In this document: one piece after another, positions 1-32,000 of the stretch
Numbering within the stretch: the first letter of the stretch is position 1
Layout: every line of letters starts with the position of its first letter
NCBI RefSeq assembly: GCF_000016745.1
Contig: NC_009483.1
Location: 900,001 to 932,000, forward strand
DNA from: Geotalea uraniireducens Rf4
GTDB lineage: Bacteria; Desulfobacterota; Desulfuromonadia; Geobacterales; Geobacteraceae
Direction: 5' to 3'
Length of the DNA stretch: 32,000 nt
Notes under the pieces: generated by a model
The model's database searches: none
What the model saw: only the letters and a program-made list of their open reading frames with translations
What the model was told of the DNA's origin: nothing
Made by a program: the position numbers and the translations under genes

Positions 1-1086
1 CGTTACTTCGAGCCGCTGACCGGCGGCGTCAACCGCACGATTACCACCCGGATCTATCAATTGTTCGCTGTATATCCGCTGCTTGCCACACTGCTGGACC
101 TGTCCGACCTCGTCAGTTGGGATATATCGTTTTCACTGGCGTTGCAGCTGGTCATGGTCGTGGTTTGCTGGTTTGCCATCCTCATCTGCTCTCCCCGTTT
201 CAAAACATCCGCTCCCCGTGACGCGGCCCTGATCAGGGCCGCGTTCATCCCGCTGTTCATCGCCGGTCTGTTCGATGCCGCCACCGGTCTGCAACTGATC
301 GGTTCCGGCCCCCTGTTATATCCATGGGGATTGCTCGTCCTGATGTGTGTGCTGTTCTATCGCGTCCTGGCGCTCGACCGGGAGGAGAGGGAAGCGGCCC
401 GCCTCTCCCTGGAAAAGTCGCGGCGCGCCGAGGAGACGGCAATCGACGAGGAGCGGCGGCGCATCGCCCGTGATATCCATGACGGCGTGGCCCAGGACCT
501 GGCCATGATGAATATGCGCGCCAGTGTCTGGGAGCATCTGGTTCATTCCAACCGGGAAAAGATGACCGAAGAAATCAAGCTGTTCCGGAAGCTTCTGCAC
601 AAAAACATCGGCGAGGTGCGCCGGGCGATCTTTGCCATGAGGCCGGTGGAGCTGGATGAACTCGGCTTTAGCGAGGCTGTCGGGCGCTACGTCAAGGAAT
701 TCGGGCAGTACACCGGTCTGCGGATCGACCTGGAAATGGCGGGGGATATAGCCATGCCGCGTCAACTGGAATTGGAACTCTACCGGATCATTCAGGAGAG
801 TCTCAATAATATCGCCAAGCACGCCGGGGCAACCGAGGCAGGTGTCAGGATAAGCGATGACGTCGCCGGCTGTTTGACCGTCTCCATCGCAGACAACGGC
901 AAAGGCTTCGATCTGTCAGCTCTGGCGCAGAGTCCGCGTCTGGGGCTCAGGCAGATGAAGGAACGGGTGGAGCGCCGCAACGGAACCTTCCTGATCGACA
1001 GCGGGCCGGGCCGGGGTGCCGCCATCACCATCTGTTTTCCCATCACTATTACCGCCGATGAAGGCATGACACCGCTTTCCACCTGA
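1..1086 (+). CDS. Sensor histidine kinase, HisKA_3 (NarX/DegS/LiaS-like) class; 5' end outside window
   Basis: Frame 1 is open from nt 1 with no stop before the ttg at 61, so the gene is truncated by the window edge. Hydrophobic N-terminal segments are followed by H-box IARDIHDGVAQDL, N-box IIQESLNNIAKHAGA, G1 DNGKGF and G2 GLRQMKERV...GPGRG. Stop TGA at 1084-1086. Confidence 0.85.
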   Translation, partial: RYFEPLTGGVNRTITTRIYQLFAVYPLLATLLDLSDLVSWDISFSLALQLVMVVVCWFAILICSPRFKTSAPRDAALIRAAFIPLFIAGLFDAATGLQLIGSGPLLYPWGLLVLMCVLFYRVLALDREEREAARLSLEKSRRAEETAIDEERRRIARDIHDGVAQDLAMMNMRASVWEHLVHSNREKMTEEIKLFRKLLHKNIGEVRRAIFAMRPVELDELGFSEAVGRYVKEFGQYTGLRIDLEMAGDIAMPRQLELELYRIIQESLNNIAKHAGATEAGVRISDDVAGCLTVSIADNGKGFDLSALAQSPRLGLRQMKERVERRNGTFLIDSGPGRGAAITICFPITITADEGMTPLST

Positions 1087-1115
1087 ATCACCTCTATAGC
1101 TATTCCATTCAAACA

Positions 1116-1148
1116 AGACCTTCGAGGTTTTAGAAACCTCGAAGGTCT
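1116..1148. repeat. Perfect palindromic stem-loop (14-15 bp stem), REP-like or terminator-like, 30 nt after the kinase stop
   Basis: agaccttcgaggtt (1116-1129) is the exact reverse complement of aacctcgaaggtct (1135-1148), with loop ttaga. No U-tract follows, so it is not a canonical intrinsic terminator. Confidence 0.6.
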
Positions 1149-1362
1149 GCCGCATTATCGAATAATTTAATTTGCAACAAGGGTAATTATACTGCGATCG
1201 GCGGGAGTTTTGACTCTTGCCAGCTTTTTTGCGGACATTTAATAATGTTACAGACACTTCCCGTACCATGGAGCATCCCCTGTTTTCCTTACATGGGGGA
1301 GCGGCCTCACAAACCGACCCGGCAAAGATTCGATCAAATATTCACACCAAGGAGCGCCAGCC

Positions 1363-4300
1363 ATGAAAACAATACGCCTGATCCTCATGACCTGCCTAAC
1401 CGCCGTCACCCTGCTCGCCCCCCTTTCCGGCGCGGCCTTTGCCGCCTGCACCGACCCCGCCGGCCCCAGCGTGGACTGGACTAGCTGTAACAAGTCCGGT
1501 GCCGACCTGCACGGCCTGGACCTGACCAGCGCCATCCTGACCAGCGCCATCCTGACCAGCGCCAACCTGACCAACGCCAACCTGACCAACGCCAACCTGA
1601 ACGGCGCTAACCTGTACAACGCCGACTTGACCGGCGCCACCCTGACCGGCGCCATTTTCACTGCAAACAACCTGGACGTTGCGCAGTTGTACGGCGTCGT
1701 CGGCCTGACCGAAACCCAACTGCTCGCCTATGCCGCGAACAACAAGTATGTAGCCTTAAACTGCTACGGCACCGTGTGCGGTCCCAATCTGTACAAGGTT
1801 CGAATGAAAAATCTCAACCTGAGCGGCTTCAACCTGAGCGGCATGAATTTTTCCCATGCGTTTTTAGAGGAAAACTGCAACCTGAGCGGAGCCAACCTGA
1901 CTGGCGCCAAATTTTCAAACATTTGGGTGATGACCGGCGTCAACCTGAGCAATGCCCAAGGGGTTACCCCGGGAATGTTCGCCGACTTTGTTACAGCAAT
2001 GAATACCTATCACGGGTTCACATTCTCCGGCTTCAACCTCTCCGGCCTGAATGTGTCCGGCTTTGATTTTACGGGCGTGGACCTGAGCAATGTCAACCTG
2101 AGCAACGTGACCGGCCTGACCAGCGCCCAGTTGCGCAGCGCCTTCAGCATCCAGGGGATGAACCTGTCCGGGGTGAACCTGACCGGCTTTGATTTTTCCG
2201 GCCTGAACCTGACCAACGTCAACCTGAGCAATACCACCGGGCTCACCAGTGCCCAGTTGTTCAGCGCAACCAGCTTCCAGGGGGTAAACCTGTCCGGGGT
2301 CGATCTGTCCGGCTTTGATTTTTCGGGCAAGGACCTGACCAACGTCAACCTGAGCAACACCACCATCAGCAGCGCCCAGTTGCGTAGCGCCACCAGCATC
2401 CAGGGGGTGAACCTGTCCGGCCTGAATGTGTCCGGCTTTGATTTTACGGGCGTGGACCTGAGCAATGTCAACCTGAGCAACGTGACCGGCCTGACCAGCG
2501 CCCAGTTGCGCAGCGCCTCCAGCATCCAGGGGGTGAACCTGTCCGGGCTGAACCTGAGCGTCTTTGATTTTTCGGGCAAGGACCTGACCAACATCAACCT
2601 GAGCAACGTGACCGGACTGACCAGCGACCAGTTGCGCAGCGCCACCAGCATCCAGGGGGTGAACCTGACCGGGGTGAGCCTGACCGGCTTTGATTTTTCG
2701 GGCCTGAACCTGACCAACGTCAACCTGGGCAACACCAACATTAGCAGCGCCCAGTTGCTCAGCGCCTCCAGCATCCAGGGGGCCAACCTGTCCGGGCTGA
2801 ACCTGTCCGGGTTAGACCTGCACGGCCTGAACCTGACCGGCGCCACCTTCACCGGCGCCAACCTGGCCAATGCCAATCTGAGCAACGTGATCGGACTGAC
2901 CGATGCCCAGTTGCGCAGCGCGAGCAACATGCAGGGGGTGAACCTGTCCGGGGTGAACCTGACCGGTTTTGATTTTTCGGGGCTGAACCTGACCAACGTC
3001 AACCTGAGCGGCACGAACGTCACCCCCACCCAGTTGAGCCAAGCCACCAGTCTCCTGGGGGTCAACCTGAGCGGACTGACCCTGCCCAATTTCGATATGA
3101 GGAACCTGAACCTGACCGGGGTCAACCTGAGCAACACCAACCTGACCGGCGTGGCGAGTACCAACGCCAACACCATCCTGGCCGGGGTCAACCTGAGCGG
3201 CTCGAACATCACCAGCGCCCAGTTCAACGCCGCCTCCGGCAATCTCGCGGGGATCAACCTGTCCGGGTTGAACCTGGCCGGGTTCATTTTCTCGGGCAAG
3301 GACCTGACCGGGGCCAACCTGAGCAACGCGACGAACGTAGACAGCGCCCAGCTCACTGGCGCGGCCAGCCTCCAGGGGGCAAACCTGACCGGGTTGAGCT
3401 TTGCCGGCGGCACTCTTGCAGGCGCCAATCTGACCGGGATCAACCTGTCAAACGTCGACCTGACCAACGTCAACCTGACCGGCACGAACCTGACCAACGC
3501 CACCCTGACCAACGCCACTTTCACCGGCGCCACCCTGACCAGCGCCACCTTCACCGGCAGCACCCTGACCGTGGCCCAGTTGCTGGCCGCCTCGGCCGCC
3601 GGCCTGCAAGGGGTGAACCTGTCCGGGCTGAACCTGAGCGGCATCGACCTGAGCGGCAAAAACCTCTCCAACGCCGTCCTGACCGGGACGAACCTGACCA
3701 ACGCCACCCTGGCCACCGTCAACCTGACCGGCGCGAACCTGACAAACGCCACCCTGACCGGGGCGGCCTTTAACGGCGGCACCAACCTGACCGGCGCTAC
3801 CCTGACCAGCGCCACCCTGACCGGCGCAACCGGGTTGACCAGCGCCGTGCTGGCGGCCGCATCCACCGCCATGTCCGGCATCAACCTGAGCGGACAGAAT
3901 CTGGGCAGCATCGACCTGAGCGGCAAAAACCTGAGCAATGCCAATCTCGGCAATGCCGGCCTGACCAGCGCCAACCTGAACAACGCCAACCTGACCGGCG
4001 CCAATCTGAGCGGCGCGGACTTGACGCTAGCCACGCTGACCGGGGCCAACATGGCCAGCGCCATCCTGACCGGCGCGACCGGGCTGACCTATGCCCAGCT
4101 CGCCTCGGCCGCAAACCTGCACGGCATCAACCTGTCGAACAGGACCCTGGCCGACCTGCATGGCCTGGACCTGACCGGCGCCAGCCTGTTGAACGCCAAC
4201 CTGGCCAACGCCGATCTGAGCAATACCAACCTGACCAACGCCAACCTGACGGGCGCCATCCTGTCCGGCGCCACCCTGACCGGCGCCACCCTGGCCAATG

Positions 4301-4938
4301 CCATACTGACCGGCGTAACCGGGCTGAACGCCATCAACTTCAGCGCCGGGGCCCACGGCAGCATCAGCGGCACGGCGTTCCAGCAGGTGGCCCCCGGCGG
4401 CTCCACCACGGCGGTGACGGCGGTGCCCAACGCCGGGTATCACTTCATTGCCTGGGTCGATGCCGCCAACAACGTGCTCTCCACGGTTCTTACGCACTCC
4501 GTGTCCAACGTCACGGTCAGCAACACGCTCATCGCCCTGTTTGTCGCCAATGACAACACCGTCACCAGCATCATCCAAGACCCGGCCACGCCGGCTACCC
4601 TCTTTGCCGGGCTGGACGGGGCAGGGGTCTACAAGAGCACCAACAGCGGCGCAAACTGGAACGTCGCCTCCACCCAGCCGGCCAATCTGCGGGTCAAAGC
4701 GCTGGCCGCCAAGGATTCCAACAACCTGTACGCGGCGGGTTACGGGAGCGGGGTATTGAAGAGCACGGACAGCGGCGCTACCTGGACCGCCTGCGCTAAC
4801 ACCAATCTTACGAACCTGAATGTGAAATCACTGACCATGGATGCCGCCGGCAAGCTCTACGCCGGCACCGAGGCGGGGATTTTCGTCAGCACGGATGGCT
4901 GCGGGACGTGGACGGCACAGAGCGCGGGGCTGCCGTAA
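1363..4938 (+). CDS. Secreted giant pentapeptide-repeat protein with C-terminal InlB-B-repeat-like segment and three Asp-box (BNR) motifs
   Basis: RBS AAGGAG at 1349-1354, 8 nt before the ATG. Signal peptide MKTIRLILMTCLTAVTLLAPLSGAAFA. About 900 aa of A(N/D)LxG-type pentapeptide repeats. Segment ...PNAGYHFIAWVD...LIALF resembles a divergent InlB B-repeat. SxDxGxTW-like motifs at 4635-4658, 4762-4785 and 4888-4911. Confidence 0.9.
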   Translation: MKTIRLILMTCLTAVTLLAPLSGAAFAACTDPAGPSVDWTSCNKSGADLHGLDLTSAILTSAILTSANLTNANLTNANLNGANLYNADLTGATLTGAIFTANNLDVAQLYGVVGLTETQLLAYAANNKYVALNCYGTVCGPNLYKVRMKNLNLSGFNLSGMNFSHAFLEENCNLSGANLTGAKFSNIWVMTGVNLSNAQGVTPGMFADFVTAMNTYHGFTFSGFNLSGLNVSGFDFTGVDLSNVNLSNVTGLTSAQLRSAFSIQGMNLSGVNLTGFDFSGLNLTNVNLSNTTGLTSAQLFSATSFQGVNLSGVDLSGFDFSGKDLTNVNLSNTTISSAQLRSATSIQGVNLSGLNVSGFDFTGVDLSNVNLSNVTGLTSAQLRSASSIQGVNLSGLNLSVFDFSGKDLTNINLSNVTGLTSDQLRSATSIQGVNLTGVSLTGFDFSGLNLTNVNLGNTNISSAQLLSASSIQGANLSGLNLSGLDLHGLNLTGATFTGANLANANLSNVIGLTDAQLRSASNMQGVNLSGVNLTGFDFSGLNLTNVNLSGTNVTPTQLSQATSLLGVNLSGLTLPNFDMRNLNLTGVNLSNTNLTGVASTNANTILAGVNLSGSNITSAQFNAASGNLAGINLSGLNLAGFIFSGKDLTGANLSNATNVDSAQLTGAASLQGANLTGLSFAGGTLAGANLTGINLSNVDLTNVNLTGTNLTNATLTNATFTGATLTSATFTGSTLTVAQLLAASAAGLQGVNLSGLNLSGIDLSGKNLSNAVLTGTNLTNATLATVNLTGANLTNATLTGAAFNGGTNLTGATLTSATLTGATGLTSAVLAAASTAMSGINLSGQNLGSIDLSGKNLSNANLGNAGLTSANLNNANLTGANLSGADLTLATLTGANMASAILTGATGLTYAQLASAANLHGINLSNRTLADLHGLDLTGASLLNANLANADLSNTNLTNANLTGAILSGATLTGATLANAILTGVTGLNAINFSAGAHGSISGTAFQQVAPGGSTTAVTAVPNAGYHFIAWVDAANNVLSTVLTHSVSNVTVSNTLIALFVANDNTVTSIIQDPATPATLFAGLDGAGVYKSTNSGANWNVASTQPANLRVKALAAKDSNNLYAAGYGSGVLKSTDSGATWTACANTNLTNLNVKSLTMDAAGKLYAGTEAGIFVSTDGCGTWTAQSAGLP
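2029..3057 (+). repeat. In-frame tandem array of about 8 units of 123-126 nt (41-42 aa) inside the pentapeptide gene
   Basis: Unit consensus GVNLSGLNLSGFDFSG.DLTNVNLSNVTGLTSAQLRSA.SIQ repeats about 8 times. Positions 2041-2143 are 103/103 identical to 2416-2518, an offset of 375 nt or three units. Confidence 0.85.
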
Positions 4939-4945
4939 CTGCAAC

Positions 4946-5057
4946 GGCAAATCCCCCCTGGCCCCCCTTTCTTAAAGGGGGGTAAACTCTACCTTTATTA
5001 AGGTGGGGGAATGTAAAACCTCCCCCTTTGACAAAGGGGGATTGAGGGGGATTTGCC
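4946..5057. repeat. Composite G/C-run structured element: 12-bp outer stem enclosing three hairpins (cloverleaf-like topology)
   Basis: Outer stem ggcaaatccccc (4946-4957) pairs with gggggatttgcc (5046-5057). Inner hairpins are ccccccttt/aaagggggg (4962-4970/4974-4982), acctt/aaggt (4991-4995/5000-5004) and tcccccttt/aaaggggga (5021-5029/5033-5041). It lies between the stop at 4938 and the next start at 5116. Confidence 0.6.
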
Positions 5058-5115
5058 TTTCAACCTTCACCAACGACACCATCACATATCACCGCAATAA
5101 ATGGAGAACACCACC

Positions 5116-8100
5116 ATGAGGCAACTCGCACTCATAATCATAACCTGCTTGACGGTCCTGATGCCGTGCCAGGCCCGTGCCGCCACCCCCTACAACCAGT
5201 GGAACGGAACCGGCCCCATCTCTCCGGTTACGGGCGACCGGAGCATCGGCGCCCTGCTGGTGAGGAGCGACGGCATCCTGTTCAGCGGCAACGGCAGCGG
5301 CACGGTGTTCAGCTACGAAAGCAAGGCTCCTGATGCCGCCACCGGTGGCGCCAACGCCGTGCCCGGCACGTCGGCCACTTTGAGCGCCACTGTCAACGCC
5401 AATAACGCCGCCACCACGATCACGTTCCAGTACGGCACAACCACCGGGTACGGTAACAGCGCAACCGCGACGCAGTCGCCGCTTGCGGGCTCCACCGCAA
5501 CGGAGGTCACCGCGAGCATCAGCGGCCTGACCAACGGCGCGACCTATCATTACCGGGTGGCGGCCACCAGCAGCGCGGGCGCCGCCTACGGCGCGGACCA
5601 GGCCTTCACGGCCGGACAGGCCATGGCCGTGGTCACCCTGGGCAACCTGGCATTCACCTACAACGGCGCCCCCAAGTCCACCACGGTCACCACCAGCCCG
5701 TCCGGCCTGGCCGTGACCATAACGTACAACGGTTCCACGACCCCGCCGGCCAGCGGCGGCAGCTACACCGTGACGGCCACCGTCAACGACGCCAACTACC
5801 AGGGGAGCGCTACCGGCACCCTGGTCATCGCCAAGGCAAACGCCACGGTCACCCTGACCCCGGCCAGCCTGAGCGCCACTTACGACGGCGCCCCCAAGGC
5901 CGCGGCAGCGACCACCAGCCCGCCCGGCCTGGCGGCCGGCTTTACCTATGACGGCTCCGCCTCGGCCTCGGCCAGCGCCGGCAGTCACGCTGTGGTGGCC
6001 ACCATCAGCGACACCAACTACCAGGGCACAACCAGCGGCACCCTTGTCATCGCCAAGGCGAACCAGGCCATCACCTTTGCCACCTTGCCGGTCAAGACCT
6101 ACGGCGACGCCGACTTCGGAGCGGGCGCCACTGTCTCGTCCGGCCTGCCCCTGACCTACAGCAGCGACAACGAAGCGGTTGCCACCGTAGCCGCCGATGG
6201 CCAGATCCATATCGTCGCGGCAGGGGGCGCTACCATCACCGCCACCCAGGCCGGTGACGCCAACTACAACGCCGCATCGGCGCAAACACTGGCTCTCACG
6301 GTCAGTAAAGCCACCATCACCGTAACCGCCGACAACAAGAGCCGCGCCTACGGCGCTACCGATCCGGTCTTCACCGCCACCTACAGCGGCTTTGTCAAAG
6401 GAGAAGGGGCAACCGTTATCACCGGCACCTCAAGCTTCACCACCAGCGCCACCGCCGCCAGTCCGCAGGGGAGCTACAGTATCACCCCGGTTGTATCCGG
6501 CCTCACCGCCGCCAACTACACCTTTGCCGCCGCCAACGGCACCCTGGCGGTAGGACTGGTCAGCCAGACCATCACCTTCAACCCGCTGCCCGCTAAAACC
6601 TACGGCGACGCTACATTTACCCTTGCCGCCTCCGGCGGCATCTCCGGCAACAGCCTCACCTACAGCAGCAGCGATACCAGCGTAGCCGCGATCAGCGGCG
6701 CCACCGTCACCATCGTCGGCTCAGGAACAACCACCATCACCGCCGATCAAACCGGCACAACAGGAGCATACGCCACTGCCACCGCCCAGCAGAGTCTGAC
6801 GGTCAACAAAACAACCATCACCGTCACCGCCAACAGCGCAACCAGACAATACAACAGTGCTAACCCGGCGCTAACCGCCAGCTACAGCGGCTTTGTCAAT
6901 AATGAGGATGCCACGGTCATCAGCGGCACACCAACCGTAACCACCACCGCCACCCCGGCAAGCCCGGTGGGGAGCTATCCTGTCACCGTTGCCCTCGGTA
7001 CCCTGACAGCAGTCAATTACGACTTTACCTTTGTGAGTGGCACCCTCGGTGTCGGTCTGGCCAGCCAAGCCATCACCTTTGCGCCACCGGGCAGCAAAAC
7101 CTACGGTGACGCCACTTTTGAGTTGAATGCCTTCGGCGGCGCTTCCGGCAATCCGGTCACTTTCATCAGCAGCAACGAAGCGGTCGCCACGGTCAGCGGC
7201 GCTACCGTCATCATCATCGGCGCGGGAACCTCCACCATCACCGCCAGCCAGGCGGGCAACAGCAACTACGCCTCGGCCACCGCCCAGCAGACCCTGACGG
7301 TAGGCAAGGCACCGCTCACCGTAACTGCTCAGAATGCCAGTAGAGCGTACGGCGAAGCAAACCCGGCCTTCACCGCTGCCTTCAGCGGCTTCGTCAACAA
7401 CGAGGACTCCACGGTTCTGCAAGGCGCACCGAGCTTCACCACCAGCGCCGACGCCGCCAGCGCACCGGGGAACTATCCGATCACAGTAGCGATAGGGAAC
7501 CTGTTCTCCAATAACTACAGCTTCAGCTATGTCAACGGTACGCTGGTGATCGGCAAGGCAACCCCGGTCATCATCTGGAACACCCCGGCAGCCATCACCG
7601 CCGGAACCGCGCTCTCCATCAGCCAACTGAACGCCAGCGCCGGCGTTGCGGGCAGCTTTGCCTACACCCCCGTCGCCGGAACAATATTGAGCGCCGGAAG
7701 TCACACCCTCTCGGTCAGTTTCACACCGAACGACGGCAACTATAGCAGCGCCAGCGCTTCGGTGAGCATTACGGTCAACGCCGCGCCGGTCATCTCCGAT
7801 ACCACTGCTCCGACGATGGACGCTTTCACCATCCCGGTGAGCGCACACAGCCTGACCATCCCTATCACCAGCTTCACCGCCAGCGACGCCAACGGCGTCA
7901 TCGGTTACCTGGTGAGTGAAAATGCCAGCCAGCCTACTACAGATGCGGTCTGGAGCGCCACTGCGCCTGTTGAATACACCTTCAGCTCGCAAGGCAGCAA
8001 AACGCTCTACGCCTTTGCAAAAGACGCGGCGGGCAATGTCTCGGTGCCGCTCTCCGCCAGCGTCACCATCACGCTGCCTGACACCACCGTACCGACTGTC

Positions 8101-9435
8101 ACCAACTTCACCATTCCAGATACTGCTGCCAGTCTCATTGTACCGGTAACCAACTTTGACGGGGGCGACGACACTGCTATCACCACCTGGTTGCTGAGTG
8201 AGACGGCAACAGCTATGGCGGGCGACAGCAGGTGGAGTGCCACAAAACCGTCTGACTACACCTTTGGCGGTCAAGGGACTAAAACCCTTTACGCCTTTGC
8301 TAAGGATGTAGCGGGTAACGTCTCGGCACCGCTGTCCGCCACAGTTGTTATCACGCTTCTCGACACGACCGCGCCAACTGTTGACGCCGTCACCATTCCG
8401 GCCACCGCATCGAGCCTGACCGTTGCTCTCAATGCCATCAGCGCAACCGACACCAGCGGCGTCACCGGCTATTTCATCAGCGAATCGGCCACCCCGCCCG
8501 CCGCCGATGCCACCGGCTGGAGCGCAACCGCTCCAACCAGCTACACCTTTGCTTCACAAGGTAACAAAACACTCTACATCTTTGCCAAAGATGCGGCCGG
8601 CAACGTATCGCTTCCGGTCACCGCTTCCGTCACCATAACGCTCTCCGATACCACTGCGCCGAGCGTCACCAGCTTCACCATCCCGGCCACCTCCGCCAGC
8701 CTCACCGTCGCAGTCACCAGCTTCACCGCCAGTGACGACACCGCCGTCACCGGCTACCTGCTCAGTGAAACTGCCACCGCCACGGCAGGCAGCGGCAACT
8801 GGACGGTTACGTCGACCAGTTCATACACCTTTGCCACCGCCGGAGCCAAAACGCTCTACGCCTTTGCCAAAGACGCGGCGGGCAATATATCCGCAGCAGC
8901 CACGGCAGCGGTAGTCATCACGCTGCCCGACACCACCGCGCCGGTGGTATCAGGCTTCACCGTAACAGGCAGCGCAACCAGCCTGACCGTGGCCGTAACA
9001 AACTTCTCGGCCAACGATGACACCGCCGTTACCGGCTATATCATCAGCGAAAGCGCCGTAGCGCCTGCTGCCGCGGCAAGCGGCTGGACATCCACGCCGC
9101 CGGCCTCATACACCTTTGCCACCGGAGGCAGCAAAACGCTCTACGCCTACGCCAAAGACGCGGCGGGCAACGTCTCGACATCTGCCGCAGCAACCGTCAC
9201 CGTCTCCACCGTTCTGCGCAACGGCAACGGCGGCAGCGGCACCGACCCAACCATAGCCGATGCCTTGAAAGCATTGCAGGCGTACCTCGGCCTGGTGACG
9301 TTAAGCAGCGACGACCAGATCCGCTACGACGTCGCGCCGCTCTCCAGCAGCGGCGTACCTGAAGGGAACGGTGTGGTTGATTTTTCTGATGCCATAATAA
9401 TCTTGAGGAGAAGTATCGGAATCGGCAGTTGGTAG
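5116..9435 (+). CDS. Giant exported surface protein: Fn3-like domain, MBG(YDG)-type and Ig-like repeats, 5 x 94-aa repeats, C-terminal dockerin-like module
   Basis: ATG 5116 follows GGAGA at 5103-5107; ATG 5101 is an alternative start. Signal peptide MRQLALIIITCLTVLMPCQARA. TITFQYG...TYHYRV Fn3-like domain. Repeated motifs ...TYDGAPK... and ITVTADNKSRAYG...NYTF..ANGTL (MBG-like) alternate with KTYGDA.F...LTYSSS...VATV..ATVTIVG.GTTTITA.QAG..NY (Ig-like). C-terminus ADALKALQAYLGL...YDVAPL...NGVVDFSDAIIILRRSIGI is dockerin-like. Confidence 0.9.
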   Translation: MRQLALIIITCLTVLMPCQARAATPYNQWNGTGPISPVTGDRSIGALLVRSDGILFSGNGSGTVFSYESKAPDAATGGANAVPGTSATLSATVNANNAATTITFQYGTTTGYGNSATATQSPLAGSTATEVTASISGLTNGATYHYRVAATSSAGAAYGADQAFTAGQAMAVVTLGNLAFTYNGAPKSTTVTTSPSGLAVTITYNGSTTPPASGGSYTVTATVNDANYQGSATGTLVIAKANATVTLTPASLSATYDGAPKAAAATTSPPGLAAGFTYDGSASASASAGSHAVVATISDTNYQGTTSGTLVIAKANQAITFATLPVKTYGDADFGAGATVSSGLPLTYSSDNEAVATVAADGQIHIVAAGGATITATQAGDANYNAASAQTLALTVSKATITVTADNKSRAYGATDPVFTATYSGFVKGEGATVITGTSSFTTSATAASPQGSYSITPVVSGLTAANYTFAAANGTLAVGLVSQTITFNPLPAKTYGDATFTLAASGGISGNSLTYSSSDTSVAAISGATVTIVGSGTTTITADQTGTTGAYATATAQQSLTVNKTTITVTANSATRQYNSANPALTASYSGFVNNEDATVISGTPTVTTTATPASPVGSYPVTVALGTLTAVNYDFTFVSGTLGVGLASQAITFAPPGSKTYGDATFELNAFGGASGNPVTFISSNEAVATVSGATVIIIGAGTSTITASQAGNSNYASATAQQTLTVGKAPLTVTAQNASRAYGEANPAFTAAFSGFVNNEDSTVLQGAPSFTTSADAASAPGNYPITVAIGNLFSNNYSFSYVNGTLVIGKATPVIIWNTPAAITAGTALSISQLNASAGVAGSFAYTPVAGTILSAGSHTLSVSFTPNDGNYSSASASVSITVNAAPVISDTTAPTMDAFTIPVSAHSLTIPITSFTASDANGVIGYLVSENASQPTTDAVWSATAPVEYTFSSQGSKTLYAFAKDAAGNVSVPLSASVTITLPDTTVPTVTNFTIPDTAASLIVPVTNFDGGDDTAITTWLLSETATAMAGDSRWSATKPSDYTFGGQGTKTLYAFAKDVAGNVSAPLSATVVITLLDTTAPTVDAVTIPATASSLTVALNAISATDTSGVTGYFISESATPPAADATGWSATAPTSYTFASQGNKTLYIFAKDAAGNVSLPVTASVTITLSDTTAPSVTSFTIPATSASLTVAVTSFTASDDTAVTGYLLSETATATAGSGNWTVTSTSSYTFATAGAKTLYAFAKDAAGNISAAATAAVVITLPDTTAPVVSGFTVTGSATSLTVAVTNFSANDDTAVTGYIISESAVAPAAAASGWTSTPPASYTFATGGSKTLYAYAKDAAGNVSTSAAATVTVSTVLRNGNGGSGTDPTIADALKALQAYLGLVTLSSDDQIRYDVAPLSSSGVPEGNGVVDFSDAIIILRRSIGIGSW
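7798..9207 (+). repeat. Five in-frame tandem repeats of 282-285 nt (94-95 aa) within the 5116-9435 gene
   Basis: Units start with DTT(A/V)P codons at 7798, 8080, 8362, 8647 and 8929. Each contains ...FT(I/V)P...SLTV.VT.F.A.DD.AVTGY..SE.A......W......YTF...G.KTLYAFAKDAAGNVS... Confidence 0.85.
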
Positions 9436-9450
9436 GAATGCAATCTTAAC

Positions 9451-9532
9451 GTAAGGGCGCAATGCTTGCGCCCCTGCTGCAATAACCGGCATTGTTGCTA
9501 TTGCCATCAGGGCGCATGCAATGCGCCCTTAC
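9451..9532. repeat. Inverted pair of related palindromic hairpins (REP/BIME-like) between the dockerin-protein gene and the lipoprotein gene
   Basis: Hairpin 1 is GGGCGCA (9455-9461) / TGCGCCC (9467-9473). Hairpin 2 is AGGGCGCAT (9509-9517) / ATGCGCCCT (9521-9529). Flanks gtaagggcgca... (9451) and ...tgcgcccttac (9532) are reverse complements, so the two copies are in inverted orientation. Confidence 0.6.
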
Positions 9533-9555
9533 AAAACCATCCGGGAGAACAAACG

Positions 9556-10068
9556 ATGACAACAAATATCTCAAAATACCTGTTGCTGACCTTGACCCTG
9601 CTGACCCTCGCCGCCTGCGGCGGGGGAGGTGGGGGCGGCACAACAGACACGACCAAAACCACCGCCACTGTCAAAATAGCCCTGAGCGGCACGTTGCCGG
9701 CCGGCACCGCTATTGCCGGGGCCGCCTTAACCTTGACGCTGCCGGACAACGTTATTCCGGAACTGGTCAATGGAGCCGTGGCCGGCAGCGTTGTCACGCC
9801 ATCCGGTGTCTTTGCCGGAGGGGCGCTGGTTCCTGTGGTTTACAAGGAGGCCACTGCATCCTCCCCCGGCATGGTGGTGATTGCCCTTGCCAGCGCAGCC
9901 ACAACCGGTGTAGCCGAAACAGGTGAGGTAGCCACCGTCACCTTGCGCCTGACCAACAGCGCCGCACCGACCGCCGGCAGTTTTACGCTGGATCAGAAGG
10001 TGACCGATACCTCGGGCAAAGTCGTCAGCGGTTTGAGTGCGATCGTGAGTGGGGTGACGCTGCAGTAA
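9556..10068 (+). CDS. Lipoprotein (170 aa) with cohesin-like beta-sandwich domain
   Basis: RBS GGGAGA at 9543-9548. Signal peptide with lipobox LTLAAC followed by a Gly run. The remainder (VKIALSG.LPAG...LTLTLP....GEVATVTLRLTNSAAPTAGSFTL...GVTLQ) has the spacing and character of a cohesin module. The ORF-track start at 9466 lies inside the REP element and is rejected. Confidence 0.75.
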   Translation: MTTNISKYLLLTLTLLTLAACGGGGGGGTTDTTKTTATVKIALSGTLPAGTAIAGAALTLTLPDNVIPELVNGAVAGSVVTPSGVFAGGALVPVVYKEATASSPGMVVIALASAATTGVAETGEVATVTLRLTNSAAPTAGSFTLDQKVTDTSGKVVSGLSAIVSGVTLQ

Positions 10069-10200
10069 TCGTGACGCTGGTTGATCGCGAAGAAGGTGGC
10101 CGCGAAAACATCGAGGCGGAAGGGTACTGGCTGAAAGCGCTCTTTGTGAAGTCGGAGCCGGTCGCATAGTACTGTCGCAAGAACAAAACAAGATTGGTGA

Positions 10201-10641
10201 ATGAAAGGGGACACGTTGCGATGTGGTAAAGCAGCCTGTCCCTTTATTACTTTCCAGTTCTCCCAAGAGCGGATGACATACCTTGAGCAGAGCGGCACCG
10301 TCAACTATCGCTCGAAAGATGGCCACACGACGAAGAGCTTCAGCGCACTCGACTGGCTGGCACTGATAATCAGCCACATTCCCCGGCATGGTGAGCAGAT
10401 GGAGCGCTATTACGGATATTACAGCATCGCAGCCAGAGGCAAGCGCAGGAAGCTTGGGCTGGTTGATGTCGAGACAGCTGAAATCGCCGGGCAGGAAGCA
10501 GATTCGGCATATCGCAAGAAGTGCCGTGCCAACTGGGCGAGGCTGATCCGGAAGATTTACGAGATTGATCCGCTGACCTGCCCCAACTGCGGCGGCACGA
10601 TGCGGGTGCTGGCGTTTATCGAAGAAGCGGAAATCCCGTAA
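10201..10641 (+). pseudogene. Remnant (C-terminal ~146 aa) of an IS91-family (Y2/HUH rolling-circle) transposase
   Basis: ...FSQERMTYLE.SGTVNYRSKDG....FSALDWLALIISHIPRHGEQMERYYGYYS...ANWARLIRKIYEIDPLTCPNCGGTMRVLAFIE matches the conserved C-terminal part of IS91-type transposases. The N-terminal catalytic ~250 aa are absent, with a stop immediately upstream at 10198-10200. There is no RBS, and the extreme C-terminus also looks cut. Confidence 0.6.
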
Positions 10642-10658
10642 GTTTATCTGAAATTGCG

Positions 10659-10687
10659 TTGACACTACCCGGCGACGGGTGTATTTT
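10659..10687 (+). promoter_or_regulatory. Candidate sigma70-type promoter of the STAND regulator gene
   Basis: TTGACA (10659-10664), a 17-nt spacer, then TATTTT (10682-10687), about 100 nt upstream of ATG 10785. Confidence 0.4.
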
Positions 10688-10784
10688 CCGTCCAGTCAAA
10701 AAAGCAAATTCCTATCCCTTTATCCCACATCCAGGCCCTCTGGAGAATCCGTTCAGGTTTAATGGCGAGAACAGAATCAACCCC

Positions 10785-13700
10785 ATGAATAAACGCTTGA
10801 TTACGTCAATAGCAAAAATTTCCGCCCCGAAGGTTTCGGGGACGGTCGAGCGGGAACGGCTTTTCCGGCTGCTCGACCATGGGCGGGAGAAGCCCGTGGT
10901 ATGGATTGCGGCGCCGGCGGGCTCGGGCAAGACCACCCTTGTTTCCGGATGGCTCGACAACCGCCGGATACCCTCCATCTGGTATCAAATCGATAGCGGT
11001 GATGCCGATCCTGCCACGTTTTTCATGTATTTCGGCTTGGCGGCGCAAAACGCGGCGCCGAAAAAGAAAAAAAAGCTCCCCGTCCTGACGCCGGAATACT
11101 TGATGGGGATCCCCGTGTTCAGCCGCCGCTTTTTTGAGGATGTTTTCAGCAGGCTCCCCATACCAGCCGTCATCGTGTTCGACAACTACCAGGACGCGCC
11201 CGCCGATTCACCGCTTCATGAAATCCTGCGGTGCGGCATCGATGCCGCGCCGGCAGGGATCACCTTCGTTGTCCTGAGCAGATGCGATTCACCCCCGCAA
11301 CTGTCGCGTATCCGTATCACCGATCGGCTCCATTTTCTGGGGTGGTTCGATCTTCGCTTTTCCGTTGAAGAGTCGAAGACCATGGCAATAAGTCATGGTT
11401 GCGCAGATCTTGACGATGATGTACTGCTGCGCTTGCATGCAAAAGCCAACGGCTGGGCCGCCGGGCTGGCGCTTCTGCTCAGATCGCGGGAACTGGGGCC
11501 TGTCCGTGGCCCATCGTTGAAGACCCCCGCTGTGCTCTTCGATTATTTTGCCGAGGAAATCTTTCGGTTAACCGATGGCGCCACCCGCGATTTCCTGTTG
11601 AAAACCTCCCTTTTCCCCTCCACGACTGTCTCCATGGCCGAGCATATTTCCGGAAACAACGATGCCAGCGCCATCCTGGACCGCCTGAACAGAGAACATT
11701 ATTTTATCGAAAGCCACGTATCCGATGATCCGGTCTATCAGTACCACCCCCTCTTCAGGGAGTTTCTCCTGAACAGGGCGAAGAGCCTGTTCGCGCCCGA
11801 TGCATTGGCCGATATGCAGCGAGATGCCGCGCGGCTTCTTGAACAGGCCGGACAGATAGAGGATGCGGCACGGCTTTACAGTGATGCCGGAGACAGTGCC
11901 GGTCTTGCCCGGTTAGTGACCCGTCATGCTCGGGAACTCTTGCTGCAAGGGAGAAACAAGAGCATTCGGGAATGGATGGCAAGCCTGCCCGAGAAAACGA
12001 TGAATGACGATCCATGGCTGCTCTACTGGAGCGGGATGTGCTCGTTTCCGATGGATCTGCCCGGAACAAGACAATATCTCGAACAAGCCTTGGCGTTGTT
12101 CAGGATGAATGAAGATCTGCCGGGCATCTATCTCTCCTGGGCAGGCATCGTGGATAGCTATGCCTTCGGTGACGAGTGGAAGAGTCTTGACAACTGCATT
12201 ACGGTCTTCGACGACCTGACAAGCTCCTATCCGTCCTTCCCATCACTGGAAATCGAGCTCGTCGCCTCATCCAGGATGCTGTTATCCCTCACCTTGCGAA
12301 AAACGAATCAGCCGGAACGGGTTGAACGTTGGCTTGCTCGCGTTTCCGCGCTGCTGCAGGAAAATCCCTCTTTCGATATCCAGATGGACATCTTTTCCTG
12401 CATGAGTCTCTATTATCTCTGGAAAGGGGAGTATGACAAAAATGCCCTGCTGCTTGAACGGGCCGTGGCTGAGGTCAGTCATCGAAAAGCATCTTCCTTT
12501 GCGGTCATTCGCATTAAATTGATGAGCGGTATTCATTACTGGATAACGGCAGATTATCAGGCCGCTTTGCAGGCACTCTCCGAAGGGCTTGATGTTTCAG
12601 CCAAAAGCGGCGTCCATCTGTATGACTCCCTGTTATGGAGTTTCAAGGCTGCGACCGAAATGGCGGCTGGCGAAATGGAGAATGCGGAGAACTCCATGAA
12701 GCATCAACTGAAGTCGCTTCTCGGCATGGAGAATGCGCTGAACAGTTTCTGGTATTACATCAACTCCGCCTGGCATGCGCTCCTTACCGGTAACCCGTCC
12801 CGTGCTGCCGAACATATGGAGACCGCCTTTGCCAGGACGGAAAGCATGGGGACCCCATACTACCAGGCATTGTGGCACGTCGCCATGGCGCAGGTGGCCT
12901 TTCTGCAGGGGCGTGCCGGTGAGGCGAGAACCCTTGTCCGGACGGCGCACCGCATCAGCCTGACGATGAAAAGCCTGGTTATGGAGTGGTACTCGCTTAT
13001 GATCGACGCCTGGCTTCTTTTGCAGGAAGGGGAGGAAACGGAGGGGCTTCTATCGCTTCGCCGCGGTCTGTCGCTGGGGAGGAAACACGGCTATGTTCAT
13101 CTTGAATTCTACCAGCCGACCGTCATGCGCTTTCTTTTTGCAAAGGCGCTGGGGGAGAGGATAGAGCAGGAGTATGTGAAGGGGCTTATCAGGAAACTGG
13201 GACTGACGCCTCCCTATCCTCTTGAGGAATGGCCCTATCCTATAAAGATCCACACCCTCGGCCGGTTCGAGATCCTCAAGGACGATGAACCGCTTGTATT
13301 TTCCGGGAAAGTCCCGAAAAAGCCGTTGGAACTGCTCAAGGCATTAATTGCCTTCGGCGGCAGGGAAGTGTCCAGGGAACGGGTGACCGACGCCCTCTGG
13401 CCCGATGCTGACGGCGACCGGGCCAATAATGCCTTCAAATTTTCGCTGCACCAACTCCGGCTGCTTCTGAACAAGGATACCGCGGTAACGCTGCATAATG
13501 GTCTTGTGGCCTTTGACCCCCGTTATTGCCGGATCGACGCGGTGGAGTTCATGCGTCTGTCCGGAGAGGTTATCGCCCTGAGCCGGAAAACGGACCACGA
13601 CAGCCCCGAATCCGAAGCCCGAAACATCGGCGATCTTGCCCGACAGGCCATGGAACTTTATGGCGGCGATTTCCTCCCAAATGATGTGGAACTCCCCTGG

Positions 13701-13787
13701 ACTGCGCCGGTACGGCATAAGCTCCGCGAAAGGATGCAGCGGATGCTTGATGTTTCAGGGCATCATACCGGAAACCCGGAGCGGTAA
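10785..13787 (+). CDS. MalT-type STAND ATPase regulator with C-terminal SARP-like winged-helix (OmpR/PhoB type) plus BTAD domain
   Basis: N-terminus ISAPKVSGTVERERLFRLLD...VVWIAAPAGSGKTTLVSGW...WYQIDSGDADPATFF resembles the MalT N-terminus with a Walker A motif. A long helical, TPR-like middle follows. C-terminus IKIHTLGRFEILKDDEPL...KKPLELLKALIAFGGREVSRERVTDALWPDADGDRANNAFKFSLHQLRLLL......AMELYGGDFLPND...W...RHKLRE resembles SARP DNA-binding plus BTAD. Start chosen at the first ATG after the promoter-like element. Confidence 0.8.
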   Translation: MNKRLITSIAKISAPKVSGTVERERLFRLLDHGREKPVVWIAAPAGSGKTTLVSGWLDNRRIPSIWYQIDSGDADPATFFMYFGLAAQNAAPKKKKKLPVLTPEYLMGIPVFSRRFFEDVFSRLPIPAVIVFDNYQDAPADSPLHEILRCGIDAAPAGITFVVLSRCDSPPQLSRIRITDRLHFLGWFDLRFSVEESKTMAISHGCADLDDDVLLRLHAKANGWAAGLALLLRSRELGPVRGPSLKTPAVLFDYFAEEIFRLTDGATRDFLLKTSLFPSTTVSMAEHISGNNDASAILDRLNREHYFIESHVSDDPVYQYHPLFREFLLNRAKSLFAPDALADMQRDAARLLEQAGQIEDAARLYSDAGDSAGLARLVTRHARELLLQGRNKSIREWMASLPEKTMNDDPWLLYWSGMCSFPMDLPGTRQYLEQALALFRMNEDLPGIYLSWAGIVDSYAFGDEWKSLDNCITVFDDLTSSYPSFPSLEIELVASSRMLLSLTLRKTNQPERVERWLARVSALLQENPSFDIQMDIFSCMSLYYLWKGEYDKNALLLERAVAEVSHRKASSFAVIRIKLMSGIHYWITADYQAALQALSEGLDVSAKSGVHLYDSLLWSFKAATEMAAGEMENAENSMKHQLKSLLGMENALNSFWYYINSAWHALLTGNPSRAAEHMETAFARTESMGTPYYQALWHVAMAQVAFLQGRAGEARTLVRTAHRISLTMKSLVMEWYSLMIDAWLLLQEGEETEGLLSLRRGLSLGRKHGYVHLEFYQPTVMRFLFAKALGERIEQEYVKGLIRKLGLTPPYPLEEWPYPIKIHTLGRFEILKDDEPLVFSGKVPKKPLELLKALIAFGGREVSRERVTDALWPDADGDRANNAFKFSLHQLRLLLNKDTAVTLHNGLVAFDPRYCRIDAVEFMRLSGEVIALSRKTDHDSPESEARNIGDLARQAMELYGGDFLPNDVELPWTAPVRHKLRERMQRMLDVSGHHTGNPER

Positions 13788-13809
13788 AAAACTCACCTTT
13801 TTTAAAAAT

Positions 13810-13844
13810 CCCTATCCTATCCCTATCCTTTTCGATGTTAACTT
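13810..13844 (+). promoter_or_regulatory. Two CCCTATCCT direct repeats with 11-bp phasing plus a -10-like hexamer upstream of the 13903 gene (candidate activator site)
   Basis: CCCTATCCT at 13810-13818 and 13821-13829. TAACTT at 13839-13844, preceded by TG at 13836-13837, lies 9 nt downstream. An A/T-rich tract lies upstream at 13787-13809. Confidence 0.4.
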
Positions 13845-13902
13845 TCTTCCGCAAACCTCAATTCGGTCATTCCCGAAACGATTCCGGGAGAAAGGGTACT
13901 CA

Positions 13903-16900
13903 ATGAAAAAAAATCAGAAGAGAGTTTTCAGAAGATTGCAAAAGTTTTCGACCGGACAGCCCGCATATTTGCGGCTGCTGGTCTGGCCGATCATTGCGCT
14001 GACGCTTGTTTTCGGACAGGCGTTTATTGTATCACCGGCAATGGCCTTGGGGGGCAGTTATACCCCGGCCGTCAGCGCCGGCAACGTCAGCGCGGGCAGC
14101 GCCACCCTGACGTTGAAATTTACCGGGGATTCCTCCACGCTGACCGGGAATTTCACCCTTCTGGCGGGGAACGGCGCCAGTTGCGGCAGCAGCGCTCAAG
14201 TCATTGCAGGAACGGACAGCGCGGACAAAGCAATTGGCGTCGCCGGCAGCGTCGTACTTCGCTCAGGCTCCGTGCCGAATATGAGCGTCGCTACCGATTA
14301 CCCGTACACGGTGGGCAACCTCAGCGCCGCCACCTCCTATACCGCCTGTTTCACCTCCAGCCCAGGTTCTACGCCTGCTTCGGCCAGTTTTAGCACAACA
14401 GCCGCCACCCCCCAGGTAGGCGCCTTCATGGGCACGGCCAGCGACACCGCTTTTACAGGCATTGCTCTCCCTTCCGTCATGGCCATTGCCCCGGACGGCG
14501 CCCCTTACGTGGCCTTCGGGTATTTGACTTCGGGTGGTGTAGCACACAAAGCCACGGTGAAGCGCTTTAATAGCCAGACCAAAGCGTGGGAACCGGTCGG
14601 CGCCGCGGAATTCACCGTCGATGCGGCCAATAGTATCTCTCTGGCCTTTGCCCCGAACGGCGCCGCTTACCTGGCGTCTTCCGACGATAACACCACCAAC
14701 GGAACCAAGGTGATGAGCTTTAATGGCGCGACCAGTACGTGGGAAGCGGTCGGCGCTACGCCCGTCTCTGCCGGCAGCACCGGTTTTAACTCACTGGCCT
14801 TTGCCCCGGATGGCACCCCTTACGTGGCGCTCGTGGAATTTGCAAACGGCGGCCAAGCCAGTGGCTATGTCAAGGTAAAGCGCCTTAACGGTTCGACCTG
14901 GGAAGACGTCGGCGCCCTGCCCGCCGACTACGCCACATACAGCTCCCTGGCCTTTACCCCCAACGGCGGCCTTTACCTGGCGTACGTGAAGACTGCACAC
15001 TCAGGCGCGGACTGGGGCACCGCCACGGTGAAGTTCCTTGCGAACCCGGCGGATCCCGGCGCTACCTGGGCAGATATCAACAATGATCCATCCAGTTCCT
15101 ATATCTACGGCGTTAGCGGCCTCTCCCTGGCTATCGCCCCGAACGGCACACCCCATGTAGCTTTTATGGATGCCGACACACGCTATCCCATAGTGATGCG
15201 CTACCTGAACGGCGCCTGGATCAAGGTCTGGAACGGCAGCGCCAATATAACAGCCGGCAGGGCGGCCGGCATGGGCAACCTGGTCATTGCCCCGGACGGC
15301 ACGCCATATCTGGCGACCGCGGATGAAAACACAGATCGCTCACAAACGCCGCTATTCGGCTTTAACGGCACGGACTGGATTCCTTTCGGCAGCAACTCTA
15401 CCATCTATAATTGGGGCCAGACTGCTCAACCGACCGTGGCCATTGCTCCGAACGGCATACCGTATGTGTTGATTAATGATATTAACACTTTCAACCCCAT
15501 GATAATGAAGGCGAACACCGACCCCATTCTCGCCGGCGTCACTACCGGCGCGGCGAGCAACATCACCACCACCGGCGCCACCGTGGCCGGGACGGTAAAC
15601 ACCACCGACGGCGGAACCACCACGGTTAGCTTTGAATATGGCGCTGACACCAGGTACGGCAGTCACACTACCCCCGTTACCGGCCAGTCGGCCGGCGCGT
15701 CAGCTTCCGCCTCCATCACGGGGCTGTTCTGCGGCGCCACCTACCACTACCGGATCAAGGGAACAAGCAGCCGCGGCCCCGCCTACGGCAGCGACAATAC
15801 CTTTGCCACCTTGGACTGCCAGCCAGGCCCGGCGCTGACCACTCCGAGCGCCAGCAATATAACCGTGGGGGGGGGCGCCACCCTGCAGTTTCAGGCAAGC
15901 GCCGTCAGCACCGGGTATTACACCGTGATGGCGGGGGCCGATGTCACCTGCGGCACCGCCTTGCAAATCAGGGGAGGCAAGGACAGCAACGGCAACACCG
16001 CAGCCATTTCCGGCTCCATGGCGCTGCAAGCCAACACTCCCGCCAGCATACAGTTAAACAGCCTGACCAACGCCGCCTACACCGTCTGCTTTACCGCCGG
16101 CACCAGCAGCACGCTGGCAACCGTTGCCTCGTTCAACCTGCTGACCCGCCCGGATTTCAGCTGGCAGCCGCTCGGTACAGCCGGAGCTTTCAGCGGCGAT
16201 GCGTCATACATCAAACTCGCCATTTCACCAACGGACAACACCCCCTACGTGGTGTTTCAGAATAATGTTCCCGGTGACCCGGATAATGGCAAGGCTGTGG
16301 TGAAGAGCTACAACGGCACATCCTGGAGCACGGTCGGTTCCGGCGGTTTCTCCACCGGAGACGCCTCTTTCATCTCTATGGCCATTGACAGTAACGGTAA
16401 ACCTTATGTGGCGTATCAGGACAGTGGCAACAGCGGCAAAGCCACGGTGAAGTCTTACAATAATGGCACTTGGGGCGAAATCGGGGTTACCGGCGGATTT
16501 TCCTCAGGTTTGGCCCAATACATCTCCATGACCTTTGCGCCGATGGGCAACGTTCCCTATGTGGCATACGCCGACGGCAGCGGCAGCAATAATGGCTCAA
16601 TCACGATGCAAGAGAACACAACCGGCAGTTGGAGCGTAGATGGGACCGGGACCGCCATCTCCGCCGCGAACGCCTCCAGCATCTCCCTGGCCTCTGATTC
16701 ATATTCTCAACAATATGTCGCGTATATTGACGGAAGCGACCTTAACAATAAACAGGTGAAGGTCCGGTACTATTATAATGATCCTGCTTTTCCTCTTTGG
16801 GATAACTACCCGGCGGTCTCAAGCAATTCACTCACCGATCTCTCCAATCTCTCCCTGGCGGTTGCGTCAGACTGCACACTCTACGTGGCATATCTGGATG

Positions 16901-19317
16901 GCGGGCAAATAACGGTGAAGACTCCCTCGCAGAGCGGCCCGGGGTGGAATGAGGTTGGCGCTCTGGCCTCCGTCGCCGGAACCGTTACCTACCCAACTCT
17001 GCTCTTGTCGCCGGATAACACCCCTTATGTGGTGTATATTGATAGCAGCAACGGCAAGGTCATGGTAATGCGTTACACGGCAGGCGCCTGGAGTCCGGTT
17101 ATAGGCGCCACCTCCGGCGGCAGCATAGGAACTGGCCAAAAGCCTTCCCTGGCTTTTGACAAGGATGGCATCGCTTACGTGGCATATTGGGATGTCGCTA
17201 CCTCTAAAATCGTCGTAAAAAAGGCGGCAACCGCTTCCGCAGCCGTGACCGGCAAGGCAGGCAACATCAGCACCTCCGGCGTCACGCTGAACGGCACGGT
17301 GAGCGCCAATGGCGCGGCCACCACGGTAAGTTTCGAATATGGCGCAACCACCACCTACGGCACCACCGTCTCAGCCACTCCAGGTTCGTTGTCGGCGAGC
17401 GACAGCGATGTGGCGGTATCCGCTCACATCACTGGCAGCTTCACCCCTGGCGCCACCTATCACTTCAGGGTCAAAGCGGTGAATCCCGACTTCGTAGATC
17501 CAATCACCGGCAGCGACCAGACGTTTACTGTGCCTAAGATCGACCAGGCCACCCTGAGCGTAACCGGCATCTCCGGCAGCGCCTATTATGGCCAGAGCGG
17601 CATCACCGCCGGTGTCTCCGGCGGCAACGGCAGCGGTGCAGTTACCTACAGCGCCGGTTCCTCCACCGCCTGTTCGGTAGACGCCACGTCCGGCGCAGTT
17701 TCCATAACCAGCGGCAGCGGCACCTGTGCCATCATTGCCACCAAAGCGGCCGACAGCACCTACAACGCGGCCACCAGCGCGGCGGCAACGCTTACGGTTA
17801 CCACCGCGAGCCAGTCCGCACTGAGCGTAACAGGCATTTCAGGTAGCGCCTACTACGGCCAGAGCGGCATAACCGCTGCGGCATTAGGCGGCCTCGGCAC
17901 CGGCGCAGTCAGCTACAGCGCCGGCTCCTCAACCGCTTGTACGGTAGACGCCACGTCCGGCGCAGTTTCCATAACCAGCGGTTCCGGCGCCTGTGCCATC
18001 ACCGCCACCAAGGCGGCTGACGGCAATTACAACGCGGCCACCAGCGCGGCGGCAACGCTTACGGTTACCAGGGCCACCGCCACCGTAACTCTGGGCAGCC
18101 TGACTGCCACCTACGACGGCACGGCAAAAAGCGCCAGCGCCACCACCACGCCGACCGGCAAAACCGTTACCTTCACCTATGACGGCAGCGCCACTGCACC
18201 GGCCAGCGCCGGAAGTTACGCGGTAATCGGCACGATCAGCGACAGCAACTATCAAGGTGCAGCTACCGGTACCTTGGTAATTGCCACCGCCACCGCGCCC
18301 ACCCTGAAAATCTTCGCCCTGGCAGACGGCAGCATCACTAATACCGCCACCCTCAACATCAGCGGTAGCGCCGCCGGTGCAAACGCTATCAAATCCATAA
18401 CGATCAACGGGGTGGCGGTGTCTCCCGCCGCTGATGGCAGCTTCTCGTATGCGGTTACGCTGCAATCGGGCAAAAACACCATTACCACCGTAGCCACCGA
18501 CAACGCTGATTTGACCGCAAGCGACAGCCGCAGCATCATCCTGGACACCACTGCTCCGGCGATCACCATCTCTTCGTTGGCCGATAACAGCGCCCTGGCG
18601 GCCGCCTCGGTTACGATAACCGGAACCGTGGACAAGACAGCAACGGTCCAGGCGACGGTCAACAACGGAACCGCCCAATCCGCCGCCATGACCGGTACCA
18701 GCTTCAGCGTTACCCTGAATCTGGAGGCAGGGAGCAACATCATTGAGGTCAAAGCTACCGACTTGTCTGGTAACAGCACCATGGTCAAGCGTACAGTGGT
18801 TTCCGACACCACCAGGCCGACCCTGGCGATCACCGACCCGGTTCAGGACATGACCACCAATCTGGCCTCCATGACAATCTCCGGCACGGTAACCGATGCC
18901 CTGACCGCCGTCAGCGTCACCATAACCTGCGACGGCAATAGCTACACCTCGCAGGTGGTAAACGGCGCATTCCAGCAGCAGATCAGCTTTACCACGGCAA
19001 AACAGTACGCCATAAGCGTAACCGCCACGGATCAGGCGGGCAACAACGTCACGGCGCAGCGAAACGTAATCTATGCACCGTCTACTCCTACGCCAACGCT
19101 TCCTTCCGGCGACATCAACGGTGACGGCAAGGTGGATATCAGCGACGCCTTATTGGCTTTGCAGATGGCCGTGGGTCTGGCAACCCCCAGCCCAGCCCAA
19201 CTGGCGGCCGGCGACGTTGCCCCGCTGGTGAACGACAAGCCGTCGTCTGATGGAGTTATCGACATCGCCGACGCCATGCTGATACTGGAAAAGGCGGTTG
19301 GGATGCTGACTTGGTAG
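13903..19317 (+). CDS. Giant exported surface protein: duplicated [Cys-pair domain, ~7-blade propeller-like repeat array, Fn3-like domain] module, Ig-like/MBG repeats, C-terminal dockerin
   Basis: RBS GGGAGAAAGGG at 13887-13897 and ATG at 13903; the ORF-track start at 13636 overlaps the regulator gene. Signal/anchor ...LRLLVWPIIALTLVFGQAFIVSPAMA. There are two arrays of ~48-aa repeats (S)LA.AP(D/N)G.PYVA(Y)..D.....(K)..V(K/M).(Y/F)NG..W..VG. Two VSFEYG...TYH(Y/F)R(I/V)K domains. Two 89-aa Ig-like repeats. One MBG/YDG domain (TATYDGTAK). Three ...G.FS..V.L..G.N.I...A.D.AGN...DTT.P domains. Dockerin GDINGDGKVDISDALLALQMAVGL...GDVAPL...DGVIDIADAMLILEKAVGM. Confidence 0.9.
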   Translation: MKKNQKRVFRRLQKFSTGQPAYLRLLVWPIIALTLVFGQAFIVSPAMALGGSYTPAVSAGNVSAGSATLTLKFTGDSSTLTGNFTLLAGNGASCGSSAQVIAGTDSADKAIGVAGSVVLRSGSVPNMSVATDYPYTVGNLSAATSYTACFTSSPGSTPASASFSTTAATPQVGAFMGTASDTAFTGIALPSVMAIAPDGAPYVAFGYLTSGGVAHKATVKRFNSQTKAWEPVGAAEFTVDAANSISLAFAPNGAAYLASSDDNTTNGTKVMSFNGATSTWEAVGATPVSAGSTGFNSLAFAPDGTPYVALVEFANGGQASGYVKVKRLNGSTWEDVGALPADYATYSSLAFTPNGGLYLAYVKTAHSGADWGTATVKFLANPADPGATWADINNDPSSSYIYGVSGLSLAIAPNGTPHVAFMDADTRYPIVMRYLNGAWIKVWNGSANITAGRAAGMGNLVIAPDGTPYLATADENTDRSQTPLFGFNGTDWIPFGSNSTIYNWGQTAQPTVAIAPNGIPYVLINDINTFNPMIMKANTDPILAGVTTGAASNITTTGATVAGTVNTTDGGTTTVSFEYGADTRYGSHTTPVTGQSAGASASASITGLFCGATYHYRIKGTSSRGPAYGSDNTFATLDCQPGPALTTPSASNITVGGGATLQFQASAVSTGYYTVMAGADVTCGTALQIRGGKDSNGNTAAISGSMALQANTPASIQLNSLTNAAYTVCFTAGTSSTLATVASFNLLTRPDFSWQPLGTAGAFSGDASYIKLAISPTDNTPYVVFQNNVPGDPDNGKAVVKSYNGTSWSTVGSGGFSTGDASFISMAIDSNGKPYVAYQDSGNSGKATVKSYNNGTWGEIGVTGGFSSGLAQYISMTFAPMGNVPYVAYADGSGSNNGSITMQENTTGSWSVDGTGTAISAANASSISLASDSYSQQYVAYIDGSDLNNKQVKVRYYYNDPAFPLWDNYPAVSSNSLTDLSNLSLAVASDCTLYVAYLDGGQITVKTPSQSGPGWNEVGALASVAGTVTYPTLLLSPDNTPYVVYIDSSNGKVMVMRYTAGAWSPVIGATSGGSIGTGQKPSLAFDKDGIAYVAYWDVATSKIVVKKAATASAAVTGKAGNISTSGVTLNGTVSANGAATTVSFEYGATTTYGTTVSATPGSLSASDSDVAVSAHITGSFTPGATYHFRVKAVNPDFVDPITGSDQTFTVPKIDQATLSVTGISGSAYYGQSGITAGVSGGNGSGAVTYSAGSSTACSVDATSGAVSITSGSGTCAIIATKAADSTYNAATSAAATLTVTTASQSALSVTGISGSAYYGQSGITAAALGGLGTGAVSYSAGSSTACTVDATSGAVSITSGSGACAITATKAADGNYNAATSAAATLTVTRATATVTLGSLTATYDGTAKSASATTTPTGKTVTFTYDGSATAPASAGSYAVIGTISDSNYQGAATGTLVIATATAPTLKIFALADGSITNTATLNISGSAAGANAIKSITINGVAVSPAADGSFSYAVTLQSGKNTITTVATDNADLTASDSRSIILDTTAPAITISSLADNSALAAASVTITGTVDKTATVQATVNNGTAQSAAMTGTSFSVTLNLEAGSNIIEVKATDLSGNSTMVKRTVVSDTTRPTLAITDPVQDMTTNLASMTISGTVTDALTAVSVTITCDGNSYTSQVVNGAFQQQISFTTAKQYAISVTATDQAGNNVTAQRNVIYAPSTPTPTLPSGDINGDGKVDISDALLALQMAVGLATPSPAQLAAGDVAPLVNDKPSSDGVIDIADAMLILEKAVGMLTW
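17554..18087 (+). repeat. Tandem duplication, 2 x 267 nt (89 aa Ig-like unit)
   Basis: LSVTGISGSAYYGQSGITA...AVSITSGSG.CAI.ATKAAD..YNAATSAAATLTVT occurs twice. Positions 17761-17803 are identical to 18028-18070. Confidence 0.85.
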
Positions 19318-19472
19318 TGATAGAGTCAATCAAATTGGCATTAATTGGGGCGCGGGCATCTTGCCTGTGTTTCAAGCGGAGTTTGAATAGGCAGGCTGGA
19401 AGCCTACCCTCCCAAAGTGTCATCTTGAAAGCAAAACAGGATACGAATCCAAAGAAAATACGAGGAGATAAC

Positions 19473-20630
19473 ATGAAGATATTTGCAACCATAGCATCGT
19501 CGCTGCTGTTAATGCTTGTCATCACCGCCTGTGGCGGCGGTTCCAGTCCCACTCCCGTCGCCGCCAACACCACCGTCTCCGGCATCGCCTCCAAGGGCCC
19601 GATCGTCAACGGCGTAGTCAAGATATATTCGGTCATAGACGGCGCCAAAAGCACACTGCTCGCCCAGACCACCACCGACGCCAACGGCAACTACACCGCC
19701 AATCTCGGCAGCTACGTGGGTCCGATCATAGTCGAGGCGAGCGGTTCCTACCTGGACGAGGCCACCGGTACAACCAAGACCATTCCAGCGGATTCTCCCA
19801 TTCACGCCGCGCTCCCCTTGGCGCAGGGCGCGGTCAACCTGCCGGTAACGGCCCTCACCGAACTTGCCTACCTCAAGACCGACGCTGACCTGACCGCATC
19901 GGCAATCAGCGCAGCCAACACCCTGGTTTCCGATCTCTTCAAGGTAGACATCATCGCCACCTCGCCGGTAGTACCAACAGCCGCTGTCCTTGCCACCGCC
20001 ACCCAGGCCCAGAAAGACTACACCCTGGCCCTGGCAACCGTATCCCAACTGGCCAGTACCGCAACCGGTACCAGCGACACCGACAAACTGAACAATGCCC
20101 TGACGACAATAGGGCAGGGCATATCACCCACCGGCATGACCACCGCCACTGTTAGCGCCATCCAGAGCGCCCTGACTACCTTCGTCAGCAACCCCAACAA
20201 CCAGACCGGCGTCAGCGACACCGCAACTACCAGCCTGATAAACGTCGGCACCCTTACAAAGAGATATAAACTGAGTCTCCAGGGGACCTTCACCCCAGGC
20301 AGCGTTACCGGCCTTCAGTTCGATCTGACGCTTCCGGCGGGAGTCACCCTCAACGTCAACAGTTCCACCTCGGCCGTCCTCTCCAGCAGCCTGACCCTTT
20401 CGGGTGATGTGCATTCCGGTGCCCTGCTGGCGGCCAATTACTCGTCCGGCAGCCTGACCGTCGGCATTATCACCACAAACGGGTTCAGCACCGGCGAGGT
20501 AGCCACGTTGACCTGCAATGTCCCTGCTGGAGCGAGCGCGCCCAGCGCCTCCTCATTCTCCGTCGCCAACATCAGGAGCATCGACAAGAACGGCGCCACG
20601 GTGTCTGGAACCACGATCACCATCAAGTAA
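19473..20630 (+). CDS. Lipoprotein (385 aa): N-terminal beta-rich domain, Ala/Thr-rich helical middle, cohesin-like C-terminal domain
   Basis: RBS GAGGAG at 19462-19467. Signal peptide with lipobox VITAC followed by GGGSS. C-terminus LQFDLTLPAGVTL....GSLTVGIITTNGFSTGEVATLTCNVPAGASAPSASSFSV...D.NGATVSG..ITIK parallels the C-terminus of the 9556 lipoprotein. Confidence 0.8.
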   Translation: MKIFATIASSLLLMLVITACGGGSSPTPVAANTTVSGIASKGPIVNGVVKIYSVIDGAKSTLLAQTTTDANGNYTANLGSYVGPIIVEASGSYLDEATGTTKTIPADSPIHAALPLAQGAVNLPVTALTELAYLKTDADLTASAISAANTLVSDLFKVDIIATSPVVPTAAVLATATQAQKDYTLALATVSQLASTATGTSDTDKLNNALTTIGQGISPTGMTTATVSAIQSALTTFVSNPNNQTGVSDTATTSLINVGTLTKRYKLSLQGTFTPGSVTGLQFDLTLPAGVTLNVNSSTSAVLSSSLTLSGDVHSGALLAANYSSGSLTVGIITTNGFSTGEVATLTCNVPAGASAPSASSFSVANIRSIDKNGATVSGTTITIK

Positions 20631-20643
20631 CGTAACACTGAGG

Positions 20644-20683
20644 GAAGGGGACCGGCTTTTTCAATAAAGGGCCGGTCCCCTTC
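20644..20683 (+). terminator. Strong stem-loop after the lipoprotein gene (probable terminator of the surface-protein operon)
   Basis: gaaggggaccggc (20644-20656) is perfectly complementary to gccggtccccttc (20671-20683), giving a 13-bp stem and a 14-nt loop. The tail tcattatc is only weakly U-rich. Confidence 0.55.
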
Positions 20684-20797
20684 TCATTATCATGGATCCG
20701 GCCTAAATAGTTGAGGCGCTTTCTTGGCGTCAAGCTACGAAACCCGCTGAGCAGTAAAACCCCCCACTTTCACCTCCCCGCAGCAAACCCCCATTTT

Positions 20798-20839
20798 TTG
20801 ACCCACGTCATAATCTTTTCCTCCCGGATGCCCTATGCT
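20798..20839 (+). promoter_or_regulatory. CRP/FNR-family type site (TTGAC-N4-GTCAT) in class II position relative to a TATGCT -10
   Basis: TTGACccacGTCAT at 20798-20811 (9/10 palindromic), centred at 20804.5. TATGCT at 20834-20839 places the site centre at about -41.5. RBS GGAGG at 20858-20862, ATG at 20868. Confidence 0.4.
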
Positions 20840-20867
20840 GACATCATCAACAAAGGGGGAGGAAGCA

Positions 20868-21083
20868 ATGGAATTCAATAACGACCTCGGCAACAAGGCA
20901 ATTCAGGAAGTGATCGGCGCATACCCGGAAATCGGCGGGATATTGAACCGTTTCGAGATCGGTTGCGTCACCTGCAAGGTGGGGATCTGCCTCTTGAAGG
21001 ATGTGGTCTCCATCCACGGCCTTTCAAAAGAGGACGAAGCGCGGATCGAGGCTGAAATCAACGCATATCTGGAAATGCGGTGA
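20868..21083 (+). CDS. Small DUF1858-like (ScdA_N-related, hybrid-cluster-protein-associated redox disulfide type) protein, 71 aa
   Basis: IQEVIGAYPEIGGILNRFEIGCVTCKVG.C...DVVSIHGLSKEDEARIEAEINAYL has the typical layout: helix, CxxC-containing turn, then HG(I/L)..E. Start chosen at the ATG with the GGAGG RBS rather than ORF-track position 20835. Confidence 0.7.
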   Translation: MEFNNDLGNKAIQEVIGAYPEIGGILNRFEIGCVTCKVGICLLKDVVSIHGLSKEDEARIEAEINAYLEMR

Positions 21084-21145
21084 ATGGTCGATGGTGGATG
21101 GTTGATGGTTAAAAATCAAAGGCATATATAAAAAGGAGAATCAAC

Positions 21146-21601
21146 ATGAGCAATTTGGGATGCGGCTGCCCCGGCAGCATGGCACGGGTAATCGAGAGAG
21201 AAGAGACAACAACTGCAACCACCTGCAGGGCGCAGTCAGAACTTCGGCAGTGGCCGGTGCAGCTCCACCTGGTCCCGCCGACCGCCCCGTATTTCAACCA
21301 GAGCGATATACTGATCTCGGCAGACTGCGTTGCCTTCGCCCTCGGGAGCTTCCACGGCGATCTGCTGCGAGGGAAGGCGCTGGCCATAGCCTGCCCGAAA
21401 CTGGACGATAGCGGCGTGTATGTGGAAAAACTGGCGACGATCTTCCGGGAAAACGAGGTGAAAAGCATAACCGTGGCGATCATGGAAGTCCCCTGCTGCC
21501 GCGGCCTGGATGTGATGGTCAGGCAGTCGCTCCAGCAGTCCGGCAAGGAGATCCCGCTTGAAACCGTCATCGTCGGGGTGAACGGCGAAAGGAGGAATTG
21601 A
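21146..21601 (+). CDS. Conserved Cys-rich protein, probable Fe-S/redox protein (function unknown)
   Basis: RBS AAGGAG at 21133-21138. Motifs GCGCPGS, LRQWPVQLHLVPP.APYF, ADCVAFA, ACPKLDD and MEVPCCRGL. From memory this family is often annotated as an iron-sulfur cluster-binding protein. Confidence 0.7.
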   Translation: MSNLGCGCPGSMARVIEREETTTATTCRAQSELRQWPVQLHLVPPTAPYFNQSDILISADCVAFALGSFHGDLLRGKALAIACPKLDDSGVYVEKLATIFRENEVKSITVAIMEVPCCRGLDVMVRQSLQQSGKEIPLETVIVGVNGERRN

Positions 21602-21603
21602 CC

Positions 21604-22161
21604 ATGAAAAGGGACATCACACAGACGCTCGTCCGCGAGCACCGGCTGATCCTCCGCATGCTGGCCGTTTTAGAGCGTAACGCTCTGGCCACCGGCGCAG
21701 GAACATACTCCAACTACCGCTTTTACCTGGACGGGGTCGATTTCATCAGAAATTATGCCGACCGCTTCCACCATGCCAAGGAAGAGGACGTGCTCTTCGA
21801 GGCGCTGGTGAAAAACGGCATGCCCAGGGAAAACAGCCCGGTGGCTGCCATGCTGATGGAACATGAGCAGGGGAGGGCCTACGTGAAGGCCATGGAACTG
21901 GCGGCGTTGCTTGCCCTGTCGGGTGAGCCGGGTCAGGATGGGACTATTGCGGAAAACGCCCTCGCTTACGTGGAGCTTTTGAAAGAGCATATCGCCAAGG
22001 AGGACGACATCCTCTATCCCTTGGCCGAGCGGCTCATACCCGATGCGGCTCGCGATGCCGTCATTGCCGGTTACGAGGCTGCCGAGGCCCGATCAACGGA
22101 CGGTTTTGAGAGAAGGTATGATAAGATTGTCGCTGATTATGAGCGTGAGGGGGCCTGTTAG
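21604..22161 (+). CDS. Hemerythrin HHE cation-binding domain protein
   Basis: RBS GGAGG at 21591-95, 8 nt before ATG 21604. Motifs [24 protein letters not shown] and [14 protein letters not shown]. The previous stop at 21599-21601 lies 2 nt before the ATG, so translational coupling is likely. Confidence 0.85.
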
Positions 22162-22577
22162 TGTAGTTCCTCTCCTGTCGTGGTCATCACCAGCTTCCCA
22201 TGTTTTACCCCTTTTACCCCGATCAGTTCATCGGCAATCTGCTTCACCTCACGGGCTTTGCCCCGCACAACCAGGACCTCCAGGCAGTTGTGGGCATCAA
22301 GGTGCACGTGAAGGGCAGAGATGATCTGGTCATGGTGAGTATGCTGATGCTCGGTCAGCTTGTCGGACAGGTCCCGCACGTGATGATTATAGACAAGGGT
22401 GACGGTGCCGACGGTCTCCTCTTCTCCCGCTTCCCATTTCAGTTCCACCAGCGATGCGCGGATCAGGTCCCGAATCGCCTCGGAGCGGTTCATGTACCCC
22501 TTCTGATCGATCAGCTTGTCGAAGCTCTCCAAAAGTGTCTCGTCGATTGATATGCCGAATCTAATGGTCTCTCCCAT
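22158..22577 (-). CDS. nikR: Nickel-responsive transcriptional regulator NikR
   Basis: N-terminal ribbon-helix-helix ([19 protein letters not shown]...[13 protein letters not shown]). C-terminal metal-binding domain with His/Cys ligand pattern (VYNHH...EHQHTHHD...HVHLD..NCLEV). RBS GAGGAG 6 nt before the ATG. Confidence 0.9.
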
Positions 22578-22596
22578 CTTTTGCTCCTCTGATCTT

Positions 22597-22628
22597 GAAT
22601 CATCAATTTGTCAAATATTAGATGATTC
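22597..22628. promoter_or_regulatory. Perfect 8-bp inverted repeat with 16-bp spacer just upstream of nikR (candidate NikR operator)
   Basis: GAATCATC (22597-22604), N16, GATGATTC (22621-22628), located 20-51 nt upstream of the nikR ATG. A TAATAT -10-like hexamer (minus strand) lies in the spacer. Confidence 0.45.
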
Positions 22629-22839
22629 GGGAGCAAAAACAAACATAAAATGTGTGAGGCACAAATCAGGACAGGTGCGGGATTGCCACTAACTCGACTA
22701 CAGCGGTTATCATCAACAGGTTCTGATATCGTTTCATGCCTACACCTCCTTTCCTGGCACAACATTCATCTCCTGCAATTCCCTGAGGTTGAAGCGGGCC
22801 AGGGAACTAAAGGAGCTTGACGTTCATCCATATCTGTGC

Positions 22840-23559
22840 CTACCGCAGTTGGAACTGTACCGGCATGACGATCTCTGCAGCCGCGGGTGGTCTCGGGAAG
22901 GGTGCAACGCTTTTGACCGTTTCCATGGCACTGTTATCCAGCGCAGGATAGCCACTGCTCTCTTTGACTTGAATAGAGCGGACGCTGCCGTCTTCAGCGA
23001 CTATGAACACAAGCACTACTCTGCCGCTCCACCCCATCCGTCTGGCTACCAGAGGATAAGAGAGCCGTTTTACGATCAGGTCGCGGATATAAGTAAAATG
23101 CTCATTGAGATATCTTTGCTGGGCCTTTTCAGGAGTCATCCCGCCACCACTTGTCTGTGCTGTCCGTGGCGCAGCAGCGACAACTGGTATCCCCTGGTTT
23201 GTGGAAACCTGCCTGGACACATTTTCCGTTACAGTTCTGCTAGCCAGAGGTGCAGATGGTGTCGGTGCTGCATTCTGGCTGACAACCGGGGTCGGCTGAG
23301 ACTCCGGTTGTGTCTGCGCCTGCTTTCGTGGTGTCGGCTGCGCTGCGACAGCCGGCAGCTTTTGGGGGGCAATCGGCTGTTTGGGAGCGGCAACCGGCGG
23401 CGTTGATTTTCCCCGGAGCTGCTCAGGACGCGGAGATGAGCCGAGGGTAAAATCAATGCTGACCGGCGGGGTGTGCTTGACTCTGTTTACAGTAAATTCC
23501 AGCATCAGTGCCAGCATCCCCAGATGCACGGCGAGAGAGGCCATACACCATTTAGCCAT
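22840..23559 (-). CDS. tonB: Energy transducer TonB
   Basis: N-terminal TM with SxxxH motif (MAKWCMASLAVHLGMLALML), a Pro/Gln/Ala-rich spacer, and a TonB C-terminal domain (YPLVARRMGWSGRVVLVFIVAEDGSV..IQVKESSGYPALDNSAMETVK...PFP). AAGGAG lies upstream. An alternative start is at 23595. The ORF-track start at 23850 overlaps the upstream gene. Confidence 0.85.
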   Translation of the reverse strand: MAKWCMASLAVHLGMLALMLEFTVNRVKHTPPVSIDFTLGSSPRPEQLRGKSTPPVAAPKQPIAPQKLPAVAAQPTPRKQAQTQPESQPTPVVSQNAAPTPSAPLASRTVTENVSRQVSTNQGIPVVAAAPRTAQTSGGGMTPEKAQQRYLNEHFTYIRDLIVKRLSYPLVARRMGWSGRVVLVFIVAEDGSVRSIQVKESSGYPALDNSAMETVKSVAPFPRPPAAAEIVMPVQFQLR

Positions 23560-23611
23560 ATGTGCATCACTCCTTGCTGTCTGTAGACGGGGCATACAAT
23601 AGGTTCTCCGA

Positions 23612-26600
23612 TCATCTGTTTTTCCGGAAACCTGTTGCCACCAGCCCCAGCACGACAATAAATCCCAGTATGAACAACCAGGGGATCGGGGCCGATGCCG
23701 CGCCGGCCGCCGGTTTACCGCTTTCCTGCATTTCAAACCCTTCAACCTGTTTGCCCTGCGTCGCTTTGCCGCTCGTCCCTTGGGTTGCGGCCTGCTGCGC
23801 AGACTTCTGCGCCGCCTGCTGCCGTCCCTGTTTGCCGTTCTTCCCGGCATCGGGCTGTTTCATGTTCTGTAGCGCTTGCTCGAAACCGGAAACCAGCGAT
23901 TTCAGCCCCGGCACCGATAACAGGGTTGTGGTTGTGAACTTCGTCAACTGCGGGTTGTTGCAGGTATGGTCGCAACAGGCAAGACCGACCTCTTGAACCG
24001 ATTTGGCGTATTCCTCGGCCAGTTTCTCGACTATTTTCTGATCCGGCTTCCAGTACTGCTTGCGCACTGTCTCCAGCATACGTGCGACGACAGACTGGTA
24101 GGCCCACATATTCTTGGCCTGGCGGAACATGTCCTTGATTCCCAGACCGTTTCTGTCAAGCACATATGTTTCATGCATCTCCTGCCACTTGGCGCTGTCC
24201 ACCGTCTCCGGCACCGTCACCTGCCATCCCCAAAGATGTTCCGTCACCTTGTCGATGAAGCGCGCTCCGGCGTACCCATCCTTCATCATGGCCTTGATCC
24301 ACTCCGGATTGAGATAGCGGGAACGCATCTCCTGCCCCATCACTTTCTCCAATGTTTCCTGTTTTGCCTTGTTCGGATTGGTCATGTCGGTGACGTAAAC
24401 CTCGGGAGTCGCGCCGTTCACGGCGCGGACCGCCATGGCGGTGCCCCCCAGATACTGGTAGAAGTCGTCCGTATCCAGTATGCCGATGGTGTTGGTGGAA
24501 CGGCTGTGGATTGCAATCTTGCTGCCGGTGAGGGCGTTTTTGAACAGCGCCGTGCCGATCTCCTGCCCCTTATGTTCCACCTTTTCGCCCCAGAAACCTT
24601 GGCCAAAGGGATGACCCATGCGCATGAAATAGACGTCTACCACCTGTTTTTCGTTATCCCACTTGTCGGAAGCAACGATCACCTTGTCTAAGCCGGTGCC
24701 GTACGTGCCGGGTGGTTCGGTAAATATGCGCACCGATGCCAGCCGACCGGCCTTTTCCTCCGCCATACCTTTATCGAGTAATATCTGCTTGGTACGTCTG
24801 GTATTGGATCTGATCAGGTTATCTTCTTCATCCTGATCACGTGCAACCGTCACCGCGCTGTCCAAGAGCGCCATCAGGTTGGCGAACAGGTCGCGGTACA
24901 GGCCGGAAGGAACGATGGTGACGTCAATCCGGCCACGCCCCAGCTCTTGCCTCGGAATCGGCTCGACCCCCTTGACCCGTCCCCGCTCGTCCCACTGGGG
25001 GCGTACCCCCATCAGATACATGATCTGTGACTCCATCACCCCTTCATGACGGATGGTTTCAGTAGCCCAGATATTGAAGGTCAGTTTGTCGGGGTATGCT
25101 TCATGGCGCTTTTTGTACCCCTCGATCAGCTCCTGGGCCAGTTTTGTTCCGGTCGCATAGGTGCCCGGAGAGGGGACACGGGTCGGATCAAACGCATAGA
25201 AGTTCTTGCCGGTGGGGAGTGAGTCCGGATTGCGAATCGGATCGTTGCCGGTGCCGGACGGGATGTATTTCCCCGCCAGGGCGGCCACAAAAGAATCGAG
25301 TTCACGGGGGCCGCTGGCGGCGATTGCCGCTTCCAGGGCGGCGATACGCTTCTGACGTTCTTCAGATTTCAGACTTTTCTCAATGGCGATAATCGCCTCG
25401 GCGGTGCTTTTCAGATACTTCCCATCCGGCGATTTGCCGAAAGTATGCAGCCCAAAGGGGGTAATCTTCTCGCCGATCTCCCTGATGTAGTCGTCCAGTT
25501 CCTCCACCTGTTCCATAGTGGTGATGGCCGACAGTTTCAGGTCCGTCAGGATGCCCCCCTTGCGGGCCAGCCGGTTGATCTCCTCCAGCTTGCTGCCCGC
25601 CAGTTGGGGTGACTTCTCTTTGGCATCGTTGTAATCGCTGATCAGCGCCGCCAGCTCCTTCAATTCGCGGTTGATACCGGCCTTGTCAAAGGGGGGAGTC
25701 ATATAATCAATCACCACCGCCATGCCGCGCCGCTTGGCCTGGAGCCCTTCGCCCACATCATCCACGATGTAGGGGTAGATATTGGGAAGGTCCTGAATCA
25801 GCAGTTCCGGCGGATCTTCCTGTGTGAAGCCGACCTCTTTGCCGGTGAGCCATTCCTGGGTGCCATGGGTGCCGATATGGGCCACGGCGTCGGCCTTGAA
25901 GCCGCGTTTCAGCCAGAGATGAAAGGCGATATACTGGTGATGGGGCGGAGTGTGGATATCATGAAAGAGCTTTTTGACATCCTGTTCCAATCCGCGCGAC
26001 GGCTCCGGTGTGAACAGAATGTTGCCGTATTTGACCCCCGGCAGCACGATAAACTTTTTCCCGTTCGGGTCGCGCCAGGTCATGATGGCGGCGTCATCCG
26101 GCTCGCCCCAGCTTTTCACCACATCCTTGCGGAAGTTTTTCGGCAGCTCCATGAACCAGCTTTTGTAAACCGCCATCGGGATCAACACCGCCCGGCCGCT
26201 GCGGGCCAACCTGTCAATCTCCGCCGGAGCCCAGTTGCCGATATTGCGCCCAAAGGCATGCACCTCTTCAAACAGCTTCTCTTTGGAGATCTCTTCGTTT
26301 CCTGTGGTATAGCCTTCGCGTTTCAACCTGCTGAATATCTCAAAGAGGCTTTCCGGCAGCACATTCAGGTAGGCAGCACCGATATTCTGTTTCCCCGGCG
26401 GGTAGTTGTAGTAGATGATGCCGATATTCTTGTCGCTGTTCGGTTTCTGTTGCAGCGTCAGCCAGCGTTTAACCCGTTCAGTCAGCCGTTCGATCCGCTC
26501 CGGGATAGGGCGGGTCTCCATGTATTCCAGTCCGGTGGCGGGGTCAACGCCCCGCTCTTTCGAGGAGACCACCGTCGGCTGAATGATACCGGCCATTTCC

Positions 26601-27583
26601 GGCAGTCCGATGGTTGAGCTGCGCTCGAAGATGTCCAGCCCGACCGGGGATTTTTCCCACTCTTCCCGTGACTGGGAGTGCAGGGTAACGGCATCGATCA
26701 CCGGCACACCAAGGCGGGTCAGAATCGGCACCGCCCGCTGTGGTGTGATGCCGACTTTGAGCGATACGCCGATCACCGCCTGCACTCTGCTTTTTCCGGT
26801 TTCGTCAAAAAAATACTTTTCCACCGACAGTTCCGAGGGGTAGCCGTAGACCGGCAGGACATTCATTCCCTTGCGTTCCAGCGAAGCGATCAGGCTGTCG
26901 AGCAGCGCGGTGTCGTCGTTATCCACCAGGTTCCGGTAAAAAGGGATGCCGATCCAGGGGCCGGGGCGGTGGCGATACAGCTTCAGGTAGTCGGCAAATG
27001 TTTCAACGGTACGCTTGCCATCTTTGAGATATAAGCCGAAAGCGGGAACTCCCTGAGGTTCTTGATACTCAACCGCGATGCCGCACTCCCGTTTCAGCAG
27101 CGAGAGGATCATGTTAACAGCATTTTCCAACCCTCCCTCTTGTTGATAACGGCTAACGATGGAGTCGTTTTTCAGGCCGAGGGCGCTGTCGTCCTTGCTG
27201 AACATCCCACCCACGGCATACACATTCATCCCGGCCTGCTGCATGGTGAGGATGGATGGCTTCAGCAATTCGAGAAAACGTCGATCCATGATATGGACAA
27301 TGCCGAAACCTTTTGATCCGGCGGGATAGTGTGCCTTTGCTCCGTTTTCGCGCTCAAGCCCCGCCTTGGTAACCACCTCAAACGTTACCTGGTGTGCTAG
27401 TTCCGGATGTTTCAACGTGATGGCGTGAACCGCCTGTACCGCCAGACGGGAGTTGTAATCGCCAAGCATCAGCCTAACCGTGAGCGGCGTTTCCGCAGCC
27501 AGGGCGGCAAGAGGAAGCGCCAGTAGCAGAACTATTGCCGAAGCAGCTTTCAGGATCGTGGCAAACAGGCTATTCCGGCACAT
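23612..27583 (-). CDS. CobN/Mg-chelatase large-subunit family protein with N-terminal signal peptide and C-terminal membrane anchor (HmuS-like)
   Basis: 1323 aa. Contains the CobN-type motif AHIGTHGTQEWLTGKEVG and is family-like along its length. N-terminus MCRNSLFATILKAASAIVLLLALPLAALA-AE looks like a Sec signal. C-terminus has a Q/K/A-rich linker followed by IPWLFILGFIVVLGLVATGFRKNR. It overlaps the upstream gene by 14 nt. Confidence 0.85.
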   Translation of the reverse strand: MCRNSLFATILKAASAIVLLLALPLAALAAETPLTVRLMLGDYNSRLAVQAVHAITLKHPELAHQVTFEVVTKAGLERENGAKAHYPAGSKGFGIVHIMDRRFLELLKPSILTMQQAGMNVYAVGGMFSKDDSALGLKNDSIVSRYQQEGGLENAVNMILSLLKRECGIAVEYQEPQGVPAFGLYLKDGKRTVETFADYLKLYRHRPGPWIGIPFYRNLVDNDDTALLDSLIASLERKGMNVLPVYGYPSELSVEKYFFDETGKSRVQAVIGVSLKVGITPQRAVPILTRLGVPVIDAVTLHSQSREEWEKSPVGLDIFERSSTIGLPEMAGIIQPTVVSSKERGVDPATGLEYMETRPIPERIERLTERVKRWLTLQQKPNSDKNIGIIYYNYPPGKQNIGAAYLNVLPESLFEIFSRLKREGYTTGNEEISKEKLFEEVHAFGRNIGNWAPAEIDRLARSGRAVLIPMAVYKSWFMELPKNFRKDVVKSWGEPDDAAIMTWRDPNGKKFIVLPGVKYGNILFTPEPSRGLEQDVKKLFHDIHTPPHHQYIAFHLWLKRGFKADAVAHIGTHGTQEWLTGKEVGFTQEDPPELLIQDLPNIYPYIVDDVGEGLQAKRRGMAVVIDYMTPPFDKAGINRELKELAALISDYNDAKEKSPQLAGSKLEEINRLARKGGILTDLKLSAITTMEQVEELDDYIREIGEKITPFGLHTFGKSPDGKYLKSTAEAIIAIEKSLKSEERQKRIAALEAAIAASGPRELDSFVAALAGKYIPSGTGNDPIRNPDSLPTGKNFYAFDPTRVPSPGTYATGTKLAQELIEGYKKRHEAYPDKLTFNIWATETIRHEGVMESQIMYLMGVRPQWDERGRVKGVEPIPRQELGRGRIDVTIVPSGLYRDLFANLMALLDSAVTVARDQDEEDNLIRSNTRRTKQILLDKGMAEEKAGRLASVRIFTEPPGTYGTGLDKVIVASDKWDNEKQVVDVYFMRMGHPFGQGFWGEKVEHKGQEIGTALFKNALTGSKIAIHSRSTNTIGILDTDDFYQYLGGTAMAVRAVNGATPEVYVTDMTNPNKAKQETLEKVMGQEMRSRYLNPEWIKAMMKDGYAGARFIDKVTEHLWGWQVTVPETVDSAKWQEMHETYVLDRNGLGIKDMFRQAKNMWAYQSVVARMLETVRKQYWKPDQKIVEKLAEEYAKSVQEVGLACCDHTCNNPQLTKFTTTTLLSVPGLKSLVSGFEQALQNMKQPDAGKNGKQGRQQAAQKSAQQAATQGTSGKATQGKQVEGFEMQESGKPAAGAASAPIPWLFILGFIVVLGLVATGFRKNR

Positions 27584-27908
27584 AGATCACCTTCCCGTCT
27601 TTCAGTTGATACGCAGTGCCCAGCCGTTCCCCTTCGCCGGAAAGCCGCTTGTCCGCCACCTTGCGCACCTTGATCTCTTTGCCCTTCTTGGTGATGACCT
27701 CGATTCCACCGTTGGCGGTCTTTTTGGTGATGGTTACCTCCGATTTCGGGTCCATCAGGTCGAGCATGTTGTAGGCCATGAACAGGGCGATCATCATGCT
27801 GACGATAAAGACCACGCTGACGTCGAACAGGTTGGCCACTCCGGCGATTGGATCTTCCAGCGGCTCATCATATTTTTCAAAGCGGTTGCGCCGTTTAAGA
27901 AATCTCAT
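27570..27908 (-). CDS. Small single-pass membrane protein, DUF2149-like (ExbD-like topology)
   Basis: 112 aa: a short charged N-terminus, TM LFDVSVVFIVSMMIALFMAY, then a ~60-aa soluble beta-rich tail. It overlaps both neighbours by 14 nt. The family name is from memory. Confidence 0.7.
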   Translation of the reverse strand: MRFLKRRNRFEKYDEPLEDPIAGVANLFDVSVVFIVSMMIALFMAYNMLDLMDPKSEVTITKKTANGGIEVITKKGKEIKVRKVADKRLSGEGERLGTAYQLKDGKVIYVPE

Positions 27909-28491
27909 CGCCTTCTTCCTCCCTGGCCGACAGTGGGCGACTGCTGGTATATCTCCTGAGCATCAACTCGGTCTGGTATTCCATTTCTCGCATGTCGGCC
28001 CGCACCCATTTTTCCTTCACCAGCGACATCAGGTAGGCTACGACGCTACAGGCCAGACCGACGACAACGGTGGTAAAGGCGGTCACCATACTTCCGGCCA
28101 TCTTGGGCATATCCCCCTGCGCCAGCGAAGAGAGGGATATCCCCATCGGAATCAGGGTTCCCATCAAACCAAGAGCTGGACCGACCCGGATCACGAAGCG
28201 GATCTTGTCCAGGGATTTGACCAGGGCCAGCTCGGCCGTTTGCAGGAGACGCTCCATGGCGATATCCAGATTGGACTTCTCAGGTGCGTCCGCCAGTGCT
28301 GCGGTCAAGCGTGCCCGGTAGCGTTCCAGCGGGGTGGATACCCCCTGTCGCCGTTCCAGCCACTCCCGCAGAAATCCGCCAATGAAGATGGTGACCCATC
28401 CAACCAAAAGCACCAGCCCGGCAACCACCGGAAACAGCAGAACCGACGAAATCAGATACAGGACGGTTTCAAGACCAGCCAATATGTTCAT
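27895..28491 (-). CDS. MotA/TolQ/ExbB proton-channel family protein
   Basis: 198 aa with three TM segments and signature VGPALGLMGTLIPMG...AFTTVVVGLACSVVAY. ATGA start/stop overlap with the upstream gene. Confidence 0.85.
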   Translation of the reverse strand: MNILAGLETVLYLISSVLLFPVVAGLVLLVGWVTIFIGGFLREWLERRQGVSTPLERYRARLTAALADAPEKSNLDIAMERLLQTAELALVKSLDKIRFVIRVGPALGLMGTLIPMGISLSSLAQGDMPKMAGSMVTAFTTVVVGLACSVVAYLMSLVKEKWVRADMREMEYQTELMLRRYTSSRPLSAREEEGDEIS

Positions 28492-29183
28492 TTGTTACCT
28501 CCTTTGTGTGTAAAAAAGCCGACCAACAACGCTGTCAGCAGCAGCCCCAACAGAAACATGCCGCCTGTGCCGTTTCCGGCAACAGGCGGCAGCTCCTTGA
28601 GAAATGAGCTGTACATCCCTTTGGCCTGCTCAACTTTGGTCGGCAGAAAGAGGGAGGCGATGAAATAAAGTCCGATCGTGATCATGACCAGCCCCAGGGA
28701 GGGGAGTGAACGGCGATTAGATCCGGTTCTGGAGACAATCATCACCACCAGCGTCATGCTGCTGAAAACCCCGCCCAGCACCAAGCCAACCGCCCAGGGG
28801 AGCAGCGGGAGGCTGTTGAGGGCGCTCCAGGTCGAGAAGGTCATGGCGGTCAGGCAGACCGGGCAGGGGATCAACAGTGCCAAGGGAGAATCGTGAGGGG
28901 ATGTTCCCCCCTGTCTCTTGATGATAAAAAGCCCCCAGAGGATCATGCCCATGGCCATAACCATGTGCAGCCAGCGCCCTCCTTTCAGCAGAGGTTCAAG
29001 CAGCGGCAACAGGCGCTCGGCCAGGAGGGCGATCAGCTCAAAGAGCGCCAGATAGAGGCCGATGGTGAACGCTACCCCTTTTCGGGAAACCTGCCCGTAT
29101 CCCAAGCCAGCGCCGACCTTGACGGCAAAGATTCCCAGACTGAAGAGGGTGCCGCCGACCCAGAGCGCTATATTCAGATCCAT
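28488..29183 (-). CDS. Polytopic (6-7 TM) membrane protein, DUF2162-like predicted transporter
   Basis: 231 aa and highly hydrophobic, with LLIPCPVCLTAM (CPxC within a TM) and a His (SPHDSP) loop. The family name is recalled from memory of CobN/MotA/DUF2149 neighbourhoods and was not verified. Confidence 0.65.
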   Translation of the reverse strand: MDLNIALWVGGTLFSLGIFAVKVGAGLGYGQVSRKGVAFTIGLYLALFELIALLAERLLPLLEPLLKGGRWLHMVMAMGMILWGLFIIKRQGGTSPHDSPLALLIPCPVCLTAMTFSTWSALNSLPLLPWAVGLVLGGVFSSMTLVVMIVSRTGSNRRSLPSLGLVMITIGLYFIASLFLPTKVEQAKGMYSSFLKELPPVAGNGTGGMFLLGLLLTALLVGFFTHKGGNK

Positions 29184-29196
29184 ATAAACTCCCGTA

Positions 29197-31425
29197 TCAG
29201 AATTTGAAACTCAACTCGCCGTATGCTGAGCGTCCCGGCGCCAGATAGTATGAGTAGTAGTGTTCATCAAGCAGATTGGAGACGGATAGTGAAGCAGTAG
29301 CCCATGAAGTGATCCTGTAGCGCAGTTTCAGGTCAACGGTGAAATAGGGGTCGTAACTCCCCTGAACGCCGTTGACCGTATCGATGTTGGTGTCGTTGCC
29401 ATAGCGCTTGCCCACATAGCGACCGGTGGCCAACGCTCCGAAGTCGCCGTATTCCAAATCGGCGCCGACATTGAACATATGTTCCGGTACATCGGTCATC
29501 CGTTTGCCGGTAGAGGCGGGGGCTGCGCTGTTTTCCTTGATGGTGGCATCGGAATAGGTGTAGTTGGCAAACAGTCTGAGCTGCTTGCCGAATTTCTGTT
29601 CCGCCTCCAGCTCCACCCCTTTGCTTTCCGCCTTGCCGGCGTTGACCTTGTCCTTCCAGGTTGCCGTGGTTGATGTACTGTAGATCAGGTCGCTGATGTA
29701 GTTTTCAAAATAGGTGGCCGAAACCCTGGCTCCCTCCCAGAGACCCTGGCTGACACCGGCATCCCAAGAGATGGTTGTTTCCGGCTTCAGATCAGGATTT
29801 CCGGCATAGGTTATTCCGCTGGAAGTCGTCCAGGTGCGGTAGAGATCATATGCGGTGGGAGCGCGGAACGCCTTGCCGCCGGAGAGTTTGAGGGTGGTCT
29901 GGTCGAACGGTTTATACACGATGGCCCCTTTGGGGCTAAAGGAAGAGGCGCTGCGGGAATCATAATTTTTGGGATAGCCACTGCTTCCAACCTGATTGGC
30001 GTAGCCGTCAAAGGTTTCCCACCAGTCCTGCCGGAAGCCGAAGAATAGGGTCAGTTTGTCCAGCAGCATGATCTCGTCCTGGGCGAACAGGGCGAAGGTC
30101 CGGTCGGTTCCCTTGGATTTGTAGGTCATGGCCGCTGTAGAATTTTCATCCTGCCAGTTGGTGAGGGTATGCTCCTTGGAATGGGCCCAACCGCTACGGA
30201 AGGCGCCGCCGAAGGTCAGAAGGTGGCGATCCAGCAGCGGCAGGGATGCCTGAAGATCGGCGTTGATCGCCCCGGCCGGGGTATCGGACAGTTTGCCCGG
30301 GCCACCGCTTCGGGTGGCGCTGTTGGGTGGAGCTGCCGAGGTGGGGGTGGAGCCCCAACTGCTGGCCTGATACAGATAGCCGAGGTTCAGTTTAAGTTTG
30401 ACCGGAGAAAATGCTGTTTCGGCGGCCAGGCCGTACAGATACTGGTCGCTGCCACCGTTTGCTCCCAGGAAGGAGGCTTCCCGTACCGTGCCGTAGGTCC
30501 AGACCTCGGCACCGGAGCTGTTGCGCAGATAGGTTGCCGGGTCATCATAGAAATATTCACCGCTTGACTTCAGGAAGGTGAACCTGACTCTGGTGTCCGG
30601 AGAAAACTCGTATTCTGTCTTGACAGTAAGGTTGTCCTGCCAGGTGCCGTTTTTACCCTTGTCGCCGATCCGGTAGCGGGCTGCTCCGCTGTAGTCGGTA
30701 GTGTTACTGTAGCCGGTTATTCCGGCGGTCGGCTGGCTGCTCTGGACGTTGAAGTCGCTGCGGTAGCCGTTCGTGCCTACATAGTCGTTATGCAGATAGA
30801 CCTTAAATTTCCCCAGAAACTTGTCGCCGTAGGAAACCGCCACGCGGCGGGAGTTCTCCATACCGTTGCCGCTGTCTAGGGCAGAACCATAGCCACCGGT
30901 AAGGGTAAATTCCCGTTTTTCCGGCATCTGGGTAATCAGATTAACCACACCTCCCATGGCATAACCGCCGTAGAGGCTGGAGGCCGGTCCCTTGACCACC
31001 TCGATCTGTTCGAGACTGCCCGGTGCTATCCCCACAGAGAATACCGATCCTGCATAGGGGCTGTTGAGGGTGATGTCGTCCAGCATCACCAGTGTGCGGG
31101 ACTGCCCCGGAATACCCCGCAGGGTAATGGCCGACATCCGGTCCATCATCCCTTTGCCGCGGGTCGTAATCACACCGGGTATGATGTTGATCGCCTCATC
31201 CACCGTGGTAATATTCCGCTTATCTATCTCCTCCTTTGTTACAACGGAGACACTGCCGGGGGCGGACTCCAGATCTTGCTCGGTCCTGGTGGCTGTGACC
31301 ACGATCTGCTCCAGCCTGGTTTCGCTTCCTGCCGCGTTGCCTGGCGGTTCCGCCCCGATGGCGGCGCTCCCCAGCAGGCAGCCCGACAAAATCCCTGCCA
31401 ACGTTACGACTTTTTTTCTCTTCAT
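29197..31425 (-). CDS. TonB-dependent outer-membrane receptor (riboswitch-controlled; BtuB/HmuR-like role)
   Basis: Signal peptide MKRKKVVTLAGILSGCLLGSAAIGA. TonB box LEQIVVTATR. Plug motifs (PGVITTRGKG, IRG) and a beta-barrel ending ...YGELSFKF. RBS GGGAGA at 31436-31431. Confidence 0.9.
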   Translation of the reverse strand: MKRKKVVTLAGILSGCLLGSAAIGAEPPGNAAGSETRLEQIVVTATRTEQDLESAPGSVSVVTKEEIDKRNITTVDEAINIIPGVITTRGKGMMDRMSAITLRGIPGQSRTLVMLDDITLNSPYAGSVFSVGIAPGSLEQIEVVKGPASSLYGGYAMGGVVNLITQMPEKREFTLTGGYGSALDSGNGMENSRRVAVSYGDKFLGKFKVYLHNDYVGTNGYRSDFNVQSSQPTAGITGYSNTTDYSGAARYRIGDKGKNGTWQDNLTVKTEYEFSPDTRVRFTFLKSSGEYFYDDPATYLRNSSGAEVWTYGTVREASFLGANGGSDQYLYGLAAETAFSPVKLKLNLGYLYQASSWGSTPTSAAPPNSATRSGGPGKLSDTPAGAINADLQASLPLLDRHLLTFGGAFRSGWAHSKEHTLTNWQDENSTAAMTYKSKGTDRTFALFAQDEIMLLDKLTLFFGFRQDWWETFDGYANQVGSSGYPKNYDSRSASSFSPKGAIVYKPFDQTTLKLSGGKAFRAPTAYDLYRTWTTSSGITYAGNPDLKPETTISWDAGVSQGLWEGARVSATYFENYISDLIYSTSTTATWKDKVNAGKAESKGVELEAEQKFGKQLRLFANYTYSDATIKENSAAPASTGKRMTDVPEHMFNVGADLEYGDFGALATGRYVGKRYGNDTNIDTVNGVQGSYDPYFTVDLKLRYRITSWATASLSVSNLLDEHYYSYYLAPGRSAYGELSFKF

Positions 31426-31449
31426 GATTTTCTCCCGCGAGTATTTCGG

Positions 31450-31600
31450 CTGGAGCGGTATTCCGGCTCAGGGCTTCCTACTTGCCCGCCTTCCCAGGAT
31501 TTTTCCCAGTGGCTGTTTCGCCTTGCGGCGATGGGCTTTCGTTCCCATTACGGCTGCGGGGCAGCGGGGGAGTTGCACCCCTCTTCCTCGACTCCATCCG
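31450..31600 (-). promoter_or_regulatory. Cobalamin riboswitch, proximal copy (B), abutting the receptor RBS
   Basis: The minus-strand RNA contains AGGAAGAGGGGUGCAACUCCCC, CCCGCAGCCGUAAUGGG, GCCACUGGGAAAAAUCCUGGGAAGGCG (GCCACUG from 31513) and the B12-box variant GAGCCGGAAUACCGCUCC (31469-31452). The RBS lies 16 nt further on. Confidence 0.8.
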
Positions 31601-31614
31601 TTTGAAAAAGGCAC

Positions 31615-31650
31615 AAAAAAAGTCCGCATATGCCGAAGCAATATGCGGAC
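31615..31650 (-). terminator. Intrinsic terminator between the two riboswitches (expression platform of copy A)
   Basis: The minus strand reads GUCCGCAUAUUGC-UUCG-GCAUAUGCGGAC: a 12-bp stem with one bulge and a UUCG tetraloop, followed by U7 (31621-31615). Confidence 0.85.
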
Positions 31651-31717
31651 TTTTCGTATTCAAAGTCTGATAATGGTTTCACTCTCCCTTTACCACGGGG
31701 AATTGTTGAGTGCTAAG

Positions 31718-31888
31718 ATCATGGCAGGTCTTCTGGCTCGCGATTCATCCTCCGGGCGCCTTCCCGGTCTTTCGACCAGTGACATAATGCCCTTCGTCCT
31801 CGCTTACAGCGGCGGGTCCGCGGGGGAATGGCTCGGTTTGAGCGGCACCCCTCTTCCCTATCAAGCCCTTGCGGGCACCGTGATCCGA
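31718..31888 (-). promoter_or_regulatory. Cobalamin riboswitch, distal copy (A)
   Basis: The minus-strand RNA contains GGUGCCCGCAAGGGCUUGAUAGGGAAGAGGGGUGCC, CCCGCCGCUGUAAGCG, GUCACUGGUCGAAAGACCGGGAAGGCG and the B12 box GAGCCAGAAGACCUGCC (31739-31723). Confidence 0.9.
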
Positions 31889-31928
31889 TATTCAGTTTTT
31901 GTTGATATTTACTAAATATTGCATGATC

Positions 31929-31958
31929 TCTTTAGCACAACACTACATCATGTGTCAA
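31929..31958 (-). promoter_or_regulatory. Candidate promoter of the riboswitch-led operon
   Basis: On the minus strand: TTGACA (31958-31953), an 18-nt spacer, then TAAAGA (31934-31929), about 40 nt upstream of riboswitch A. The -10 is weak. Confidence 0.3.
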
Positions 31959-32000
31959 TCAGCTATTGTTTAAACAGATTAACAACAGTTGCGCGACCCG

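What the first reader, a model, noticed from the sequence alone, without database searches (positions are those of the whole stretch)
5116..10068. Dockerin-ended giant protein followed by a cohesin-like lipoprotein: candidate surface-anchoring pair 1
The 1439-aa protein ends with a dockerin-like segment at 9238-9432 (ADALKALQAYLGL...YDVAPL...NGVVDFSDAIIILRRSIGI). The next gene encodes a 170-aa lipoprotein whose mature part is essentially a single cohesin-like beta-sandwich (...GEVATVTLRLTNSAAPTAGSFTL...). The implied model is a lipid-anchored cohesin holding a giant adhesin-like protein on the cell surface through a cohesin-dockerin contact. This would be a non-cellulosomal use of that interaction, in a Gram-negative organism, encoded as a two-gene cassette.
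Basis: partly seen in the sequence, partly recalled or inferred. Interest (0 to 1): 0.7.

Follow-up and report, generated by a model that had tools for sequence, protein, structure and literature searches.

The report
Lipoprotein cohesin-like anchor with dockerin-tailed giant
In a Geobacter-type bacterium, a giant repeat protein ends in a small dockerin-shaped tail and the next gene encodes a lipid-anchored cohesin-shaped protein; this gene pair recurs next to many different cargo proteins, so it is probably a plug-and-socket system that tethers large proteins to the cell envelope.

Summary
Window = Geotalea (Geobacter) uraniireducens. Gene 5116-9435 (1439 aa, Sec signal, MBG/Ig-like repeats) ends in a 74-aa tail (9211-9432). 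Gene 9556-10068 is a 170-aa lipoprotein (lipobox LAAC, Gly7 linker, one beta-sandwich).

Curated HMMs fail for this pair. The tail has no Dockerin_1 hit. The lipoprotein scores 18.3 bits against Cohesin, below the 24.1 cut-off. Other evidence supports the module identities:
- The tail is 42% identical (E 4e-14) to the C-terminus of the window's second giant, which does pass Dockerin_1.
- AlphaFold models are confident (pLDDT 93 and 97). Their best PDB matches are almost only dockerins and cohesins respectively.

The strongest result is synteny. All 8 genome loci holding the lipoprotein have a tail-ending gene immediately upstream. Of 30 metagenome loci found through the tail, 25 have the lipoprotein immediately downstream. 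The cargo in front of the tail is unrelated between loci (NHL propellers, InlB repeats, laminin-G, Ig arrays).

Verdict: a new, unannotated variant of non-cellulosomal cohesin-dockerin pairing, with a lipid-anchored receptor in a diderm.

The parts
5116..9435 (+). Cargo gene 1. 1439-aa secreted giant repeat protein: Sec signal peptide, MBG_3 x2, MBG_2 x3, Big_2-like, five OmpL47-type Ig-like repeats, C-terminal tail.
   Evidence: ORF and translation. Pfam MBG_2 2.5e-55, MBG_3 3.7e-48. NCBIfam OmpL47-type domain 9.6e-16, 5 stretches. RBS and start.
5116..5181 (+). Sec-type signal peptide MRQLALIIITCLTVLMPCQARA (predicted cleavage after ARA).
   Evidence: Read directly from the translation. No predictor was run.
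9211..9432 (+). 74-aa C-terminal dockerin-like tail. It has a degenerate first loop (NGGSGTDPTIAD), helix 1 DALKALQAYLG, a linker helix, a second loop YDVAPL-insert-GNGVVDFSD, helix 3 AIIILRRSIG, and ends GIGSW-stop.
   Evidence: No Pfam hit. 42% identity and E 4e-14 to the Dockerin_1-positive tail 2. Family alignments. 23 of 84 superfamily members hit Dockerin_1. AF2 pLDDT 92.8 with 3 helices. Foldseek top hits are dockerins, TM up to 0.78 and rmsd 1.5-2.6 A.
9436..9555 (+). 120-nt intergenic spacer with a long imperfect hairpin (9451-9532) and the lipoprotein RBS (GGGAG at about 9543).
   Evidence: Inverted repeat of 34-nt arms. RNA MFE -52.2 kcal/mol, z -4.67. No T-tract terminator here.
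9556..10068 (+). 170-aa lipoprotein. It has a signal peptide with lipobox LAAC (Cys21, codon 9616-9618), a Gly7/Thr-rich linker (residues 22-35) and a single cohesin-like nine-strand beta-sandwich (residues 36-170, 9661-10065).
   Evidence: Translation. Pfam Cohesin E 0.0028, 18.3 bits, profile positions 15-130 of 139, below the cut-off. AF2 pLDDT above 96 over residues 35-170, 9 strands. Foldseek top 12 PDB hits are all cohesins, prob 0.92-1.0. Family of 1310 clusters. 202 of 233 sampled members carry a lipobox-like motif.
13903..19317 (+). Cargo gene 2 (paralogous pair). About 1804-aa giant protein ending in a canonical dockerin (19132-19314: GDINGDGKVDISDALLAL...GDVAPLVNDKPSSDGVIDIADAMLILEKAVGMLTW).
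   Evidence: Translation. Dockerin_1 28.4 bits, E 1.9e-6 when scanned alone. Matches the tail profile at E 2e-10.
19473..20630 (+). Lipoprotein 2. 385 aa, lipobox ITAC. An N-terminal extra region is followed by a C-terminal cohesin-like module (20265-20624) of the same family as lipoprotein 1.
   Evidence: Translation. Matches the lipoprotein-1 family profile at E 6.7e-19 over positions 38-164. BLASTP to lipoprotein 1: 33% over 99 aa. No Pfam hit.

Best explanation
This is a two-gene tethering cassette built from a very divergent cohesin-dockerin pair.

Proposed mechanism:
- The cargo is a 1439-aa Sec-exported array of Ig-like and MBG repeats. It carries a 74-aa three-helix dockerin-fold module at its extreme C-terminus.
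- The downstream gene makes a small lipoprotein. Its acylated Cys is followed by a flexible Gly/Thr linker and one cohesin-fold beta-sandwich.
- The most likely mechanism is that the lipoprotein sits in the outer membrane and non-covalently captures the tail of the cargo, so the cargo is held on the envelope, most plausibly on the cell surface. There the cargo would act as an adhesin-like or matrix protein.
- The tail and lipoprotein form a portable unit that has been fused to or placed beside many unrelated cargo proteins in Geobacterales and Desulfuromonadales.
- A second, more canonical copy of the same arrangement lies 4 kb downstream in the window.

Shown here: both folds, homology of the tail to Dockerin_1 modules, the lipobox, and conserved adjacency with cargo shuffling.

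Inferred only: physical binding, its dependence on Ca2+ (only the second loop keeps plausible ligands), outer-membrane and surface location, and the cargo's adhesive role.
For: (1) Dockerin identity of the tail:
- 42% identity, E 4e-14, to tail 2. Tail 2 passes Pfam Dockerin_1 at 28.4 bits against a cut-off of 22.9.
- A profile search from the tails reaches Pfam-annotated dockerins. 23 of 84 aligned superfamily members hit Dockerin_1, best E 5e-9.
- The AF2 model has pLDDT 92.8 with helices 15-25, 33-39 and 58-68. 12 of the top 14 PDB hits are dockerins from solved cohesin-dockerin complexes or dockerin modules: 2ccl_B TM 0.78, 1ohz_B rmsd 1.5 A.

(2) Cohesin-like fold of the lipoprotein:
- AF2 pLDDT is above 96 over residues 35-170, with nine strands.
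- The top 12 Foldseek PDB hits are all cohesins, led by the non-cellulosomal C. perfringens cohesin 2vo8 and the autonomous R. flavefaciens ScaG cohesin.
- The Pfam Cohesin alignment covers 116 of 139 profile positions, although below threshold.

(3) Functional linkage:
- 8 of 8 genome loci found through the lipoprotein have a tail-ending gene directly upstream on the same strand.
- 25 of 30 metagenome loci found through the tail have the lipoprotein directly downstream. This gives 32 non-redundant pairs.
- In Geomonas limicola a 5796-aa giant protein is followed 24 nt later by the lipoprotein.
- The tail lies at the extreme C-terminus in 38 of 40 tail matches. The two exceptions end 2 and 7 residues before the stop.

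(4) Modularity:
- Cargo domains differ completely between loci: NHL, Flg_new, Laminin_G_3, MBG, Big_7/13.
- Pairwise identities of tails track those of their partner lipoproteins (Spearman 0.47). The 200 aa upstream of the tail track neither (0.02 and 0.06).

(5) Scaffoldin-like relatives with two tandem cohesin-like modules behind one lipobox exist.

(6) Pair 2 in the same window repeats the architecture with co-diverged modules.
Against: - No direct test of binding was possible.
- Sequence-level membership of the lipoprotein in the cohesin family is not established. It is below the Pfam cut-off. Only 9 of 53 and 5 of 143 relatives give even weak Cohesin hits.
- The family profile finds no cohesin among PDB sequences.
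- hhalign against three C. thermocellum type-I cohesins gives a probability of 0.6%.
- Foldseek E-values are modest (0.014-0.09) with TM 0.35-0.54. Convergence on a common beta-sandwich cannot be excluded.
- The tail's first Ca2+-binding loop lacks the DxNxDG ligands. The second loop carries a 9-10-residue insertion.
- Some tail-bearing genes have no adjacent lipoprotein: L021, L025, L036, L037, L041.
- Nothing here shows that the lipoprotein is surface-exposed rather than facing the periplasm, or how a 1439-aa cargo would cross the outer membrane.
Confidence: 0.55

Rival explanations
1. The lipoprotein is a dedicated export, folding or assembly helper rather than a permanent anchor. It would act like a pilotin or chaperone, recognising the C-terminal tail transiently while the giant cargo crosses or leaves the envelope. 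The cargo would end up elsewhere: free, in the matrix, or on another receptor.
For: - Tight gene adjacency, with an ATG overlapping the cargo stop codon by 1 nt in 8 of 32 pairs. This fits a dedicated accessory factor as well as an anchor.
- The tail is always at the extreme C-terminus, like a recognition tag.
- The route of the cargo across the outer membrane is unexplained.
Against: - Both partners adopt the folds of a known stable binding pair.
- Relatives with two tandem cohesin-like modules look like scaffolds, not chaperones.
- The long Gly/Thr linker after the lipid anchor is typical of a tether.
Confidence: 0.15
2. The tail is a real dockerin-type module, but its receptor is something other than the neighbouring lipoprotein: another cohesin-like protein, an envelope polysaccharide, or itself. 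The lipoprotein would be co-regulated for a different reason, and its cohesin resemblance would be a generic beta-sandwich similarity.
For: - The lipoprotein fails every sequence-level cohesin test.
- Foldseek TM scores are only 0.35-0.54.
- Orphan tails without an adjacent lipoprotein exist.
Against: - 8 of 8 and 25 of 30 reciprocal adjacency, with cargo shuffling.
- Tail and lipoprotein divergence are correlated, while the neighbouring cargo sequence is not.
- Pair 2 shows parallel divergence of both modules.
- Cohesins fill the first 12 places of 350,542 PDB chains.
Confidence: 0.15
3. The pair does bind, but on the periplasmic side. The lipoprotein faces inward from the outer (or inner) membrane and tethers the giant protein inside the periplasm, so this is not a surface display system.
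For: - By the E. coli Lol rule (established knowledge), Gly at position +2 sends lipoproteins to the inner leaflet of the outer membrane by default.
- No secretion system gene lies in the window.
Against: - Cargo architectures are typical of extracellular adhesins: long Ig-like/MBG arrays, NHL propellers, InlB repeats, up to 5796 aa. They are hard to accommodate in a periplasm.
- Surface-exposed lipoproteins are known in Geobacter (own knowledge, for example OmcB).
Confidence: 0.1
4. The adjacency is coincidental, or the two ORFs are unrelated hypothetical genes with low-complexity Ala/Gly/Thr-rich sequence that merely mimics domains.
For: Both proteins are compositionally biased, and Pfam gives no significant hit for either module of pair 1.
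Against: - Confident AF2 models.
- Deep, conserved families.
- Reciprocal synteny in 32 non-redundant loci.
Confidence: 0.03

Closest known systems
Non-cellulosomal cohesin-dockerin pairs. Examples are the Clostridium perfringens toxin/glycosidase complexes (PDB 2vo8, 2jh2, 2w1n), Archaeoglobus fulgidus modules, and the cohesin/dockerin 'adhesin' proteins of ANME archaea and their sulfate-reducing partners (PMC9012536, PMC10553843). Peer et al. 2009 FEMS Microbiol Lett 291:1 is cited there but could not be read here.
   Same: - A dockerin-fold C-terminal module on non-cellulolytic cargo, and a cohesin-fold partner encoded nearby.
- No glycoside hydrolases and no large scaffoldin.
- The best structural match of the lipoprotein is the C. 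perfringens non-cellulosomal cohesin.
- It occurs in Thermodesulfobacteriota, as do the SRB examples.
   Different: - Both pair-1 modules are too divergent for Pfam, so they are annotated 'hypothetical'.
- The cohesin-like module is a stand-alone lipoprotein rather than part of a multidomain secreted protein.
- The pair forms a strict two-gene cassette with swappable cargo.
- The first Ca2+ loop is degenerate.
Cellulosome anchoring scaffoldins of Firmicutes: C. thermocellum SdbA/OlpB/Orf2p (SLH-anchored cohesins), OlpC, R. flavefaciens ScaE (sortase-anchored) and ScaG (autonomous cohesin, PDB 4n2o/4wkz).
   Same: - The logic is the same: a cell-bound cohesin captures a dockerin on a secreted protein.
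- It has a single-cohesin anchor like ScaE, ScaG and OlpC. The fold match includes 4n2o, 4wkz and 4dh2.
- Relatives with two modules resemble small scaffoldins.
   Different: - Anchoring is by N-terminal lipidation in a diderm envelope, not by SLH domains or sortase on a Gram-positive wall.
- The cargo is not enzymatic.
- The genetic pairing is 1:1, instead of many dockerins per scaffoldin.
The widespread 'DVAPL-type' dockerin tails of environmental bacteria (Pfam PF00404 hits such as tail 2 of this window). These include the fn3/dockerin genes of Geobacter reported as highly expressed in Fe(III)-reducing soil (PMC6199725).
   Same: Tail 1 is a derived subfamily of these. It shares DALxAL, DVAPL, the G-x-x-D-x-x-D loop, the ILR+ helix and the terminal W.
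   Different: - Tail 1 has lost the first DxNxDG loop and no longer matches PF00404.
- PMC6199725 reads the Geobacter dockerins as cellulose-related and names no receptor. Here a candidate receptor family is identified.

Membership tests
Dockerin (Pfam PF00404 Dockerin_1) | Match to the curated HMM at or above the gathering score (22.9 bits). | tested here: not met
   Tail 1 (9190-9432 or 9211-9432) gives no hit even at E<=10. None of its 12 closest relatives hits either. Tail 2 of the window meets the threshold at 28.4 bits.
Dockerin (Pfam PF00404 Dockerin_1) | Demonstrable homology to accepted dockerin modules. | tested here: met
   BLASTP tail 1 versus tail 2: 42% identity over 69 aa, E 4e-14. 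The tail-1 family HMM hits tail 2 at 2e-10. The profile search reaches PF00404-annotated proteins. 23 of 84 aligned members hit Dockerin_1.
Dockerin (Pfam PF00404 Dockerin_1) | Tandem duplicated segment, each with an EF-hand-like Ca2+ loop (D-x-N/D-x-D-G-x-x-D-x-x-D) followed by a helix. | tested here: inconclusive
   Alignment. The first loop is N-G-G-S-G-T-D-P-T-I-A-D, where only positions 1 and 12 are plausible ligands. The second keeps D40 and G-N-G-x-x-D57-x-x-D60 but has a 9-10-residue insertion after DVAPL. No metal-binding prediction was run.
Dockerin (Pfam PF00404 Dockerin_1) | Compact three-helix dockerin fold. | tested here: met
   AF2 pLDDT 92.8, helices 15-25, 33-39 and 58-68. 12 of the top 14 Foldseek PDB hits are dockerins, TM 0.56-0.78, rmsd 1.5-3.4 A.
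Dockerin (Pfam PF00404 Dockerin_1) | Ca2+-dependent binding to a cohesin. | not testable with these tools
This needs AF-Multimer, ITC or pull-down.
Cohesin (Pfam PF00963) | Match to the curated HMM at or above the gathering score (24.1 bits). | tested here: not met
   18.3 bits, E 0.0028, although aligned over profile positions 15-130 of 139. Only 9 of 53 and 5 of 143 relatives give weak hits, best E 0.0005.
Cohesin (Pfam PF00963) | Profile-level sequence similarity to solved cohesins. | tested here: not met
   The family HMM against PDB sequences finds no cohesin. hhalign against three C. thermocellum type-I cohesins, which were verified against the PDB, gives probability 0.6%. That template profile was narrow.
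Cohesin (Pfam PF00963) | Nine-stranded flattened beta-sandwich (jelly-roll) fold. | tested here: met
   The AF2 model has nine strands and pLDDT above 96. The first 12 of 350,542 PDB chains are cohesins, prob 0.92-1.00, TM (target) 0.35-0.54. Strand topology was not checked by hand.
Cohesin (Pfam PF00963) | Specific partner dockerin. | tested here: inconclusive
   Genomic evidence only: reciprocal adjacency in 8 of 8 and 25 of 30 loci, correlated divergence rho 0.47. There is no physical test.
Cellulosome (system) | Dockerin-bearing polysaccharide-degrading enzymes assembled on a multi-cohesin scaffoldin with a CBM. | tested here: not met
   Cargo domains are MBG, Ig-like, NHL, InlB-repeat and laminin-G. 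No glycoside hydrolase or CBM was found. The lipoprotein has one module. A few relatives have two.
Cellulosome (system) | Cell anchoring through SLH domains or sortase. | tested here: not met
   No SLH domain or LPXTG motif was found. Anchoring is predicted to be through a lipobox Cys.

The most novel reading that the evidence does not exclude
The roughly 170-aa 'hypothetical' lipoproteins number at least 1310 clusters at 50% identity. They may be a large, unrecognised family of lipid-anchored cohesin receptors. Together with the DVAPL-type dockerin tails they would form a general plug-and-display system. Geobacterales and Desulfuromonadales would use it to mount interchangeable giant adhesin-like proteins on the outer membrane of a diderm cell. 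This would supply the missing receptors for the many 'orphan' dockerins annotated in metal-reducing and syntrophic bacteria, and it could matter for attachment to minerals, electrodes or partner cells.
Probability: 0.4. Interest if true: 0.65.

Novelty: new variant of a known kind. Interest (0 to 1): 0.55.

Why it matters
Dockerin domains are annotated in many non-cellulolytic environmental bacteria, including Geobacter. They have been read as cellulose-related or left unexplained (PMC6199725). Cohesin/dockerin 'adhesins' are invoked for syntrophic consortia without a defined anchor (PMC10553843, PMC9012536).

This locus offers a concrete, testable receptor. It is a small lipoprotein family that current HMM libraries miss, genetically paired with the tail in dozens of loci.

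If binding is confirmed, three things follow:
- It would show how diderm bacteria tether very large secreted proteins non-covalently to a lipid anchor.
- It would extend the cohesin-dockerin system to a new anchoring mode and a new sequence subfamily.
- It would give a natural orthogonal pair (pair 1 versus pair 2) for surface display in electroactive bacteria.

Tried and rejected
(1) Pfam and NCBIfam scans of the isolated tail gave no hit.

(2) The lipoprotein family profile found nothing relevant among PDB sequences. The tail profile ranked dockerins first, but only at E 0.2-1.2.

(3) hhalign of the lipoprotein family against C. thermocellum type-I cohesins gave no support. The template alignment held only three close sequences, so this is a weak negative.

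(4) Pseudo-multimer AlphaFold was attempted with tail, (GGGGS)6 linker and mature lipoprotein, using 9 natural paired rows. An unpaired MAFFT alignment misplaced the tails.

(5) A genome scan with the full 53-sequence alignment failed for lack of a conserved stretch. It worked with 17 closer sequences.

(6) A look-up of the in-genome paralogue P0002 (87% identical) found no record. Its context is therefore unknown.

(7) Peer et al. 2009 could not be read.

(8) A sortase-like or exosortase-like C-terminal sorting signal was rejected, because the tail ends ...RRSIGIGSW with no hydrophobic helix. T9SS or T1SS signals were rejected because the cargo has an N-terminal Sec signal and the tail has a dockerin fold.

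(9) The intergenic hairpin was not found elsewhere in the window and matches no Rfam family.
Full report
**1. What is there**

The window comes from Geotalea (formerly Geobacter) uraniireducens. The 170-aa protein is 100% identical to a 'hypothetical protein' on a 5.14-Mb contig of that species. The species belongs to the Geobacteraceae, Thermodesulfobacteriota.

The long ORF runs 5101-9435. The protein starts with a Sec-type signal, MRQLALIIITCLTVLMPCQARA. It is made of MBG_3 and MBG_2 domains, a Big_2-like region and five OmpL47-type Ig-like repeats. It ends with the quoted segment.

After a 120-nt spacer, 9556-10068 encodes MTTNISKYLLLTLTLLTLAAC-GGGGGGG-TTDTTKTT. This is a lipobox followed by a flexible linker and then about 135 residues of beta structure.

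**2.

- The tail gives no Dockerin_1 hit when scanned in the full protein, alone, or through its closest relatives.
- The lipoprotein gives Cohesin at E 0.0028 and 18.3 bits, below the 24.1-bit cut-off. The alignment does span profile positions 15-130 of 139.
- Only a minority of relatives give similarly weak hits: 9 of 53 and 5 of 143.
- A family profile finds no cohesin among PDB sequences.
- hhalign against three C. thermocellum type-I cohesins gives no support.

**3. The tail is nevertheless a dockerin homologue**

The window holds a second giant protein (13903-19317). Its C-terminus is GDINGDGKVDISDALLALQMAVGL...GDVAPLVNDKPSSDGVIDIADAMLILEKAVGMLTW. Scanned alone, this passes Dockerin_1 at 28.4 bits.

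- Tail 1 aligns to it at 42% identity over 69 residues, E 4e-14.
- A profile built from tails retrieves 86 proteins. They grade from the tail-1 type to canonical DxNxDG types, some with precomputed PF00404. 23 of 84 hit Dockerin_1.
- An AlphaFold model built from that alignment has pLDDT 92.8 and three helices.
- Its best PDB matches are dockerins from solved cohesin-dockerin complexes, such as 2ccl_B, 4uyq_B, 5m2o_B and 1ohz_B. TM is up to 0.78 and rmsd 1.5-2.6 A.

Tail 1 is a derived form. Its first Ca2+ loop has lost the acidic ligands. The second loop keeps D40, G-N-G, D57 and D60 around an insertion. Helix 3 and the C-terminus (ILRRSIGIGSW) are nearly invariant.

**4. The lipoprotein has a cohesin-like fold**

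With a 53-sequence alignment, AlphaFold gives pLDDT above 96 for residues 35-170 and nine strands. Foldseek against 350,542 PDB chains puts cohesins in the first 12 places, with prob 0.92-1.00. The list is led by the non-cellulosomal C. perfringens cohesin 2vo8 and the autonomous ScaG cohesin 4n2o.

TM scores (0.35-0.54) and E-values (0.014-0.09) are modest. The honest description is 'cohesin-like fold, remote homologue at best'.

**5. Genomic linkage is the strongest evidence**

- Starting from the lipoprotein, all 8 loci recovered from species-representative genomes carry a tail-ending ORF immediately upstream on the same strand.
- Starting from the tail, 25 of 30 metagenome loci carry the lipoprotein immediately downstream.
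- Two exceptions, L021 and L025, have 4 kb of downstream sequence and truly lack it. Three others have only 0.3-0.9 kb of sequence downstream of the tail.
- After removing duplicates there are 32 pairs.
- In Geomonas limicola a 5796-aa protein with the same tail precedes the lipoprotein by 24 nt.
- Of three sampled loci with more canonical tails, two are also followed by a lipoprotein-family gene.

The cargo is not conserved. It includes NHL propellers with fn3, Listeria-Bacteroides repeats with laminin-G, MBG arrays and Big_7/Big_13 arrays. Pairwise identity of tails correlates with that of the partner lipoproteins (Spearman 0.47). The 200 residues preceding the tail correlate with neither (0.02 and 0.06). 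Linkage alone could produce part of this correlation. It still shows that tail and lipoprotein travel as one module, and that recombination places it behind different cargoes.

**6. Family size and variants**

An exhaustive profile search finds 1310 cluster representatives at E<=1e-3 and 163 at E<=1e-30. Most of the 150 best that are listed are 160-185 aa. 202 of 233 sampled sequences have a lipobox-like motif. Several have two tandem modules behind one lipobox, resembling mini-scaffoldins. Others carry an extra InlB-repeat, PASTA or CarboxypepD_reg domain.

Lipoprotein 2 of the window (19473-20630) has such an N-terminal extension. Its C-terminal module matches the family profile at 7e-19.

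**7. Mechanism**

The best reading, at confidence about 0.55, has these steps:
- The lipoprotein is acylated and sorted to the outer membrane.
- Its linker presents a cohesin-like socket.
- That socket binds the dockerin-like plug of the Sec-exported cargo and holds it on the envelope.

Rival readings are listed with their tests:
- The lipoprotein is a transient export or assembly helper.
- The tail binds a different receptor.
- The complex is periplasmic.

Binding, Ca2+ dependence and topology were not testable here.

**8. Comparison with the known**

Non-cellulosomal cohesin and dockerin modules are established knowledge in bacteria and archaea (Peer et al. 2009, as cited in PMC9012536). They have been proposed as adhesins in ANME archaea and their Gram-negative sulfate-reducing partners (PMC10553843; PMC9012536). 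Dockerin-bearing fn3 genes of Geobacter have been noted as highly expressed and read as cellulose-related (PMC6199725).

I found no description of a lipoprotein cohesin-like receptor, or of this two-gene cassette, in four full-text searches. All family members with a source name are called hypothetical, 'lipoprotein', repeat protein or, in one case, PASTA domain-containing protein; none is named as a cohesin.

It works like an anchoring cohesin (ScaE, OlpC or SdbA type). It fails the sequence tests for membership of PF00963, and tail 1 fails those for PF00404. It is also not a cellulosome, because there are no enzymes, no CBM and no SLH or sortase anchoring. I rate it a new variant of a known kind.

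**9. Scores**

Interest is 0.55. A specialist would not be astonished by another non-cellulosomal pair. However, the lipid-anchored receptor family that HMM libraries miss, the clean cassette genetics, and the presence of two diverged pairs in one window together make a long-standing loose end directly testable. That loose end is what the 'orphan' dockerins of environmental diderms bind.

Noticed in passing
window 13903-19317 and 19473-20630: A second, paralogous pair. An approximately 1804-aa giant protein ends in a canonical Dockerin_1 module. It is followed 155 nt later by a 385-aa lipoprotein whose C-terminal 120 aa belong to the same cohesin-like family. Both modules have diverged in parallel from pair 1, so the two pairs may be orthogonal in specificity.
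   Followed up: partly
window 9451-9532: A long imperfect hairpin (34-nt arms, each with its own GC hairpin) lies in the spacer between the giant gene and the lipoprotein gene. RNA MFE is -52 kcal/mol, z -4.7, and no T-tract follows. The spacer in the orthologous Pelobacteraceae locus L001 is only about 46 nt, too short to hold such a hairpin, and there is no Rfam match. It may be a transcript-processing or stability element, or a REP-like insertion.
   Followed up: partly
window 4955-5045: Two CCCCCTTT...AAAGGGGG hairpins lie in the spacer between the pentapeptide-repeat gene and the giant gene. One scores as a minus-strand terminator-like site.
   Followed up: no
window 10201-10641: A C-terminal remnant of an IS91-type (Y2_Tnp) transposase lies directly after the lipoprotein gene. 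This hints at past mobility or rearrangement at the cassette border.
   Followed up: no
window 10659-13787: A 1042-aa MalT-like STAND NTPase with TPR repeats and an OmpR-type winged-helix domain sits between the two cassettes. It is a candidate regulator of them.
   Followed up: no
window 1363-4938: A 1191-aa secreted pentapeptide-repeat protein (22 Pfam stretches) with an InlB B-repeat and a BNR/sortilin-like end lies just upstream. It has no dockerin-like tail.
   Followed up: no
window 31437-31611 and 31706-31897 (minus strand): Two tandem cobalamin riboswitch aptamers (68.5 and 109.9 bits) lie upstream of a TonB-dependent receptor (29197-31425), a DUF2162 transporter (28488-29183) and CobN (23612-27583).
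   Followed up: no
proteins P0177, P0178, P0179, P0197, P0207, P0309 (relatives): These lipoproteins carry two tandem cohesin-like modules behind a single lipobox. They are scaffoldin-like variants of the family.
   Followed up: partly
L030 1958-7674: The arrangement here is cargo-tail, lipoprotein, then a second cargo-tail. No second lipoprotein is found in the 545 nt that follow, so one receptor may serve two cargo genes.
   Followed up: no
loci L002, L004, L008, L014, L018, L026, L027, L033: In 8 of 32 pairs an in-frame ATG of the lipoprotein ORF overlaps the cargo stop codon by one base (TGATG). This suggests translational coupling. The choice of start codon is uncertain.
   Followed up: no
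L021, L025, L036, L037, L041: These tail-bearing cargo genes have no adjacent lipoprotein ('orphan' tails). In a docking model they would use a receptor encoded elsewhere.
   Followed up: partly

Follow-up and report, generated by a model that had tools for sequence, protein, structure and literature searches.

The closest characterised system to the locus described here is hmuYRSTUV of the Bacteroidota. Its CobN-like component, HmuS from B. thetaiotaomicron, was shown experimentally in 2025 to be a periplasmic, ATP-independent haem dechelatase (PMC12583661). HmuS is the only characterised relative of the CobN-like protein discussed below, and dechelatase activity has been shown for HmuS alone. 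The purified recombinant enzyme dechelates haem without MotA/DUF2149 partners, but for 1-2 turnovers only. In the same study (PMC12583661), the Figure 1 legend gives HmuU/HmuV the role of energiser, and the authors of the Hmu work propose that HmuTUV carries haem across the inner membrane (PMC13227078).

The cluster analysed here is not new, as it corresponds to the 'BtuS' type of CobN homologue seen earlier by comparative genomics (Rodionov 2003, as cited by Rocha 2019, PMC6460266). A cobN-exbB-exbD-tonB cluster was also described in 2012 for plasmid pSZ77 of Geobacter lovleyi and for Gura_0774 of G. uraniireducens (PMC3403914). Those papers assign no mechanism, and where they deal with the MotA-like/DUF2149 genes at all, they count them towards transport across the outer membrane. 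Our locus belongs to this system: the T. lovleyi plasmid shares its genes and its tandem riboswitches, and the CobN-like proteins of both loci are 75% identical. The DUF2149 protein of the window matches one from Geotalea uraniireducens with 100% identity. Unlike pSZ77, however, it lacks a canonical exbB-exbD and a second BtuB-sized receptor.

The stretch of DNA that was analysed (the window) comprises 32,000 nucleotides of Geotalea uraniireducens Rf4 (contig NC_009483.1, positions 900,001 to 932,000). An ORF check of the window located all six genes of the operon on the minus strand, and the content and order that a sequence-only reading had given were borne out by Pfam profile matches for all six. 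In the direction of transcription, two tandem cobalamin riboswitches are followed by the genes for a TonB-dependent receptor, DUF2162, a MotA/ExbB-family protein, DUF2149, the CobN-like protein and TonB, and then by nikR:

31706..31897, minus strand: cobalamin riboswitch aptamer 1, operon leader (Rfam RF00174, 109.9 bits, E 6e-27, full model length)
31615..31650, minus strand: intrinsic terminator 3' of aptamer 1 (GTCCGCATAT / ATATGCGGAC stem followed by T7, read from the sequence)
31437..31611, minus strand: cobalamin riboswitch aptamer 2 (Rfam RF00174, 68.5 bits, E 4e-15)
29197..31425, minus strand: TonB-dependent outer-membrane receptor, 742 aa (Pfam Plug 86 bits, TonB_dep_Rec barrel 205 bits)
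28488..29183, minus strand: DUF2162 polytopic membrane protein, 231 aa (Pfam PF09930, 210 bits)
27895..28491, minus strand: MotA/TolQ/ExbB-family proton-channel protein, 198 aa (Pfam PF01618, 46.5 bits with a cut-off of 22.9, E 4e-12)
27570..27908, minus strand: DUF2149 protein, 112 aa (Pfam PF09919, 111 bits)
23612..27583, minus strand: CobN/ChlH-family protein of the BtuS/HmuS type, 1323 aa (Pfam CobN-Mg_chel PF02514, 1040 bits)
22840..23595, minus strand: TonB, 251 aa (Pfam TonB_C 62 bits; TIGR01352 76 bits)
22158..22577, minus strand: NikR nickel-responsive repressor (NCBIfam NF003381, 240 bits against a cut-off of 105)

The gene overlaps described in that reading are real for DUF2162/MotA (4 nt), MotA/DUF2149 (14 nt) and DUF2149/CobN (14 nt). 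Between tonB and the CobN-like gene there is most likely no overlap: according to the gene call on an identical public contig, tonB most likely starts at 23595, leaving a 16-nt gap. No canonical ExbB/ExbD is encoded in the window operon, although a canonical TonB is present; this TonB holds an N-terminal anchor with an SxxxH motif (SLAVH), as read from the sequence.

Cobalamin control, which had also been proposed, proved stronger than claimed, as both tandem aptamers exceed the RF00174 gathering score of 31.5. The operon is predicted to be controlled by cobalamin and repressed by vitamin B12. The terminator lies after aptamer 1, with which it is predicted to form a transcriptional OFF switch; a consensus terminator scan missed it because its loop exceeds the limit of the scan. 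Aptamer 2 ends 11 nt before the receptor ATG and abuts a GGGAGA ribosome-binding site, and therefore it probably controls translation. In a survey of related loci (designated by L numbers), the tandem arrangement is kept in L003, L004, L021 and L033, and in L002, L003, L004, L006, L011, L016, L018, L021, L025, L033 and L039 the cluster is immediately preceded by a riboswitch. A riboswitch also lies 5' of the stand-alone MotA–DUF2149–CobN-like trio of L042, from a beta-proteobacterium, where the CobN-like protein is only 30% identical. In L010, an incomplete aptamer, located where the contig ends, lies 5' of an upstream gene for a second, weaker homologue of the receptor.

The CobN-like protein is made with a Sec signal peptide (…ALA|AE), is anchored in the membrane through a C-terminal transmembrane segment (PIPWLFILGFIVVLGLVATGFRKNR), and is predicted to be a periplasmic catalytic subunit. 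Both features are present in all MotA/DUF2149-linked CobN-like proteins save two, whose starts were called too far upstream, whereas the classical CobN of Haloferax has neither. With this topology, the protein would work outside the cytoplasm, where ATP is absent. The sequence-only reading had drawn attention to the lack of an AAA+ partner. The absence stands, since no AAA+/VWA genes (ChlI/ChlD, CobS/CobT) were found among the larger window ORFs scanned, nor ChlI/ChlD- or CobS/CobT-type partners among those genes of related loci that bear an annotation or a label; it is no puzzle, because no such partner is expected for a periplasmic protein.

With respect to the class I ATP-dependent chelatases (CobNST, ChlHID/BchHID), the large catalytic subunit is homologous and its active-site residues are conserved. 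These include the catalytic His573 of GTHG and the Glu of VGEG (DDVGEG), and the chelatase-site His and Glu are strictly conserved across all clades; the class-I active site is intact. However, the window protein is exported, membrane-anchored, devoid of AAA+/VWA partners and always paired with MotA/DUF2149. It also falls below every NCBIfam equivalog cut-off for CobN/BchH (best 916 bits against 1619; TIGR02257, 630 against 822; TIGR02025, 681 against 829). Its identity is ~30% to a classical CobN and ~30% to HmuS.

The likeness to hmuYRSTUV noted in the earlier reading is confirmed by the solved structures, among which HmuS (9d26) is the best match, with 502 bits, followed by CobN (9uk9), with 447 bits. 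In both systems a TonB-dependent receptor, an anchored periplasmic CobN-like protein, a MotA/ExbB-family protein and DUF2149 share one operon without an AAA+ partner, and the site-2 catalytic residues His538 (GTHG) and Glu577 (VGEG), which in HmuS are essential or conserved, have counterparts in the window protein. The differences are nevertheless considerable. The window has no HmuY hemophore, its gene order (DUF2162-MotA-DUF2149-CobN) differs, and its third membrane protein is DUF2162 with a PCPVC motif, to which HmuT is unrelated. As for HmuS itself, the haem site-1 ligand His254 is replaced by Val, the region of Met79 did not align, and the Met-rich insertion between HmuS residues 697 and 891 is absent. 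The Asp1208-His1209 dyad is Asp-Asp in the window, as in CobN, within an LD(x)DD motif. Finally, the Hmu locus is under iron control, in contrast to the cobalamin riboswitches of the window.

The MotA-like protein has three predicted transmembrane segments and shares 29% identity over 69 aligned residues with the canonical ExbB encoded in the T. lovleyi cluster. In the loci surveyed, its gene is always immediately upstream of that for DUF2149. This second protein consists of a single N-terminal transmembrane helix and a small beta-rich domain, predicted to be periplasmic; its AlphaFold model (pLDDT 64.5) comprises a helix at 20-52 and 5 strands. An Asp residue in the transmembrane segment (Asp29, in the motif NLFD) is found in 117 of 126 family representatives and is invariant in alignment A3. 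As in ExbB-ExbD-TonB and TolQ-TolR-TolA, a MotA/ExbB-family channel precedes a small protein whose one transmembrane span bears a conserved Asp, and a third, single-pass anchored periplasmic protein is the likely recipient of the work. DUF2149 is proposed to be an ExbD/TolR/MotB-like plug subunit of the stator. It shows no detectable homology to ExbD/TolR beyond the transmembrane Asp, and an all-beta fold is predicted for its periplasmic part. By hhalign only the transmembrane segment aligns with ExbD (E 0.063); in Pfam it matches the DUF2149 family alone, with no match to ExbD/TolR (PF02472); and neither a PDB sequence match nor a Foldseek match at E<=0.001 was obtained. A further difference from these energisers is that the proposed partner has its anchor at the C-terminus instead of the N-terminus, and the MotA-like/DUF2149 pair exists in archaea without TonB.

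The receptor was considered as a BtuB equivalog and rejected (TonB-B12, TIGR01779, 189 bits against 600; PRK10641, 136 against 836). It also lies below the NCBIfam TonB-hemin cut-off (216 against 317), its PDB matches are unspecific (Cir, PhuR, BtuB, CntO), and its orthologues accompany the cluster in most relatives. DUF2162, whose AlphaFold model is poor, holds the PCPVC motif in a transmembrane segment, invariant in 18 loci and in ANME-1, and is a candidate inner-membrane metal permease; alternatively, it could be a thiol-based electron conduit.

The gene-neighbourhood survey, which the sequence-only reading had suggested, revealed that DUF2149 (and MotA where readable) adjoins a CobN-like gene in all 26 genome loci with readable flanks. 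Among plasmid records, the 10 with DUF2149 all carry a CobN-like gene nearby, within the same cluster in all five inspected, while ~274 other CobN-bearing records have no DUF2149. MotA–DUF2149–CobN-like is thus an invariant core. The trio occurs with neither receptor nor TonB nearby on a Comamonadaceae plasmid (L042). The same holds for an ANME-1 archaeal locus with the order DUF2162-MotA-DUF2149-CobN; this bears out the archaeal link noted earlier, as does the listing of DUF2149 in methanogens, linked to TolQ (PMC9425974). In other archaea the pair likewise stands beside a CobN-like gene, with no TonB or receptor in the locus. In turn, four relatives (L002, L007, L017 and L033) have genes for canonical ExbB/ExbD within the cluster, and in T. 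lovleyi one operon holds the pair together with canonical ExbB (PF01618, 101 bits), ExbD (PF02472, 91 bits) and TonB. The commonest neighbours are the CbiMNQO ion transporters (L004, L008, L010, L014, L021, L033, L039 and the archaeal L044).

We tentatively read the operon as a B12-repressed system for the acquisition of cobalt or corrinoids, in which a periplasmic dechelatase-type enzyme works with a dedicated proton-driven partner. The observed basis consists of the gene content, the riboswitch control, the periplasmic topology, the intact catalytic residues and the invariant linkage of MotA–DUF2149–CobN-like, including where TonB is absent; we infer the substrate, which way the reaction runs, what DUF2162 does and that the enzyme is coupled to a stator. 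When cobalamin is scarce, both riboswitches would open, and the receptor would bring a cobalt chelate, most likely corrinoids, into the periplasm. The anchored enzyme would bind this chelate and, like HmuS acting on haem, most likely catalyse the reverse of the chelatase reaction, releasing Co(II), which could cross the inner membrane via DUF2162 (through its PCPVC motif) and/or a CbiMNQO encoded elsewhere to feed de novo B12 synthesis. The MotA-like/DUF2149 pair would be an ExbB/ExbD-like, proton-driven unit dedicated to the anchored enzyme, for example in conformational cycling or product release, and not solely an energiser of TonB. The CbiMNQO neighbours suggest a role in cobalt or metal supply, as does a Runella cluster embedded in hypABF/hypCDE, [NiFe]-hydrogenase genes, where a permease with an HX4DH nickel/cobalt motif occupies the position of DUF2162. 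A corrinoid substrate is suggested by a signal-peptide-bearing CbiZ within the operon in four lineages.

Against this reading, cobalt-corrin bonds are very stable, and we know of no enzyme that takes cobalt out of a corrin. In addition, the D-D dyad resembles that of biosynthetic CobN and not the D-H of HmuS, and sequence does not tell which way the reaction runs. Corrinoid salvage accounts no less well than cobalt mining for the secreted CbiZ, for the BtuB-sized second receptor that follows TonB in L003, L004 and L033, and for the BtuF-like genes of L036. The operon could instead be an importer whose receptor takes up cobamides or cobinamide, which the secreted CbiZ, where present, trims to cobyric acid. 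The CobN-like protein would then bind and hand over tetrapyrroles in the periplasm without metal removal, and DUF2162 with the MotA-like/DUF2149 pair would form a proton-driven inner-membrane corrinoid transporter replacing BtuFCD. Riboswitch control is typical of B12 importers, Pfam labels DUF2162 a 'predicted transporter', and inner-membrane transport has been proposed for HmuTUV. We consider this alternative unlikely, if deserving of attention: a mere carrier would not need the strictly conserved chelatase His and Glu, the commonest neighbours transport ions, Runella has an ion permease instead of DUF2162, many clusters lack DUF2162 (L027, L028, L030, L032, L036, L042), and L036, like L044 in part, encodes importers of the BtuF/FecCD type next to its cluster. 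A cytoplasmic cobaltochelatase inserting cobalt into hydrogenobyrinic acid a,c-diamide, with AAA+ subunits of the ChlI/ChlD or CobS/CobT type elsewhere, would suit the public annotation ('cobaltochelatase subunit CobN'), the strong CobN-Mg_chel match and the D-D dyad. It is hardly credible given the signal peptide and anchor, the missed equivalog cut-offs, the low identity to a classical CobN, the anaerobic-pathway genes and CbiMNQO in Geobacteraceae clusters and the lack of CobS/CobT in the G. lovleyi genome (PMC3403914).

The part of the sequence-only reading that made the pair a stator which uses the proton-motive force to act on the CobN-like enzyme is plausible and has gained comparative support, but is not demonstrated. 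It is favoured by the linkage in 26 of 26 loci, the trios without receptor or TonB, the canonical ExbB/ExbD encoded alongside, the conserved Asp and the few turnovers of HmuS; the lack of significant ExbD/TolR likeness in DUF2149 and the activity of HmuS without partners in vitro speak against it. Since canonical ExbB/ExbD are missing from the window operon, which does encode a TonB with an SxxxH anchor, the pair could here simply energise TonB, being only a divergent ExbB/ExbD that powers TonB and the receptor while the CobN-like enzyme works independently. The MotA_ExbB match, the transmembrane Asp and the role assigned to HmuU/HmuV would agree with that. It is nevertheless improbable, as the pair stands beside CobN-like genes in ANME-1 and other archaea and in the Comamonadaceae trio, with no TonB or receptor in the locus or nearby, and shares the T. 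lovleyi operon with canonical ExbB, ExbD and TonB (canonical ExbB/ExbD also in L002, L007 and L017).

There is only a slight chance that the operon serves nickel acquisition within a NikR regulon, with the riboswitches as a second layer of control. This would explain why nikR follows directly in the window and in L009 and adjoins the A. brasilense cluster, as well as the hyp/[NiFe]-hydrogenase setting in Runella. However, the window clade is just 37% identical to the Runella protein, the cobalamin riboswitches upstream of the cluster are conserved across phyla, and in the window a NikR-type palindrome was found at the nikR promoter only, with none near the operon leader. The membership of nikR in the system is uncertain; it adjoins CobN-like clusters in L009 and L036. 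In the window it lies 262 nt downstream of the operon and probably has its own promoter, and the palindrome upstream of it is unique within the window.

The operon on the minus strand from 31425 to 22840 encodes the six proteins that had been described from the sequence alone, and searches against Pfam identified the family of each of them.

Minus strand, TonB-dependent receptor, 742 aa (Pfam Plug and barrel)
Minus strand, DUF2162 membrane protein, 231 aa (Pfam, 210 bits)
Minus strand, MotA/TolQ/ExbB-family protein, 198 aa (Pfam, 46.5 bits, over the cut-off)
Minus strand, DUF2149 protein, 112 aa (Pfam, 111 bits)
Minus strand, CobN/Mg-chelatase-family protein, 1323 aa (Pfam, 1040 bits)
Minus strand, start 23595, TonB, 251 aa (Pfam)

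The four middle genes overlap as had been claimed, once by 4 nt and twice by 14 nt, and TonB most likely starts at 23595, 16 nt past the stop codon of the CobN-like gene. Neither an AAA+ nor a VWA protein was found among the large ORFs scanned in the window, in agreement with the earlier statement that no AAA+ partner is encoded there. The closest loci in the genome collection belong to Geobacteraceae MAGs (~90% identity) and to Trichlorobacter (75%). For DUF2149 of the window, a protein of Geotalea uraniireducens is an exact match.

Two tandem cobalamin riboswitch aptamers (110 and 68.5 bits; window 31437-31897) lie 5' of the operon. A clear intrinsic terminator (31650-31615) comes after the first aptamer and the second extends to the ribosome-binding site, and thus B12 shuts expression at two levels. 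The tandem layout is kept in the Geobacteraceae relatives L003, L004, L021, and L033. Eleven related loci, spread over several phyla, likewise have a cobalamin riboswitch immediately 5' of the cluster, and the related locus L010 holds just a truncated aptamer, upstream of its second receptor. An imperfect inverted repeat, TTGTTAA-N6-TAAACAA (window 31960-31979), is found just 5' of the TTGACA box preceding the first riboswitch, 21 nt from the end of the window, and may represent a candidate regulator-binding site at the operon promoter.

A neighborhood survey of CobN homologues revealed that the linkage of the MotA-like, DUF2149, and CobN-like genes is invariant in the readable loci. DUF2149, together with the MotA-like gene where the sequence allows, adjoins the CobN-like gene in all 26 genome-collection loci with readable flanks, nearly always in the order MotA-DUF2149-CobN. 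Plasmids behave in the same manner: a CobN-like gene lies nearby in 10/10 of those with DUF2149 (in the same cluster in the five inspected), and ~274 other plasmid records with CobN contain no DUF2149. In the Ca. Loosdrechtia chromosome (L039), the MotA-like gene reads as two ORFs of 153 and 76 aa (9031-9707), owing to a frameshift or to an error in sequencing, and the rest of the cluster is intact.

The possibility that the MotA-like/DUF2149 pair is an ordinary ExbB/ExbD energizer, favored by the fact that the window operon includes a TonB without a canonical ExbB/ExbD of its own, has to be weighed against two sets of loci, and we consider it unlikely. On the one hand, the pair is kept where TonB is missing: a Comamonadaceae plasmid carries a lone MotA-DUF2149-CobN trio after a cobalamin riboswitch with neither receptor nor TonB nearby, and an ANME-1 archaeon encodes DUF2162 (with the motif PCPVC), MotA, DUF2149, and CobN between two CbiMNQ(O) sets. 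On the other hand, the pair coexists with the canonical proteins. A single cluster of T. lovleyi encodes a receptor, DUF2162, the MotA-like protein, DUF2149, and the CobN-like protein, and then canonical ExbB (PF01618, 101 bits), ExbD (PF02472, 91 bits), TonB, and a second receptor, and canonical ExbB/ExbD also occur with the clusters of L007, L017, and L002, the last of which shares 90% identity with the window. Judging from these gene contents, the pair appears not to depend on TonB, nor does it seem to be redundant with ExbB/ExbD. In addition, 41 methanogen genomes have been listed with DUF2149 "linked to TolQ" (PMC9425974); no paper linking MotA/TolQ/ExbB with CobN in archaea turned up in our literature search.

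DUF2149 resembles ExbD, TolR, and MotB in having a single transmembrane helix with a conserved Asp, which is present in 117 of the 126 representatives. No significant homology to ExbD was detected by profile, PDB, or fold comparison. A DUF2149 profile search of the PDB established no homology, and neither did hhalign against ExbD/TolR, for which the E. coli sequences used may be approximate. The AlphaFold model built from 71 sequences (pLDDT 64.5) exhibits a confident transmembrane helix and a weak beta domain, and Foldseek found no significant match to it in the PDB. According to a 2026 paper (PMC13227078), HmuV of the haem system is not homologous to any family described so far.

At its N-terminus the CobN-like protein carries a Sec signal peptide of the usual kind (…LALPLAALA|AE), and at its C-terminus a transmembrane helix with basic residues behind it. 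Both features are common to nearly all homologues linked to MotA/DUF2149, except that two starts were called too far upstream to judge, while classical Haloferax CobN has neither. The CobN of a Haloferax plasmid proved to be the classical biosynthetic protein and was kept only as an outgroup. According to the signal peptide and the C-terminal helix, the CobN-like protein is periplasmic. ATP is absent from this compartment, and this explains the missing AAA+ partner. None of the curated CobN/BchH equivalog cut-offs is reached by the window protein, which is not a biosynthetic cobaltochelatase.

Among solved structures, the CobN-like protein matches HmuS (9d26, 502 bits) better than CobN (447) and ChlH (407), being ~30% identical to HmuS and likewise to classical CobN. 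Its clade is separate and compact, with identities of 59% or more, and has members in Thermodesulfobacteriota, Nitrospirota, Planctomycetota, Desantisbacteria, and one Bacteroidota MAG. The catalytic GTHG His and VGEG Glu, which correspond to the essential His538 and to Glu577 of HmuS, are conserved, and this intact active site suggests that the protein is an enzyme. In contrast, the HmuS haem ligand His254 is replaced by Val, the Met-rich insertion is absent, and the Asp1208-His1209 dyad is Asp-Asp, as in classical CobN. The window protein is not HmuS in the strict sense.

What varies among the clusters is the third membrane protein, a position occupied by DUF2162, an HX4DH permease, the unrelated HmuT, or nothing, next to a constant MotA-DUF2149-CobN-like core. 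Bacteroides HmuT and the Runella permease were both tested as divergent DUF2162 proteins and rejected. A single-sequence AlphaFold model of DUF2162 was unusable (pLDDT 49), and matching the receptor to solved structures gave no clue to its substrate. In two archaeal loci (L043 4993-9369; L045 5598-9342), a NosD-like beta-helix protein stands for the CobN-like protein beside DUF2162-MotA-DUF2149, in gene contexts of CobW/ABC or FeoAB/DtxR, and the CxxC motif is absent from both DUF2162 copies. These NosD-like proteins match the CobN-like protein in signal peptide, C-terminal anchor, and basic tail, and so the predicted architecture of the partner of the pair is conserved. Should the stator proposal hold, this would point to a wider family of extracytoplasmic enzymes coupled to stators.

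The commonest neighbors of the cluster are CbiMNQO cobalt/nickel transporters. Moreover, CbiZ homologues (PF01955, adenosylcobinamide amidohydrolase family, E ~1e-52) with an N-terminal signal peptide are encoded inside the operon in four separate lineages, while none is found in the window.

L039 (Ca. Loosdrechtia chromosome), 7293-8180, CbiZ with signal peptide, PF01955
L016 (related locus), 2970-3812, CbiZ with signal peptide, PF01955
L005 (related locus), 7142-7999, CbiZ with signal peptide, PF01955
L021 (Geobacteraceae relative), 14066-15028, CbiZ with signal peptide, PF01955

The presence of these proteins would imply that corrinoid processing takes place in the periplasm, with cobamides or cobinamide being cleaved there. 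No published mention of a secreted CbiZ in such operons was found in the literature searched. All-against-all clustering of unlabelled same-strand neighbors yielded no conserved reductase or recurrent partner other than this protein.

In sister clades, the same module stands in a nickel-related setting. The Runella cluster (L035) is located between hypABF and hypCDE ([NiFe]-hydrogenase genes), with the HX4DH permease, bearing a nickel/cobalt motif, at the DUF2162 position. Three unrelated lineages have a nikR gene beside a CobN-like/MotA/DUF2149 cluster: the window (22158-22577, 262 nt downstream of the operon), a Nitrospinota MAG (L009 5396-5632), and Azospirillum brasilense p4 (L036 19078-19237). 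This recurrent nickel link is not explained by B12 riboswitches. A perfect palindrome, GAATCATC-N16-GATGATTC (window 22597-22628), is found 20 nt 5' of the nikR start codon as the sole copy in the window; its half-site spacing is that of the E. coli NikR operator, and nikR therefore probably has a separate promoter through which it regulates itself. A Fur-family gene is located upstream of the Woeseiaceae cluster L030.

The operon described in the sequence-only reading is real and was correctly reported, but it is a rediscovery. The BtuS type of CobN-like protein was recognized by comparative genomics by Rodionov et al. (2003), as cited by Rocha et al. (PMC6460266), and Wagner et al. (2012) reported the cluster on the G. 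lovleyi plasmid pSZ77, noted that the G. lovleyi genome lacks CobS/CobT, and pointed out Gura_0774 of G. uraniireducens, without committing to a function (PMC3403914). HmuS was characterized in 2025 as a membrane-bound, ATP-independent, NADH-dependent dechelatase (PMC12583661). The operon is best classed as an uncharacterized cobalt/B12 variant of a system whose one characterized relative is HmuS.

We read the system most economically as part of a family of machines that harvest metals, with Hmu as the iron version and the riboswitch-controlled operon as the cobalt version. The receptor would import a stable chelate, here probably corrinoids; the anchored periplasmic chelatase homologue would take the metal off; the freed ion would enter through a permease, DUF2162 (PCPVC motif) and/or CbiMNQO; and the MotA-like/DUF2149 pair would work for the enzyme. 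We hold this composite explanation tentatively, as somewhat short of an even chance. Recombinant HmuS by itself stops after 1-2 turnovers, which leaves room for an energizing partner. Four points count against the composite explanation: we know of no corrin dechelatase; the Asp-Asp dyad resembles the one in the biosynthetic enzyme; the secreted CbiZ fits corrinoid salvage with cobyric acid import equally well; and the TonB of the window operon comes without a canonical ExbB/ExbD. Corrinoid import is an alternative of rather low probability.

The earlier proposal that the pair powers the CobN-like enzyme by proton-motive force is supported in part by the comparative data, which speak for a pair that serves the anchored enzyme specifically, and not TonB; the coupling itself, like the substrate and the reaction direction, is what we infer. 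In its full form, which we regard as unlikely, the pair would be the proton-driven stator not of an outer-membrane transporter or flagellum but of an anchored extracytoplasmic metalloenzyme, acting through the C-terminal anchor in place of the AAA+ motor of cytoplasmic class-I chelatases, and allowing bacteria and archaea to strip cobalt (nickel or iron in sister clades) from chelates of very high stability, corrinoids among them. No earlier statement of a stator mechanism for a CobN-like enzyme was found in the literature searched. If cobalt is indeed removed from corrinoids, the enzyme would be the first corrin dechelatase found in biology and would reveal a route for anaerobes to recycle a scarce metal out of the community pool of B12 analogues, relevant to Geobacter/Dehalococcoides consortia and methane-cycling archaea. 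If the pair energizes the enzyme, the ExbBD/TolQR/MotAB principle would extend to catalysis beyond the cytoplasm, accounting for the HmuU/HmuV genes in the haem systems of medically relevant Bacteroides and Porphyromonas and for the stalling of purified HmuS. The B12-biosynthesis assignment of thousands of anaerobe genes labelled "cobaltochelatase subunit CobN" is probably wrong.

The remaining large ORFs scanned in the window code for a histidine kinase and for very large, presumably secreted proteins built of repeats.

61-1086, HisKA_3 histidine kinase
1363-4938, very large ORF, 1191 aa
5101-9435, very large ORF, 1444 aa
13636-19317, very large ORF, 1893 aa

The last three, with pentapeptide repeats and MBG, Big_2, and glucodextranase-B domains, are presumably secreted or surface proteins with no relation to the operon. 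A hemerythrin-domain gene (21598-22161, plus strand) is convergent with nikR, overlapping its 3' end by 4 nt, and is adjoined by an AF_0155-family gene on an identical public contig; the Azospirillum cluster also has a hemerythrin gene nearby (L036 2226-2771).

Follow-up and report, generated by a model that had tools for sequence, protein, structure and literature searches.

In Bacteroidota, homologs of the class I chelatase large subunits with a periplasmic, inner-membrane-tethered layout are already known: the topology of HmuS/BtuS was predicted in 2018, followed by a structure in 2025 and a test in E. coli in 2026 (PMC6460266, PMC12583661, PMC13227078). HmuS (Bacteroides thetaiotaomicron, PDB 9D26/9P4S; Porphyromonas gingivalis) is exported, carries terminal membrane helices, has no AAA+ partner and dechelates without ATP (PMC12583661). 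Its gene is accompanied by those for a TonB-dependent receptor, the MotA/ExbB-like HmuU and the DUF2149 protein HmuV, the last two being described as ExbB/ExbD-like (PMC10100974). The BtuS family (Rodionov et al. 2003), in the account given in PMC6460266, is predicted to be periplasmic and membrane-anchored, with a proposed role in metalloporphyrin salvage, and appears there to be defined mainly on Bacteroidota. The examples cited include BtuS1 and BtuS2 of B. fragilis and Hmu-like operons preceded by riboswitches (PMC10100974); BtuS2 is now regarded as an HmuS. CobN of the ATP-driven CobNST complex (PDB 9UK9, 7C6O), in contrast, is cytoplasmic and has no terminal helices, and its domain VI is gripped by the CobS/CobT AAA+ motor.

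Also known is the Glov_3671 cluster on plasmid pSZ77 of Trichlorobacter (Geobacter) lovleyi, whose CobN-like protein is a direct ortholog, at 75% identity, of the one treated here. Glov_3671 has been taken as a CobN of unclear function, export or anchoring not being mentioned; T. lovleyi lacks CobS and CobT, and Gura_0774 of Geotalea uraniireducens is named as a homolog (PMC3403914). Gura_0774 is probably the CobN-like gene of our window, that is, the whole stretch of 32,000 nucleotides of G. uraniireducens Rf4 that was analysed (NC_009483.1, positions 900,001 to 932,000). The gene lies in an operon with the following features, in order of transcription, nikR adjoining.

31706..31897 (-), cobalamin riboswitch aptamer 1 in the operon leader (Rfam RF00174, 109.9 bits, E 6e-27)
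31614..31654 (-), intrinsic terminator 3' of aptamer 1, a perfect stem of 12-13 bp and then a T7 run (direct reading; also an inverted repeat)
31437..31611 (-), cobalamin riboswitch aptamer 2 (Rfam RF00174, 68.5 bits, E 4e-15)
29197..31425 (-), TonB-dependent outer-membrane receptor of 742 aa with a signal peptide (Pfam Plug, TonB_dep_Rec_b-barrel)
28488..29183 (-), DUF2162 polytopic inner-membrane protein of 231 aa with an intrahelical PCPVC (Pfam PF09930, E 4e-62)
27895..28491 (-), MotA/TolQ/ExbB-family proton-channel protein of 198 aa, the HmuU equivalent (Pfam PF01618, E 4e-12)
27570..27908 (-), DUF2149 protein of 112 aa, the HmuV equivalent (Pfam PF09919, E 3e-32)
23612..27583 (-), CobN-like class I chelatase homolog of 1323 aa (Pfam PF02514 CobN-Mg_chel, E=0)
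22840..23595 (-), TonB of about 251 aa (Pfam TonB_C; gene call in L001, start may be 23559)
22158..22577 (-), NikR nickel-responsive regulator (NCBIfam NF003381, 240 bits against a cut-off of 105)

The pSZ77 cluster shares the order receptor-DUF2162-MotA-DUF2149-CobN and the tandem riboswitches. It differs in having a canonical exbB-exbD pair between the CobN-like gene and tonB as well as a second receptor, both of which the window lacks; the two TonB proteins are 47% identical. The window operon is B12-repressed. The terminator behind aptamer 1, which a pattern scan overlooked because of its 9-nt loop, is likely a transcriptional expression platform, and aptamer 2 probably acts at the level of translation, since 12 nt separate its end from the receptor ATG; it adjoins the ribosome-binding site. 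Eleven related loci likewise have cobalamin riboswitches ahead of the operon. The nikR gene follows tonB on the same strand after a gap of 262 nt. NikR also comes next after the CobN-like gene at one other locus, so that this adjacency is seen in two loci only; whether it belongs with the operon is uncertain, and the adjacency may be coincidental.

An exact sequence match identifies the CobN-like protein as A5GBR2 / WP_011937706.1, annotated in the database as "cobaltochelatase subunit CobN", and its closest solved relative is HmuS (9d26, E 2e-149). An earlier note, made from the DNA alone, had read this frame as an exported and tail-anchored protein; its coordinates and the three strings quoted in it are all found in the sequence. 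A wrongly chosen start does not account for the hydrophobic N-terminus. The annotated start is the first start codon 3' of an in-frame stop, with GGAAGGTGA 4-11 nt upstream, and its ATG overlaps the DUF2149 stop codon (ATGTGCCGGAATAG), an overlap retained at many related loci; the next methionine, M39, already lies in the mature protein, within its first conserved block. The segments that bear on topology are these.

27497..27583 (-), signal peptide, aa 1-29, with R3 and K12 in the n-region, an h-region of 17 residues and ALA before AE
23735..23863 (-), low-complexity Q/K/A/G linker, aa ~1241-1283, joining domain VI to the anchor
23630..23695 (-), conserved C-terminal anchor, aa 1297-1318, SAPIPWLFxxGFxxxxGLxxxG
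23615..23629 (-), basic cytoplasmic tail FRKNR

The Sec-type signal with an AxA site, MCRNSLFATILKAASAIVLLLALPLAALA followed by AE, is thus present as the earlier note had proposed, and so are the Q/K/A-rich linker and, at the C-terminus (IPWLFILGFIVVLGLVATGFRKNR), the hydrophobic helix and the basic tail. The signal and the helix with its tail return in about 110 homologs and in relatives of as little as 29% identity. In a scan of Kyte-Doolittle means over 19-residue windows, the membrane-helix threshold is passed only by aa 10-28 (2.33) and aa 1298-1316 (2.40), the third-ranking window reaching 1.29, and no shuffled sequence of 2000 has hydrophobic segments at both termini. The h-region is found in 109 of the 111 homologs with an intact N-terminus. 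Sixty-nine of these 111 have an exact A-x-A, in 54 cases with the same spacing of 7 residues to the first conserved block that follows, and the others mostly have VSA, AWA or ATS at that position; from these rules cleavage between ALA and AE is inferred. In the signal peptide the letters vary while hydrophobicity is retained (alignment entropy 2.74 bits), and the linker (2.46 bits) differs in length among homologs. The anchor, at 1.16 bits, compares with a mean of 0.97 bits for the body; no variation occurs at P1301 and G1318, and almost none at S1297, A1298, I1300, F1304, G1307, F1308 and L1314. Its helix occurs in nearly all of 120 homologs. More distant relatives in Bacteroidota, Planctomycetes and the Gamma-, Alpha- and Betaproteobacteria, at 29-37% identity, have it as well, and terminal hydrophobic signals of this kind are missing from cytoplasmic CobN and ChlH (PMC13227078).

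The charges, R3 and K12 ahead of the N-terminal helix with an acidic residue behind it, and RKNR behind the C-terminal helix, fit an N-out/C-in arrangement with the body outside. Two further marks point the same way. Cytoplasmic CobN has no counterpart of the C-terminal extension in which the invariant Cys1203, Cys1204 and Cys1208 are found; two distant relatives have lost the C-x4-C cysteines pairwise, a pattern that looks like a disulfide. Independently, all genes neighbouring the CobN-like gene code for envelope proteins. With high confidence we regard this member of the CobN/ChlH/HmuS superfamily as Sec-exported and anchored in the inner membrane. Two consistent, conserved terminal segments support a body of ~1270 aa predicted to be periplasmic and held by the linker and one helix, with the basic tail in the cytoplasm. 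Of the phrase "exported and tail-anchored", export stands; tail-anchored is a loose term, as the topology is of type I once the signal peptide is cleaved.

Two readings would deny this layout. One is that of an ordinary cytoplasmic CobN with hydrophobic ends due to annotation or chance, as the database name would suggest. It is almost certainly wrong: besides the well-backed start and the terminal segments kept across phyla, CobS and CobT are absent from the window and from the T. lovleyi genome, and every score of the protein against the NCBIfam CobN and BchH equivalog models lies under the cut-off. The other takes the SAPIPW motif, helix and RK tail, which resemble a PEP-CTERM-type layout, as a sorting signal cleaved by an exosortase, rhombosortase or similar enzyme, the protein being released or attached elsewhere. 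We consider it extremely unlikely, since the NCBIfam sorting-signal models give no match even at E<=1, genes for sorting enzymes occur in 0 of ~40 loci, and the relatives in Bacteroidota and in Gamma-, Alpha- and Betaproteobacteria retain the helix without the motif. Conservation across the whole helix (G1307, F1308, L1314, G1318) suggests helix packing instead, and HmuS fractionates with the inner membrane.

In its body the protein combines traits of CobN and HmuS. It shares the fold family of CobN and the six-domain body of HmuS. The residues of the CobN Co2+ site, H554/E593/D1100 (bioRxiv 10.64898/2026.07.21.739949), align to H573/E612/D1039; all of 73 sequences keep E612 and D1039, and the GTHG motif bearing H573 is retained in all relatives aligned. 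The GTHG histidine and the VGEG glutamate are conserved with HmuS as well. CobN is the best-scoring match for the region around GTHG, and the motif LDTDDFYQYLGG is of the CobN type (LDxDD, within LDxDD[FY][FY]Q) rather than the HmuS type. Three of the features that define HmuS are absent: KVGI stands where HmuS has its heme site 1 ligand HGR-254; LSLDHxxEFMGG reads ILDTDDFYQYLGG, with Asp in place of His-1209; and the Met-rich insertion is lacking. Compared with CobN, domain VI runs on into the Cys-containing extension, the linker and the membrane helix. A biosynthetic chelatase is not indicated, given the sub-threshold CobN and BchH scores, T. lovleyi without CobS/CobT, and one relative with a CbiK gene just downstream of the operon.

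The relevant partners of the CobN-like protein are instead the membrane proteins MotA/ExbB-like, DUF2149 and DUF2162. MotA-like and DUF2149 genes adjoin it in 26/26 related genome loci whose flanks are long enough to tell, and all 10 plasmid records carrying DUF2149 have the CobN-like gene beside it; between loci, DUF2149 is 82-96% identical where the CobN-like proteins share 57-90%. As in the ExbB-ExbD-TonB and MotAB stators, a MotA/ExbB-family protein, here with a conserved GPALGLxGTLIPxG, is paired with a small single-pass protein whose helix has a conserved acidic residue (ANLFD) and which carries a small beta domain in alignment and AF2 model. However, a profile comparison of DUF2149 with ExbD gave nothing significant beyond the helix, and a structure search with the modelled beta domain gave no ExbD, TolR or MotB match. 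Unlike a standard stator, the pair occurs alongside canonical ExbB-ExbD in T. lovleyi, and the MotA/ExbB-like protein is only weakly similar to that ExbB (E 2e-4). On a Comamonadaceae plasmid the trio of CobN-like, MotA-like and DUF2149 proteins occurs without a receptor or TonB nearby, and this conservation hints that it may be coupled to the proton motive force. DUF2162, with its PCPVC invariant in 51/51 sequences, is a candidate metal permease; its AF2 model (pLDDT 76.8) has no fold match in the PDB and no recognisable transporter fold, and instead of binding metal the CPVC could have a redox role like that in CcdA/DsbD. In Runella, a NicO/UreH-like (NiCoT-like) permease with HAFEADH occupies the DUF2162 slot, among hyp and [NiFe]-hydrogenase genes.

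On these grounds we propose that the CobN-like protein would be an enzyme of a B12-repressed, TonB-dependent uptake system made up of the receptor, the DUF2162 permease, the MotA/ExbB-like and DUF2149 proton-channel pair and TonB, and acting as the proteobacterial counterpart of Bacteroidota Hmu/BtuS. Its action would be HmuS-like, with cobalt instead of iron. The receptor would import either a cobalt tetrapyrrole, meaning a corrinoid or what its breakdown leaves, or some other chelate of cobalt; the CobN-like body would bind it at H573/E612/D1039 and free Co2+ without ATP; and DUF2162 would take the ion into the cytoplasm through the intramembrane CPVC site, for de novo B12 synthesis. For this reading as a whole, a periplasmic enzyme freeing Co2+ from an imported cobalt compound, we put the probability at about 0.5. 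Membership of an Hmu/BtuS-type system is very likely, and the supply of cobalt or corrinoids is reasonably well favoured over that of heme iron as its role; cobalt extraction as the actual chemistry is a tentative proposal. To our knowledge, no enzyme takes cobalt out of a corrin, and the step is chemically demanding.

The competing readings differ in what crosses the periplasm. A true HmuS ortholog would free iron or protoporphyrin from imported heme. The hmu operon of P. gingivalis is linked to a cobalamin riboswitch. Some Bacteroides Hmu-like operons are too (PMC10100974), so that the riboswitch alone does not exclude heme. The top PDB match is HmuS, the operon partners (receptor, MotA-like, DUF2149) are the same, and the top NCBIfam match of the receptor is the heme/hemoglobin subfamily. 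However, the receptor scores under every specific NCBIfam cut-off (heme 216 bits, B12 189 bits), which gives it no B12, heme or metal assignment. HmuY is missing, the slot of HmuT is taken by DUF2162, which is unrelated to it, the gene order is not the same, control is by B12 and not iron, and B12 synthesis genes adjoin the operon in relatives. Geobacteraceae synthesise their own heme, and the window host makes both heme and B12. With the three HmuS-defining features absent too, we hold this reading to be very improbable. Decidedly unlikely is the capture of free or loosely complexed Co2+ or Ni2+, with the receptor as importer and the CobN-like protein as a high-affinity chaperone for the permease. 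CobN does bind two Co2+ ions at the conserved site; the nikR link and the Runella setting point to nickel, and in M. marburgensis CobN1 and NikR1 are produced only under nickel limitation (PMC12350162). Yet a six-domain enzyme of 1270 aa, conserved over its whole body, would be excessive for an ion chaperone, and the characterised relative HmuS works on a tetrapyrrole.

The related operons also speak for an organic cobalt compound: four contain CbiZ-like amidohydrolases (PF01955, E ~1e-52), all with a signal peptide, and a fifth has a partial copy, though CbiZ was not found in the window operon. CbiZ normally belongs to corrinoid salvage, where its product is re-used, and this favours another reading, in which the body does no more than bind the corrin ring, in the way known for CobN and hydrogenobyrinic acid a,c-diamide, and removes no metal. 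The intact or CbiZ-trimmed corrinoid would then pass to a translocon of DUF2162 and MotA-like/DUF2149 that replaces BtuFCD. Riboswitch control is typical of B12 transport, btuFCD genes were not found in these operons, and a tetrapyrrole is held at the head/neck interface of HmuS, where the CobN authors propose a delivery role. This hand-off is unlikely nonetheless: the full catalytic triad and DxDD motif are invariant, which would be needless in a pure binding protein, DUF2162 is small, has a CPVC of soft-metal type and is not an evident channel for cargo larger than 1 kDa, in Runella the core is combined with an ion permease, in a nickel setting where no corrinoid is expected, and exported CbiZ-like proteins imply processing ahead of inner-membrane passage.

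The layout itself is therefore not new, as it has been published for Bacteroidota HmuS/BtuS; the window protein fits the description of BtuS as that source gives it, and would extend it to a proteobacterial/Nitrospirota clade. The earlier note had pointed out that a periplasmic chelatase has no ATP at hand, and for this problem there is a precedent: periplasmic location and ATP-independent dechelation are properties shown in HmuS, a relative. In G. uraniireducens, the protein probably helps to scavenge cobalt or B12-like compounds.

The CobN-like protein is encoded as the earlier note had described it, by an open reading frame of 1323 aa at 23612..27583 (-), with all three quoted strings present in the translation. 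By exact-sequence look-up it corresponds to ABQ24982.1, WP_011937706.1 and UniProt A5GBR2, annotated as "cobaltochelatase subunit CobN" in Geotalea (Geobacter) uraniireducens Rf4, and the gene is very probably the "Gura_0774" of PMC3403914. One rival explanation is that the hydrophobic N-terminus is an annotation artefact, the true start being an internal Met. An internal start is ruled out, and the start codon is secure. The ATG is the first possible start downstream of an in-frame stop, no start exists further upstream, a Shine-Dalgarno sequence (GGAAGGTGA) lies 4-11 nt 5' of it, and M39 already falls within a conserved block. Furthermore, the ATG overlaps the DUF2149 stop (ATGTGCCGGAATAG), an overlap that is kept in many related loci and is the reason why many homologs begin with MCRN.

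Just two 19-residue windows of the protein pass the membrane-helix threshold, aa 10-28 and aa 1298-1316 (the third best reaches 1.29), and both hydrophobic termini occurred together in none of 2000 shuffles. The homolog set comprised 120 sequences with 57-91% identity, from Geobacteraceae, other Desulfobacterota, Nitrospirota, anammox Planctomycetota and Desantisbacteria. The h-region is found in 109 of the 111 with an intact N-terminus, and a small-x-small site lies at a fixed spacing from the first conserved block: it is an exact AxA in 69 of the 111, 54 of which have it precisely 7 residues ahead of that block. With an entropy of 2.74 bits, the h-region is as variable as the linker (aa 1241-1283, 2.46 bits), which gives it a signal-peptide-like appearance. 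The C-terminal anchor helix (aa 1297-1318) has an entropy of 1.16 bits, versus 0.97 for the enzyme body; P1301 and G1318 are invariant, and S1297, A1298, I1300, F1304, G1307, F1308 and L1314 nearly so. Relatives with 29-37% identity, including Woeseiaceae, Alteromonadaceae, Runella, Azospirillum, two Comamonadaceae and Blastopirellula, retain an N-terminal signal/anchor and a C-terminal helix followed by Arg/Lys.

The exported, membrane-tethered layout proposed in the earlier note is thus supported, both terminal signals being present and conserved in homologs and distant relatives. Unlike CobN, the protein is predicted from its conserved signal peptide and C-terminal helix not to be cytoplasmic; the charge distribution is compatible with the body outside and the tail inside, and cleavage of the signal peptide is predicted on a rule basis. 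A C-terminal extension absent from cytoplasmic CobN carries Cys1203, Cys1204 and Cys1208, which 72 of 73 sequences retain. In both B. finegoldii HmuS and Blastopirellula the C-x4-C pair is missing as a unit, which suggests a disulfide, and the Cys-bearing extension is a further extracytoplasmic mark. The C-terminal helix and basic tail could also be read as a sorting signal (PEP-CTERM, GlyGly-CTERM etc.), and this rival was rejected: neither the last 45 residues nor the whole protein gave an NCBIfam match of this kind at E<=1.

On the same strand the gene order is riboswitches, TonB-dependent receptor, DUF2162, MotA-like, DUF2149, CobN-like and TonB, followed after a 262-nt gap by nikR. The leader consists of the following elements.

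Elements of the operon leader
31706-31897, (-), cobalamin riboswitch 1, RF00174 match
31614-31654, (-), perfect terminator hairpin with a T7 run, after riboswitch 1
31437-31611, (-), cobalamin riboswitch 2, RF00174 match, ending 12 nt before the receptor ATG

The terminator was recognised by reading the sequence directly; a pattern-based terminator scan gave no match. The tandem riboswitches apparently have different expression platforms. As cited in PMC6460266, the BtuS family goes back to 2003 (Rodionov), when it was set apart as a third kind of CobN relative, under B12 regulation and with a proposed role in metalloporphyrin salvage. It is marked by a B12-element and a btuB-like receptor; here two RF00174 matches stand directly 5' of the receptor. 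Cobalamin riboswitches likewise precede the operon in 11 further related loci, several of them in tandem (pairs in L003, L004, L018, L021, L033 and L040). The operon would therefore be repressed by B12, as read from these elements. For the receptor substrate, every specific NCBIfam model scored under its cut-off.

The mechanical ORF of TonB, at 22840-23850 (-) and 336 aa long, extends into the 3' end of the CobN-like gene; its true start is probably 23595, as called in the related locus L001, or 23559, with AAGGAG upstream. Operator searches for NikR with an E. coli-type and a deltaproteobacterial consensus gave chance-level matches only, and no NikR-like palindrome lies 5' of the receptor. 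A perfect palindrome, GAATCATC-N16-GATGATTC, at 22597-22636 of the window and 20-60 nt 5' of nikR, could be a NikR auto-operator, although it does not match the arrangement of the E. coli operator, GTATGA-N16-TCATAC. Convergent with nikR, at 21146-22161 (+), are genes for a Cys-rich AF_0155-family protein and a hemerythrin-domain protein; in Azospirillum (L035) a hemerythrin gene is likewise present, about 5 kb away from the CobN-like gene and beyond unrelated genes. The genes for very large proteins in the window's other half (1363-4938, 5101-9435, 10659-13787, 13636-19317 and 19311-20630, all (+)) are unrelated to the CobN-like finding. They comprise a Thr/Ala-rich lipoprotein-like ORF and genes for a MalT-like TPR protein, a 1191-aa pentapeptide-repeat protein and two MBG-domain surface proteins of 1444 and 1893 aa; the larger of the two has Glucodextran_B domains and a C-terminus resembling a dockerin.

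The Pfam model CobN-Mg_chel (PF02514) matches the protein over its full length (E=0, 1040 bits vs a cut-off of 24.5). The NCBIfam CobN equivalogs are not reached (NF004645, 916 vs 1619; TIGR02257, 630 vs 822), and all CobN and BchH equivalog scores stay under their cut-offs. No CobS/CobT-like genes occur anywhere in the 32-kb window, and the whole genome of T. lovleyi is without CobS/CobT (PMC3403914). The best solved relative is HmuS of B. thetaiotaomicron (9D26, E 2e-149), with CobN and ChlH next at similar scores. The superfamily motifs are present, HxG(T/A/K)HG as HIGTHG with H573, and the Glu of (D/N)xGEG as E612 in DVGEG, invariant in 73 sequences. In CobN, H554, E593 and D1100 hold two Co2+ ions (bioRxiv 10.64898/2026.07.21.739949); they align to H573, E612 and D1039, of which E612 and D1039 are invariant. 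The CobN motif LDSDDYYQ has LDTDDFYQ as its counterpart, so that the surrounding motif is of the CobN type.

Kinship with HmuS raises the rival explanation of a true heme dechelatase, and it is the HmuS-defining features that speak on it; these were taken from PMC12583661 and checked on PDB alignments and B. finegoldii HmuS. Where HmuS has His-254 of HGR, a ligand of heme site 1 that the B. finegoldii control also carries, the CobN-like protein has LKVGITP, without His. The HmuS motif LSLDHxxEFMGG is replaced by ILDTDDFYQYLGG, with His-1209 changed to Asp and Glu-1212 to Gln. HmuS residues of about 698-890 have no counterpart, and their Met-rich part, 839-890, aligns to nothing. At the head-domain heme ligand Met-79 the comparison is ambiguous in the MAFFT alignment, the heads being highly divergent (N-terminal third, E 0.049). 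From the hmuYRSTUV operon, the window has equivalents of R, U and V; HmuY is absent, and DUF2162 has no similarity to HmuT (BLASTP E 0.4).

Exported CobN-like proteins have at least two active-site types, LDxDD[FY][FY], which is CobN-like, and LSxDH, which is HmuS-like. To the first belong Woeseiaceae, the riboswitch (cobalt) clade and the Runella nickel cluster, to the second HmuS and Azospirillum; Blastopirellula has neither (LSNKYVWYHGG). The loci compared were L035 of Azospirillum, L036 and L037 of Comamonadaceae, L032 of Blastopirellula, and L027, L028 and L030 of Gammaproteobacteria, of which L030 has genes for a Fur-family regulator and a YceI-like protein upstream. The CobN-like protein is of the exported Hmu/BtuS kind, and it is neither HmuS nor a canonical CobN. 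It shares with the HmuS/BtuS type the N-terminal signal/anchor and C-terminal helix; so, while the export and anchoring proposed earlier are supported, the architecture itself is not new, having been published for HmuS/BtuS. The Geobacter cluster was described in 2012 with export unmentioned (PMC3403914), and Hmu-like operons that lack HmuY and have an upstream cobalamin riboswitch have been guessed to handle cobalamin (PMC10100974).

The CobN-like gene has constant companions. In all 26 related genome loci with enough flank, MotA-like and DUF2149 genes adjoin it, and it stands beside DUF2149 in 10 of the 10 PLSDB records bearing the latter. Identity across the same loci is 82-96% for DUF2149, against 57-90% for the CobN-like protein. 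This three-gene core spans six phyla; the genome scan for related loci gave bacteria only, and a divergent DUF2149 representative proved to be Bacteroides HmuV. Two loci carry labels that are probably binning errors rather than transfers: L002 (JBAYZR010000136.1), a contig of a "Pedobacter sp." MAG that is 90% identical to the Geobacteraceae operon, and L022, a Nitrospirota-like copy labelled Marinifilum. In Azospirillum the three core genes overlap, and on a Comamonadaceae plasmid the core stands alone, with no receptor or TonB nearby. The orthologous operon on T. lovleyi plasmid pSZ77, with tandem riboswitches, has B12-synthesis genes on one side and cbiMNQO on the other; a canonical exbB-exbD-tonB and a second receptor come after its CobN-like gene. 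By BLASTP, the MotA-like/DUF2149 pair and the canonical ExbBD pair of pSZ77 are distinct paralogs, and since the canonical set is co-resident, the former is not simply a TonB energiser. One relative with 77% identity has anaerobic B12 genes behind the operon, among them that for the class II chelatase CbiK, so the biosynthetic chelatase is not the CobN-like protein.

On a Runella slithyformis plasmid (L034, 3890-11924) a receptor, MotA-like, DUF2149 and an exported CobN-like protein are encoded between hypABF and hypCDE plus [NiFe] hydrogenase genes. The cluster, flanked by hypA, hypB, hypF, hypC, hypD and hypE and with no riboswitch, looks like a nickel-supply version of the system. A different addition is seen in sister operons, which contain CbiZ-family adenosylcobinamide amidohydrolases (PF01955, E about 1e-52), each with a clear Sec signal peptide.

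CbiZ-like genes within sister operons
L005, 7142-7996, full
L016, 2970-3809, full
L021, 13066-14025, full
L039, 7308-8177, full
L017, 6654-6779, partial, Caldimicrobium

The full copies come from an anammox genome, an uncultured bacterium, a Desulfuromonadaceae MAG and a Trichlorobacter MAG. Canonical CbiZ is cytoplasmic, and we found no description of a periplasmic CbiZ in the literature.

The third membrane gene varies: DUF2162 here, HmuT in Bacteroides, and in Runella a NicO/UreH-like permease which, in the DUF2162 slot, carries the NiCoT-type signature HAFEADH. DUF2162 itself, encoded at 28488-29183 (-), has PCPVC at residues 106-110 in a predicted helix, invariant in 51 of 51 sequences; the motif may be either a site for soft metals or a redox-active pair. 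A Foldseek search of its AF2 model (pLDDT 76.8) against the PDB returned nothing better than E 0.2 with TM <0.45, CcdA, VIT1 and ZIP appearing as noise only. For DUF2149, hhalign against ExbD (of T. lovleyi and of E. coli) aligned the helix only, Asp on Asp, with a probability <5%; Foldseek with its AF2 model gave no ExbD, TolR or MotB match, and BLASTP against the co-resident T. lovleyi ExbD no match.

On this basis it is possible to propose how the system may work. When B12 is scarce, the receptor would import a cobalt tetrapyrrole or another cobalt chelate, which in some lineages the exported CbiZ would trim; the CobN-like body would then extract Co2+, and DUF2162 would carry it inward. Periplasmic location and ATP-independent dechelation are experimentally established for relatives, and may by analogy apply here. 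HmuS, expressed without its N- and C-terminal helices, strips heme iron with NADH and no ATP (PMC12583661). The earlier note had set the ATP dependence of canonical chelatases beside the lack of ATP in the periplasm; the argument holds for chelation, but downhill dechelation sidesteps the need for ATP.

Against this cobalt extraction stand the absence of CbiZ from the window, a DUF2162 without an assignable fold and a receptor without an assignable substrate. To our knowledge, moreover, enzymatic removal of cobalt from a corrin has no precedent. One rival is the hand-off of an intact corrinoid, in which the macrocycle itself would be passed inward. That the ion crosses the inner membrane rather than the macrocycle is favoured, because the third gene is variable and metal-matched, because of the nickel context in Runella, and because methanogen CobN1 is induced together with NikR1 by nickel limitation (PMC12350162). 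A further rival is free-ion capture.

The tight, outer-membrane-independent linkage of the MotA-like and DUF2149 genes, together with a sequence-constrained anchor helix leaving domain VI, suggests that proton-motive force may be coupled to the CobN-like enzyme. In general terms, exported CobN-like proteins would be class I chelatases or dechelatases in which a motor driven by proton-motive force replaces the AAA+ motor (CobST or ChlID), a tentative reading to which we give roughly one chance in four. A stator of the MotA/ExbB-like protein and DUF2149 would engage the conserved C-terminal helix as ExbBD engages TonB, and force would pass via the flexible linker to domain VI, the surface gripped by CobT in CobNST (bioRxiv 10.64898/2026.07.21.739949). 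It would drive periplasmic extraction of metal from corrinoids, nickel chelates or heme, and which metal is taken in would depend on the third membrane gene, be it that for DUF2162, a NiCoT-like permease or HmuT. Such coupling is consistent with a core that occurs with no receptor or TonB nearby or beside canonical ExbBD, with an anchor helix nearly as conserved as the enzyme body, and with the DUF2149/CobN-like gene overlap, which suggests translational coupling. Methanogens have no outer membrane. In these archaea DUF2149 is linked to TolQ-like genes (PMC9425974), which is again consistent, as is the behaviour of soluble HmuS, whose turnovers number only 1-2 and which membranes stimulate (PMC12583661, PMC13227078).

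The CobN-like protein is mis-annotated and belongs to a known kind; its active site is of the CobN type and its control is by B12. The practical value lies in correcting the database name "cobaltochelatase subunit CobN", which suggests, wrongly, that Geobacteraceae, Nitrospirota, anammox bacteria and others make B12 by the aerobic-type route. The main interest lies in the exported CbiZ, the nickel-cluster variant and the conserved three-gene core. The clade offers a handle on the role of the B12-riboswitch Hmu-like operons, noted in 2003, 2012 and 2023, on whether bacteria can remove cobalt or nickel, within the periplasm, from tetrapyrroles or chelates of the environment, and on how a class I chelatase fold may be powered without ATP. 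The exported CbiZ-like proteins of sister operons and the core within a nickel/hydrogenase cluster provide entry points in cultivable Geobacter/Trichlorobacter.

Follow-up and report, generated by a model that had tools for sequence, protein, structure and literature searches.

Two cobalamin riboswitches in tandem, with predicted transcriptional and translational platforms, precede an Hmu-like receptor operon in Geotalea uraniireducens

Doublets of AdoCbl riboswitches were reported in 2006 (Sudarsan et al.), and 26 of them were catalogued in 2022 and described as "pseudo-cooperative" (Sherlock et al., PMC9481103). The same survey described a bi-mechanism layout for SAM-II/SAM-V and SAM-II/SAM-II tandems, although its authors did not evaluate all tandems for it, and the standard reading of these tandems in the literature is a steeper, more digital response (PMC9481103). 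Both tandem B12 riboswitches and the concept of a terminator followed by control of the RBS are already published. In cobalamin riboswitches, loop L5 (consensus UCCCG) kisses loop L13 of the expression platform and governs the formation of the terminator or of the RBS hairpin (PMC10327014, PMC7367189), following the rule that L5 UCCCG pairs with L13 CGGGA (PMC10327014).

Here, we analyzed a window of 32,000 nucleotides from Geotalea uraniireducens Rf4 (NC_009483.1, positions 900,001 to 932,000), in which the leader of a TonB-dependent receptor operon resembles the AdoCbl doublets: two riboswitches of the same class lie in one 5′ leader, no ORF separates them, a terminator follows the first, and the gap between the first aptamer (copy A) and the second (copy B) is 94 nt, within the tandem criterion of at most 300 nt (PMC9481103). 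Whereas the survey left the second platform of its doublets unworked, the second platform at this locus is predicted to be translational, and its two aptamers are of different sub-types. The locus may be new or may possibly already be listed among the 26 AdoCbl doublets; the Geobacter genome papers make no mention of the tandem at this locus. We consider it likely that the leader is one transcript carrying two independent and complete corrinoid OFF-riboswitches in series, of which A would terminate transcription and B would occlude the SD sequence. The core of the original prediction, namely that the first switch is transcriptional and the second translational, was supported by every computational test made, all of which draw on sequence and predicted structure.

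The leader (minus strand, 31897-31423) was scanned against all Rfam families, and the scan was repeated with lax filters. Two independent full-length matches to RF00174 were obtained on the minus strand, each spanning model positions 1-189 and neither of them truncated:

31706-31897, minus strand: cobalamin aptamer A (RF00174, 109.9 bits, E 6e-27, model 1-189)
31437-31611, minus strand: cobalamin aptamer B, a P2-less variant (RF00174, 68.5 bits, E 4e-15)

Both scores lie far above the RF00174 gathering score of 31.5 bits, so that the two full aptamers foreseen in the leader, and the two independent matches expected from this very scan, were borne out. The conserved core found in both copies comprises the B12 box, an L5 with CCCG, the GCCACUG...GGGAAGGC internal loop and a closing P1. 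Both copies also carry the large P6 extension (P7-P11), which aligned through model positions ~95-160 and includes G(U/C)CACUGG...GGGAAGGCG. The sequence motifs quoted in the original prediction are present in both copies, except that P3 of copy B starts with GAGGAA where GGGAA had been quoted. A small ORF in the inter-aptamer region was considered and rejected, since only mechanical TTG and GTG frames overlapping the RNA structures were found there, none of them conserved.

Copy A has the layout of a canonical Cbl-I riboswitch (class features per PMC7367189). Its P2 hairpin GCCC-GCAA-GGGC (31876-31865) aligns to model positions 22-44, corresponding to the loop-stem-loop P2 module between P1 and P3, and a 14-nt hairpin is inserted in its L4. 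L5 reads ACCCG (31817-31813) and the B12 box reads GAGCCAGAAGACCUGCC (31739-31723), while the A-type homologues of this copy score 99-131 bits against RF00174. The platform that follows consists, in this order, of a P13-like hairpin, a variable linker, a GACUUU/AAAGUC hairpin and a terminator:

31680-31712, minus strand: P13-like hairpin of platform A (consensus fold of five homologous platforms; all outer pairs kept)
31648-31667, minus strand: candidate antiterminator hairpin GACUUU-GAAUACGA-AAAGUC (conserved; partly coincides with the base of the 5′ terminator arm)
31615-31654, minus strand: intrinsic terminator of riboswitch A (fold energy, MFE structures of relatives, covariation)

An intrinsic terminator with a UUCG tetraloop and a U7 tract had been predicted after copy A, and the calculations agree. 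Its stem spans 31654-31622 with the UUCG loop at 31637-31634 and one bulged U, and the U7 tract lies at 31621-31615. With a folding energy of −24.5 kcal/mol (z = −6.1), it was matched by none of 200 shuffled sequences. Each of the 11 A-type units has the terminator in its unconstrained MFE structure, and the upper terminator stem shows covariation, with compensatory changes in the L083 group. A consensus promoter and terminator scan of positions 31000-32000 returned nothing and missed this terminator, probably because of the bulged U.

The P13-like hairpin is built from an outer stem CACUC/GAGUG, an inner stem CCC/GGG and the loop CGUGGUAAA (31697-31689), which is a candidate L13 partner for the L5 of copy A. 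Within this hairpin, the putative partners of L5 are CG(U)GGU in the loop (31697-31692) or GGG (31688-31686). In the loci L107 and L108, which carry an A-type aptamer alone, the P13 loop is CGGGGG (CGGGGGACU), a contiguous complement of the L5 CCCG. The GACUUU/AAAGUC hairpin formed in 6 of the 11 A-type units when transcripts truncated before the terminator 3′ arm were folded, and it covaries between L107 (GGACUUU) and L108 (GGAUCUU). On these predicted folds, it is the best candidate for an antiterminator. The hairpin is short (6-8 bp) and has no overlap with P13 (31712-31680), and no antiterminator outcompeted the terminator in any unconstrained fold of the 11 A-type units. Because the candidate antiterminator and P13 are separate, the published model for P. 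megaterium metE does not map directly onto copy A, and an antiterminator of that type, which would use the P13 3′ strand, was rejected. A second candidate, pairing GCGGAC of the aptamer (31821-31816) with GUCCGC of the terminator 5′ arm, was also set aside, as the conserved 6-mer never paired in this way in the MFE or truncated folds. The GCGGAC/GUCCGC match is in itself weak evidence.

Copy B differs from this layout in having no P2 hairpin. Model positions 22-44 are deleted in it, as in all 14 B-type units, and a J1/3 of 3-4 nt stands where the P2 module would be. P1 is formed by CGGAUGGAG (31600-31592) and CUCCAGCCG (31455-31447), L5 reads CCCCG (31561-31557), the P6 extension is large and the B12 box reads GAGCCGGAAUACCGCUCC (31469-31452). 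Since the P2 module is absent, copy B was not filed as a canonical Cbl-I riboswitch; with P2 lost and the large P6 extension kept, its predicted structure fits neither Cbl-I nor Cbl-II cleanly. An RNAalifold analysis of 12 B-type units recovered the helices and found changes on both sides in 13 of the 37 predicted pairs, most strongly in P1. The platform of this riboswitch is short:

31431-31439, minus strand: platform of riboswitch B, CGCGGGAGA, with the SD sequence GGGAGA at 31436-31431

Copy B had been placed 16 nt before the RBS. It does adjoin the SD GGGAGA, with 15 nt instead of 16 between the end of the B12 box (31452) and the SD. Only 10 nt separate the end of P1 (31447) from the SD, and a further 5 nt lie between the SD and the AUG (31425-31423). 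The B-type units as a group have an adjoining GGGAGG-type SD, 5-7 nt before the AUG, lack a terminator, and end consistently 10-12 nt before the AUG. The adjacency to the SD and the absence of a terminator point to translational control by B, as originally suggested.

Downstream of copy B, CG(C)GGG (31439-31434) is the only complement of its L5 CCCCG, and the GGG of this element starts the SD. Thirteen of the 14 B-type units keep the corresponding motif YYCG-N-GGG(A/G)GG, which is invariably the site of the best L5 duplex; the motif is statistically not separable from a plain SD. CG(C)GGG is thus a candidate kissing-loop or pseudoknot partner of L5, and this pairing would occlude the SD. The energies of the L5-platform duplexes were not better than those of dinucleotide shuffles for either A or B (p mostly 0.3-0.7), because any G-rich SD complements CCC, and the L5 partners named here for both copies are compatible assignments and not independent evidence.

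Taken in series, the two platforms suggest the following course of regulation. Riboswitch A would act during transcription, such that corrinoid binding lets the terminator form and most transcripts end at 31615. The transcripts that read through would carry riboswitch B, which would act on the finished mRNA: with corrinoid bound, pairing of L5 CCCCG with CG(C)GGG at the SD would reversibly block the ribosome. Expression would then approximate the product of two escape probabilities, making repression tighter and steeper than a single switch could achieve. As a translational switch, B could still silence mRNAs made before a rise in B12, in the manner of a "bi-mechanism" tandem.

The genes under this predicted control were assigned by Pfam matches:

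29197-31425, minus strand: TonB-dependent receptor, 742 aa, first regulated gene (Plug and TonB_dep_Rec_b-barrel; 100% identity to a G. uraniireducens protein)
22158-29183, minus strand: rest of the operon, comprising the following six genes
29183-28488, minus strand: DUF2162
28491-27895, minus strand: MotA/ExbB-like
27908-27570, minus strand: DUF2149
27583-23612, minus strand: HmuS-like CobN-family protein, 1323 aa (also matched in the PDB)
23850-22840, minus strand: TonB
22577-22158, minus strand: NikR

The CobN-family protein finds its closest PDB counterpart in the HmuS haem de-chelatase 9d26 (E 2e-149), with true CobN ranking behind, and its own translation shows a signal peptide and a C-terminal anchor. 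The gene set matches the hmuRSTUV haem system of Bacteroidota (PMC11681262, PMC10434189), and the gene order is kept in relatives. The match to HmuS, the signal peptide and anchor, and the hmuRSTUV-like gene set together indicate an Hmu-like extracytoplasmic system. The switches would thus control the acquisition of a metal or tetrapyrrole by such a system, and not a BtuB orthologue.

The loci of receptor homologues were then collected from genomes, metagenomes and assemblies and scanned with Rfam; the metagenome scan contributed 19 loci, several of which duplicate loci already in the set. The leader composed of A, terminator and B was found at nine further receptor loci (L081, L084, L087, L023, L083, L097, L096, L109 and L094; the L023 leader is cut inside A), whose receptors are 56-88% identical to that of the window. 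An A-type aptamer with its terminator occurs alone at L088, L107 and L108, a B-type aptamer on the RBS occurs alone at L102, and L082 and L072 carry B + B leaders. No riboswitch was detected by the Rfam scan in ~25 loci of relatives, including close ones at 77%, 74%, 70% and 69% identity, and these close orthologues show that the tandem arrangement is not essential to the operon. NikR boxes in place of riboswitches were considered for the riboswitch-less relatives and rejected, as a clear box was found in L088 only and none in the window leader. The separate occurrence of A with a terminator, of B on the RBS and of B + B argues that each unit is a self-contained riboswitch. Each module thus appears able to serve the operon alone, and the pair appears to have been retained across considerable divergence.

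On average, A-type copies are 84% identical to one another and B-type copies 80%, compared with 56% between A and B. This difference identifies A and B as distinct old lineages that have both been long kept, and a recent duplication as the origin of the window's pair was rejected on the same figures. Recent duplication does account for L082 and L072, whose paired B-type aptamers are at least 90% identical. The leaders of the window and of L081 share 86% identity, and compensatory changes between them fall in helices of both aptamers.

The long coexistence of two lineages bears on the question of ligand. The original prediction had noted the divergent B12 box of copy B and had proposed that two serial switches could steepen the response or sense two different corrinoid forms. 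In its fullest form, the second possibility would be a two-input gate with NOR logic, in which either signal shuts the operon; the ligands accepted by A and B could be, for example, complete base-on cobamides on one side and incomplete or base-off corrinoids (such as cobinamide) on the other, or else AdoCbl and Me/HyCbl. Besides their separate ancestry, the two copies differ in structural class, A having the P2 module and B combining a short J1/3, as in Cbl-II, with the P6 extension of Cbl-I. Cobalamin riboswitches are also known to range in selectivity from semiselective to promiscuous, and their preference for the upper ligand can be shifted by peripheral elements. The B12 box itself, however, does not bear this reading out. 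According to the Rfam column mapping, its A-to-G change in B pairs with a U-to-C change in C(U/C)GUAA, so that the pair is U-A in 11 of 11 A-types and C-G in 13 of 14 B-types. Apart from this compensated pair, the B12 box departs by one variable base of J6/3, and the remaining differences between A and B in this region lie in the P1 and P3 strands. J6/3 is the consensus AGA in all A-types and A-N-A in B-types (middle base U in 7, G in 4, C in 2 and A in 1); the contrast between an invariant and a free middle base favors different ligands, whereas a compensated pair and a freely varying base in themselves provide no evidence for them. Both aptamers, moreover, keep the large P6 extension, which makes the adenosyl pocket in Cbl-I, and selection for same-ligand tandems within the family is evident from the near-identical B + B tandems of L082 and L072. 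Among the cobalamin riboswitches tested so far, none is specific for a single corrinoid, and the determinants of selectivity are dispersed, for which reason a difference in selectivity between A and B is not predictable from sequence. On balance, we regard a two-input gate as unlikely. Should this unlikely case hold, a NOR gate would govern an HmuS-like (de)chelatase and TonB receptor system for cobalt-tetrapyrroles and not a plain B12 importer.

The patchy distribution of riboswitches before orthologous operons (none, A, B, A + B or B + B) could also be taken to mean that neutral shuffling of modules left the pair behind and that one switch alone matters today. In L094, the stretch between the terminator and the B aptamer contains part of the promoter sequence of the window (GATTGACACA), suggesting that modules have recombined. 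Yet every A + B locus, over a range of 56-88% receptor identity, has retained both modules intact, and compensatory changes have accumulated in the terminator as well as in the helices of both aptamers. A decaying copy would first lose P1, L5 or the B12 box, and both copies still score far above the Rfam threshold. We therefore consider an evolutionary leftover very improbable and retain two functional switches in series as the preferred reading.

This series presupposes that both switches share a transcript. Upstream of A, the window extends for 103 nt, and a promoter candidate lies within that interval:

31929-31958, minus strand: candidate sigma70-type promoter (pattern match in nine leaders), with −35 TTGACA (31958-31953), an 18-nt spacer ending in TGC, and −10 TAAAGA (31934-31929)

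A stricter consensus promoter scan of 31000-32000 found no promoter. In nine leaders, the pattern TTGAC[AT]-N16-18-TAnnn[AT] precedes the first aptamer by 25-61 nt, and it never occurs between the aptamers. We infer a transcription start ~25 nt upstream of aptamer A, a leader of ~495 nt, and a single transcript carrying both A and B. Riboswitch-terminated small RNAs occur in other bacteria, as in cases from Listeria and Enterococcus, and by analogy A and its terminator could yield a short B12-controlled RNA (for example a trans-acting or decoy RNA) while B and the operon are transcribed from a second promoter. The L094 leader, with a 150-nt spacer after the terminator that contains a −35-like element, would accommodate such an arrangement. 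In the window, however, only ~14 nt lie between the U7 tract and P1 of B, with no promoter-like site there, and at L088, L107 and L108 A and its terminator are the sole leader element before the receptor, where they would act in cis. Two separate transcripts thus seem highly improbable. A cooperative double aptamer of the glycine-riboswitch kind, with interacting A and B and a common platform, has nothing specific in its favor beyond the presence of two aptamers on one leader and can be practically dismissed, given the complete terminator between A and B, the separate platform of each, the occurrence of each alone in relatives, and an inter-aptamer spacer that ranges from ~14 to ~150 nt.

Two independent switches in series, the reading that we favor, would make this leader a clean and well-conserved natural example of a terminator-then-RBS tandem inside one riboswitch family. 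Its relatives, with A, B, A + B or B + B before orthologous operons, form a comparative series in which the gain brought by a second switch could be measured as dynamic range, steepness and late shut-off. Copy B represents a P2-less variant with a large P6 extension that stands outside the Cbl-I/Cbl-II scheme. The operon brings an Hmu-like receptor/de-chelatase system of Geobacteraceae under predicted B12 control, and offers a lead on the role of periplasmic CobN-family proteins beyond haem acquisition.

The closest precedents for the bi-mechanism layout are the SAM-II/SAM-V and SAM-II/SAM-II tandems, which likewise combine a first switch ending in a terminator with a second that governs RBS access for the same ORF, and whose members respond to the same ligand family. 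The layout was found here in structural terms, with a terminator after A and with B 10 nt before the SD and lacking a terminator. The ligand class differs, and the two aptamers here fall within a single Rfam family (RF00174) instead of two named classes. Tandems of one class in a deltaproteobacterial leader have been noted since 2004, for the TPP riboswitches of Desulfovibrio thiSGHFE (PMC545781); both TPP units end in terminators, whereas the two platforms differ here.

Taken singly, the two riboswitches also have described counterparts. Copy A and P. megaterium metE (PMC10327014) both have CCCG in L5 and, downstream of it, a P13-like hairpin and a terminator, but in metE the P13 3′ strand is the antiterminator 5′ strand, while in copy A the candidate antiterminator (31667-31648) lies apart from P13 (31712-31680). 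Copy B resembles the riboswitches of E. coli btuB and env8HyCbl in its position directly at the RBS of a gene for a TonB-dependent receptor and in having an L5 complementary to the RBS region, as where kissing loops control RBS hairpins. It has neither the P2 module nor a clear P13 stem, and its pairing would thus be closer to a plain L5-SD pseudoknot; its receptor is not a BtuB orthologue and is part of an Hmu-like operon. Like the "hybrid" B. subtilis yvrC riboswitch (PMC7367189), copy B mixes class features, although in the opposite sense: yvrC combines a P2 module with a small P6 extension, and copy B a missing P2 with a large one. Compared with these systems, the locus makes modest additions, namely the heterotypic A/B make-up, the modular series in relatives, the P2-less variant and the Hmu-like target operon.

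Within Geobacteraceae, the regulatory input to the receptor operon turns over quickly, since the close orthologues L001, L098, L093, and L090 among the relatives' loci scanned (77%, 74%, 70%, and 69% identity, respectively) carry no cobalamin riboswitch upstream of this operon. In L094, a relative with the A-terminator-B arrangement, the 150-nt spacer separating the terminator from the B aptamer contains GATTGACACA (L094:1085-1094), identical to the -35 region upstream of the window's terminator-bearing copy A (31960-31951), which hints that promoter and riboswitch modules have recombined.

The aptamers themselves varied at their periphery and at the J6/3 junction, at the following sites:
L109:1245-1335 and L102:1030-1170, B-type (P2-less) aptamers with large insertions in the P6 extension's distal hairpin
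Window 31463-31459, with the corresponding sites in relatives, middle base of J6/3
Window 31851-31828 in copy A and, for L081, L081:1873-1895 in its copy B, small GCUC-loop-GAGC hairpin inserted into L4

Despite P6-extension insertions of about 60 nt in L109 and about 125 nt in L102, both aptamers still scored above the Rfam cut-off, at 41.2 and 36.1 bits, respectively. The middle base of J6/3 was G in all A-type (canonical) aptamers (11/11) and variable (U, G, C, or A) among the 14 B-type aptamers, suggesting that the junction beside the ligand is under different constraints in the P2-less type. The L4 hairpin, whose stem covaries from GCUC/GAGC to GUUC/GAAC in L081, occurs in window copy A and also in copy B of each of L081, L087, L083, and L097; given that it is present in these copies and missing from window copy B, it is an indel-prone peripheral element.

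Additional elements were identified in two relatives, L082 (two B-type riboswitches) and L088 (a single A-type riboswitch):
L088:2390-2460, NikR-box-like inverted repeat, GTTAC-N13-GTAAC, ~570 nt ahead of the receptor start
L082:2670-2760, short ORF of 28 codons (MLTIFLIYSP...), between riboswitch and receptor gene
L088:2891-3004, short ORF of 37 codons (MDPTERIFSRITIFLIKD...), between riboswitch and receptor gene

The NikR-box-like repeat, with more GTAACAC copies close by, lies upstream of the L088 riboswitch, an arrangement that suggests dual nickel and B12 control of this locus; neither the window leader nor the riboswitch-less relatives showed such a repeat. The two short ORFs have both the peptide TIFLI and the DNA sequence ACCATTTTTCTCATC in common, and that of L088 runs into the start of the receptor gene (ATGA); no equivalent ORF is present in the window.

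Very large ORFs occupy the first 19 kb of the window, and the regulated operon lies on the opposite strand:
1363-19317, plus strand, run of very large ORFs (1191, 1444, 1042, and 1893 aa)
22158-31425, minus strand, regulated operon
27583-23612, minus strand, CobN-family protein of 1323 aa

The CobN-family protein is closer to HmuS than to true CobN, the HmuS haem de-chelatase 9d26 being the better match, and is predicted to be extracytoplasmic because it carries a signal peptide and a C-terminal anchor. This HmuS-like protein is encoded in a putatively B12-repressed operon of a B12-producing host. Compared with the hmuRSTUV haem system of Bacteroidota, the window operon has the same gene set but differs in gene order, and TonB and NikR are added at its end.
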